A stretch of DNA of 64,000 nt from the human T2T-CHM13v2.0 reference genome, Homo sapiens. Below, in pieces: positions 1 through 64,000 of the stretch. The DNA is taken from assembly GCF_009914755.1 (NCBI RefSeq), contig NC_060929.1. One strand, written 5' to 3'. Within the stretch, counting starts at the first letter, position 1. Every line of letters starts with the position of its first letter. Under the pieces are notes generated by a model. It did no database searches. It was given only the letters and a program-made list of their open reading frames with translations, and had not been told where the DNA came from. Position numbers and translations under genes: made by a program.

Positions 1-18
1 CTAGTTAAATGGGAAGTG

Positions 19-270
19 GTATAAAATAGTGATTAAGAGCCTTTGATTTTACAGCCAAACTGCCTGGATCAACTGTTGGCTTTTCCAAATTAGTTGTGAA
101 TACTGGAGCAAGGTACTGAGCCTTTCTATGCCTTAATTTCCTCATCTGTGAAATGGTGATCCTAGTAGTACATCCCTCATGAAGTTTCCTGGATTAAATA
201 CAATAGTAAATATAAACTATTTAGAATAGATCCTAGCACATAGTATGCAATCACACTGGCTAGTACTGTT
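19..270 (+). mobile_element. MIR SINE
   Basis: MIR core 'ctttctatgccttaatttcctcatctgtgaaatgg' with typical 3' 'cctagcacatagta'. Confidence 0.75.
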
Positions 271-3200
271 ATTAATGATCTTGTCTCAAATTGATGATGA
301 ACATAATTTCCATTAATTTATTCACCAAATTCCAAATTAACACTACTATGTGTTAGTATAGAACATAAGCTCAAATAACAAATGATGTTATATTTAAATA
401 GAGAAAGATTCATATATGTATTTTTTGCCATCAAACAATCATCATTTGGTGGGCCATCTGGTAGTGATTATAGTTTTATGGAAATTTGCTGCTGAGGTAA
501 ATAGCTACCACGTGGAGATTGCCCCAGGTCTGGGAAGGCAGAAGACATTCTTCAGGATTTCAAAGGCACATCAGCTGTGCAGTTGCACAGGCATGAATGG
601 AACTGTACATGCCAGGATAACAATCAGGGCATATTGTTCTTTCAGGTTTCAAAGAAAACAAGTATCATACTTAAGAAGTGTAGTCACACTACCCGTGATA
701 TAGTCCTAAGAATAGTGTTGTAATTTGTATGCCGGGTACTTGGTTTTAACAAGGCATTTAATTCTGTTAAGCAAGTTGGTAGGTTGGAAAATCTTTCAAA
801 GGCAGGCTGTGTGTGGAAGTTTATAAGCAACATTTGTTTACTCTGTGAGGAAATGATGGTGAGAGTTATAGATGCAGACGAGAGATAGCAAATGCATTTA
901 CAGTCACTAATAGCACCAAACAAGGCTGCAGTTGTATGCCATTATCATTTGCTATCTGTTTTTTTGTTTGTTTTAAGATGTTCTTTGTTGCCTTCAAAGA
1001 TTGCACTTCAGGTATTAACACTAAGATTAGGTCAGAAAAGAATGCATCCAATCTCTACTGTATTTAGATGGAAAAAGCAAATTATTATTTGGAATATAAA
1101 CAATCTTATTACATATTGTCTGCATGCCAATGTCTGCACACTTGTGGCTCATAGTCACAATGATGAATAACAGTGGTTAGGTTGGTTTACTAAGTTGTGC
1201 ATCACTTTGGTCATATTATCAATCCTTAAGCAGTGAAAGACTCTCCTAAATGTCTATAGATCGCCCTTGAAAGTTAGAGATAAGTTTCATCATCTTGGTG
1301 GCATCATCTTTTGCAATCAATCACCAATAACCAACAAATAGAGATTTAGTGGTGGTGTATATAAACAGCACTATGAGAGACAGCATTGTTCAGGAAACAG
1401 AAATCTATGGCATGGTCTTCTTTCCCCAAAGATGGGGCAATAATGCACAGATTACACAGAAGAATTAATCAATAATAAAAAATTACATAATGAAACAACC
1501 TTTATAGTCTTATATAGATGTTACAGGCACATATATATGATAAAGTGCTAGGTCACTGATAGAAATTTTAAGTAGAGAGTTTGTTTATTATGAACTGAAA
1601 TGATTCTAGAAAGATTTGAGAATGAGAGAGAGAGGCTTGATACTATCTTAGAATATTTGGTAGATGAGGAAGGAAATGAGGGAGTATTCGAGATAGGGGG
1701 ATGAACCCAGAGGTGAGGAAACACTAGTCATCCTGTGACTAGAGAGCAAACCAGAACAAGAATATAAAATGCATGTGAAGCCAGCCTTCTAAAAGTAAGG
1801 ATTGCATACCTTTGGAAATAACCAGCAGTCGGCCAGGGTGTGACAAGGCAAAGGATGACCATGGGTCGACAGAATATGAGAATAGTAGAACCTTTGTTGT
1901 TGTGTTTGCTGCTATGTATTTAGGGCTTAGAATAGTCCGGGGCATGGTAGGTGCTTAATGAAGCCCCCACTCTTTTCTGTGATTAGGGGCAGTCTGATAG
2001 ATGATAATGCTGGAAAAGTAGTTTGTGCCAGCCTGCAGGGAAAACAAGTAGAGGGCCATGCAATTGAAACTTTATTATATAGGTTTAGGATTTTTACCTA
2101 GAGGTCACAAATACCCAGGCTTCAGGGTTTATTTAAACCACATGCAACATGGGCAAAAGCCTGTATACATTATGCATTATTCTGAGGTCCATAGCTCTCA
2201 TTGCATATTGAAAGGGATCCAGGCCCCCAAAAGGTTCAGCTTTACCTAAGAAGCAAGGGAGTAGTTAGAAATAATTTTGAGCAAGGGAGTGGCATAAAAT
2301 TAGTAGTTGGGACTATGAATCGGGTATTTGCATGCAGGGGGAAGGAGAGAATAGAGGCTCTAAAACAAAGGAAAGCAGGTGGGAGGTTCTGGCAGGCTGG
2401 AGGGAAAGAGATGCTTGTGAAAGCCCACTGTGGAAGTGATTGTCTTCAAGGAGATAGAGTGAAAGGAGGGTGTTTAAAGGAAAGCTGTGCTGGAGGAATA
2501 CTGACAAAATGCTTATGGAGAAGGTGGGGGAATGGAGGCCAGTGAAAGTAGATTCAGTTTCTAAAGAAATCCATCAGTCAACATTTATTCAAGCCTCTTA
2601 AATCTTCACCACTTTGGTGTAAGACTTTGAAGTAAGGATGATATTCCTGTCACAAGGGGAAGTTAGACCTTCCTTGAAATGCCTGATTTAAAAGATTGGG
2701 GTGTCTGCCTCCCATGTATTAAAAATAAGGACATCTATGTATTATAAACTACAAACTTACATGAATGCTGAAATTAAATTAGTTTCTTTCAAAATTGTCT
2801 GATTTCAAATTTCCAATTAAATTCATGGAAGCTGACATTTCTTCAATATTTTTGGTGCTCCTGTTCTGCAGGTATTTAGTTGACCAATAGGATAATTGAG
2901 TCCTTGCACCCTTTTAATGTCACACACTCCCAAGTGAAGAAATTTCAAATTTTATGGGTATTTCAGAAATAAGAGTCTCTCACTGTGTCAGTGCAAAGTA
3001 GTTTGGGTTGATCATATTTAATGAAAGAATATTAGACTCCTGAAAAATAACTTATGCCAGCACTGACTGTGTGGTCAAAAAATCTTATACCTATCCCTCA
3101 GGTAATACAAATATTTGGGGACCATAACATTAGGGGAATGCACATATTTGCTTTCGATCATTTAAGTCAGTAGAGAAAATGAACCTCCTGGGTTCTAAAT

Positions 3201-5164
3201 TAACCCCACCCAGCTGTTTGCAGATCATCACATCTGGAAAGCAGGTCAAGAGGAAAGGAGATGCTCTCTGGAAAGGTAAAAGCATTTTGCTTTCCAAGCA
3301 GATTCCAAGTCCATCTAGCTGCTGCTTTGTAGGCAAGCCACGAATGGTCTCAAAATCAAAATGGCCTTGACCTCATTATGTGACAGAGAATGTGGTTGTA
3401 ACAGGGCTACTGGCTATGGCCTCTGCTGCCTTAACCGATGCCAAAGCCCTTTACAGACAGCCTGGTGCCTTCCTTGCCGATTTCCACAATGGCAGGTACA
3501 TTAAGGAGTGTCTCTGTGCCTACCGGGTGATGGATGGCTCTCTGGCGGTCTCTGGTGGTCAACATTATAAATGCTTCTAGAGGGAACGGGAATACTTGAC
3601 TCCATTAGAGCAAATGCAAAAACAAACATTTGGAGAATTATGCTAACATTCTCTAGTGTGAACCTAAGTCTGATACTAACTTCTAGCTATGACTCAGATG
3701 GATCACTATGGTATATTGTTTATATGTAATATAGAGTAGCATCTTAGAGTGAGTTATACGTATTTAACTTCTTTAGTGGAAGAAGGTGAAGAATTCATCC
3801 CTTTAAAGTCAATTCATATTTATTCTTACTTTCTCTCTCTCTCTGTCTGTCTCTCCCCCAAATTCACATTTCTTTACTGGTTTTTATAACAGGCAGTTTC
3901 CAAGATGTGACTGTGTGTGTATTTGTGGGCATATTTAAGTAAGTGTGTTAACTTTTTGATTGCCAGCTCTCTGTAGATCTGAACATCAAACCTTTTAATT
4001 ACCACAGTTATAAATGCCCATATTAGCAGCTTGCTTTCTTGTACCAATGAGTGAATTGGAGATAGGTAGTTGTTACGTTAAAGAGAGCTGGTGAATATGC
4101 TTCAACACATACATTTCCACACTGCATCTTACTAGGTACATGAGGGTTCTTTTTACTTCTTTTTTTTTTCTTTCTAATTCTTGGTAGACTATGTATAGTC
4201 AGTGAAATAAACATCACCCATTACTCAGTTCAGTCTTCCCTGAAGTATTAGTATTTCAAACAATCCTATTACCAAAAGATTATTTTGATACTTTATTAAA
4301 AGTCCTACAGCTCTAGCATTGCTATACTCAAACACAGATTTATGCAATTAGGATTATAATGGAAGCTTTATTACAATGATATATAACTTGTATCATCCTA
4401 ATAAAAGTTTCTGTACATAGCAATACTTTAATAACATTGTTTCTGTAACAGTGATTCCTTAGTAATGGAGCTTCTCTTATAGCAACTTCATTATTAGGAA
4501 ATGATTTCAGTAATAGAAATGCAAATAAAGATTTTGAAGGGAGCATTTTATGCATAGCACTATTACAGGCCTGCTATCTTTTCATGCATTACATCTAATC
4601 ATTATAAACTTATGACGCAGATTATAATTATGCTTATTACTATCCTATTACACTTTAGAATTTGTATCCTTTCAAATTATTGAAATTAACTGCCATTTTA
4701 AAATTCAAGGGTTAAAATAATTTAAATTTTAATTAAATTTTGTTTCTAAAGCATTAAAAATGTTTCACAAAATCTTCTCTAATTTGTATTGTATTAGAGA
4801 TTATGTGAACCAATGGCATTCAACCTGGAGTATGTGTACCCTTGGCGGTTGATGAAGACTTCCCAAAGATACATGGGCATGAGAGTTTTAAAGGAATTAA
4901 TTTTCAGATCTTCTATTCCTATATGCCCCCTCTTGTAAAATCCATCTGCTTGAGAAGGCACCTGTGGTTGAGATTTTCCTTGTTCCCCTCCCCTTTTTTA
5001 CTTTCTTCCAGTGTACAAAAGAAAGACATCTGACATCCGACATCCATCCCTTACCATGACATATTGCTTAGCCAGGGCACTGAAAAAGGAGAAATTTGAC
5101 AACCCCTTTATTTAAGGTATCCCCAGGTCCCAATTCACACACATATATATATATTTTAAAATTT

Positions 5165-5465
<301 letters not shown>

Positions 5466-5494
5466 CCAATTCATGTTTTTAAGTCAGGATATAT

Positions 5495-6011
<517 letters not shown>

Positions 6012-7510
6012 GTATGTATGTACTATTAAAAGTATGTATCAATACTATATAATGCCATTAACTCATGATTTCCAAAAATATTTTACTTTATATATTTGCT
6101 TATCAAATTTTATAATATATTTATGTTGTTTTGATCAATTGAATACTAGCAATGATTATGACAACTCAATCAGACATCTAAGTTAACATAGAACAAAATG
6201 GCCACAGGAAATTTTAAAACATAAACTCCTTTGTCTCTCTATTTTTTTGGTTATGAGAAGATGATCAATAAAAAGCTTTTAAGCATAAAATATACATTAG
6301 GATGAAGTTCTTTGAGAGGAGCACAATAGAGATATGAATTCAAGGAGAAATATATAAAATGTCCAATTGTATTGCATATATTTTTTAAGTGAATGATGAT
6401 GGATGTTTATTTTCAATTGAATGCATTTAAGATAATGATGTAATATTAATAGTTGTATTTAAAATTGTCAATATGTACCGTGCATTGGAAATCATATAAT
6501 TTGCAACTATTTAATGAAAACCTTTAGAGGTGAACTTGTGTACCTGGGGTATATAGATAGATGTTTTTTAAATTTAGGTGATGCAAACAAGTTCAGAGAC
6601 ACTGGAATAAAACACTGATTTACAGGAGTAAGGACATAAGTGAAAGTAGAGGCATAAAATTATCTTTATAATTTATATTTTCCTGAGTACCAGCTATAAG
6701 AACAATACCTTCCTTATCAAGTTGAGAAAGTAGGTAAATTATAGAAGCCTGAGGTTCCCGTGGCAGAAAGTCGATTTGACTTGTGTGGACTAACTTAACT
6801 GAAATATCTTCAGTGTTTCACAGAGAAGGTCAGTGTATAAAAAACACATGTACTCCCAATTTGATGAGTAATTCCTAGGAGAGATCCCTTGCCTTTGTAG
6901 GGATGCTGGATTTGTCCCTTGAAGTTTTTGTGAAACGAGCTATTTCTGAGTGGACCCCTCTCCTGAGGCAGAAATGGAGAGGCCGGATGGCTTGGATGCA
7001 TGCTCTGAGACAATTTTACTTCATGCTGGAGATGGCAGCTGTTACAGTACTGGAGGAGCACTGGCTAAGACAGGAAAGAATAAATGAGCCTCTTAGGAGG
7101 AACATGCTAGAAAGGAACTATTTTCTACTTTAAAAAATAAGTGTTGAAGAACATGTGCATGCCCTAAGGTGTGTTTACTGCTAATTATATGAGTTTGACA
7201 GGCACAATTTTGATTTAAATTTTATTTCATGCCATGCTTCAAGTTGAAAGTTTGGATGCCACTTTCTTATTGGGCAAGTTTCATGTCAGTGTATCCACAA
7301 TTGTAAACTGTAATTAATATATAATTTTGTGTGCTGGTTTTTACACTTAATATCATTTTTCAGACCCTAGCCAAGGAAAATAAAGCTTTTTAGAGAAGTG
7401 GTGTGTTAATGCTATAGCCATATTTTATACAAACTGGCACAGAATCTGAGTAAGTTGTGAGCTTTAGTTAATGTGACTTCTTATTTGAATGGCCCGTGAA
7501 GACCAAGGAA

Positions 7511-7676
7511 TAGTCAGTCCTCCATGTCTGCAGGTGTCCATATCTGTGGACATGGAGGGCCAACTATACTAGCCACTTTACATAAGGGACTTGAACATCC
7601 ATGGGTTTTGCTATCTGTGGCAGGGAGGTAGGGGGGTCCTGGAACCATTCCCTGTGAATACCAAAGGATGGCTGTA
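7511..7676 (-). mobile_element. MER2-family DNA transposon (TcMar-Tigger), shortened
   Basis: 'aagggacttgaacatccatgggttttg...ggggtcctggaaccattccctgtgaataccaaaggatggctgta' resembles the MER2 end; TIR-like termini. Confidence 0.7.
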
Positions 7677-8241
7677 CCAGCTCATTGGAAACTCACGTCA
7701 TATAATGCAGGCCTGTTCGTATACAGATTGGAGCCTTGGCAAACTATTTTTGAAAAGTTACTGATCCCTGCACTGGTCAATCTGAAAAGGCATTATCCAA
7801 GGACATAATGTGGTTATAAACATTCAAGAAAGTTGCCCAACCCCATCCCGAGCCCTAACCCTTTGCATGTTCTCTTGCATCAGGTCACTAATTCCTGAAG
7901 GTTGCAGCCTACAGCCAAGTTGAAAGAAGCATAAGGGCTAAGCTAGTTGACTAAAGTCTTTATGGAGTCTATGTGATGTTTTTGTGAAATATTTCAAAGG
8001 AAGGGTTAGTTCTCACATTAAGACAGGGCTACTTAAAACAGTGAGGGACTAATAAAGCAGTTTGTATTGGTGGCAATAATGTAGTTTCATCTTTTTGGAG
8101 GGAAATGTGATCATACAAATCAACAAATACGAAATACAAATATTCCCACTGTTTTTATTCATTCCAAAATTTTTATTATAAGGAAATAATTCATAAAGAG
8201 GAATATATAGTATATATGCATAATTTATAATAGTATAAACT

Positions 8242-8612
<371 letters not shown>

Positions 8613-10379
8613 CTAGATGGAAAATTATGTAATTAAAAGAAAGTTATAAGGACTATGTAAAATATGGAAAATTATATATGAAATAATGTCAACAGGTAAG
8701 AGGAATAATGGAGTCACAAAAGTATATATTCACTATGTGCATAACTGATAGATAGATAGATAGCTATTAATAAAATTTGAGAAGAAATAAACCTTTAAGA
8801 GGCCCTAGTCTGAAGCGTTCATGAACTTCGTTGAGTGTTGCTGGCCTGAAGAGCCACTGGGGAGAAAATGACGGTAAACTCAGAGCTCAACCTTTAAATC
8901 AAGGTTCATCTCATGAGTTCATGTAGAAATCTTTGGTACTAGTTTTCTTTTTGGGTCTTAGACTCTCTTTTTGGGTCATAGACTTTCTTGTCTAGAAAAT
9001 ACTGAACTAGATCCAAACTATTAAAAACACAATTCTTAAAATTTCAGCAGAAGTTGGGGAAATGTAAGAAATTGATATGATCAGGAAGTGGGATTAGACT
9101 ATACTTTTTAAAAATCTTGACATTATTAAGTTGCTTAAAGTTTTAATAAAACACTTTTTAAAAATAAGAAGTTGTCATTCTTGTCCATATGTATCAGTTT
9201 ATTTGTCTCCCCTAATACCTTACTTGCAAAACACCATAATACAATGGTTGTCTGAAAAGCTCTATTACTATGTTTATTTGTAGGAGCGTATGATTTCTCA
9301 ATACGGCAGCCTATTAGTAGCATAGTTTTTTGTTATTTAGTTTTAAATTATTAGTATTCTAGAAAGTGGGGAAAATGCCTCATAGTAGCCAGGTTTTTAT
9401 AGGGCAGATCTTTAACATTTTTCGTTATGAGAAGGAGAATCACATATTTTGTAATGGGATTATCGCATGCTTATGAGTTTTCTTCATGGAGTCTCTTTGG
9501 AGAGAGCTAAAGAGAAAAACTAATTTTAGCTTAATGAAATCACTGGGAAATCTGCTTCTGGGTATAAAAGGAATCCTTATATTTTCAAAGTTGGGTAAGA
9601 AGCAGAAAGGAAAAAAACTGTCAGGAGCTATAGCTGTAACTGGAGTATTAGAAATTTATACTGATTATATTTATCTAAAGAGAAGCATTATAGTATTTTA
9701 AAAATCATCTTGAAGATTCATCTCTTTTCTGTTGCTTTAAAATAATATTTGGCACCATTCTAAAAAGTAATGATAGGTAATAGATTGCTATTTTATTTTG
9801 TGTTGCTCATAAAATATCTTCCTGTGCGATAGTTGCCAGACATAAGTATCTGGTTATCAATAAATTAGGCTGGTTTTGTGAATGTATTCTTGGAAATCTT
9901 TGAATTTTCTGGTTGCTGATTTACAGGGGTGTGCCGCAACACACCTAGCTCAAAAGTGGTGTCCTTGGTTTAGTGTGTGTCTCAGAAATAGACTTAAGTC
10001 AAAAATTGTCACCATTCTGTAATGTAATGGAAGAAAAAAAGTAAAGAATTAATGCTTGGAAAGTGCAGGCTTCCAATTGTTTTACTTTAAGATAAAAATA
10101 GAATAAACGTACCACCTGAAAGTTGTTTCATACTGAAGTTCTGTATTTAGTCTTAGCAGGCTTGGCATTGGAAAAACTCAATTTTGTTCTTAGATCTGGA
10201 CATAAGTCTTGGCTCAATCATTTATACATTCCACGACCTTGGATAAGCCATTCCTCCAAATAAATTTCTACAAAATGGGAAGAATACCTACTTTATAGAA
10301 TTGTGAAAATATAGTTGGGTAATATATATTAATGCATAGCTTGGATTTTTTCTTAATCCCAATCTAATAGCAATCCCTG

Positions 10380-10820
10380 GAACTTCTAGTCACCAATATA
10401 TCTCAAATCCATTTATTTTTCTCCATCTTTACTGTCTTCACCCTAATCAAGCCCCTTCTTTCTTGATACAGTAGCTTTCATGGTAGCTTCCTTCCTGCCT
10501 CTTTTGCTTTCTTTTCTCTTCTTGTCTTCATTCTCCACCCAGCAGCCAACATTTTTTTTAAGTGAATAACAGATTCTGTCATAAAGCACTTAAAACTTTC
10601 TGTTGTATTTAAAGTAAGTGCAGGAGGGCAGCTTCCTTCTCTCCCCAGGGCTATCAAGCCACTGGACTCTGCCTTCCTTTCTAGCTTCAGGGTTTCTGCT
10701 GTCTTCTCTCTCTCCCAATATTCCAGCCTTACAGCCTCCTTTCTGCTCTTGAACACATCTAGTTCACTCCCTTCTAATGGTCTTTACTCTTATATCTTTC
10801 TGCCTGAAATGTTCTTCTTC
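10380..10820 (+). mobile_element. L2 LINE fragment
   Basis: L2-type pyrimidine-rich 3' region ('ccagccttacagcctccttt ctgctcttgaacaca...ttctgcctgaaatgttctt'). Confidence 0.6.
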
Positions 10821-11547
10821 AGGTTTAAAATATGACTTTGAAAGTATTAAAAATATACAAAAAGAATTAGGGCTGATGTCTTTACATAAGACTAATTAGG
10901 AAATATATCACTTGTTTTGGTAGTATTTTTCAGGTATATTTTCTTCATTTTATACATTCACTTTCTAGTTTTTCAGTCACTTGTGTAACATCTAACTAGA
11001 TAATATTTTTCCTATCACATTAGACACCTATGTTATACCTGACTGAACCTGTACCTCTACTGTCTGACACCATCACCAATGTTCTGATCTGAGCCTAAAA
11101 ATGACTAACGAATTGCCCTTTCAACACATTTCTTCCTTTAATAACCCAGAAGCAGTCTATTATCTGTTAATTTAAACTGAAAAATAAAAATTTCTGACTT
11201 CTGATTATCCCTGGAATATATTGTTCCTTCGTTTATATTATATTTGTGTGGCTCCAATTTTAAAATGTGCCTCTGAGGTCTTGTTTACCCTCTTACAGCA
11301 TCTTAATCATCACTGCTTTAAACGAAAGAGTGAGAGTTTGAACCCATAATCACATGATGGCATTGCCAGCCCATGGGACTATCCCTCATGGACCTTCTAA
11401 GTTAAATGAACCAGTGCCATGTTTGAATTCCAGGTACAGATGCTCCATCATTTTGCAGTTAACATAGAGCAGTTCCAGAGAAGGCCCAGGCCCCTCTGCC
11501 CTCAACTTCCTTACCTGTCATCTCTCTGTCCCCAACTTTCTTACTAT

Positions 11548-12112
11548 ATAGGGGAGAGAAAAAAAACTTTTCTGTCTACCCTCTAATTGACTGCCTAGGG
11601 CCTGCAAATTAAATTGACAAAAAACAGATTAGCAGGAGAAAAGCCATACAAATTTTACTTGATTTAACATTTTAGTTTTTACGTGCCCTTACAGAAAAGG
11701 CATGGAGACTCAGAGGAGCAGTTAGACCCTGCAGCTTATACACCATTTTAACAAAGGGTGATACATTTGTGGAGAAGTCACAAGAGGAAGCAAAAGGGAT
11801 TTGGGCTTCCAGGGGCACAGATTATAAGAATGTAAATATGAGGAGAAACTAATGGAAGATAAGGGCGATTTTAGTAAGATTTGTTTGTGCAGACCCATCT
11901 CAGTGCCAACATTCTGTGTCCGGTGATACCTGGATGATCTGTTCCAGGTATGGGAGACGGGAGGGGAACACCTTCACAAAGAGAAGTTTATGTCATACTT
12001 TTAGGCAGATGGGGGAGGGTAAAGAGCTCTTTCTGAATTTGCTGCGTTTGAATTACCTTTAGCTCAAAATAGTCCTTAAACTAAAGTAGCATATTGGGGG
12101 AGAGACCCTTCA
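11548..12112 (-). mobile_element. Solo ERV1 LTR, MER34-like
   Basis: 'aaaaaacagattagcaggagaaaag', 'agctcaaaatagtccttaaactaaagtagcatattggggg...cccttca' resemble MER34-family LTR in reverse. Confidence 0.65.
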
Positions 12113-15100
12113 TCTGCTCTGTTTCCCACAGCCCTCAGCACTGAGCAGGTATCAGGGCCCACCCTGCAGAAGCAGGGCTTAGGGTACCTGGTGTGCAGGA
12201 CCACTGCTGGGCTCATCCGTAAAACCCTGCCCTAGATTCGTACCTTGAACCCCATTGCCCATGTGTGCATCTCACACCCCAGACTACCTCAGGAAAGGGA
12301 CAGGTAGAGAGACATGCTAGAAATTGAGTGTCATTTCCTCTGTGTATATTTGAAGGTCACGCTAGCTCTGAAAAGATTTGGAAAGTAAATCAGGGACTTT
12401 GAAATCAAACCTCCAAGTTAAATGACCTTGGGCAAGTTAATTGGCATCTCTAAACCCCAGTTTCCTTATCTTTACAATAATTATATGTCAACCTCTTAGT
12501 ATTATTATTAGAATTTAGGGAGAATCCTAGTAAATGTTCAGTTCATACACTTGTTTGTGTGATTCCCTTTTAGAGGGAATACCCAGTCTAGCTCAGACTC
12601 ACCTTCCCTGATAAGCTTATCACCCACACATTAGGTGCTTTGCTGCCTAATTCTTTCCTGCATTCTTTTTTGACAACAAAGTATTACTGGAGAAAAATGC
12701 AGCATTTATAATTTAAACTAATTATAAACATGTAATTTGTAGCCCATAGTATGTTTGTGCTGTTCCACTTTAATTACGCCCATCAGTTCTTCTCTCTGCT
12801 TTCCTGGCACGCCCCTGGAGTATGCATCACACACGTGAATTACCTGATCTGCACAGACTCCTAGGGGATGGGTGTGCCTCCTATTTTGCAGTGGCGGGGA
12901 GGGTGCTGTCAGAAACCACGTGCCTTGTGTTTCCTTCTGGAATCAGCTATCATTATGACTCTCTTCTTTCCTTTCCTCTATTCATGCTGGAGAAAGCTAG
13001 CCTTTTCCCCTAGGGAAGCAGGTGGTGCTCAATCTTTAGTGAGCATGAGCATTGCCTTGGGAGTTGATCACAGATTTGGAGTGGGTTCCAGGAAATGACA
13101 TGGTCAACAAGCAACCCCAAATGATTCTGATGGTCCTGGGATCACACTGAGAAATCTGCTCTGCTTTTGTATTGCTTACTTCTCCTCAGACTTTACTCCC
13201 ACTGTTTTCTTCTCTGTCTCTTTATCTTTAATCTGACATCCTTCTTGGGATTCTTCTCTATATCTTTGGACTAGGTTTTTTATTCTCAAAACAAACAAAC
13301 AAAATAATTGTTTTTTCCATTGACATGGAGAAAAATGATTGTGGTCCTCTATTCTCCATTATCCACCACACTGTCACCCTCAGGTGAGGGCCGAATAAAC
13401 ATTCTTCTTTCTGCCCTTCTGCACTTGCAGGGGTTTGACTAGAGAGACAGAGAAATTGACAGTATCCTCTACTGACAGCACCTCCTGTCAGGCATTTTTT
13501 TAAAGTGGATGTTTTTACTGGAACAAAACATTTTAATGAAAACATTGACTTGGAACATAACAAGGCTTTTAAATAGAGACTTGGAATCCTTTTTGTATTC
13601 ACTTAAATCTGTTTTATTTTTCTCTCTATGACGCTATATAAAATCTCATCAATATACAAAATCATTCTGAGCCTCAGATTTTCTCATTTTCTCTGGATGA
13701 GAGCTTTGATTAGCTTTTTACAAGTTCTTCATTAGTAATTGGCTTGCTTTTTTGTTTTGTTTTTGGCTGTTGACTCTAATAAGTTTATGTTCTATCAAAG
13801 AATTATTTGAGGATGGTCTGAAAGATGCTACTCTTGTTGTGTTAGGGAATATTACAATTTAAGACTCTTTATAAAACGCAACAAGTGCTATTAGGACTAA
13901 ATGTTCATTTCTTCTTCTTGAGGCTGGTGGCTGGGGTGGGTTGTTCAGTCTTATCATCATGCCTGACCTAGTTGTGCAGCCGTGACTGTTTAATTAATAG
14001 ACATTTACATAAGCTCCTGATTTTCCCCCAGCAAGCTTTATAATGGTCTTGGTGGTTATCTCCTTTTCACCCTGTGAAGTATCAGCAGTGCATTTTCCAT
14101 TTTGCATATCAAAATACAGAGAGATTAAATTATGTACAACAAATTGATAATTGAATAAGTTTGGGAACTCGGAGTTCTGGCATATTAATAGTCTTGCTTA
14201 AAGCAACAATCTATATAGACTCTATAAATATATTCAGACACTGCTCTCTAATCCAGGAGCTGGAGTGGAGACTGTCAGAAGCCCAGGGAGGGAGCCCTTT
14301 GTAGATTTATGCAGGTGTGGGAGAATTAGTTTCTGGCCTCTCTATGGAGCCATGAAAGAAGGTTTTGTTAGTAGAGGAGGTGGTATCTGAGAATTATTGC
14401 TATGATGTCTGTAATTTTTAATAAAAATTCTAGAAAGCCTGGTGGTGTCTGTGTAGTATATGAATTTGATGAACTGTCTTTCTTTGGTTTTGTTTGTTTG
14501 TTGTTGTTGTTTAAACCACCTTCCTAAACACCATTAGACATTTCTTCCTAATTAACAGGCCAAAAATGTCAACAGGGGCAGCTAGAGTAAAGTGTGGCTC
14601 ACTTGTCTTCCTCTGTTCATCCTAGAAATGAGGAGAAACTTGCTGATCTTTCTGGGTACTTAGGTGAGACTTTGGTTTCTTTCCCACATATTTTTTTTCT
14701 TAACATTTTCTCACATTTTTTTCTATGTATATTCTCATATACCTATGAGAGATGGAAATCTGAACTGGTATTTCTTCTTTCCCCCCTTTTTTTCCCCTTT
14801 TTTAAAACTATAAAGTACGATTGCTTGGTGTTCAAACCTTGCCTCTTTGTCTTGACTACTTTCAGAAAATTATTGGATCATAAAGGGATTGCCTTAATCA
14901 TTTAACACCAACATCAACAAAACCAAACAAACAAAAATAGGCAATTTTTCTTCTCCAAACTTACCAAACTTCTCAGTCTTACCTAAAAGATGGAAGTTGG
15001 TACATCTCTCTTAACTCCTTTCCCATTAAACTTGGAGTAGGCTGTTTCTGGCTTATATTCTACGGCCACACTTTGCTTTTCTCCTCCCTGAGTTCTGCCC

Positions 15101-15149
15101 GTCCTTTAAGGTCTGGGCAAGATTAAATACCATATTTTTAAGAAGTCTT

Positions 15150-15445
15150 GGCCGGGTGTGGTGGCTCACACCTGTAATCTCAGCACTTTGGGAGGCCAAG
15201 GCAGGCGGATCACCTGAGGTCAGGAGTTCGAGACCAGCCTGACCAACATGATGAAACCCCGCCTCTACTAAAAATACAAAAATTAGCTGGACATGGTGGC
15301 GTGCACCTCTAGTCCCAACTACTCCGGAGGCTGAGGCAGGAGAATTGCTTGAACCAGGAGGCAGAGGTTGCAGTGAGCCGAGATCATGCCATTGCACTCC
15401 GGCCTGGATGACAGAGCGAGATTCCTTCTCAAAAAAAAAAAAAAA
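15150..15445 (+). mobile_element. Alu (Sx-like)
   Basis: Dimeric Alu; aagtctt flanks on both sides. Confidence 0.95.
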
Positions 15446-16279
15446 GTCTTTGCTGCCGTCTCTCTCCCCGAGTCAGAAGTGACCTCTCCTTTCTTTGAAT
15501 TCCCATATTCCTGGATGTGTACCTTTGAGTAGCCAGGATCACAACCAGCCTATCATATATAACAGTTATTTCTGTAATCCTTGAATGGTAGATGCCCTAA
15601 TGGAGTATGGGGAGGAGAGAGGAGATACCAAATTTCATTTGACTCAAGATCTCTCATAGCTCATGAAAATATACATCCTGCTATACAGACTTATGTTTCC
15701 AACCGTAGCCACACAACACAGTGTTACAGAAAGCATACGATTGAAGCCATACAGCAAGCATTAGATCTGCCTTAAGAAAATAGTGATTAAGTTTCAGGCA
15801 AGCAGGATCTTAAGGAGTATCATCCCAGGGAACAAGGTCTTTCCATCGATAGGGCCTCAGGCCTGGGCCACCTCTGCATCGAAGTTTTCCTTTATTTTAC
15901 TGGTGAGCTCCTCTGTGGCCCTCAGGCACCTCAGATTGTCCTTGGAACACCCTCCACCTTATAGCAGGGAGTGTCTCATTTTTTGCTAGTGCCACTGTGA
16001 TCCCTACATGGTCTTCTCTGGAAGTGTGAGGACTCCCCATGCCTTCCCTCCGAATGGTGAAATTAATTGCTGCCACAGAAGGAATCTTTCTTCGCAGCTT
16101 TTCCTGGTCGCAGTCCTATTACCACGCCCCACCCACCCGACCCCTAACCACTGCCCAGCCATCAGCCATCTCTGCTATTCTCACTAGGGATCTGCTTTTT
16201 CATTCAGGGGACAGGGCATGAGTATTTCACCTTTAGGAGTCTTTCTTCTAGAGGTGCAATTCAAGACTTGTAGTATTGC

Positions 16280-16545
16280 AGGTGCAGCTGGACTGTAAAC
16301 CCCATGAATTAAGATAATTAGCTGCTGTTTTATGTATTTCTAGTACCTAAAACTAGAATGTAAATTCTATGAGAACAAATTTTGCGTCTGTATTTAGTGT
16401 GCAAATATTTGTAGTGCCTAGAAAAGTGCCTGGCATATAGAATGTGCTCCATAAATAAATGGATGGGCAGATGGATGGATATATGTATGAGTGTTTAGCA
16501 TGGAATCTTACCCACAATAAGTATTCAGTGATGTTTACTGAATGC
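16280..16545 (+). mobile_element. L2 3'-end fragments
   Basis: Two successive L2 3' motifs ('gactgtaaaccccatga', 'gtgcctggcatatag aatgtgctccataaataaatggatgg'). Confidence 0.6.
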
Positions 16546-17117
16546 ATAAGTAAAAAAACATATGGAGTAACAAAGGTGGGAGTAAAGTAGGAAGGCATAT
16601 ATTTTGGTAGTATTTGAGTCTGCTTCTTAGTCTGGGTAACATACCTTAGGGGGATACAGTGGTGTGGCAAGGAGTAGGCAAACTCACAGAATTAAAATAT
16701 GCATCTTGGTGCATCAATTTTCCACAATGGTAAAATAAGATACTATTTTTTAATGTGGAAGCCAATAGATAAGAGTTTAGAATATATTGCATATTTGACA
16801 TAATTTTTTAAAGTAAATTACATGTAGAGGGTTATCCTAACCATCTCCTCAAATCCTCTCCTTCGTTCTTAGATACACATTGGAAGAAATATTTGAGAAA
16901 ACAGATACTGAAGTTTTTATCTTATGTTGGGACTTCTGCAATGTAAAGTAGGTTCTGTCTCCAGTTTTGTGCCAAGGAGAGAATGGTGTCCCTACAGTGA
17001 CGTAGGGGCTATGGGTGCCCTCCACACAAATATTTCCCTTTATGGAACAGGCAGCATATGCCAGTAATAACTTACTTTGGCACATTAGGCTGTCTTTGTC
17101 TATGCGATAAATTCCAC

Positions 17118-17450
17118 AAATATTTATTGAGTACCTACTAGATGAAAGGCACTAACCTGGATGCTAAGATGAAAATAGTAATCAGAATACTTCCTGTGCC
17201 CTCAAGGAATTAAAGAGTAGTAGAGGAAGACTTTTATAAACAGTCAGTTGCCTATATGGAACAGTGTGGAATTAGCAGTAGACTTAGGCATGGGGTACAG
17301 TGGGAACATAGATGGAGGAGACCTGATTGGTCAGGGATTAGTGGTGAAGGAGGGAGAGAGGATGTTCCAGGCAGAGAGAACAGCATGTGCAAAGGCCTGT
17401 AGGTAAGAAGAAGCAGTGTGTTTGGGGAACACCAAGTAGTTTAATGGTAA
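17118..17450 (-). mobile_element. L2 LINE fragment
   Basis: 'aaatatttattgagtacctacta...ttccaggcagagagaacagcatgtgcaaaggcct'. Confidence 0.7.
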
Positions 17451-17467
17451 ACTGTATATAAATATTG

Positions 17468-18592
17468 GGTCAAAAGCTTCTGCACAGCAAAGGAAAGATC
17501 AACAAAGTGAAGAGATATCCTACAGAATGGGAGAAAATATTTGCAAACTCTTCAATTGACAAGTGATTAATAATCAGAATATATAAGGAACTCAAGCCAA
17601 TACCAAAAAAACCCCCAAATAATCCAATTTAAAAAATGGGTAAAAGATCTGAATAGACATTTTTAAAAAGAAGACATACAAATGGCTAAAAGATATATGA
17701 AAAAATTGCCCAACATCACTAATCCTCAGGGAAATACAAATCAAAACCACAATGAAATATCGTCTCACTCCAGTTAAAATGGCTATTATCAAAAAGATAG
17801 AAAATAGCAAATGCTGGCAAGGATGTAGAGAAAGGGGAATGTTCATACACTGTTGGTGGGAATGTAAGTTAGCACAGCCACTATGGAGAACAATATTGAG
17901 GCTCCTAAAAAAACTAAAAATAGAAATGCCATATGATCCAGCAATTCTATTGCTGGGTATATATCCAAAAGAAAGGAAATCAGCATGTGAAAGAGATATC
18001 TGCACTCCTATGTTTATTGCAGCACTATTCACAATAGTCAAGATAGAAAATCAACCTAAGTGTCCATAAAGAGAATGGATAAAGAATATGTGGTATGTAT
18101 ACACAATAGAATATTATTCAGCCATTAAAGAGATAAAATCTGTCATTTGCAATAACATGGATGGAACTGGAGGACATCATGTTAACTGAAATAAGCCAAG
18201 CACAGAAAGACAAATGTTGCATGTTCTCACTCATACGAGGAAGCTAAAAAAATTGATCTCATGGAGGAAGTGAATATAGTGGTGGTTACTAGAGGCTGGG
18301 AAGGATAGTGAGGAGGGCAGATAAAGAGGGGCTGGTTAATGGGTATAAAAATAGATAGATGGAGTAAGATCTAATGTTTGTTAGAACAATAGGGTGACTT
18401 AAGAAATAATTTATTGGATAGTTCAAAATAACTGGAAGAGTAGATTTGGAATGTTCCCAACATAAAGAAATGATAAAGGTTTAAGATGATGGCTATACCA
18501 GTTACTCAGACTGACCATTACACATTGTATGTTTGTATCAAAATATCACAGGCACCCCATAAATATGTACAACTATTATATATCCATAAAAC
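17468..18592 (+). mobile_element. L1 (L1MA-like) 3' portion: ORF2 C-terminus plus 3' UTR, 5'-truncated
   Basis: ORF 17752-18069 reads as L1 ORF2 C-term (HCWWECKL.QPLW, PYDPAI.LLGIYP, CTPMFIAALFTI); L1MA-type 3' UTR follows. Confidence 0.92.
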
Positions 18593-18939
18593 TTTTACAA
18601 AAGGAAATAACAAAGGAGAAAAGTTATAGATTTAATTATCTAACATTATATTCCACATTGCCAAGTCATCATGAACAAAATTTAAACACAAATAACAATC
18701 TGGAAAGAAAAAAAAAATTGGAGTATTTCAGCAACTTTCATGACAGCAGAGGTTATCTGTTTATTCATTGTGATATAACTAACATTTAACCCAGTGCATA
18801 GCCCACATTGATGGCTGAATGAATGAAAAAGATCAATATCCCAAAAGATGTTAAGTAGCTAATATAAATTGATAAGAAAATCTCCATAAAACCCGAATAG
18901 ACAAATAGTCAAGAAAATGTGAAAAAGCATTCCACCTTA

Positions 18940-19560
18940 GTGTCATCCTTGGCTCTTCTCTTTTTCTTACACAGCATATCAAATCCTTTAGCAAATCTTG
19001 TTGGCTCTACCTTCAAAATAAATCCAAATCTGACTGTTCTTCCGCACACTACTGTTGCCTTTTACAAGTCATCATTATATTTTGTCTGGGCTACTACAGT
19101 AACCTCCTAACTGCTCTTTCTGCTTTCCCTCTTGCCCTTTTACAATATCAAGGTAACATTTTAAAATGTAAATCAGAATGTATCACTTTTTTGTTCAGAA
19201 TCTTCCAAACTCTCCCCATCACACTCAGAATAAAATCCCAAGTCCTTTCCATGCATTATGAGATGCTACATGATCCTGCGTCTTGGCTAGCTCTCTGGTC
19301 TTACTTCCACTGTCATTCCTCTTCATTTCACCTGACCAACCACACTGGTCTTGTCATTCTTTGAACATTCCAAGCCCCCTTCTGCCCTAGGGTTTTAGGA
19401 TCTTTGCAGCTGGTGTTCTCAAGGTGGAAATACTCTTTTCCCAAAGAAGTGCATGGCTTGCTCCTCTCTTGGTCAGGGGTCTGCTCAACTGTTACCTCTG
19501 CAATTAGGCCTTCCCTTACCAATTTACCTAAAATAGCCTCTCCCCCATCATTCTCTATAT
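18940..19560 (+). mobile_element. L2 LINE fragment
   Basis: 'ggctctaccttcaaaataaatccaaatctgac', 'cacactcagaataaaatcccaagtcct' L2 motifs. Confidence 0.7.
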
Positions 19561-19799
19561 ATTAAAATTTTTTTTCTCTCTCCTCCATTTGACTCTCTTT
19601 ACCTTACTATGTACAAAACAGATAAAAAAAGAAAAAAAAACCTCCCCAGAAAATTTCTAAACACAGGCTTACCCTCAGGTCATGGAATTGGAACTCCTCC
19701 TAGGTACCAGGCAGAAGCATATATAAACTTCTTTGGTGGGATGCACTTTTAATGTTAAGCCTCAAAGAATTACCATATTTGTAGTCCTACTAAAAGGTC

Positions 19800-21790
19800 A
19801 CAATAAAAAAAATACAGAATTCATAACGAGCCATTATGAATGAGGGCCAGCAGACCACAGACTAGTAGCAGACCCACAAATCCAGATACTGAAATTATTC
19901 AGTGCAAAAATATAAATATATTGAACATATTTTTAAAAATGGATAAAAATATTGAAAGTATGACATAGGAAGACGACTATGGAAAATGATCAGCAAATTT
20001 AAGAAATAATCAGATCTTTTAGAAAAGTATATAATGTCTATTCTAAAAAGCACATAAATACAGTTAAAGAGAGCATTAATGTATGAGAAGAATCTGAAGA
20101 ATTGTATATATTGTAGCAAAAAACAAGAAAGAAATAGTAAATATGATAACAGGTTAAGAAAGACAAAGGATAGAGGAGGACTAACATGTCTAATAAGAGT
20201 TCCAGGAGGAGAGGCTAGAGAGAATGAAGGAGAGGCAATATTCAAAGAGCTGATGCTGAGAATTTTCCAGAATTGTTGAAAAGGCACTGATATTTAGGTT
20301 CAGGAAGCTCATTGAATCCCCCAGTGAAAAATGAAAAGAAATCCACACCTATGCACATTACAATGAAATAGTAGAGAGAAAGAGAAGATCTTAAAGCGAA
20401 TGACAATTAGACTGATAGTCGACTTCTACCCAGAATAAATGGAAGCCAGAAGAAAATGGGATAATATAATCCAAGTGCTAAAAAAAATCATTGTAACCTA
20501 GAATTTTATACCTACAAAAACCTATTTTTCAAAAATGAGGGCAATATAAAGCATTCACAGGATTGGACAATTTACTACCTACAGATCTTCACCAAGAGGT
20601 GTTCAGAAGGACATATTTCAGTGACAAAGAATATTATCCCAGAATGAATGCTGACACATAGGGAAAAATGGTAAGCAAAAAGAATAGTAAAATGTGGGTA
20701 AATTTTAACAAACATTGAGCTATAAAGTACTAATAATACCTACTTTCTGGGGTTAAAAAATAGATACAGCGGAAATACTAGACAACAGTAGTACATAAAT
20801 CAGTAAAGGGTGATCAGAGTATTAAGATACTTGAATTGTTTGGGAAAAAGATAAAGATACAGAATAATTGTACATTTTATTAAGTGAAATAGCTATTTTA
20901 AAATTTAAGAATAACCACTAAATGTTTAGGAATGTATTAATAGTATGTAATTTTTCAAGCTAATAAAAAGAGAAAAAGCAGTGAGAAAAAATTTTTAATC
21001 CTACGCTTAGTCAATCCAAAAGAAGGAAACAGAAGAGGAAAAAAGAAAAGGAAAGGAAGAAACATTAAAAATAGAATGAGTAAAATGTCTACAATAAGAT
21101 GGAAAAAAAGTGAAATCAAATTATATCAGTAATCACAAAGCCTGTATGTGAACTAAACACCCCACTTATGAGACAGATTGTAAAGGTGGATATTTAAAAA
21201 TCCGTCTATGTTCTTTTTATAGAAAATATCTTAAATATAAGGATGCAGAAAGCAAGAAGTCAAACAATTTTTTTAAATGAATAATATAAATAGAAAGCTG
21301 ATGTGGCTATATTAATATCAGGTAAGAATCCTTTTTTGGCAGAAAGCATATTAGTGATAAACACCATCACTTCATATTAAAGTTTCAGTTCTCTAAGAAG
21401 ATATACTTCTATGCATTTAAATATCACAGCTTCCGGATATATAAAGCAAAAACTGACAAACTGCAATTGACAAACAATAATGGACAAATCAACTGTTATA
21501 GGGGAGATTTAAATTTCTCTTAGAAATTAATAAGTCAAGCAAACCAGGATATACATATGGACAACACAAATAACTAGCTTAATCTAATGAAACATGTAGA
21601 ACAGTGTAGCCAACACTGAAGATTACATATACTTTATGTATAACCTTTTAAGTACTTATGGAAATATAAAAAATTAAGAAAAACAAAATAAGCCCAAACA
21701 AAAATATATGGAAGCAAATAATAAAGGTAAATGCAGAAATTAGTAAAACAGAGGACAAAGATACCTAAAGAGGATCAACAAAAGACACAT
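19800..21790 (+). mobile_element. Old L1M (ORF1 to endonuclease region), degraded
   Basis: ORF1-like translation (LIRVPGGEARENEGEAIFKELMLRIF), 'aattagactgatagtcgacttc', 'aacctagaattttatacc', A-rich L1 composition. Confidence 0.75.
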
Positions 21791-23859
21791 ATGGTAGGGA
21801 CTATCACATAGTAGGGCCAACAATTAAATATCTGTTCAGTGAATAACAAGCAACTGAAAGTATAAATGTGTGTATAAAAAGGTCTGAAAGGAAATTCACC
21901 AGTGATTAAATCTGAGTTGGGCTGTTTGGGATTAGCTCGCTTTTATTCTTTATTCTTGGTATTGTCTGAACTCCCTGTGTGTATTGCTCTTATAATTTTA
22001 TGAAAACACATGATTTTAAAATCAATAAATAGATTTTTGAAGGAGTAGACTAGAGGTTGGAAGTCAGGAACTATCTTAGACACCAGTTCTGGTCAGAGGG
22101 CATGAGGAGGTGCAGTGTAAGTGTGTGGTCTTAGGAGATATGGAGGTGCTCTGCCCCTCACTACATGGATGACCTTAAGCATAATCTCTCTAAGCCTGTT
22201 CTTTTAAGTGGCAATAATAAAGCCTGTCTCAAAGAGTTACTGTGGTAGGTGGCCATGTAAAGCGCTTAATACGGTGCCTGATACTGCAGATGCTGGGTAG
22301 TCATTTTCCTTCCCCTGCTTGAGGGGTTAGCATGAGGGAGATACCTGTCTCCATTTCTAAGGAATGTGCCCAGCGTGGAAGGCAAATTTGATCAGTCTGG
22401 AATATGAAACTGGATGAAAGCTTAATATGTGAAATTACATTTGTGCCCTCCCAAAGAACCAAGAAAATTAAGAAATGAACCAAGTAACTCATCATATTTA
22501 TTACATGTAAGAATGAAGGTGCAGTATTATCATTTCCTTGTGATAGTCATATCTAATAGTTCTAAAACCAATTCACAGTATTCTTGTCAGACTTATTTTA
22601 TGAGACATTTAACCATTGCTAAATTAAATTTCATGAGGAAATATGCCTATATAACTTCTCTGGAGTTACAGAGATAGAAATCTGACCCATCATTTCTATT
22701 TTCATGGAAAACCATTTAGCAGAACTTTGTTCCAGTAGAAGTGTTTATTAAGTTGTAAGCCTAACACAGTTCATTGCCTGTGTGCATTTCCACACGGACA
22801 TTTTTCTCAGTGCAGATTTGCTCAGTTCATTACTACTGACAGCAGATGGTAGCACTTTCACATGAATTTACCTCCTGAATCGATCTAAGAAATGTCACTA
22901 AAAGGATCCCAATAGTTTTGATGTTCTTCCATCTCTGAAAAGGGTACGTTAAACAAATAAGGAGTAGAGTTTAGATTTTTTAAAAAACTCTAACACATAA
23001 TTCCTAAACCAACTAATGACTGCTTTCATCTTTGATTCTGGCTGTCTGAAGGAAAAACGGTAGAAAATACAGATAATCTTTCTTGATAGCATAAGCCTTA
23101 CAAAATCTCCATTGGAAAATAATGGCTTTTGGAGAATATTATCCACATTGATTGTCTGCACCGTTAACATGCCTCAAATTACTTGTAAATTCTCTACTCT
23201 ACTTTCTGTGAATACAAATTGCTGGGCTTGCAGAATCAGCTGATTGAATGTGACTGAAAAAATAGTATTGGCTCAGGTTACTATGCTAACTTTGAATTCT
23301 GTGATTTCTGTGGCATTAAGATCTCCACAAGATTAACCACATTTTTCACTTACAGACCTATTGCCTTGATTTAGGCTTAAATCAATTTAAAATTATCAGA
23401 AGATTTAATGTTTGATAAATGAGTGAATGATATAATATATGAATTCTAGTCACATAAAGGAAACTTGTTATTTTTCTATATCATATGATCATTATTGCAT
23501 TCTTCATAACTCAAGGGTTTATATTCAGTAGTCCTATATATTTAGAAACAAGGATTTATTTAGAATATTCTAAAAATTAATTTTCCATTTGTGTTTGAAA
23601 AGTAATTAATGATTTGGCTAATTTCGCCACAACTAAAAGAAACTGATACATTTTAGAAAGCATTGAGTGTTGAAGCATGTACAATTTAACCGTGTAAATT
23701 AATTATGGATGCTTCTGACACATTGCTAGAAGAGTGCTCATGATTAACAACATACTTAAAGGATTTGCTTCACAACAAGAAAAAGCTTTTGGGTTTCACA
23801 TGCTCTCAAAAACATGCTTACTAATATTCTAACAACAGAGGCACAACTTAATACTGACC

Positions 23860-24158
23860 TTTTTTTTTTTTTTTTTTGAAACAGAGTCTTACTCTGTTGC
23901 CCAGGCTGAGTGCAGTGGCACAATCTCCACTTACTGCTACCTCTGCCTTCTGGGTTCAAGCGATTCTCCTGCCTCAGCCTCCCAAGTATCTGGGACTACA
24001 GGCGCCTGCCACCACACCCAGCTAATTTTTGTACTTTTAGTAGAGACAGGTTTTTGCCATGTTAGCCAGGCTGGTCTTGAACTCCTGGCCTCAAGTGATC
24101 TGCCTACCTCAGCCTCCCAAAGTGCTGGGATTACAGGTGTGAGCCACCATGCTCGGCC
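23860..24158 (-). mobile_element. Alu (S family)
   Basis: Dimeric Alu on -, poly-T at 23859. Confidence 0.95.
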
Positions 24159-24192
24159 AATCTGACTTAATTCTGCTAAAAGATAGCAACTT

Positions 24193-24340
24193 TGGGCCAG
24201 GTACGGGGGCTTATGCCTATAATCCCAGCACTTTGGGAGATTAAGGTGGAAGGATCGATGAGTTCAGAGTTCAAGACTAGTCTGGCAACATAGTGAGACT
24301 TTATCTCTTAAAAAAAAAAAAAGAAAAAAAGAAAAAAAAT
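24193..24340 (+). mobile_element. FLAM / Alu left monomer
   Basis: Single Alu monomer followed by A tail. Confidence 0.85.
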
Positions 24341-24369
24341 TATTTAAAAAATAAAATACAGCAACTTTG

Positions 24370-26490
24370 TTCAATATGCTTTCATTTCTTTCCCCTTCCT
24401 TTGTACCATTATTGTCATGTATGTTACATTTATGTTATAAACTCAACACTAGAGTGTTCATGATTTTTGCTTATATAATCTTATGTCTTTTTTAAAAAAT
24501 TAAGAAAAGAGAAAGTACTTAGTCTTTTTTATTCACCATTTATGACACTTTTCATTTTTCCCTGTAGATTTGAGTTACACTCTGGTATTATTTCCTGAAG
24601 GACTTTTTTTAGTATATCTTATAAGGCAAATCTGCTAGCAAGGAATTCTCTCAGTCTGTTTCCCTGGGAATATATTTATATTACTTTCATTTCTGAAGAA
24701 TGTAGAATTCTTGGTTGACAGTTAAGGTTTTTTCCCTCATTACTCTGAATATGTCATTCTGCTCCTATCTGGACTGATAAGAAGTCAGCTGTTTTTGAAT
24801 TGTTATTCCTCTTTATGTGATGAGTCCTAAAGGACTCTCTTGCTGTTTTTAAGATTTTCTCCTTGTCTTTGGCTGTCAGCTATTGGACTATGATGTGTCT
24901 AGGTGTGGGTCTTTTTATATTTCTCCTTAGAGTTTGTTGAGCTTCTGGGATCTGTAGATTAATGTATTTCATCAAAGTTTGAAATTTTTAGCCAATATTT
25001 CTTCAGCTATTTTGCCTGCCCTTTTCTCTCCTTCTCTTTTTCAGATTGCGATTATCTGTATTCTGGTACAGTTGATGTTATCCCACAGATGTCTAAGGCT
25101 CATTTTTCTTCAATTTTTTTTCTCTTTTCTTCACATTGAATACTTTCTATTAATATACTTTCAAATCCACTAATTCTTTCTACTGCTGTCTCATATTTAC
25201 TATTGAGTCCATCTAGTGAATTTTTTATTTCTGGTATTGTACTTTTCAACTCTAGAATTTCTATTTAGTTCTTTTTATAGTTTGTATTCCTCTCTTGAGA
25301 TTAGCTATTTGCAGAGCCATTGTCATAATTTTTCTGTTTTAATTCTAGTTTTCTTTAATTCACTGAACATATTTATAATAGCTGCTTTGAATTATTTGTA
25401 AATCCAACATGTGAGTCTACACTCAGAGTCAGTTTTTAATAATGAATTTTCCCCCTGGTATGAACCACACTTTTTGGTTTCTTTGCATGTCACATAAATT
25501 CCTTTGAAAACTAGACATTTTAGATAATATATTGCAGCAATTCTGGATTCCAATATTTTTTCCTGAGGGTTGTCTTTTTCTTGTTGTTGCTGTTGTTTTT
25601 GTTTGGTTTAGTAATTTTCCTAGGCTTTATCTGCAGATTTTTTTTCCCTGTAAGTGTGGCCACTGATGTCTTTGCTACTGGTTTTTTAATTCTTATTTTT
25701 ATTTTTTAGACTGCCTTCCTCAGGGTTATCCAGCTATGTCTGTAAAGCTTGCAGGTTGGCCAATGATTGGACAGAAATTATGCTCAAATACCTCAAGCCT
25801 ATAATGCTTTTTTCTTTTGCCAATGGATGTGTACGTGGATTGGGAACACGCTAAAAACTCAAGTAGTATTCATATTGGCCTTAGCTCTTACTTCCTATCA
25901 GGCCTTCTTGTGACTCCACTGAACATCCCCTTCCCATCAGCTAGTGATGCCTGGAGAACTTATCTACCCCTTCTGTGGCTGTCTTATTTCCAGAATGTCC
26001 CCATTAAATTACTGGTAGTTTGCTGCTTGCCTCAACTGGGACTGCAACCTCTGGCTAGCAGAGCTGCAGCTTTTTTCTTTTCATTTAGTACCTATTTTGC
26101 TATTTTTATTGACAGTGCTGCTGAGCAATAGTTTTAGCTATCTGTTGGAAATCAGGCCAGCCCCTCTGGCTACACAGTTATTGGCTCTTATGGCCAGATT
26201 GCTCTGGTAAAACTTCTGTTGATGGAGTGTCTGGGGACATTGGGGAAGAGGAGGAGGGGATATGGAAGTACTTCCAGGCAAGAAGGCTTCAGATTCCCTC
26301 TGTTTCTAACTTGAAGTTTAGCAGATTATCATGAACTAAACACGTCTCAGATTTTATATTTGCCCTTGGTTGATTTCCAGGACCCAAAAATGGTTAGTTT
26401 TTGACAATTTTGTTCATTTTTATATTTAATTTCTGGGGAGAGGATTTGCTGACCTCTTTATTCTATCACAGCTGGAAGTCCACTTCTGTT
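24370..26490 (-). mobile_element. Old L1M (ORF1 and 5' region), degraded
   Basis: T-rich with L1 antisense motifs ('gaagtcagctgtt', 'ttttaagattttctccttgtcttt', 'tcagctattggactatgatgtgtctaggtgtg'). Confidence 0.75.
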
Positions 26491-27289
26491 GTTATTAATT
26501 TATAAAATTCTTCTAAAAGATTACATATCTTATAATTCCTATTTTAAGCTGATCAGCATATTATAGGCTTGATTCTTTTGAACCAAAAGCATTTTGCCAA
26601 AACAATATAATTTTTATTTTAAAATCCAATTTATTAATAAATTTAAACTTTTAATTTTTAAAGACCATCATTCATTTTAATATATTCTATTTAATTATAT
26701 AAATATAAGGTCTCAGTATAGTAAAGGATAAAGAATTTTTTAAAGATGGCCAAACCTGCATTAAAGAAATGCTTAAGCTATTCTAAAAGCTCTTCAAAGG
26801 CATGAAAGTCTCAATTATTTTAAAAAGTGTTTTAAATGACATTGCCATGCATTTTATTCTATTAGAACATAACCTTAAATGCTAATATGACTGTTTTATG
26901 TTCTTTGAGGAAAAATGAATATTAAAATGTTGTAGATTACTGAAGTGTTTTTGAAGTACCTAAACTTTTATTTTAATTTAAATTCATTTAAATTATTTTT
27001 CATTAATTTGGTTTTAAACCTGAATACAAATATAGTGATAGTTCTAGTTGCCATATAGACCTAGACCTTTTACTAATTCAGACCTTTCTTCCTTTCACTT
27101 ATAAACAGTTGTCAAATATTCCTAAACACTTAGATACTGGTCAGTGATGCTTTTAATATGCTACTTAATTTACAGGAACGTCCTATTTTTAGATTGAAAT
27201 TTGGCTTTATTATAGGGTACCATAAGACTACTTTCTGAATGTCTGGCTGTTATTCTTTTCTGTTTAGATATTAATGGGTTAAATACTAA

Positions 27290-27530
27290 TAGCCAACTAA
27301 GTGTCTGCTATGTGTCAGGTACTGTTCTATGTACTTCTGTGGTATTATCTCATTGAAGGGTCACAGTCAATCTCTGAGACAGATACTATCATTAGCCACA
27401 GTTACCAGATGAGGAAACAGAGACGTAAAATGGTTAAGTGACTTTCCCAATAGCTCACAGCTACCAAGTGGTAGAGCAGGACTTGATCTCAAACAGTCTT
27501 AACCATAGAGCTCATGCATGTGCTTACCCA
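27290..27530 (-). mobile_element. MIR SINE
   Basis: 'cagatgaggaaacagagac...ggttaagtgactttcccaatagctcacagcta'. Confidence 0.75.
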
Positions 27531-28108
27531 CTTGCTATGTGGAATGAAAAAAAGATGACTTATAGAAGTAAAGTCCATGTCTTTACAAAGCAGCATCAAA
27601 TGAGCAGAGCTGCAGTGTGCCATGGTCCTAAGACTCCTCTAAGAAAATGGTCCCCTGAACTGTAAGTGCCTATCCACCTCTTAGATAAGAAAGAGATGCC
27701 AAAGGGAAAGTGAGTCTTGGAGAGAGTGGAGGCTGCGTGATTGAACTGATCCTCCCTATTAGGAGTGTTTCCGTCTAGTGGAAATTTGTAACTGTAGGTT
27801 TCATTTCATTAAAGTCAACATGTACTTTACATCAATAAGATTGGATTATACCTCTTTATTCCTTCCATTGGCAACTATGTAAGTCATCCCAAAAGAATTT
27901 AGACTACATTTATCTTTTTTAAATCCCAGCTTTCTAAACAGTCATTGTTTTAGTCCAGGATAATTCTAAATTTTTTTGCATTTTTCCTGCATATTTTCTA
28001 TGCTCATTTCCCCCATAGGGTCATCTGCCCCCACATTCTGTTCCCAAATCTCTGCATGGTTGTTTTTTTCCTTGTCGTTCTGATCTTTGATTAAGTTTCA
28101 CCTTATTT

Positions 28109-28360
28109 TAGTCCATTTAGGCTGTCATAACAAAAATACCATAGACTGGGTGGCTCAAGAACCAACACTTATTTCTCCCAGTTCTGAAGGCTACAGGATC
28201 CAGGATGAGGGCACTGGAAGATCCAGTGTCTGGTGAGGACCCGTTTCCTATTTCATAGATGCCATCTTCTCACTGTATCCCCACATGATAGGAAAAGAGT
28301 GAGAGTTACACCTCTTAGGGTGTAACCCTAAGAGGGATACACACATTCAGTCCATTGTAT
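28109..28360 (-). mobile_element. MaLR (MLT1/MST-type) LTR, internally deleted, inside an L2 fragment
   Basis: 'tagtccatttaggctgtcataacaaaaataccatagactgggtggct...cacacattcagtccattgta'. Confidence 0.7.
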
Positions 28361-29139
28361 TACCTCTTCCTTCAGGCCTTCCCTTTCCAAGTCTAATGTC
28401 ACCACAATCCCTCCAGAATCATGTTACCCTGTTGTGTTTCCTTTGTAGGGCTTATAATTATCTGGATTATCTTATTTATTCGTTCTGTGTGTTTATTGGC
28501 TGTCTCCTGCACTGAAATCTAAGTTCCATGGGATCAGGAACATTGTTTATCTAAGAGATGCAGTGGTCTCTATAACTATAGCTAGAAGTATTCTGGCAGA
28601 CACATAAAAAAGATGATTGATTAATATATGTTGAATTGCTAAATATTAGTTTAAGGCAGGTAAGGGAAACCAGATTCAAGTTGGACAGGAGGACTTGGCA
28701 TAGGCCCAACACATCAGGGCTTTGAGCCCAGGGCCCAGTTAGGGATGGGAATGAAGGTTGGGAAGAGAGCTGTAGAGAGGAAGCTGATGCCTTGCTGGAA
28801 GAATCAGGCGACTGGTCAGAGTCACCTGGAGATGGCACTCAGGGAGAAACAAATGCCAGGTGGTGCTAAAAATGCCAGATACATGCAATAACCTATCACT
28901 AGTGGATAACTCATCCCTCACCACCACCACCCCAAATCTCCATACCCAGTGTCACCAATACAAGAGGAATTGTCCCTTCCAGTTCTTGTGAGTGGATATG
29001 TGCATAAGCATACAGACATGAATGTTTGGAGCTGAGGGGTAGAGGCAGCAAGGACAGCCACATAATTCATCCCATCAACAGCTCTGAGTTCAGCTTCCCC
29101 TTGGGTTGGCTGAGAGAAGAAGCCAAGAGAAGAAACTAG

Positions 29140-29465
29140 GCATCCCCTAGTCTAAATCCAGCCTACAAGCCTGTTTTACTTGTCCCACTCCATGTTTAAA
29201 AATAAATTATGCCAACACTTAAATGTAGGAGGTTTAACATAAACTTCAGCTTTTCTAGGTTAGTTTCACAAATAGGGAGGTCTGGCATGCTGAACCTGCA
29301 TTCCCACATGGGACAGTTGGCTGGAGCAGAGTAGCCAGCATGGCCTTGGATGGGTGCACTCGGCAGTTTCTCACGGGCCCCGTCATCTGCTGGTGTATTT
29401 AGCTGGCATTATCCCCTTAGGTCACCTGCTTTGTCTTCATAGGTATTTGAGTTTGCAGTGTTGGT
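29140..29465 (+). mobile_element. MER102-like hAT DNA transposon
   Basis: 'cctgcattcccacatgggacagttggctggagcagagtagc' characteristic of MER102. Confidence 0.55.
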
Positions 29466-30348
29466 ATAATGGTTAATCCACAATACAAATAATCAATAAA
29501 TGTATCATCAATAATAGTGTTTTTGTTGGTAGAACTTGTGCACAGATTACCCACTACATAGAAACCTCCTAGGGCTCCCCATTGCTTGCCAAATGATGTC
29601 CACGTCCCTAACTTGGGTATGGTCTGACCTATATCTTATATCCAATTACTACCTTATAAAAGAAACAGAGTTACATTTCAGGCTTTTAACTTATAAAAAC
29701 AGCCCTGTAGGCTTGGGAGAGACAGAAGGAGAGAAATGAGGAAAAAGAAAAACAAAAACTCAGAGACGGAAAGAGAGAGAGAGACAAACAGAAGTAGAAC
29801 AATTTAAATAGTGCAGGCCATCTCCTCCCATCCCTGGTTCTACTCGTGGAACATGTGCCCACTGGCACTGGATACATGTAGGCTTGAAACAACATGTTGA
29901 CAAAATTTGTGTAAAGAAATATGCAAATGATTTTGAGTCTCTTACCATTGACAAAGAGGTGAATAAAATGAATTGTTTAGGTTGTCAAACTACTGAGCTT
30001 TGTGAACATCCTTGAAGAAAAACTGAAGAATAATGATAGGCCAAAGAGAAACACTGGCCAACAGAGAGGGAACTGATAAAATGCAACTACAGTTTATATT
30101 GTGTAAACAAAAATGGGTGCCCTGCTATACTCGACCATACTGCTTTATCAATGAATAGTCCTTTCTCACCAACTTCTTCTGATGTTTGGATTATAAATTG
30201 TTTTTAAAAATAGAAAATAAACCTGTATATTAATTCAATAACTTGGAATTTGAGACAAACCTTTATTTTAAAGGAGTAAACCAGATAAATTATTTTAGCC
30301 TTTTCAAAGTAACTCACACTGATCCTGGACCAATTCTGATTCTTACAG

Positions 30349-30446
30349 GAACATCCAATACTTGGGCAACCCTTTTTTGTACTTCATCCCTGCAAGACGA
30401 ATGAATTCATGACTCCTGTATTAAAGAATTCTCAGAAAATCAATAA
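30349..30446 (+). CDS. ATG10: ATG10 E2-like conjugating enzyme, internal coding exon (aa ~152-184) with catalytic Cys
   Basis: ttacag|GAA...AATAA|gtaag, 98 nt; translates EHPILGQPFFVLHPCKTNEFMTPVLKNSQKINK; HPC active-site Cys codon at 30391-30393. Confidence 0.97.
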
Positions 30447-30544
30447 GTAAGAAACACCATCAAGATACATTGGCTTCTACTCTGATTTTAAAAGTGTAAA
30501 TCTTTTTATGTGACTCTAAATGCTAGGCTAAAAAAGAAATATTA

Positions 30545-30805
30545 ATAATAATAATGGCTAACACAATGATTTTTAGGATATGCTAGATGCTGTTCTAAGA
30601 GTTTTAGATACAGTAAGACATTGGATTTTTGCAGCATTCCTATGTGCTAAGTACTATTATTTTGCCCAATTTACAGAGGAGGAAGTTACAGAACAGAGGA
30701 GTTAAGCCACTCAAACAAGGTCACACAGCTAGTTAAGTGGTGGGATTTGAATCTAAGCATTTTGGCCTCAGAACCATGCTCTTAATCACTGCACTCTGCT
30801 ACCTT
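30545..30805 (-). mobile_element. MIR SINE in ATG10 intron
   Basis: 'cccaatttacagaggaggaag...aaggtcacacagctagttaagtgg tgggatttgaatc'. Confidence 0.75.
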
Positions 30806-31100
30806 AGTAAGTGCTGTAAACTGTAAGGGTAAAATTTGAATCATCAAGGGAAGTCAGGAGCCAGTACCTTACCTCATTCTTCAACTACCCTAATGAGGGA
30901 TCCTTACAGGCTCTCTGGACCTTAAATTCTTGTCAAGCAATGGGGCTGGCATTCAGAAATGCTGAGATTCCAGGTGGTAGGTACAAATCTTTGAAGAAAG
31001 CCTCACTTTTGTTATTGTTGGTGACCAACTGATGTTCTACCATTCATCCAAAAACTACAATGGAAACGTTAGCATGGCCTGTATTTCACTTGTTTCCTAG

Positions 31101-31212
31101 GAATGTCAACTATATCACATCATGGCTGAGCATTGTAGGGCCAGTTGTTGGGCTGAATCTACCTCTGAGTTATGCCAAAGCAACGTCTCAGGATGAACGA
31201 AATGTCCCTTAA
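31101..31212 (+). CDS. ATG10: ATG10 last coding exon (aa ~184-220, stop); exon ends at 31216
   Basis: ttcctag|G AAT GTC...; phase matches previous exon; NVNYITSWLSIVGPVVGLNLPLSYAKATSQDERNVP*, TAA 31210-31212; donor CAAG|gtaaaa. Confidence 0.97.
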
Positions 31213-31379
31213 CAAGGTAAAAGAAAAGCCTGGATTTAATGTTTTGCCGTTACAAAGATCAATGTCTCCATTGCATTTAGACTCATCCCACCAAATGCAA
31301 AATTTGCTTTCATCTTTAGTGGGCAAACCCTGACTTAATTTTTAGTTTTCCAATCAGTCCCCTACCAAGTTATTTAGGA

Positions 31380-31706
31380 CAGGGATCCCCAAATCCCAGG
31401 CCATGGACCGGAACCAGGCCTCACAGCAGGAGGTGAGCGGCAGCTGGGTGGGCAAGCAAGCGAGCATTACCACCTGAGCTCTTCCTCCTATCAGATCAGC
31501 TGCAGCATTGGATCTGCATAGGAATGTGAACCCTATTGTGAACTGCGCATCTGAGGGACCTAGGTTGCGCGCTCCTTATGAGATTCTAACCAATGCCTGA
31601 TGATCTGAGGTGGAACAGTTTCATCCTGAAACCATCTCCCATTCGGTCTGTGAAAATGGTTTTCCCTGAAACTGGTGCCTGGTGCCAAAAAGGTTGGGGG
31701 CCACCA
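31380..31706 (+). mobile_element. MER1B hAT-Charlie DNA transposon
   Basis: 'cagggatcccc...cacagcaggaggtgagcgg...ggtgccaaaaaggttgggg'; 8-bp TSD atttagga/attcagga (7/8). Confidence 0.88.
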
Positions 31707-32060
31707 ATTCAGGAAATATTTTACTTTGCTGTAAGTAGCATGCACTCAGTGACAGGAATGGATAGTTTTATTTTAGTACTGATATTCTTAAATAAGTCTT
31801 TACTGCTCAGTTATTTTTCTTTTATTCTCTTGGCTTTTGTTTTATGTTCTTCAGATTCTTCTATTGAGTTTAGGAATTGCGGCACGAAGAATGCCAAGAG
31901 TTTACCTGGCCAGCCCTGGCTTTAATAGGACTGATACCATGGAATATTTCATCTCACCAAGATGTGACATGGATTATTTTTCCCTTGGACACAAATGTCT
32001 ACAGCAACTGGTGTTTGATAGGCTGAATGTTTAGAAGAAACACTTCAAAGGGATACATCA

Positions 32061-32405
<345 letters not shown>

Positions 32406-32664
32406 TTATTAATACTAGGAATACCAACATTATTAGGGCACTTGCAGGTTATTCTTTTCTAGGCCAAGTACTTCACTTCCATTTGTCTGACATGGAGATT
32501 GAGGGAGAAATGTATTTGTGTGTTCATTTTAATGTAAGATATATAAAAATTAAATTACTGGATTTACCTGTCCCTGAAACTGGTGTTATAAACATGACCT
32601 ATCTTAAGTGATTTTCCCACAATCAAACTCAGGAACAATAGATTATTTCTGTTTTACTCCAAAA

Positions 32665-32726
32665 GAGAGAGAGAGAGTGAGTGTGAGTGTGTGTGTGTGT
32701 GTGTGTGTATGTGTGGGTGTTTGTGT
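32665..32726. repeat. Compound (GA)n(GT)n microsatellite
   Basis: Directly visible. Confidence 0.95.
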
Positions 32727-32869
32727 AGATAGTTGTAAAACAAAGAAAAAACACAATATTTTACTGTGAGATAATATGTTTTACCAGCAAAGTGTGGCAT
32801 AGTAATTAGAAGTTTTCTAAAAAGCTATAGGAGATATTTAAACATTAAAATTTCTTTTTGACCTATAGT

Positions 32870-32875
32870 AATAAA
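32870..32875 (+). terminator. Candidate ATG10 polyadenylation signal AATAAA
   Basis: Canonical hexamer in the terminal exon. Confidence 0.5.
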
Positions 32876-35800
32876 ACAATGGTCATTTTACCCCTCTGCT
32901 TCTCAACCCCACAGCTGCTCTGCTGTACTCTTTGAGGGCTCTTGAGCGAGTCTTCATGTCCCTGAGACTTATTTTCCTCATCTTTAATTTGAAACTAACA
33001 AGCTACCTCATAGGGTTGCTGTGAGAACCACATGAGATCATTAATGCATGATAAGATATTGTAAAGTATTATACGAATATTCATTAAATGCTCACCTTTC
33101 TTGTATATAATTGGTATTCACTAAGGCTGTAAATAAGTTTCATAGCCAGTTAAGTATTAAGATAAACCTAACCTGGAACAATTTTTTTTTTGGTTGCTTG
33201 TTTTGTTTTTTGCTTTCATTTGCTAGGAGCTGAAACGAAGATTAAAATGTCATTGGCTTTTTAGAGAGTCTAGATTAGTGTGTCTTTGAATGAGGGATAT
33301 ACTTAAAATCACCTGAGGATCGTTTACAGCTACAGATGCTGGGGCCACCTGACACAGTCTCTCTGGGGGTGATTCTGCTCTGGAGAACCTCTGGTCTGGA
33401 TATACCTTTATTGTGACATTGATTTGTATTGTTTTGCTCTACTGACAGGCCTTTTCCAATCCATACAAGCTGAACTTGCTTCCTAATGTTTGTCTAGGCC
33501 TTACATGGATAGTAAGGAAGCTTAGGAGACATGTACACAAGGCAGCCCACTTGTAGGAAACTGCTTCAGGTGAGGACATCATTCACCAGTGGATCACCGA
33601 GCACCGTGACAGCACCCTCAGTCCACGTCTGCAGATTAAGAGCTGAACTCTCACAGAGAAAGTGGAAGTAGAGAAAGGGTTAATTCAAACTGCTAGAAAA
33701 GCTAAAAGTAAATTTTAAAATGCTGAGCTGCCCATATTCATGCTAGGATGAGAGCCGGCTTAAATGCTTGCTGGGCATTTTGGTATTTACCACTTAGCAT
33801 GTTTTCAACTTCTGTGAGGGATTTTCCCCCCAATCTCCCTAATGTAAACACAGATTTCTCAGCAAGTCATTTCTCAAGCCATGTCATTTCTAGTGTAAAA
33901 TAAATTATAATAATGTGTCATCTGAATGGTGTTCTTGTCTGCAAACATTAGTTATCCTTTGCTAACAGATTCTGAGATGAGAGTCTATCAGTTTGGAGCC
34001 AATGTTTAGTTTTTTTTAAAAAAAGTTAAAAATACAACTTTTTCTCTGATCAACAAAGACCTAAAAATTCATCAGTGGCAGAAAAAAGTTCCAAGGAGCT
34101 CCTGTAGACTGGGGAGGCCTTTCTTCCCAGATAGATCCATCTCCTCAAGCAGCTTGATTTCTTTCTAGAATTTTTTTCACTTAAAAAACTTCTAATTTTT
34201 GGTTGATAACAATTTCCATTTTTATAAATGCAGTTATGCTAACAGAATGTTATCCTGACAGTTATTAAACATTAGAAGATATTTGGTTTTGTTGAAGTAA
34301 CTGTTCTTTCTCGGCAATATGAGGATTTTTTCTCCCTGCTTCCTCAAATAATGTACAACATCTATCAGAAATAAGGCTGGGTAAAGTCGCTTCCAGCTCA
34401 CCTCCTAAATTCTGCTTCTGTGTGACCTTGGAAAAATTTCTTCACCTCTGTGGTCCTCAGTTTCTTTATTTGTAAAATAGGGAAATTCAGCTATGTGTCT
34501 TTTGCGACAACCGTGAATTTTTAGGTCTGTGAAATAGAAGTCCAGAGATCTAAACTGTGAGGCTGGTTAACTGCTAGCTGTGTGACTTGGGCCAATTTTC
34601 TTATTTCCTTCTTAAACTATTTCTGAAAAATAAAGCCCACAGTATCTATGCTGCTTACCTGACAAGGGCATAGAGAAGATCAAAATGATACATAAAACTG
34701 AATGTGCTTTAACCAAGGCAGTGAGACATGGAGTGAGGGGTGACAGTGGATAATGACCTGCTCCTTCAGCGACACTAGCATCCCTACTCCTCTCCACCTC
34801 ATTGTATGTCTGAGCCCTCCCCAGTGCCAAGCGCTCTCTGATCTGGGGAGTCTTTTCCTTCACACCCTTAGCTGACTGTTGCTTATGCTGGTGCCCACCT
34901 GGAAGTGCTTCCTTCCCCACAGGTCTACCCAATTCCCACCCTGGTGTTGGTGATTCACTGTCACAAAGCCACCTCTGACCACCACAGACCCCAATCAGTG
35001 CTCCCTTCATTACTCACCATCCTTAGTCACTATGAGCTTTTAGCTGCCTCTCTTCCGCTCTAATTTCTCCCCAACTTGATAAGTATTAATTAAGTCATTT
35101 CAGGTGTTGGCCACTGTCCTTGATTTGCTGTGTTGCAGCATACACAGAAGAATGTCTGTGTGTGCCACCTAAGTAGAAAGGCTCTTGGGTTGGGAATTTG
35201 AGAGGTGGGAAAACTCTTTGAGGGACCAGTGGAGGGAGCAGTGAGGGGAGCAGAGGCTGTGTTGCTCAGCAGGTACTAGCCTACGAGCTAGAGGTTAAAA
35301 AAACAAAATTCCCCTTCCCCCCAACAAAGGCTTATTAAAATCAAGAGAAAAAAGGCCAGAACTGGGTTTTTGCATGTATTTCTCCTATGATAGGTATAGT
35401 GGTTTTTATTCATACTCCCAAAATATTAGGAAATAGAGCTCTGCAATGTCAAAATCAGCTCTTACATAATCCAGAGATATTCCAGTGAGGTTTTTTTAGG
35501 GTTAAAATTTAAGAATGAGAATATGAAAATATTCACTTAAGCAGATTTCCTCTTACATACTGAATCCTAGGCCAGGTGCCACAGATAGCAAATGGGGAGA
35601 CATAAGAATGCCATAGTCCAGTGGAGAGGACACACAAGAGGAAGCTTCAGGAACAGTAGGCTGCATGCTGTGGGCAAGCACATGCCAAGGAAGGCTTTGC
35701 AGAAGAGGAATGTGAGTGGAGTCTCGAAAACCTTATGACTTAGCCAGGTCAAGAGTGAAGGAAGAATCTTGAAGGTGCTTGTAGGGAAGTGGTGAAGAAT

Positions 35801-36272
35801 CAAGCTGGCTAGAGCAGGACTGGGGCCAGCTCGGGAAGAGTCTTTACTGTCACACTGAGAATTTGTATTTGGCCCGAAAACCACAGCCACTGCTGGGATT
35901 CAAATAGAAAAGTTAAAGTGATCACATTTGCGTTTAAGAAAGAACCTGTATTTTTAAATGGCTGCTGCATATAACTAATCATCCATACACTTTGTCAGGT
36001 TTCGTTTTGTTTTGTTTTTACTGCAGTGTCTTAGCCACAGGATTTAGAAGGTTGAGGAGCACAGCAGGGGCTGAGATTGTGCCAAAGACACTTCAGTTTT
36101 TACCTAGGGTCTTCCAAAACAAAACCTGCCAGTGTCCTGAAAAGCCTTGAATTCTGACTACTGAGTTACCTGGGGCAAGTCACTGCACCTCTCTGGGCCT
36201 CTGTTTTCTGATATATTAACATAAGAAAGTGTATTTGATTGAGTAAAATCAATTTATTGTTTTGTAACAAGC

Positions 36273-36576
36273 TTTTTTTTTTTTTTTTTTTGAAATAAGG
36301 TCTTACTCTGTTGCCTAGGCTGGAGTGCAATGGCTTGATCTTGACTCACTCCAGCCTGACCTCCTGGGCTCAAGGGATCCTCTCATTGCAGTCTCCTGAG
36401 TAGCTAGGACTACAGGCGCATGCCACCACGCCTGGTTAATTTTGCTTATTTTTTGTAGAGATGAGGTCTCACTATGTTGCCCAGACTGTACTTGAACCCC
36501 TAGGCTCAAGAGATCCTCCTATCTCAGCCTCCCAAAGTACTGGGATTACACAGGTGTGAGCCGCTATGCCCAGCCA
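36273..36576 (-). mobile_element. Alu (J family)
   Basis: Dimeric Alu on -, J-type diagnostic sequence. Confidence 0.93.
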
Positions 36577-36679
36577 GTTTTTTTTTTTTTTTAATGAAAT
36601 AGAATACATAAAAAAGAAAATATCAAAGTGCACTACACATAGTAAGGGCATTATTGTTTTGTGAAACTTTGGTTTCAAC

Positions 36680-36812
36680 TATATGTTTTATATATATATT
36701 TATATATATATATATACACACACATATTTTATATATATACACACACATATATTTTATATATATATGAAATCTGTGTGTGTGTGTGTCCACACACGCACAC
36801 ATGCACGTGTGC
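36680..36812. repeat. (TA)n/(CA)n/(TG)n low-complexity microsatellite
   Basis: Directly visible. Confidence 0.9.
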
Positions 36813-38332
36813 ACTGGGTTGTAACATAGACTGTATTTCTAGTGCCAGAAAATAGAAATCTGAAAACTGATGGACAAATAAGCTTCCTTCCTATTCTAAG
36901 ACTTGATTCTCCTTATGCTGCTGACCAGTAAGTTGCTGAAGGCTATTCTATTAATAGAAGGGTATAGGAAGTACTTAACAATTATTGTTTCTGCGGCACT
37001 TCATGTGCACAAAGGTGTTTGAAGCTACTCCTCTGGATTTTTACAGGGCTTCTCTATGGAAGCATTTTCACATTTTTATTCCTAAATCTGGTAGTTCTTT
37101 ACAGTAATCCTGTGATCTCAAGCCCTTGCTTTAACTTTTGTATTGTTAGTAGTGACATCTAGTGGTTCTGTTGCAAGTATCTTGCATTCTAGACCATTGG
37201 AGCTGAAAGTGATTTTAGTGACCACCAGGTCTCATTTTGTAAATTATTAAAAATAAACTGAAAACTCACATGTATTCCTACATTCAAATCAACTCTATAT
37301 AATAATAAATAAAACCTATAGCTGTGTAATGCTTTCTTGGATTACTTTGAAGCTTTTCAAATACCCAGAAGTCACTGTTGGTTATAACCATGAGGCAGAA
37401 ATTTAACAAAGCATGCCCTGATAAATTAAAAGGAAATCATAGTTCAGTATAGCTACAGCCTTTGGTGCATTGTTATTTACAGGTACATGCCAGAACCTCA
37501 GGCTTTCGCATGGTGCCTGGTGTTTGGTAGCACTCACTAAATCTTTGTTGAATGTTTGAATATGTGGGTGATCACGAAGCCCTGGAGAAGAATCACAGAA
37601 GATGTGGGACTTGAAGGACAGAGAATTTGATAAGAGGCTAGAAAGCTAAGCTTTTAAGTTAGGGGCCATGGAAGGCCAAAAAGGGAACCATGAGTAGGAC
37701 CCAACAGGGCACCTTTCAAGGTTTTAACAGAGAAAGTTGACTATGTGTAGTTGTTGGAGGACTCATTTGGAAGTGGTAAATTGGATGGATTAGAAGGAAG
37801 AGAAACTGGATAGAGGCCAAGAAGCTAATGTAGTGGTGAAGTGATGAATTTCTAAGTTAGGAAGGTGACAGAGTAAAGAGAAAGAAATCAGTGTCAGAGA
37901 CATTTTGAGAACCAGAACTTGATGTGAAGAGAATGAGAAGACACTTGTTATGACTTGGTTATGGCTTACATTCTATACTGGGAGTCCCTGTCCAGGCCTG
38001 GACCGTCTTCCTTGGTCTCTGTTCTGCAGGTATCAGGGATTGAACTTGCTTTCTTCTTTCAAGAAGTGCCACCCACCCTATCCTGTGAGCAGATTTCTTT
38101 CTCCCGACCAGCAGCAGAGTGAGATGTAGTCTCCTCGTGCTGTCCTTCAGTAGCTTCAAAGAAACAGTCCCCAGGCCCTTTCCTGCTTATCCATAGGGAA
38201 ATGGCTAAGTAAAATGTTGTACTATGTAGCAGTTAAGGGGAATGAATTCAATCTCCATGTATCAAAATGGGCACATCTCAAGAAACATTACTGAGTTAAA
38301 ACAGAAAACAAATAGTAGATGTTAACTATGAG

Positions 38333-38703
38333 CTGTGTTTGAAAGTGTCCCCCCAAAAAGCATGTATGTGTTGGAAAGCTAATCACTGTTCTAACAGTTA
38401 TTAAGAGGTGGGACATTTAAGAGATGATTAGGCCATGAGGACTCTGCCTTTCTGAATGAAATAATGCCATTGTTGCAGGAGTGGTTCCTTTCAAAAGGAT
38501 GGGTTTGGCACCCTCTTGCTTACTCTCTCTCACCCATGTGATGCCTTCTACCATGTTATGAAGCAGTAAAAAAGGCCTCACCAGATGCAACCCCTCGATC
38601 TTGGACTTCCCAGCCTCTAGAGCTGTGAGCCAATAAAGTTCTGTTCATTTTAAATTACCCAGTCTGTAGTGTTCCATTATAGCAGCACAAAATAGACTAA
38701 GAA
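38333..38703 (+). mobile_element. MST-family MaLR solo LTR
   Basis: 'tcttggacttcccagcctctagagctgtgagccaataaag...ttatagcagcacaaaatagactaaga'. Confidence 0.85.
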
Positions 38704-39426
38704 GTCACTATGCATGCAGCTTGATACTGTTTATATTTTAAAATGCACTAATACCATGTATTTTCTATAGGTACATATACTGCAAGTGTATGAAAAATAT
38801 AAAAAGTGATCTAGAAGGAAGGACACCAAACTTGTAAAAAAGGTGATCCAAGACTTCTTTGATCACTCTTTGCAGGTATAGAGTGGGAACTTGGTTTGGA
38901 AGTAATCAAAGAAGACTTTGGCTCTTTTTGTAATGCTAGACTTAATCTATCCATAGAATGTAAAACTAGAAATTCCTTTTTAAAAAAAGATTTGAGTCCT
39001 CATAGATAATTTGGGAAACACAGAAGAATTTGAAGGAGAATATTTAAAAATCACTGAAGTGTATATCATCTAGAATAACTGCTTTTAAATTTTTTATGTA
39101 TTTCCTTGTGCTAGTTTAAACATATTTAATTAGGAGCATCCTGTATATGGTTTTACATCCTGCTTTTTTCCACTTAACAATATATCTGGAACATTTTCTC
39201 ATGTCATTTAATGTTCTTTGAAAATACTATTTTAAATGACTAGCTAGGATTTCTTCTATTCCAAAATGTACCAAATAATTATCCTATTGTTTGAGTTTTG
39301 GTCTTTTCTAATTCCTCACTGTTTATTTAACATACATTCATTTCAGCACTTTTTCGTGTCAGGAACTGTTCTAGGAATATAGTGGTCAGTAGGGCAGACA
39401 AAGCCCCTACCCTCAAAGAGCTTTCA

Positions 39427-39811
<385 letters not shown>

Positions 39812-40912
39812 TTAATGGAATTAATGGATCAAAGGATATAGGATCATGTCACTAAATTGTTCCCCAGTAAGGATATAGCAATTTACATTCCCAGCAGCAG
39901 TCTGTGTTTTATCATTTTCTTAAATCTTTGAAAATTATTTTACTTTGCTTTAATCACTGAATTAAACATTTTTCTCTTGTCTTGCTAAGATTTCGTGGAT
40001 CCTCAGCTTCATTTCTTCTTAATATGTTATATTTTTCTTAGCATGTTAAATTTCATTTTCTCACCTTCTTCTTGTGACTTCATTGCCCCTACATGTCCAT
40101 TGTGCTCCTATAAGAGCAGATTGTCCATGTTCTGGTTCAGTTTAACCAGAGAATATGCAGTTAAACAATTGGAATATGTATGTAATTTTAAAAAAATATT
40201 ATGGAAAATTTCAAATATATGCAAAAATAGTACAATTAACCTTCACATACCTATAAATTGGAATCAACAATTACCAAGATTTTGCCATATTTGTTTCACT
40301 TAACCCTTTTTTTCTTACTGTGCTCAAATACTTTTAAGCAGTAACAGACTTTATGTCATTTGTTTTTACAGGTGCATACTGAACATTTTTATTTGATTTA
40401 TTCCTTCCATTCTTAGATGTTAAAAACATCTTTGGGTTTTTGTCCTCTGCTTTTATGCCTGAGGGTGAGGCTTTGTGCCCTCTTTCTAATTTTTACAAAT
40501 AGCATGGGAACTTTTCCCTAAAATGACCATAATTAGGGCAGCCATGAAATAAAAGCAGAATGTAAAATGTGCATTTTGCAGGTTCTGCAGACTGGATCAT
40601 CTACAGAACTGGACAACATTGGGAACACTCATAAACCATGTCAAACCACAGTCCACTTCTCTCAGTTGTTCTCAACTGTGATTAAAATGGAAAATTATGT
40701 AATATGTGACTAAATCCTCATTGTTGTACAGGTTGAAATAGTAGCTGGCTTCTTGTGTTAGGAACTCATATACACAAATATACACACATAATTGGAAAAT
40801 TCTGCATATAGTTTCAGGCGTTCCTAGTCCCTCTAAAATCCACCTATGGGCCAAACCCTATCCATCTATGGGAATCCTGGCAAATAAATTCCACTCACAA
40901 TGGCTTTCTTTC

Positions 40913-40915
<3 letters not shown>

Positions 40916-40948
<33 letters not shown>
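40916..40948. repeat. (CA)n microsatellite
   Basis: Directly visible. Confidence 0.95.
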
Positions 40949-40950
<2 letters not shown>

Positions 40951-41529
40951 GGAGGAAGATGAGTATGTTGATAAGGAGAAAAGTATTTAATTATAAACAT
41001 ATAAGAAAATGTGTAAAATACAGAACAAACAAAATCAACTATTGTATACTATAATTAAGATCCTGGAGAAATACTTGGAACCTATTAGGAACTTGTGGGG
41101 GAAAAGTTGTCATACTACCTGCAAACACACACGAACAGAGTACCTAAAGTTGTCAAACTGTATAGAAAAAAGAATCTTATTATAAGCTGGATAAATTCAT
41201 AAAGCTATTGGAGAAAAAAGATATGACAAAATCTATTTAATACCAGTTTCCAAAGCAAGAAATGAACAAGACACGTTTTAAAAAGTAACAGTTCTCTCTA
41301 CTGTTCTCAGCTGTGATTGAAATGAAAAATTATTTAAAGCATGTCTTACTTTGCCCATTATTGTACAGATTTAAACATTAGCTGGTTGCTGAAAGAGGTA
41401 AGTAAGCATTATAATACATCTGTTAGCATATACACTTTGAAATTTGGGTTTGCTCTGTATGTCCTACACTTTTAGCACAGCCAAGCAATGTAGCCCCTTG
41501 TTCTATTTATTTTTTTCTTTTTCTTTCTT

Positions 41530-41833
41530 TCTTTTTTTTTTTTTTTTTTTTGGAGAGGGAGTCTCACTCTGTTACCCAGGCTGGAGTGCAGTGGTGCGAT
41601 CTCGGCTGACCACACCCTCTGCCTCCTGGGTTCAAGTGATTCTCCCACCTGAGCCTCCCAGGTAGCTGGGACTACAGGTGTGCGCCACCACGCCCAGCTA
41701 ATTTTTTGTATTTTTAGTAGAGACAGGGTTTTGCCATGTTGGCCAGGCTGGTCTCAAACTCCTGACCTCAGGTGATCCGCCCGCCTCAGCCTCCGAAAGT
41801 GCTGGGATTACAAGCGTGAGCCACTGTGCCCGG
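41530..41833 (-). mobile_element. Alu (Sx-like)
   Basis: Dimeric Alu on -. Confidence 0.95.
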
Positions 41834-41870
41834 ATTTCTATTTCTAATTAACTATAATAAAAGAGTTTTA

Positions 41871-42163
<293 letters not shown>

Positions 42164-42930
42164 TTAGAAGGCTAGATTTAAAAATTTCTCCCACACTGTG
42201 ACTAGATTAGAGAACAGAATTCATGCCAACAATAACTTATTACCACAAATAAGCAGAGTAAAAGGAGCTGGTACTTCTGTGGCTAGATCTGACTAGTGAC
42301 CTGGGGACTTTGATTTCCTCCTTACCCTCCTTACCATCAGAATTGCTGTTTGCAAGCTTCAGGTCAGCTGGAAAGCAGAGTGCATTAAGGAAGGAATTTG
42401 TGATGGTGCTCATCGCACACATCTGAGAGCTGTGTGTGAGTGGCTCCCTTGTTTTTGAAGATACACATCATATATTAGAGGCTTAAGTGACCATCTGAAT
42501 GAGGTGGCGACTGGGCATGTGCATATTTGAAAATATTAGTTATTTGTCACTCATGGTTCCCTTCAAATGTGTCACTCTAAAAAACTATTTTCTTCTATGA
42601 GACAATTTATGCTTTAAAACATTTAATTGTTAAATGTTTTAATGGTTTGCTCTACACCTTCTGTGGTGACATTAGTGTGACAATAAGCTATAAAAATCCA
42701 CTTCTCTTCCTCCGGTACTAACAAACATAATATCACTTTACCAAACAATAAGGACAAGATTTGTGTTAGAAACGAAGACTGCTCAGTATAACCAGCAAAG
42801 ACAGTCCCCCAACTACAGTAGCATGAGAATGTGAGTTAATGCTTAAATAATCCACTGACATAGATTTTATAGGTTAAAATAAAGATTACATAAGTTACTG
42901 TTAGTGAACATTTTATTGTAATATGGTAAT

Positions 42931-43070
42931 TTATTATCGTAGTCTCTTTTCTTGGCTTTATGCAAAGCCAATAAAGAAAAACGCTAGCTACTTTGACAAC
43001 CTTCCAACAGATTCCAGGAATATTATCCACAGCGTGACCATTATGACCAATCCTACAACTAGACATTTTC
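42931..43070 (-). pseudogene. Decayed unprocessed duplicate of RPS23 exon 4
   Basis: Aligns by eye codon for codon to 53894-54040 (GHAVDNIPGICWKVVKVASV vs [20 protein letters not shown]); keeps acceptor TTTCATTCCAG|GAAAATG vs TTTTATTCCAG|GAAAATG; indels -7, -1, +2, -1. Confidence 0.9.
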
Positions 43071-45058
43071 CTGGAATGAAATACAGGAATCCAATACACA
43101 TACAGATACACATTCGAATTTTTATAGCTGTCATATTAGAACTGTGTCTCTCAGTGCTATCAAAAAATAACATGAAAAGGCCCACATTTATCTGAGGTGT
43201 TGTGTGTTTAGACCTTCAAAATTTTTTTTCAGAACATCAGTAACTGGAGTGTTTCAATATTTTCATACAAACACACAGAAAATTTACTCCCCTTTGCAAA
43301 ACAGAAAACAAAAACTCTTACTAAATACCCGGATAAATCTGTGCCTGAGTTTACTAAGTAGCTACCTGTAAGGCAGTGTTTATCGTTTTGCGATGGGGTG
43401 TTTCTGACAGGAACAATTCCATTTGGAGAATAGACTATTGTTTTGACTTGAGCTGTGCCAATTACTTGGGCAAATTTATTTATAAAATACTTAACAGCTG
43501 CCTTATTTGGGCTTCCAACTTCTAAGATGAGAGCAGTAATAACCACAAATGGAGAAAACAGGGGGTAGCTACATAAGAACTACCTGACAGATTTCTCATG
43601 GATACCCTCAAGATGGTTTCCCAGGGGAATTCTGATGTCACTGGGTTTGGGAACCACAGAACTAAGTGATCTCCTGATTCTTTTTGCTATAACAATTTCT
43701 GATTGGTTTGGGCTTTGCTAGGCAAATAAAGAGAATACAGATTAAATAACAGACTAAATTAACTTACCCATTTGTAAATTTTATATATACATATATATAA
43801 ATACATTACTTTTTATTTATAAATAATTTAAGGCACACAATAAGTTGCAACAATAGAATAGTTTGTGTATACCCTTCATCCAGCTTTCCCAAATGATAGT
43901 ATCTTTCATAACCAGAGTATATTTTCAAAAGTAGGAAATTGACATTAGTCCAAAACTATTAACTACAGAATTTACTCACTGACCAATTTTTACATGTTTT
44001 TATTGTGTGTATAGTACTATGAAATTCCACTGCAAGTATTGATTTCCATAAATATCACCAAGATAAAGACACAGAAGTGTTTCATTCCCACAAAGAAACT
44101 CCCTCGTACGATCCTTTTATTGTCAGACTCTGCCCCCATTCTGAATCCCTAGTGATCACTGGTCACTTCTCCATTGCTATAATTTTGTCATTTCAAGAGT
44201 GTTATATAAATGAATCCATACCAGATACAACTTTTTGAGATAGGCTTCTGGTATCCAGCATACTGCCCTAGAAATTCATAGAAGTTGTTTTATGTAACAA
44301 TCTGGCTGAATAGTGTATCATTTATGGATATACCACAGTGTATATATTGGCCCATTGAAGGGTATTTAGGTTGTTTCTATTTCTTGGCTGTCCAAATAAA
44401 GTTGCCATGAATATTTATGTACAGGTTTTTGTGTGGACACTTATTTTCATTGCTGTATTTCAGTCCTGTACCCGGGACTACAATTTCTGGCTCATGTTGT
44501 TAAGTATCACTTTTTCAGAGTGACTGTACTATTTTTCCACCAACAATGCATGAGAGATGCAGTTGCCCTCCTTTCTCACCAGTACTTGGTATTCTCAGCA
44601 TCTTTAGCCAGGTTATAGTGATAACTTGTTGTGGTTTTAATTTGCATTTGCCTGATGGCTAATGATTTGATCATCTTTTCATGTGCTTATTTGCCATCTC
44701 TTTTGTGAAGAGACGTATATTTGCCCATTTTGTAATGGGATTGTGTTTTCTCACTTTTTGTTTAGAGAATTCTGTTTTAGATGTAAGTCCTTTATTGGAT
44801 AAGTGTTTTGCAAATATTTTCTCCCAATCTGTGGTTTGTCTTGTCATCCTATTAACAGGATTTTTTATTTTTTTATTTTTTTTATTTTTTAAGACAGGGT
44901 CTCACTGTGTTGCTCAAGCTGAATTGCAGTGGCACAATCAGAGGTCACTGCAGCCTCAAACCCTTGGGCTCAAGCGATCCTCTGACCCTCTCAAGTACCT
45001 GGGACTAGAGGTGCACACCACCATGCCAGGCGAATTTAAATTTTTTTTGTAGAGATAG

Positions 45059-45534
45059 TGTAGCAGGATGAGCCGCAGACAAAACCTCCCAGACACCGAG
45101 TTGTAGAAGGAAGGGCTTTATTCAGCTGGGAGCATCGGCAAGCTACTGCCTTAAAATCTGAGCTCCTCGAGTGCACAATTTCTGTTCCTTTTAAGGGCTC
45201 ACAACACTAAAGATTTCATATGAAAGGGTCGTGATTGATTGAGCAATCTAGGGGCTACGTGACCGGGGTTTCATGCACTGGTAGTCAGAGTGAAACAGAA
45301 CAGGGAGTTTCACAATGTTCTTTTATACAATGCCTGGAATCTATGGATAACATTGGGTTCGAAGTCATGAGTTGATTTTTAACTACTAGGTTTAGGCCAG
45401 GAAGGCCCAGGGCTGATTTTAGGCCTGGTGCCGGGCTGCCTGTCTTTGATTTCACTTCCTTGTTTTTTCTCTTATAACAAATACTGAGTATAAAACAATA
45501 TAAAACAGTATGAGAGGGTCTCTCTCTTCCCTCA
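45059..45534 (-). mobile_element. 3' LTR (476 bp), LTR2B-like
   Basis: TGAGGGAAGAGAGAGACCCTCTC...CCTGCTACA; preceded by PPT AAAGGGGGGAAA at 45535-45546. Confidence 0.93.
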
Positions 45535-45559
45535 TTTCCCCCCTTTGAGACTCTCACTT

Positions 45560-47614
45560 TTTATTAGTGGGAGTTCTCACTCTTATTTTTGCTACTTATG
45601 TCTTTTCGTGCAATAGATTGATAGTGATTTTTATAGTACACTTGTGCTGAAGCATTTTGGTGAACTAAGGTAGTGATGAAGCTTTTTATCATTTGAAGAA
45701 GTACAGGTAGCAAACAAGGGAGCAGTAAGTAGGTTTCTATTACTATTGTAACTCCTATTGTAAGAGTTTTAAATCCTCTTAGTGCTGGGAACTACCTTCT
45801 AAACATGGCTTTAGGGTTGAATCTGTGCTACACTTGTATGGACATATGTGCCAGTTTTGTCATATTTCTAACTATGCCTTTTAACTACTTGCCTTTGATT
45901 ATCTATGTGTAGACAGTAATTAGTAAGGTTAAATTTCTTATAGACCATTATTTCAGCTGCTAGCAAGTAGTCAAGAGCTAATTTATTTTGATAGATAGCA
46001 TTTCTTATCTGAGTTTTTTGCTGGGCCAGAATAGTCAAGGCTTGACCAGTTTTATTAGTGATGATTTTTAAAACAGCTTGCAACCGTATGATTTGGTTGA
46101 GCATGTAAATGGGGGTCCAGTATCCCCATGATCTGTCTTGTGTCTAAGTGGCAGGCCTATAGTATTGTATAATTTTTTTTAGGGGGCCATTTATCATCTT
46201 TTTAATTACCTATGGCTATGCTTCGTTTTCCACGGGAAGCACAGACAGGGAAGCCTAGGAGTTCTCCTGTTTTTATGGGCAGTAGGAAGAAAGATGGTTT
46301 AATGGTGCCAATTACACAACTACCTGTCCACTGATTAGGCAGCTTAGCATGGGCTCTATGTCTACATATCCAGTATTACCTGGTGGGGGCAGTCCAGTCC
46401 CGGTGGAATTCTGGGTAGGCCTAGACAGTCTGCAACCTTGGAAATTTACTGAACGGATCTCTTTCTGTGTGGTTTGAACTCCACCGTGTAACTGTTTTTG
46501 TGGTACTATTATACAGTTTTTGTCCTAGGCAACTAAGTCATCCTACAGAATGAGTGAATTTTTTCCTTTTTCTAGCTATGCAATATTGTCCAATAATTAA
46601 GACTTTTAGAACCTAGAAATGATCAGGGTGATTCTTTTGGGCTGGGAATTCATCAGGAACTGGGTCTGTAGGCACTAATTCTTGGGCTTTTTATGGCCAT
46701 TGATCTCTCATTACAGTTTTTCTACAAAAATAACATGAAGTGACATCTAGAGACTGGGCTACCTGCTCGGCTAATTGCAAAAACAAATTTTTAGTTTTTC
46801 CTGGAATCCCAGGTACTGGCACATTTAGTTCATCATAGAAAATCTGAAAGACTGGTTCTGAAGAGCGTTCTTGAACCTCTCCTTTTATTAGGATGCTTAC
46901 ACTAGGATCTAGTCCTTTTCCATCAATGCCTAATGTTACATATTTTCCTTTATTCCACTTTGGGTCTGAGGGGTTTGTAATTATCAATTCTAAAAGGTTG
47001 CAGCTCCCACTCGTGCAGGAGGGGCTGACTTTTCCTTTTTGGAGCTAAACAGGATCTTTCTTATCTTCTTTCTAAGTAGCCTAAATGACACAAGACCAGT
47101 ATTGACATATCTCACATAAATATGATTCTTGACAGATGTACTTATTTTATGCTGTGTAACTTTTTTCCTAATCTAGAGAACTGCATCCTATCCTATGCTG
47201 TTTACTATTAATAGCGGCACAGGCATCAAATTTTAAGGTTACATTTTTGGGGACCTTTCTTTCTTCTGTTCTAGCTATTATTTTACTTGTGTCCCTTAGA
47301 GAACGACCAGTTCTTAGTCTTACTTCAAAGACTGTGATCATGGGAAGTTCAAAGGGGTCATAGCACACATTGGGCTGGTCACTTCCTGGATTACATACTT
47401 TGTACTGGGTGTTATTATACAAATAGGTTCCTTTTGGAGTTCCTAGGCATTCATAATAACTATAAAATAATAGGACTGTAGCAATCTTTTGTCCTACCTC
47501 AGTGACTTGATGTAAATACTGGGAACAGCCTTCAGTCTGAGAAAGGTCAGTTGAAGTCCTTACTGTACAACTCTAAATTTTAAGGAAAATGAGTCCCGCG
47601 ATGCATTTCCTCAT
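45560..47614 (-). pseudogene. HERV-E-like env, disrupted
   Basis: ATG at 47614 reads MRKCIAGLIFLKI*SCTVRTSTDL (HERV-E env N-term); TM region [14 protein letters not shown] (ISU); many stops and frameshifts. Confidence 0.88.
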
Positions 47615-47879
47615 GCTTCGGCCGTGTGTGGACCAGTCAGCTTCCGGGTGTGACTGGGGCAGGGCTTGTCGTCTTCTTCAGAGTCACTTTGCAGGGGTTG
47701 GCGAAGCTGCTTCCATCCACGTACAGCTCCCAGTCTACTGATGTTTAAGGGTGGTCTTGGAGGTTGGGCCTACTAGAATAAACTAAGTCCAACACCTCTA
47801 CACAGTTTATGTTTAACTGGGCTCTCTGATACCAGGAGTAAGATGGCAGGGTTAGGGTGTTGCAAACTTCAATCGTTAT

Positions 47880-48155
47880 GTGGGGATTTTCACAGAGCAA
47901 GCTTTGGTATCTAGTTAGTCTAGCATTCATTAGCTAATGGTGTCCTTTGGTATTTATTAAAATCACCACAGCATGGGGGGACTTTAGGTTTTGTCTAAGA
48001 GTTAGCTTATCTGCTTCTTGTGCTAACAGGGCCGTTGCTACCAGGGCCCTTGGACATGGGGGCCAGCCTTTGGAAACCCTGTCTAGTTGTTTTGAGAGAT
48101 AGGCCACTGGCTTTGGCCAGGGCCCCAAAGTCTGGGTTAAAACTCCAACTGCCAT
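47880..48155 (-). pseudogene. pol fragment (RT connection/RNase H tether)
   Basis: AVGVLTQTLGPWPKPVAYLSKQLD..SKGWPPC.RALVATALL, gammaretroviral-like motif. Confidence 0.88.
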
Positions 48156-48254
48156 TTTTTTTTTCTTTCTGACACATAGAGTGTAAAGAGTTTTGTCAGG
48201 TCAGGTAGCCTCAGGGCTGGGACCGACATGAGTTTTTCTTTTTAACTCATGAAA

Positions 48255-48620
48255 AGCTCATTGCTGTTGGTTGTAATAGATGTAGTTTATCTAATCTACA
48301 TTTTTATTGACTGTCATCTACTAAAATATTGACTTGAATCCTCTATTTGATTTCAAGCTTTAAATTGATCTGGTATTCCTTGCGGGGCTCTAATTGCATC
48401 TAAATAGATGTGAGAGTTGAAAGACCTATAAGGGGCTTCTCTCGCTTTATGATGTCTTATTTTTTGTTTTTCCTCTGGTTGATGAAATGCCAGGGTGAAA
48501 GGGATAGCCAAATGGACTAAAGCACAAGTGCCACTCTAGTTATTAGGCAGAGTGCCTAGTAAAGGTCCACCACAATACTACCATACATCTGCTAGGGGAC
48601 GAACAAGGGCTGACTGATTG
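48255..48620 (-). pseudogene. Second env fragment, HERV-I/HERV-IP10-like
   Basis: ADVW*YCGGPLLGTLPNN*SGTCALVHLAIPFTLAFHQP ... YLDAI..PQGIPDQFKA ... F**MTVNKNVD*INYIYYNQQ. Confidence 0.75.
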
Positions 48621-50189
48621 ATAAGCTCTTGAAAATTCTTAAGCTCACTGCATCCCTTCAGGTCTCTAAGGAATGCTAAGTCTCTTCCTTGCTGTGACAG
48701 ACACGAAGTGAACTTAGTGTTGGGAGATGGAAGCTGGATGGCCCTCAGGGGCTGACCCGCAGGGACTTCGGGATATAGCAGAGAGAGCTTGGCATGACTT
48801 TTTACTCCAGGCTATAGAGTCCCGGAAAAGAGCTACCATGCAGCCTATGCCTGGTCGACTAGAGGACCACCTTAGTGGAAGGGGGACAATCAGGGCCTCT
48901 GGCCTGCCATGTGCACAAGCATAACAATTGCTTTTGTTTAACGTGCAGATGGAATATTTGATCTATTTCAACCAGGCATTTGCATCTTGGTATGCTGTCT
49001 TAATTGCCAAAGTTTGTTTTAAGTCTTTAGCTTCTATGATCCTTTAGTAAAATGAATGTTTCCTGTAGCACCTATTTTTATTAGTTTTTAGACCAAAGAA
49101 AGCTAAACACCATTTTATATTTAATAATGCTTCTTGTATGATTTTTATACCACATAAGTTAAATTTTACCTTTATATTAGTGTTAATGTTAAACTTAATT
49201 TTAATAAAACCTTGTAGACATATTTATCCAATTTTTTATGTTTGACCATGTAAGATTTTATAGACTCTTTTTAACTTTTTATAATTTTTGTTAAAGAACA
49301 GGTTGATCCTTTAAGAAAAACCTGTTGCATTTTTAATGTCTAGTTCACAGAAAAACTGGATGACACCTTTTTAACTTTAGCTAATATGTTTACACACAGA
49401 ATTTTCTTTACAATTAATGTTTTAAAACTTGCTTAAACTTTTAAAACAATTTTTTTAACTTTTTAATGTAGGTAAAAATCCACATTTTTATGCCCTTTTA
49501 TAATCTTTTTTACCAAAGGTATATTTTACTTTTCTTATACACCTTGCACATAAACTGTTTTTTTAAAATAGTACTCAGGAGGCCTTATTACTTTTAAATT
49601 ATACAACTTTTTTGCATAAATACTTTTTATAACTTTTTCTTTCACGACTTTTGCAGACAATTTTTCAACATGTCTTAACTTTCTGACTTATTACATTTTT
49701 TTTTTAAACAACCAGTTAATTTATTTCAGGACAAGAATTTACCATGTAACACTCTTTTTACATAAATTCTGCCTCTCCCCGTTTTTTTCCTTTTTTTTTT
49801 TTCTTTTTGAAGATAACCATTCCTTTTTTTTTTTTTTAAAGCGAACTTTCTTTATGTCTTTGAACTAGATTGTCTAAGGCCACAAGATTAGAAGTTACCA
49901 TAATACATGTTACACTGTTAACTTTTAGCAAACTTCACTTTTGTTGAAAACCTTGTCAGTTTGGGATTTCAATTATCCTTTGCTATTAATAAGACTTTGT
50001 TTAGTCTAAATTAACTTAGAATTGGTATAGATGGTCTCTTTTTCTCTCTGCTGGTCTTTCCTTGCCTCTGCCAGCTGCTTATGCTGCTGTTCTCTTAACT
50101 ACTGTGGTGGGGAAGGGGGTCTAAAACCAGCTGTAACTGTCTATGTATGGAAACTGGTCTGGGTGCCTTGGCTTACCAGTTACCTTGTG

Positions 50190-50384
50190 TCATACCTTTG
50201 AAACAAGAGACCTGTCCAGGCTTCCTTCTGATGGCCAACCTACTTCTAATGCTGGCCAGTCTATTTCACACAAAGTTCTAAGTTTTCCTGGTGTCATAGT
50301 AACACTGTAATCTCCCTTAAATCCTTTCTTGAAATTTTTCAAGATAGTTCCTAGTGGGGTGGGCTTACTTTGCACCTGACCTAT
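50190..50384 (-). pseudogene. gag matrix N-terminus, start mutated (ATG to ATA) and truncated
   Basis: IGQVQSKPTPLGTILKNFKKGF..LRTLCEIDWPALEVGWPSEGSLD, HERV-E-type MA. Confidence 0.85.
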
Positions 50385-50575
50385 GTTTGTTTGTTTTTTT
50401 TCCTGAGACAAAATACCACGCTCACACCACACACACACACCAGAAGACAAAGAACGGGTAAAGAGGGCACACACACACTGTTACCGTTTATACCAAACCA
50501 AAATCACGAAATTCAAAATCCGAGTACCAAAAAATTCAAGCCAAGTCAAAACCAAAACCACAGTATCCAGCAATT

Positions 50576-50801
50576 CAAGTCAAGTCAAAACCAGAACAAA
50601 AGTGCCAATGCAGGCACACCGTGGGTGATCAGGCCACGCTTCCACTCAGATGGAGTGGGGCAAGTTCCAAAGACTAGTTTTACCAAGTCAAGCCAAGTCA
50701 AAACCAGAACAAAAGTGCCAATACAGGCACACCATGGGTGATCAGGCCACGCTTCCACTCAGATGGAGTGGGGCAAGTTCCAAAAACTAGTCTTACCAAG
50801 T
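50576..50801. repeat. 113-bp tandem duplication in ERV leader
   Basis: 50576-50688 and 50689-50801 differ at about 5 positions. Confidence 0.93.
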
Positions 50802-51045
50802 TTCAGATGTCTGGACTCCAAGTGCCAGTTCCTTCCCGGTTCCCGGTGTTCAGCCACTGTGTTAATCCTCCGCAGGGGCCTGCTATGTGCTGCTCTGGCA
50901 AGGCGTTCCACCGGGGCAACTGCCTACCCAGGAGCACTCTTTGGATGGCATCACTCAGGCTGGCCGGAGTCCCCCGCAGGGACGCTCCACGGGGCAGGCC
51001 TAAGTTGCCTAAGGGGCTGTCTCAGCCGTCCGTCAGTCACCTCGT

Positions 51046-51063
51046 TTCCTGGTTAGGGAACCA
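51046..51063 (-). other. Primer binding site for tRNA-Glu
   Basis: TGGTTCCCTAACCAGGAA vs TGGTTCCCTGACCGGGAA (16/18, both differences G to A), 5 nt inside the 5' LTR boundary. Confidence 0.88.
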
Positions 51064-51068
51064 AGAAA

Positions 51069-51528
51069 TGTAGCAGGACGAGCCGCAGACAAAACCTCTC
51101 AGAGTTGTAGAAGGAAGGGCTTTATTCAGCTGGGAGCATCGGCAAGCTACAGCCTTAAAATCTGAGCTCCTCAAGTGCACAATTTCTGTCCCTTTTAAGG
51201 GCTCACAACACTAAAGATTTCACATGAAAGGGTCGTGATTGATTGAGCAATCTAGGGGCTATGTGACAGGGGTTTCGTGCACTGGTACAGAACACAACAG
51301 GGAGTTTCACAATTTTTTTATACAATGCTTGGAATCTACGGATAACATCAGGTTCTAAGTCGTAAGTTGATTTTTAACTACTAGGTTTAGGCCAGGCAGG
51401 CCCAGGGCTGGTTTCAGGCCTGGTGCCGGGCTGCCTGTCTTTGATTTCACTTCCTTGTTTTTTTCTTAAAACAGGTACTGAGTATAAAACAATATAAAAC
51501 AATATGAGAAGGTCTCTCTCTTCCCTCA
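51069..51528 (-). mobile_element. 5' LTR (460 bp), LTR2B-like
   Basis: Direct repeat of 45059-45534, roughly 25 substitutions plus indels by eye; AATAAA at 51121-51126 on -. Confidence 0.93.
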
Positions 51529-52139
51529 AGAGTGTATGACTTTGCTGCCCAGGATGATCTTGAACTCCTGGCCTCAAGCTATTAATTTCTTCCCAACTCA
51601 GCCTCCCAAAGTGCTGGGATTACAGGCATGAACCACAACGCCCAGCTTAACAGGATTTTTCAGAGAGAAAAAGTTTTTTAATTTTAATGAAATCCACCAA
51701 TTTATCTATTTTTTCTTTTACGGCATGTGCTTTTGGTGTAATGTCTAAAAACTATACCTACGCCTAGGTTGTAAAGATAGTCTGTTTTCAGTTTTATAGC
51801 TTTCCATTTTACATTTAGATATATGATCCATTTTGAGTTAAGTTTGTATTACATGTAAGGTTGGGGTTCCTTTGTTTTGGTCTTTGACAAATGGAAGTCC
51901 ACAACATTTATTGAAACTCTTCTTCCTCCATTGGTTTTAAGATAAATCCGTTGGCCATACTTCTGAATGTCTATTTATGGATTCCCTATCTTATTTTATT
52001 GATGTGTATTTTTGTCTCTCCTCCATGGATACATGAAGGAAAGGGCCTTGGACACAAGGCAGTGGGGAAAGGGGCTGGGGGGCCACACAGAGAAAGGAGA
52101 AGGCACTAAGATCAGGCTCAGCAGCTTCTGGATCTGAGG

Positions 52140-52500
52140 CGCCGGAGATTATTTATGGGTCAATCTGGCAGCCCCTGGGCCTCAGGTAGGACTGCTTAGC
52201 AGTGAAAAGGGCGTCCTGGGTGCAGCCAACAGGGTACAGCTGCAAGCCATTGTTGAAGGTGTCTTGACGTATCAGAGAAGGCAGGTAACCAGGCCACATC
52301 CCTGGGCGCCCGCGCTGTCCCACTCCCTTCCTGGTGCGCCCCGCCTCGCGGTCACAAGGGCCCCACCGCCCGGGGAGAGCTGCCCACCCCGCGCCTGACG
52401 CCCAGGGCCTGGAATCGCGCTGCAACCGCGGCCTCTTTCCCTGGTTCTGGCCAGGTGAGCGAGGCCTAGCAATCTCTCCCGCATCACAAAGGATTGGGTC
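52140..52500. promoter_or_regulatory. Small CpG-rich island downstream of RPS23
   Basis: Abrupt GC/CpG-rich non-repeat patch with GC-box-like ccccgcc/ccgccc in AT-rich surroundings. Confidence 0.6.
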
Positions 52501-53862
52501 AGTTAAGGCTCATCCGAAAGCATCTGTTGAGCCCCTGGGAACAGCTTAGCCAAATACTGACTGCAGCTACACGTTAGGAAACACTGGTACAAACCAACAG
52601 GCAGCCTTTCCGCCCTTGCGGAGGGAGAGACTAGCATCATCATCAAGAGATAAACCGAAGTGTGCTGGAAAACACACGAGCTCTTTAGTAAGAGCAGGCG
52701 ACATGCAAGGAACCATAGTAACAGGAACAGAGGTCCTGAGGCTGGATATGGAACCCAAGTTTGAGGATGACCAACTGAGACCAGTGTTGCTGGAGCACAA
52801 AGTGCCAAGGAGAGAAATGGCAGGCTAAGGCTGGAATATGCAGGTATGAAGCGCAACCTGGGTTCTTCTGTGCCATGTGAAAGGTTCTGCTCTTGATCCT
52901 ACGGAAAGTGGGCAACCAAACCAATTGTTTTCCAAAGATCCTAAACAATGTAAAGCTAGGCTTTGATCAAAGGGCTAATTAACCCATACTTACTATTTGT
53001 TAACAGGAGTTTCTTACATCAGATTTAAAGCAGAAGGCTCACAGCTTCATTTCAACCATGCCACTGTATCCATGAAAACTCTGAAACAAGTATTTGTGGA
53101 CAGCAAAATCCACATGTACTCAATACCTAGCTTAAATTATCAAAACACAACCAATCTTGTCTCTACACTAAACCACTTCATTTGCTGACTAGTCTTTGAA
53201 GACATGAAGGTCTCTGACAACCTCATGAGAAGATACTGAAAACATCAGTCTTGTCGTATACCTTATCTCCCTTGCCTGGCATATACTTCCATCAACTAAA
53301 TGATCCAATGCCTGTATTCTCCTAAACACATTAATGTAGACACATTACAACACAGATCCTGACACCTTTAAATAATAAACAGAGTGGGGAGCAATTTTGA
53401 GTTTACTATTTATCATCTTGGGCCCCTGTAAGATGGATACAAGAATGTGCATTTCCAAGGGTACCTAAGATAATCTATGTGCAATGAAATTTGGTAACTG
53501 AAGTGTTGCACCCGATATGGAAAATACCAAGAATAAAAAAGAAAGTATCTCACTAGAATTTCAGTGAGTTTTTGAAGTTCCCTTAAAGTTCTTAAAGTAA
53601 TACTACAATACTGCACATTTATTCCAGATCTATCCCATTTTCTTATTCCACAGGATGAGGGAAACTGTGCCAGGTTACAAATGTTATTAACTCTAGAGAA
53701 TCCTGAAACAACCCTGTCTTATTGTCTCCTAAAATTGGTACAGGTCCTGCGTTTGCTGGTTTAGGATAAAAAAAATAAGGGGGGGTGGTGGTGGTAATGA
53801 ACATGATCTTCGTGGTGAGAACAGGGGACAGTAAGATACAAACATTTTTTGGCATATGAAAA

Positions 53863-53868
53863 TTTATT
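53863..53868 (-). terminator. RPS23 proximal polyadenylation signal AATAAA
   Basis: Hexamer about 26 nt after the stop, followed by a GU/U-rich downstream stretch. Confidence 0.9.
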
Positions 53869-53893
53869 ACTACAGTGTTTTCACCATTAATAT

Positions 53894-54350
<457 letters not shown>

Positions 54351-54521
54351 TTATCTTTTCATATTAACTAGAGAACTAATGAGAAACTGTTTCTATCTTT
54401 TCAATCTAACCTCAAATGGCTGAGCTGAAGTCCTGTGATGTCAACCTAGTTTTCTGCCAGTCTTAATTTCATTAGCACAATGGGGGAAATTTCTAGACCT
54501 TTTACAGTTATAAAAGTAGAC

Positions 54522-54662
54522 TGGAGTGGCAGCGTGGGCCTGTAGTCCCAACTACTTGCGAGGCTGACGTGGGAGGATCTATGCCTAGAACGTCAAGATG
54601 GCCAGCCTGTGTGACAAGGGACCCTATCTCAAAAAAAAAAAAAAAAAAGAAAAAAGAAAAAA
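54522..54662 (+). mobile_element. Alu monomer (FRAM/FAM-like) in RPS23 intron 2
   Basis: Right-arm-like monomer with A tail. Confidence 0.8.
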
Positions 54663-54691
54663 GGTATCTGAGGTAAGAATTAGAAAGTCTG

Positions 54692-54968
54692 GGCCGGACA
54701 CAGTGGCTCACGCCTGTAATTCCAGCACTTTCGGAGGCCGAAGCAGGCATTATCACCTGAGGTCAGGAGTTTGAGACTAGCCTGGTCAACATGGTGAAAC
54801 CCCATCACTACTGAAAATACAAAATATTAGCTGGTGTGGTAGTGGGCGCCTGTAATCCCAGCTACCTGGGAGGCTGAGGCAGGAGAAATGCTTGAACCTG
54901 GGAGGCTAAGGTTGCAGGGAGTCTTGCGCTACTGCACACCAGCCTGGGTGACAGAGCTAGACTGTCTC

Positions 54969-54993
<25 letters not shown>
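54692..54993 (+). mobile_element. Alu (Sx-like) in RPS23 intron 2, antisense to the gene
   Basis: Dimeric Alu; aaagtctg flanks on both sides. Confidence 0.95.
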
Positions 54994-54999
<6 letters not shown>

Positions 55000-55481
55000 G
55001 TTAAAATGGCTCTACCATCAAATATGATAGAACTATATGAAATTATTATTTTAAAAAGTCAAAACCAGTCAAATACTGGCAGTTTCATGTCTCAATCTTA
55101 GGTGTATGACCTCAATTAATTCTGATGCAAGTCACTTCTCTTCACCTTAGTTTTATCAAGTCGATAAAGTTCAATAGCTGACACGTGCCATTTACTTATA
55201 ACAACTCCCACAGTAAAGGTGTTTGTGTCCTTTACTTCATCATTGCTAGTATCTTCTCCAATTCCTTCCAGGCCAACGTTAAATTAAAACCTTAACTACC
55301 TAATTCCCAAAAACTAATTTTACCAACTTTTAAATAGAACAAACGCTTTGCAATTTTACCCCACAATGCCCAAATGAATACTACTACACAAAAACCTGCA
55401 ATTACTTTCAAAACAAGAATTCGTAAGTTCATGTCTCGAATTCCTATAATAAACTAAAACTTGACGGGAGCAATGGACTTA

Positions 55482-55649
<168 letters not shown>

Positions 55650-56109
55650 TTAAATATTTTAGTTCTTCCGTAAAAACACGCCATCTACGTGTTTCCCATC
55701 TTCTAAGACACTCGCCTCACCTGGAATAAACCCTTAAGCCGATTGGCTCTCGTACTATTTATTGGCCTGTGGGCCAAACATTTGGCCTTCAAGTTGCCCT
55801 GAACCGACTAATAAACGTTCGAAGAGGGCTCCGGAGAATGTGTTCTCCCGAAGGACGAGGCCCCGCTCGAATGCCCGGGAGGAAGCGCTGGCCTCCCTGC
55901 GTCCCTCGGTACCCCGACCTCGGCGGCCTCCACGCCTCATGGGCCCCTTCCGCGCCGGACCACGTGCCTCCTGGAGCGGCGCTTCCCCGGCCCTCCCCCA
56001 TGGAGCCTCTCCATGGCATCCCCCGCCCTACTCTATTCGCATCCGCCCGCCCGTCCCCAAGACCCCAAGTCCCGCTTGCAGCGCCCTTAAACCGGCCACA
56101 ACAGCTCAC

Positions 56110-56113
56110 CCAT
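56110..56113 (-). CDS. RPS23: RPS23 exon 1 coding part (ATGG)
   Basis: CAGGATGG|gtgagc; phase fits exon 2. Confidence 0.97.
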
Positions 56114-56137
56114 CCTGTCGGCGCCACGGGCCTGAGC

Positions 56138-56149
56138 GAAAGAGAGAAG
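56138..56149 (-). promoter_or_regulatory. 5' TOP / TCT initiator of RPS23
   Basis: CTTCTCTCTTTC pyrimidine tract about 25-36 nt upstream of the ATG, typical of ribosomal protein genes. Confidence 0.92.
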
Positions 56150-56719
56150 CACTGCAGGAAGGAGCCACAAGCCACCGCGAGCAAGCCCCGCCCAGCCAAG
56201 GACCCCGCGCCGCTGTCTGCGCCGCGCCTGACCCGAGGCTGGGGTCTCTCCTTTGAAAACGACGCGTTTGCATCACTTTCCTGAGCCAGAATCTGCGTCT
56301 TATTTAATTTGCAAGAAATTCAGAGATATCTAATTTGCATGGTTTTTTTTCCCCCTTTTTCTTTTGAATGCTGGAGACCGGAGGAACATGGACTACCAAT
56401 CCCAGAATGCGTTTTATGGGACCCGCTCACCGCGCAGGCGCTCTTGCCCAAGCCACTGAGAGCGGGACGCGGGGCTAGGTCAGAGTAGGAAGGAGTCGCT
56501 GAGCTGAATCTTTGTGGAGTGGAGTGGGGCGAGAGTCCTCCGAGTAGTCTGGAAAATTAGACTTCTGAGCCTTAATTCATACTTATAAGCAGCTAGTAAA
56601 TTGTAAAATATAGTGAAGCAATGTAGTGTAGTAACTAAAACCCCAAGCTTTGGAGCCAGATTGGGCCTTTAACCCTAAAGTTGCCGTTTATTTTGACTGG
56701 CGAGTCATTTACTTATAGA

Positions 56720-58820
<2,101 letters not shown>

Positions 58821-59209
58821 TCAATGATAACAATATAAGCATTAGATAGTATTTACTATGTGCCAGATTCTATTTTTGGCTTATATTTATTAACTCATTT
58901 TATTCTCATAAGGAATTTTACTGAGGGACAGATAACGATAATTTTACTGAGGGATAGATATACAAAAACTGAGGCTTTGGTGAGTTTAACTTCCCCAAGA
59001 TCACGTATTTAGTAAGTGGTAGAAGTAAGATTTTAACCCAGGTAATCTGGTTTTAGAATCTTGTATTTGACCCCTCTTATACTGCCTCCTAATCTAGAAT
59101 GGTAGGAAAATGCATTGACAAGAAAATAGGTTTTTTGAGCAGTTCTGAGAGCCCATTTGAAATCTGTGTTTATGAAGTGACATCAGTGAGTTATGTGTAT
59201 TTCTTCAGA

Positions 59210-60010
59210 TTCACAAATACTGCATGTTTACACTTATATGTGGAATCTAAAAATTTTGAACGGATAGAAGCAGTGAGTAGAATGGTGGGCGTGGGAGTTT
59301 GGGGGATCTGGGGAGCTGTTGGTCAAAGGATACAAAGGTTTAGTTTGACAGGAGGAGAAAATTTTCGAGAGACTTGTTGAATAACATGGTGACTCCAGTT
59401 GACCCACAAACAATATGGGTTTGAATTGTGTGGGTCCACATACAGGCAGATTTTCTTCTGCCTCTGACACCCCGAGAAAGCAAAAACTCCTCTTCCTCTT
59501 CCTCCTCCTCAGCCTACTCAATGTGATGACCTTTATGATGATCCATTTCCATTTAATGAGTAGTAAATAAATTTTCTCTTCTTTCTAATTTTGTTATTAA
59601 CATTCATTTCTGTGGCTTAATTTATTGTAAGAATATGGTATGTAATACACGTAACATGAAATATGTGTTAATAGGCTGTTTATGTTATCAGTAAGAGTTC
59701 CAGTCAACAGTAGGCTATTAGTAGTTAAGTTTTCGGAAAGTCGGAAGTTATACACAGATTTTCTACTGTGTGGGGAGGTCAGCATCCCTAACCCCCATGT
59801 TGTTCAAGGGTCAACTGTATAAATAACAAAGTTTATATTGAAAATTGCTAAAAGAATAGATTTTAAGTGTTCTCACCACAGAAAAATGATACAAAAGTAT
59901 TTGAGGTAATGCATATGTTAGTTAGCTCTATTTAACCATTGTACAATGTACATATATATTTAAAATATGTTGTAAACCATAAATATACACAGATTTTGTT
60001 AAAGAATAAA
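59210..60010 (+). mobile_element. L1MA-type 3' UTR, interrupted by Tigger2a
   Basis: 'cacttatatgtggaatctaaaaa', 'aattgctaaaagaatagattttaagtgttctcaccac'. Confidence 0.8.
59396..59817 (+). mobile_element. Tigger2a-like DNA transposon
   Basis: TIRs cagttgaccc...gggtcaactg, TA at the right end. Confidence 0.85.
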
Positions 60011-60353
60011 TAATTTAAAAATAATATTTAAAAAAGATGGAGCCACACAAAAAGTGATTACTCAATGAAATTGTGTCACTGTCTTACACTGAAAGCATAA
60101 ATCAACTCTGGATAAATTAAGGGCTTAAATATCAACAAGAAAACTTTGAAATTCTTAATAGAGAACAAAGGTGAATATCTTTTTGAACTTAGGAAAGGAA
60201 AATGTTTCTACACATGACAAGAATGATAAATTTGATCATATTAAAATTAAGACCCTCTATTCATCAAAAACATCTGAAAGAAAGTGAAAAGACAAGTTCC
60301 ATACTGAGAATTGCTATTCATAGCCACAAAACTTACAAAGGATTAATATTTTA

Positions 60354-60671
<318 letters not shown>

Positions 60672-60674
60672 CTA

Positions 60675-61288
<614 letters not shown>

Positions 61289-61765
61289 TTATTAACCACA
61301 GCTTAAATCTCTTTAATAGTTAAAGAAATACTTGTAAAACTGTAGGTTTTTTTTTTGAGTCAGATCTGGTAAGTCATTTTTCTGGGAATGTATCCATTTC
61401 ATCTAAGTTTTCAAAATTATTTCATAAAGCTGTTATGATATTCTATTATGGGTATGTATATATACATATGTGTATATATATGTATATATTATATATTTGT
61501 GTTGGAAGGTTCCAAACTATGACTTCAGTTTCTTTAGTAGATGTAGTGCTATTCAGGTTATTTTTTCTTGAGTGAGCTTTGATGGTATGTGCCTTTCTGG
61601 GAATTTGTCCATTTCATCTAATTTGTCTAACTTATGGCATGAAGCTATTTGTAATATTCTCCTATTATCTTTTTAATATCCATAGATTTATAGTGATTTC
61701 TCATCTTTCATTCCTGATTTTGGTGATTTGTGTCTTCTCTCTTTCCTCTCTTGTTTCTTGGTCAG

Positions 61766-62253
61766 TGTATTAGTCAAGGTTCTTCAGAAAAACAGAACCA
61801 ATAGAATGTATACGCATGCACACACATGCACACACACACGGAGGATTTATTATGAGAAACTGGCTCATGCAGTTGTGGAGGCTAAGAAGTCCCACAATCT
61901 GCTGTCTGCAAGCTGGAGACCAAAGATATCAGTTGTTTAATTCAGTCTGAGTTTGAAGGCCTGAGAACTGGGGCTGCTAACTGTGTAAATCTTAGTGCAA
62001 GGGCCAGATGAGATGAGATGAGATGTCAGGGAGAAATAAGGGGCAAATTCCTTCTTCTTCTGCCTTTTGTTCTATTTCAAGCCCTCAATGGATTGGATGA
62101 TGTCTACATTGGAGAGGGCAATCTGCTTTACTGAGTCCCATGACTCAAATGCCAATCTTATCCAGAAACATCTTCACAGATACACCCAGAAATAATGTTG
62201 AATCTGGCCATCCCTAGGGCCAGTCAAGTTGATACACAGAATTAACCATCACA
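61766..62253 (-). mobile_element. MLT2 (ERVL) solo LTR
   Basis: tgtattagtcaaggttc...aattaaccatcaca; exact 5-bp TSD gtcag (61761-61765, 62254-62258). Confidence 0.9.
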
Positions 62254-62541
62254 GTCAGCTAGAAGTCTAGCAATCTTATTGATCTGTTCAAAGAACCAGC
62301 TTTTTGTTTCACTAATTTTCTGTTATTTTTATTTATTTATGTTACTTTTTTTCTTTCCTTCCTTTTTTTTCAGCATGAACTATCAAGCAATCTATTGGTT
62401 TTTTGTTTGTTTGTTTGTTTTCATGTCATTTGGCCTTTATTGTTTACTTTCTTCTGCTTGTTTTGGACTTAAATTTGCTCTTTCTCTTTTTTTTTTTGGT
62501 TTATTAAAGTGGAAGCTTAGATATATTTTTTTTAATTCTTT

Positions 62542-63381
62542 CTAATTTGGTCTTGAGGTCTCTCTCTGGAAAGTGGCTATAAAATGCATCCTTGCTGTGA
62601 TGGGACTCCCTGATGGTTACGGATGCTTACAATGTACATTTCATGGGACACTTCTTTATCCTGGGGGATGGATGGCCTAATGCCTAAGTGTCTGACCCAT
62701 GCCCAGGTGTCCCTTTCACAGTATGCTTGTTTTACTGGCAGACACCCTGTGGTTCCTTGTTGGCCTGTGTCTAGTTTTTTCCTACCAAGATAGCCTTTCT
62801 CTAGGAGACCCCTGACCAGGAAAGAAGTCTGGGTTTGTCAGCAGATGAAACACAGAGGAGGCAGCACAACAAAACACATCACATAACAGAAGCAGTTTGA
62901 TTCCTTGACAGAGCCCAGAAAGAACAGGGCAGCACACCTTGCAGGGCCGTTTGGGACACACATGCTCAACCAGTGGGTAGGGGCAAGAGAGAGGCAGAGA
63001 CAGAGGACTTGTGGGATTAAAGCATTTATTGGGGTCCAAAGTATTATCCAAGCAGGTTTCCCATGGGGAGTTTTCATTGGTGGGTTTAAAGCAAGCAGGC
63101 ATGAGTTCTGTGGGGCCACGCTGTGACTGAGAGATGGTTACTGTGATATTTCCGTGCAGTCCGTGTGGGGTGTGGGGGTCAGTGGGGCATGTCCATGGGG
63201 CTGTATCTAGCTTCCCCATAGGGAGGTTGTCAACCGGAGGCAATTGTATCGGGGGCTATCTAGATCGACCACATTGAGGAATGGGAAGAAGTAGAGAAAT
63301 GGAAACTGTGTCAAGTGTGACTAAGCCCTGCTCTGGCATGAGAAAGTTCAACTTATATTCAGAATTGATGCTGAGGTAACA
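62542..63381 (-). mobile_element. ERVL-type solo LTR, MER54-like
   Basis: Minus strand begins TGTTACCTCAGCATCAATTCTGAATATAAGTTGAACTTTCTCATGCCAGAGCAGGGCTTAGTCACACTTGACACAG; subfamily from memory. Confidence 0.65.
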
Positions 63382-64000
63382 TAGCATTATAGAATTCACT
63401 ACAGTCATTGATTTGAAACCTTCAGTCTTTTCTAATATATTTAATGCTCTACATATCCCTCTAAGCACTGCTTGAGCTGCATGCCTCAGGTTTTGGTATG
63501 TTATGTTTTAGTTTTAATTCAATTCAAAATGTTTATTAATTTCTCTTTTGACTTCCTTTTGAACCATGGAATTAGAAGTATGTTACTTATTTTCAAATAT
63601 TTGGGAATTTCCAAATATATGTGAATTTTCTATGAACATTTGAAAAGAGAGTATATTCTGCTGATGTTGGGTGGAGCATTCTATAAATATTAACTGGCCC
63701 AAGATGGTTGATAGAGCTATTCAGGTCTTCTGCATCCTGTATTCAGGATGATAGCGACATTAAGTGGAGGGAGGTGAGGATCATATTTGGATGGTGGATC
63801 ATATTTGGATGTTGGATTATGGCTTTCAGTAATGAGCTTAATTATTACATTTTTATACATTTTAAAAATCCCACAAATAAGGCATGAACCAATGGTCAGA
63901 GTGTGTTATGAGCCAAGGATTATGATTGCTATTTCTCAGAAAAGAAAAAAAAAAAGGGATTTAATTTTTGTTTCTTGGTGCATTAAATTTTGAATTTTTC

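What the first reader, a model, noticed from the sequence alone, without database searches (positions are those of the whole stretch)
42912..43083. Ancient unprocessed duplicate of the RPS23 terminal exon with intact splice acceptor and polyA signals
Seen: 42931-43070 (-) aligns codon for codon with RPS23 exon 4 from the first codon (GAA AAT) to the stop. Homology extends about 12 nt into the intron (TTTCATTCCAG|GAAAATG vs TTTTATTCCAG|GAAAATG), so this is a DNA-level duplication, not a retrocopy. Many differences are synonymous (CTA/TTG, AGA/CGA, GCC/GCT, CAT/CAC, GTT/GTG), and I see no homology deeper in the intron or 3' flank. AATAAA occurs at 42930-42935 and 42912-42917. Four indels now break the frame; spliced to exon 3 it would read ...FIE-ENV*, a 98-aa truncated uS12 ending in a terminal exon, so not an exon-junction NMD target. 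Inference: exon-restricted similarity suggests the copy was once constrained, e.g. as an alternative last exon giving a uS12 C-terminal variant or a regulatory decoy. Part of the synonymous excess is expected from the functional copy alone. I do not recall this being annotated, but cannot check.
Basis: partly seen in the sequence, partly recalled or inferred. Interest (0 to 1): 0.85.

Follow-up and report, generated by a model that had tools for sequence, protein, structure and literature searches.

The report
Dead duplicate of RPS23's last exon
About 11 kb downstream of the human ribosomal protein gene RPS23 lies an old, frame-broken DNA copy of its last coding exon, most likely an inert relic of a small local duplication rather than a working alternative exon.

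Summary
Window 42929-43083 (-) aligns to RPS23 exon 4 plus the last 13 nt of intron 3: 122 of 164 columns (74%), four indels, E 1e-25. Both AATAAA hexamers and the 98-aa ...FIE-ENV* reading check out.

It is a DNA-level copy, not a retrocopy. Every retrocopy that retains upstream sequence carries the exon-3 end there; only this copy carries the intron end with its AG. It lies in the parent's orientation. No copies of exons 1-3 exist in the window.

Best reading (about 0.68): an inert unprocessed "pseudogenic exon", a known class.

The "once constrained" inference is neither shown nor excluded.
- Synonymous share is 14 of 29 changes, against 17 of 40 in the two oldest retrocopies (p 0.81) and 46 of 141 in all ten (p 0.14).
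- Flank homology is absent. My simulations would expect it to survive at the exon's apparent age. That points to an exon-sized duplication, flank loss, or an older, once-constrained copy (about 0.15).

No vertebrate genomes or RNA data were available. A multi-species alignment would decide.

No paper found mentions it, and RefSeq has no row. Low-moderate interest.

The parts
43071..43083 (-). Copy of the last 13 nt of RPS23 intron 3, with pyrimidine tract and AG acceptor
   Evidence: 12 of 13 identical to 54041-54053. Anchored extension score is 11 against the intron end (null fraction 0.0007) and 4 against the exon-3 end (0.025). Pyrimidines at -20..-5 are 12 of 16 in both copy and parent.
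42931..43070 (-). Frame-broken copy of the RPS23 exon 4 coding sequence, from the first codon to the position of the stop
   Evidence: Blastn 74% identity, E 1e-25. Tblastn residues 106-139 at 57%, E 1.3e-5. Four indels: -7, -1, +2, -1. A stop falls after 3 codons when read from exon 3. Nei-Gojobori counts are Sd 14, Nd 15 over 41 codons.
42907..42930 (-). Possible remnant of the short RPS23 3' UTR around the poly(A) signal. Marginal.
   Evidence: Best local alignment of the copy's 3' flank: 19 of 24 to parent 3' UTR positions 30-53 after the stop, which implies a 30-nt deletion. Score 12, null fraction 0.06.
42912..42935 (-). Two AATAAA hexamers (42930-42935 and 42912-42917)
   Evidence: Pattern scan; also readable. 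No evidence that either is used.
53894..54053 (-). Parent: RPS23 exon 4 coding part (53894-54040) and the end of intron 3 (54041-54053)
   Evidence: Hub annotation; sequence; alignment.
45059..51528 (-). Context only: a degraded endogenous retrovirus inserted between parent and copy. It accounts for 6470 of the 10823 nt now separating them.
   Evidence: LTR pair 45059-45534 and 51069-51528 at 91% identity. The LTR is high-copy in the genome: 1280 first-look candidates, with pairs about 5.7-6 kb apart elsewhere. Gag_MA E 1.1e-7 at 50190-50480 (-); weak RT_RNaseH at 47934-48200 (-). Residual spacing is about 4110 nt.
42836..43066 (-). 76-codon ATG-to-stop open frame running out of register through the copy. 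Most likely fortuitous.
   Evidence: Translation. The only database look-alike is P0002, the same 76-aa frame with 2 differences, from one 2076-nt contig.

Best explanation
This is an inert unprocessed pseudogene fragment, a 'pseudogenic exon'.

Origin (inferred): long ago, plausibly around or before the radiation of placental mammals, a small piece of genomic DNA was copied and placed about 4 kb downstream of RPS23 in the same orientation. The piece held the 3' end of intron 3 and exon 4. It was either an exon-sized templated or duplicative insertion, or a larger tandem duplication whose flanks are no longer recognisable.

Fate (inferred): the copy lay beyond the gene's own efficient acceptor and poly(A) site. 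It had no role and decayed. It lost both of the parent's CpG sites, picked up four indels, and acquired an in-frame stop 3 codons in. A retrovirus and a repeat of about 300 nt that matches the window's masked, multi-copy repeats (Alu-like; the name is recalled) later pushed it to 10.8 kb from the parent.

What is shown: homology, retention of the intron-exon junction, disablement, position, and the absence of copies of exons 1-3. The date, the mechanism of duplication and the lack of function are inferred.
For: DNA-level origin:
- The junction is retained at 12 of 13 nt. All retrocopies with upstream sequence show the exon-3 end instead.
- The anchored score favours intron over exon 3, 11 against 4.
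- The 13-mer match is 3 found against 0.24 expected in the window.
- The copy is on the same strand, 10.8 kb from the parent (about 4.1 kb before the ERV and repeat insertions).

Only exon 4 was copied:
- Tblastn of the whole protein finds no second hit for residues 1-105 better than E 0.8.
- Apart from multi-copy repeats of about 300 nt, only the exon copy and the LTR pair link 33000-50900 to 50901-64000 (2 of 51 hits).

Decay:
- Four indels.
- Both parental CGC codons are changed, to CAT and TGT.
- Differences by codon position are 7/9/14.
- pN/pS is 0.37 (bootstrap 0.20-0.71), against 0.46 for the two oldest retrocopies pooled. Fisher p 0.81.

Known class:
- Pseudogenic exons are reported beside 0.4-1.0% of mammalian genes (PMC2718932: abstract and Methods section 14 read).

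No other role found:
- No Rfam family at E<=1 in 42200-44800.
- The flanks 42300-43700 are unique in the genome.
- RefSeq lists no gene or functional element here (hub table).
Against: - Flank homology is missing. Observed flank scores sit at null level: p 0.06, 0.03, 0.39, 0.30; 0.10, 0.10; 0.05.
- My simulations say co-duplicated neutral flanks at d 0.2-0.3 per branch would still align. P(score<=observed) is 0.00-0.06, rising to 0.4-0.7 only at d 0.36-0.40.
- A real two-branch comparison, copy against old retrocopy L019, still aligns: 67% over 124 nt, E 1e-9.
- Under a tandem-duplication model the always-neutral fit is about 11 times less likely than one that allows constraint on codon positions 1 and 2, at the cost of one extra parameter.
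- The copy's synonymous share (14 of 29) is nominally above the retrocopy pool (46 of 141).
- An exon-sized duplication would need breakpoints that fall close to both exon edges by chance.
- The simulations are crude. They use one stand-in ancestor, a simple indel model, and no large-scale turnover.
Confidence: 0.68

Rival explanations
1. Former alternative terminal exon. The duplicate was used for a period, spliced from exon 3, and gave a uS12 with a variant C-terminal third. It was kept under purifying selection while the flanks diverged. It then lost function and has decayed since.
For: - Similarity is restricted to the exon plus 13 nt, while simulated neutral flanks of the exon's apparent age would still align (empirical analogue).
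- The joint fit under a tandem model favours constraint about 11-fold.
- The third-position and synonymous excess is nominal: 14 of 29 changes, codon positions 7/9/14.
- The acceptor AG and pyrimidine tract match the parent's.
- An AATAAA follows the stop.
Against: - The synonymous excess is not significant: p 0.14 against all ten retrocopies and 0.81 against the two oldest, which show the same pattern without any reason for constraint.
- pS of 0.46 is not saturated, as long co-existence would predict.
- Replacements hit invariant-looking positions (G to D, D to N, R to C, F to W in the GDIPGVRF stretch).
- The exon lies beyond the gene's own acceptor and poly(A) sites.
- The one protein search found no uS12 isoform with this C-terminus. 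This is weak evidence, since only 2 candidates were scored.
- DNA-mediated ribosomal protein duplicates are reported as almost never retained: 28 of 14,552 events (PMC4219774, passages).
Confidence: 0.15
2. RNA-mediated origin. The copy is a 5'-truncated cDNA of an unspliced or partly spliced RPS23 transcript, with intron 3 retained (a semi-processed retrocopy). It happened to insert, or was captured during local break repair, just downstream of its own gene.
For: - The detectable homology runs from 13 nt inside intron 3 to about the poly(A) site. These are the limits expected for a truncated cDNA of the terminal exon.
- No flank homology.
- A 5'-truncated old retrocopy that keeps only exon 4 exists elsewhere (L019).
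Against: - Landing within a few kb of the parent in the same orientation is very improbable for random retrotransposition. By my estimate it is about 1e-6 per insertion, and only about 13 distinct retrocopy loci were seen.
- It needs an intron-retaining template from an efficiently spliced gene.
- No poly(A) tract or target-site duplication is recognisable. After the signal the sequence resembles the parent's genomic continuation as much as a tail.
Confidence: 0.05
3. Currently functional non-coding element. The pseudo-exon acts today as a rarely used decoy terminal exon for read-through RPS23 transcripts, giving a 98-aa truncated product or an unstable RNA, or as part of an unannotated lncRNA.
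For: - Intact AG acceptor with 12 of 16 pyrimidines, and two AATAAA hexamers within 40 nt of the end of the copy.
- RPS23 transcription does read through its proximal poly(A) site for at least 2.7 kb, according to the RefSeq long 3' UTR that ends in the retroviral LTR (hub table).
Against: - No annotation (hub table) and no Rfam family.
- The sequence shows neutral-type decay, including indels.
- Between the gene and the copy lies a provirus whose LTR supplies a poly(A) site that the annotated long isoform already uses.
- No expression data could be consulted.
Confidence: 0.05
4. Last surviving piece of an ancient whole-gene tandem duplicate of RPS23. The copies of exons 1-3 were later deleted.
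For: Same orientation and close spacing. Retained intron-exon junction.
Against: - No trace of exons 1-3 anywhere in the window outside the gene, although they would be as well preserved as exon 4.
- No homology upstream of -13 (p 0.39 and 0.30; 0.10).
- It requires a deletion ending within about 20 nt of the acceptor.
Confidence: 0.05

Closest known systems
Pseudogenic exons (decaying duplicated exons in the milieu of their own gene; DeLima Morais & Harrison 2009, PMC2718932)
   Same: A single exon copied at DNA level beside its parent gene and disabled by frameshifts and a premature stop. Its substitution pattern is that of a decaying sequence. It lies after the real stop codon, so it is not a nonsense-mediated-decay trigger.
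   Different: That survey searched only the gene plus 5000 nt on each side (Methods section 14). This copy lies 10.8 kb beyond the coding end, so it would have been missed under the older, short gene model. The parent is a ribosomal protein gene. I could not open the paper's supplementary lists, so I cannot say whether RPS23 is in them.
Duplicated (unprocessed) pseudogenes as defined by annotation pipelines
   Same: The alignment to the parent spans an intron-exon junction. One pipeline uses this criterion to call a pseudogene 'duplicated' rather than processed (PMC1810550, abstract seen in the listing).
   Different: Only one exon of four is present, about 33% of the coding sequence. Pipelines commonly class such pieces as 'fragments' (length under 70% of the parent; PMC2687790 passages).
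RPS23 processed pseudogenes
   Same: Same parent exon, with similar divergence to the oldest ones (L019, L021: about 69-74% identity).
   Different: Where upstream sequence is retained, the retrocopies carry exon 3 fused to exon 4. They lie on other chromosomes or, for one on chromosome 5 (L014), tens of Mb from RPS23. The copy carries intron sequence and sits beside the parent.
Tandem duplicated exon substitution / alternative last exons
   Same: A homologous exon downstream in the same orientation, with its own acceptor and poly(A) hexamers.
   Different: The frame is broken, it is not annotated, it lies outside the gene past its poly(A) sites, and there is no evidence of use. RPS23 does not occur in the main text of the survey of human events (PMC9741552: 0 occurrences in the listing).

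Membership tests
Unprocessed pseudogene fragment / pseudogenic exon | Significant homology to an exon of a nearby functional parent gene | tested here: met
   74% over 164 columns, E 1e-25. Tblastn E 1.3e-5. The parent lies 10.8 kb away on the same strand.
Unprocessed pseudogene fragment / pseudogenic exon | Alignment crosses an intron-exon junction (genomic, not cDNA, origin) | tested here: met
   12 of 13 intron bases. Anchored score is 11 against the intron (null 0.0007) and 4 against exon 3 (null 0.025). 3 matches found against 0.24 expected. The stretch is only 13 nt.
Unprocessed pseudogene fragment / pseudogenic exon | Disabling frameshifts or premature stops | tested here: met
   Four indels (-7, -1, +2, -1). 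A stop falls after 3 codons when read from exon 3.
Unprocessed pseudogene fragment / pseudogenic exon | Substitution pattern of an unconstrained sequence | tested here: inconclusive
   pN/pS 0.37 (bootstrap 0.20-0.71). Retrocopy controls are 0.46 (two oldest) and 0.67 (all ten). Fisher p 0.81 and 0.14. Only 41 codons.
Processed pseudogene (retrocopy) | Introns absent: exon 3 sequence abuts exon 4 | tested here: not met
   The copy has the intron end. The retrocopies with upstream sequence have the exon-3 end.
Processed pseudogene (retrocopy) | Poly(A) tract and target-site duplications | tested here: inconclusive
   No clear A-tract after the signal. At this divergence neither feature would be expected to survive. 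No formal search for target-site duplications was run.
Alternative terminal exon / tandem duplicated exon substitution | Open reading frame in register with the upstream exon | tested here: not met
   Read from exon 3 it gives ENV then a stop, for a 98-aa product.
Alternative terminal exon / tandem duplicated exon substitution | Transcript evidence for the exon 3 to copy junction and for 3' ends | not testable with these tools
   No RNA-seq, EST or GENCODE data available. RefSeq lists one RPS23 transcript without it (hub table).
Alternative terminal exon / tandem duplicated exon substitution | Conservation of an intact orthologous exon in other species | not testable with these tools
   No vertebrate genomes are held. 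The protein search returned only P0002, the same out-of-register frame from a near-identical genome.

The most novel reading that the evidence does not exclude
The copy is the fossil of a second, once-functional terminal exon of RPS23. An early mammalian or older ancestor would have made two uS12 isoforms differing in the C-terminal third. The distal exon stayed under selection long enough for all flanking similarity to vanish, and died only around the placental radiation. If so, an intact version may still exist in some vertebrate lineage. That would be a rare case of exon-level paralogy in a core ribosomal protein.
Probability: 0.13. Interest if true: 0.6.

Novelty: new member of a known kind. 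Interest (0 to 1): 0.25.

Why it matters
If it is inert, its value is mainly for annotation.
- It is an unlisted unprocessed RPS23 pseudogene fragment that can attract mis-mapped reads or spurious splice predictions. It sits in a region (ATG10-RPS23-ATP6AP1L) studied as a breast-cancer risk locus (PMC11438911, passages).
- It is one of the rare DNA-mediated duplicates of a ribosomal protein gene. One survey counted 28 of 14,552 duplication events across eight mammals (PMC4219774, passages).

If the minority reading were right, it would document a lost isoform of a universally conserved decoding-centre protein. That would bear on the debate about ribosome heterogeneity.

Tried and rejected
1. 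Retrocopy origin. Rejected on the junction test and on position. I first noted that the exon-3 end resembles the intron-3 end, so BLAST lets retrocopy hits run about 10 nt 'into the intron'. The direct comparison still favours the intron, 11 against 4.

2. Copies of exons 1-3, or larger collinear homology. None found.

3. Flank homology. Local and gap-tolerant alignments of the 5' and 3' flanks against random window segments gave p 0.03-0.39. Nothing is convincing. Two marginal 3' matches overlap in the parent and cannot both be right.

4. Origin from, or donation to, a particular retrocopy. The copy is 67-75% identical to every one of them and shares none of their indels.
   - L017 shares three adjacent changes with the copy near the C-terminal codons. 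I treat this as coincidence, because its 3' UTR follows the parent.
   - L019 shares 8 states with the copy. Half are synonymous and may be ancestral parent states.

5. Polarising differences with retrocopies. At most sites the retrocopies agree with the parent. At positions 36 and 112 the two oldest agree with the copy, which suggests a few synonymous changes on the parent lineage. There are too few sites for a formal test.

6. Protein database search for a uS12 isoform carrying this exon. One hit came from 2 candidates, and it is the same locus from a near-identical genome. This is weak evidence either way.

7. Rfam: nothing.

8. Literature.
   - 'RPS23' with 'exon duplication': 0 papers.
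   - 'RPS23' with 'pseudogenic exon': 0 papers.
   - 'RPS23' with 'unprocessed pseudogene': 5 papers. In the two I opened (passages), RPS23 appears only as the mouse Rps23r1 retrogene. The other three I saw only in the listing.
   - 'RPS23' with alternative or duplicated-exon phrases: none of the 15 listed papers, out of 58 matching, holds RPS23.
   - 'RPS23' with ATG10, intergenic and pseudogene: 4 papers, 3 listed. I opened one, and it does not mention the copy.

9. Not available.
   - The 2002 catalogue of human ribosomal protein pseudogenes is not held.
These are the places where the copy might already be listed.

10. One search stopped on a script error after its first row. It was rerun.
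Full report
**What is there.** On the minus strand, window 42929-43083 aligns with 53892-54053, which is the coding part of RPS23 exon 4 together with the last 13 nt of intron 3. 122 of 164 columns are identical (74%), 11 columns are gaps, and E is 1e-25. The next best local match between the two regions has E 0.34.

- There are four indels, of -7, -1, +2 and -1 nt.
- AATAAA lies at 42930-42935 and 42912-42917 on the minus strand.
- Exons 1-3 contain exactly 95 codons, so splicing to 43070 would read E-N-V-stop and give 98 residues.
- In the whole T2T genome the 155-nt copy matches only itself, the parent, and four RPS23 retrocopy loci at 74-75%. None of those four covers the first 20 query bases.

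**DNA-level, not a retrocopy.** Searching with the parent exon gave 16 matches. Besides the parent and the copy, these resolve into about a dozen distinct retrocopy loci, from 99% down to about 70% identity. Wherever upstream sequence is retained, exons 2, 3 and 4 are fused and the bases before exon 4 are the exon-3 end. The copy instead has TATTTCATTCCAG, 12 of 13 identical to the intron end.

One caveat first. The exon-3 end and the intron-3 end resemble each other, which is why BLAST lets some retrocopy hits run about 10 nt past the junction. I therefore compared the two directly. The anchored extension score of the copy's upstream flank is 11 against the intron (0.0007 of 3000 random window segments reach it) and 4 against exon 3 (0.025). 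The intron 13-mer with at most 1 mismatch occurs 3 times in the window, against 0.24 expected. Together with the position beside the parent, in the same orientation, this settles a genomic origin for practical purposes.

Only exon 4 was copied, or only exon 4 survives:
- The full protein finds no second match for residues 1-105 better than E 0.8.
- Of 51 hits between 33000-50900 and 50901-64000, 49 are multi-copy repeats of about 300 nt that fall on the masked stretches (Alu-like; the name is recalled). The other two are this copy and a pair of LTRs.

**Surroundings.** The LTR pair is 45059-45534 and 51069-51528, at 91% identity.
- It belongs to a high-copy family, with 1280 first-look candidates of which 40 were scored. 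Pairs 5.7-6 kb apart occur elsewhere in the genome.
- It brackets remnants of a gamma-type matrix domain (E 1.1e-7) and a weak RNase H match.
- It is therefore a degraded provirus that inserted between parent and copy.

Without the provirus and the adjoining repeat, the copy would lie about 4.1 kb past the RPS23 stop instead of 10.8 kb. The copy's own flanks, 42300-43700, are unique in the genome as far as that search can see. They hold no Rfam family.

**Was the copy ever constrained?** I used the retrocopies as controls that decay from the same parent.

| Sequence compared with the parent | Synonymous changes | Non-synonymous changes | pN/pS |
|---|---|---|---|
| Copy (41 codons) | 14 | 15 | 0.37 (bootstrap 0.20-0.71) |
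| Two oldest retrocopies, L019 and L021, pooled | 17 | 23 | 0.46 |
| All ten retrocopies pooled | 46 | 95 | 0.67 |

For the copy, pS is 0.46, pN is 0.17, and the differences by codon position are 7/9/14. Fisher tests of the copy give p 0.81 against the two oldest retrocopies and p 0.14 against all ten. The coding pattern therefore gives no significant sign of past selection. With 41 codons, though, it could not exclude constraint over a sizeable part of the copy's life. The replacements include radical changes in the conserved GDIPGVRF stretch, and both parental CGC codons have decayed in the CpG manner.

**The oddity that remains.** I expected the exon-restricted similarity to follow simply from the parent exon being conserved while the flanks drift on both sides. 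The controls say this is not quite enough.

I evolved a stand-in flank along two branches, with substitutions and with indels scaled to the four indels seen in the copy.
- 150 nt of flank remains detectable in 93-99% of runs at d 0.19-0.24 per branch.
- 736 nt remains detectable at d 0.2-0.3. Homology disappears only at about 0.36-0.40 and beyond.
- A real two-branch comparison agrees. The copy still aligns with the old retrocopy L019 at 67% over 124 nt, E 1e-9.

The observed flank scores are at null level. In one search the four comparisons gave p 0.06, 0.03, 0.39 and 0.30. One search gave p 0.10 and 0.10, and one search gave p 0.05.

Under a tandem-duplication model the best always-neutral joint likelihood is 0.0010, at d 0.36. 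A model that frees codon positions 1 and 2 reaches 0.0117, at d 0.45. That is about 11-fold, for one extra parameter. Three things could explain this:
- The duplicated piece was little longer than the exon. This requires breakpoints near both exon edges by luck.
- The flanks were lost or replaced.
- The copy is about twice as old as it looks because it was constrained for a time.

The simulations are crude, with one ancestor, simple indels and no transposon turnover. I give them modest weight. Combined with a low prior that a distal duplicate of a ribosomal protein's last exon was ever used, I put the once-functional reading at about 0.15 and inert readings together at about 0.75.

**Age (inference).** The copy's own-branch divergence is about 0.19 at non-synonymous sites and about 0.3 over all sites. 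That is comparable to the oldest recognisable RPS23 retrocopies. By recalled human-lineage neutral distances, this points to roughly the time of the placental radiation or earlier. I could not calibrate it here.

**Cross-species and expression evidence.** None could be obtained. No vertebrate genomes, RNA-seq or GENCODE tables are held. It scored 2 candidates and returned one 76-aa predicted protein, P0002. P0002 is the same out-of-register frame with 2 differences. It is the same locus in a near-identical genome, and it says nothing about function.

**Comparison with what is known.** Single decaying exon duplicates beside their parent genes are a described class. These 'pseudogenic exons' are associated with 0.4-1.0% of genes in four mammals (PMC2718932: abstract, passages and Methods section 14 read). 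That survey searched only 5 kb beyond each gene, so it would have missed this one under the older, short gene model.

Crossing an intron-exon junction is the criterion one pipeline uses for 'duplicated' pseudogenes (PMC1810550, abstract in the listing). DNA-mediated duplicates of ribosomal protein genes are reported to be rare, at 28 of 14,552 events (PMC4219774, passages).

I found no paper that mentions this copy (searches; passages). An existing listing therefore cannot be excluded.

**Verdict.** It is most likely an inert pseudogenic exon, a new member of a known kind, of low-to-moderate interest. It survives as a minority hypothesis because flank homology is unexpectedly absent, and a multi-species alignment would settle it quickly.

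Noticed in passing
window 45059-51528 (-); RPS23 3' end at 51105: A degraded gamma-type endogenous retrovirus lies directly downstream of RPS23. Its LTRs, 45059-45534 and 51069-51528, are 91% identical, and it holds a Gag_MA remnant. The RefSeq long 3' UTR of RPS23 ends at 51105, 16 nt after an AATAAA (51121-51126) inside the upstream LTR. The long isoform therefore appears to use the LTR's poly(A) signal.
   Followed up: partly
L019 (G000:C23:103499378-103499519 region): An old RPS23 retrocopy, about 69% identical, that keeps only exon 4 and about 15 nt of the exon-3 end. Its homology to the parent runs about 36 nt past the usual poly(A) site, to window 53816. This suggests a slightly more distal cleavage site in the source transcript.
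   Followed up: partly
L017 / L006 (G000:C4:69874083-69874278): This retrocopy, 83% identical to the parent, shares three neighbouring changes with the exon copy in the last four codons, although its 3' UTR follows the parent. Probably coincidence. Not tested formally.
   Followed up: no
L011, L012, L013 (G000:C1 at about 160.80, 160.88 and 160.96 Mb): One RPS23 retrocopy is present three times about 80 kb apart, at 87-88% identity to the parent. All three have the same insertion of about 1.1 kb between the exon 3 and exon 4 parts. The retrocopy was evidently carried along by a later segmental triplication.
   Followed up: no
alignment, exon 4 positions 6 and 99: Four (position 6) and seven (position 99) of the middle-aged retrocopies carry C where the present gene, the youngest retrocopy and the exon copy carry T. 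This points to synonymous changes on the RPS23 lineage, or to a distinct source allele, during primate evolution.
   Followed up: no
window 42836-43066 (-): A 76-codon ATG-to-stop frame runs out of register through the copy. An almost identical 76-aa predicted protein (P0002, 2 differences) exists in the protein collection, from one 2076-nt contig. Most likely a gene-caller artefact on near-identical DNA.
   Followed up: partly
window 6602-6614 (-): An unrelated 12-of-13 match to the intron-3 end motif. It shows the chance background for that motif.
   Followed up: no
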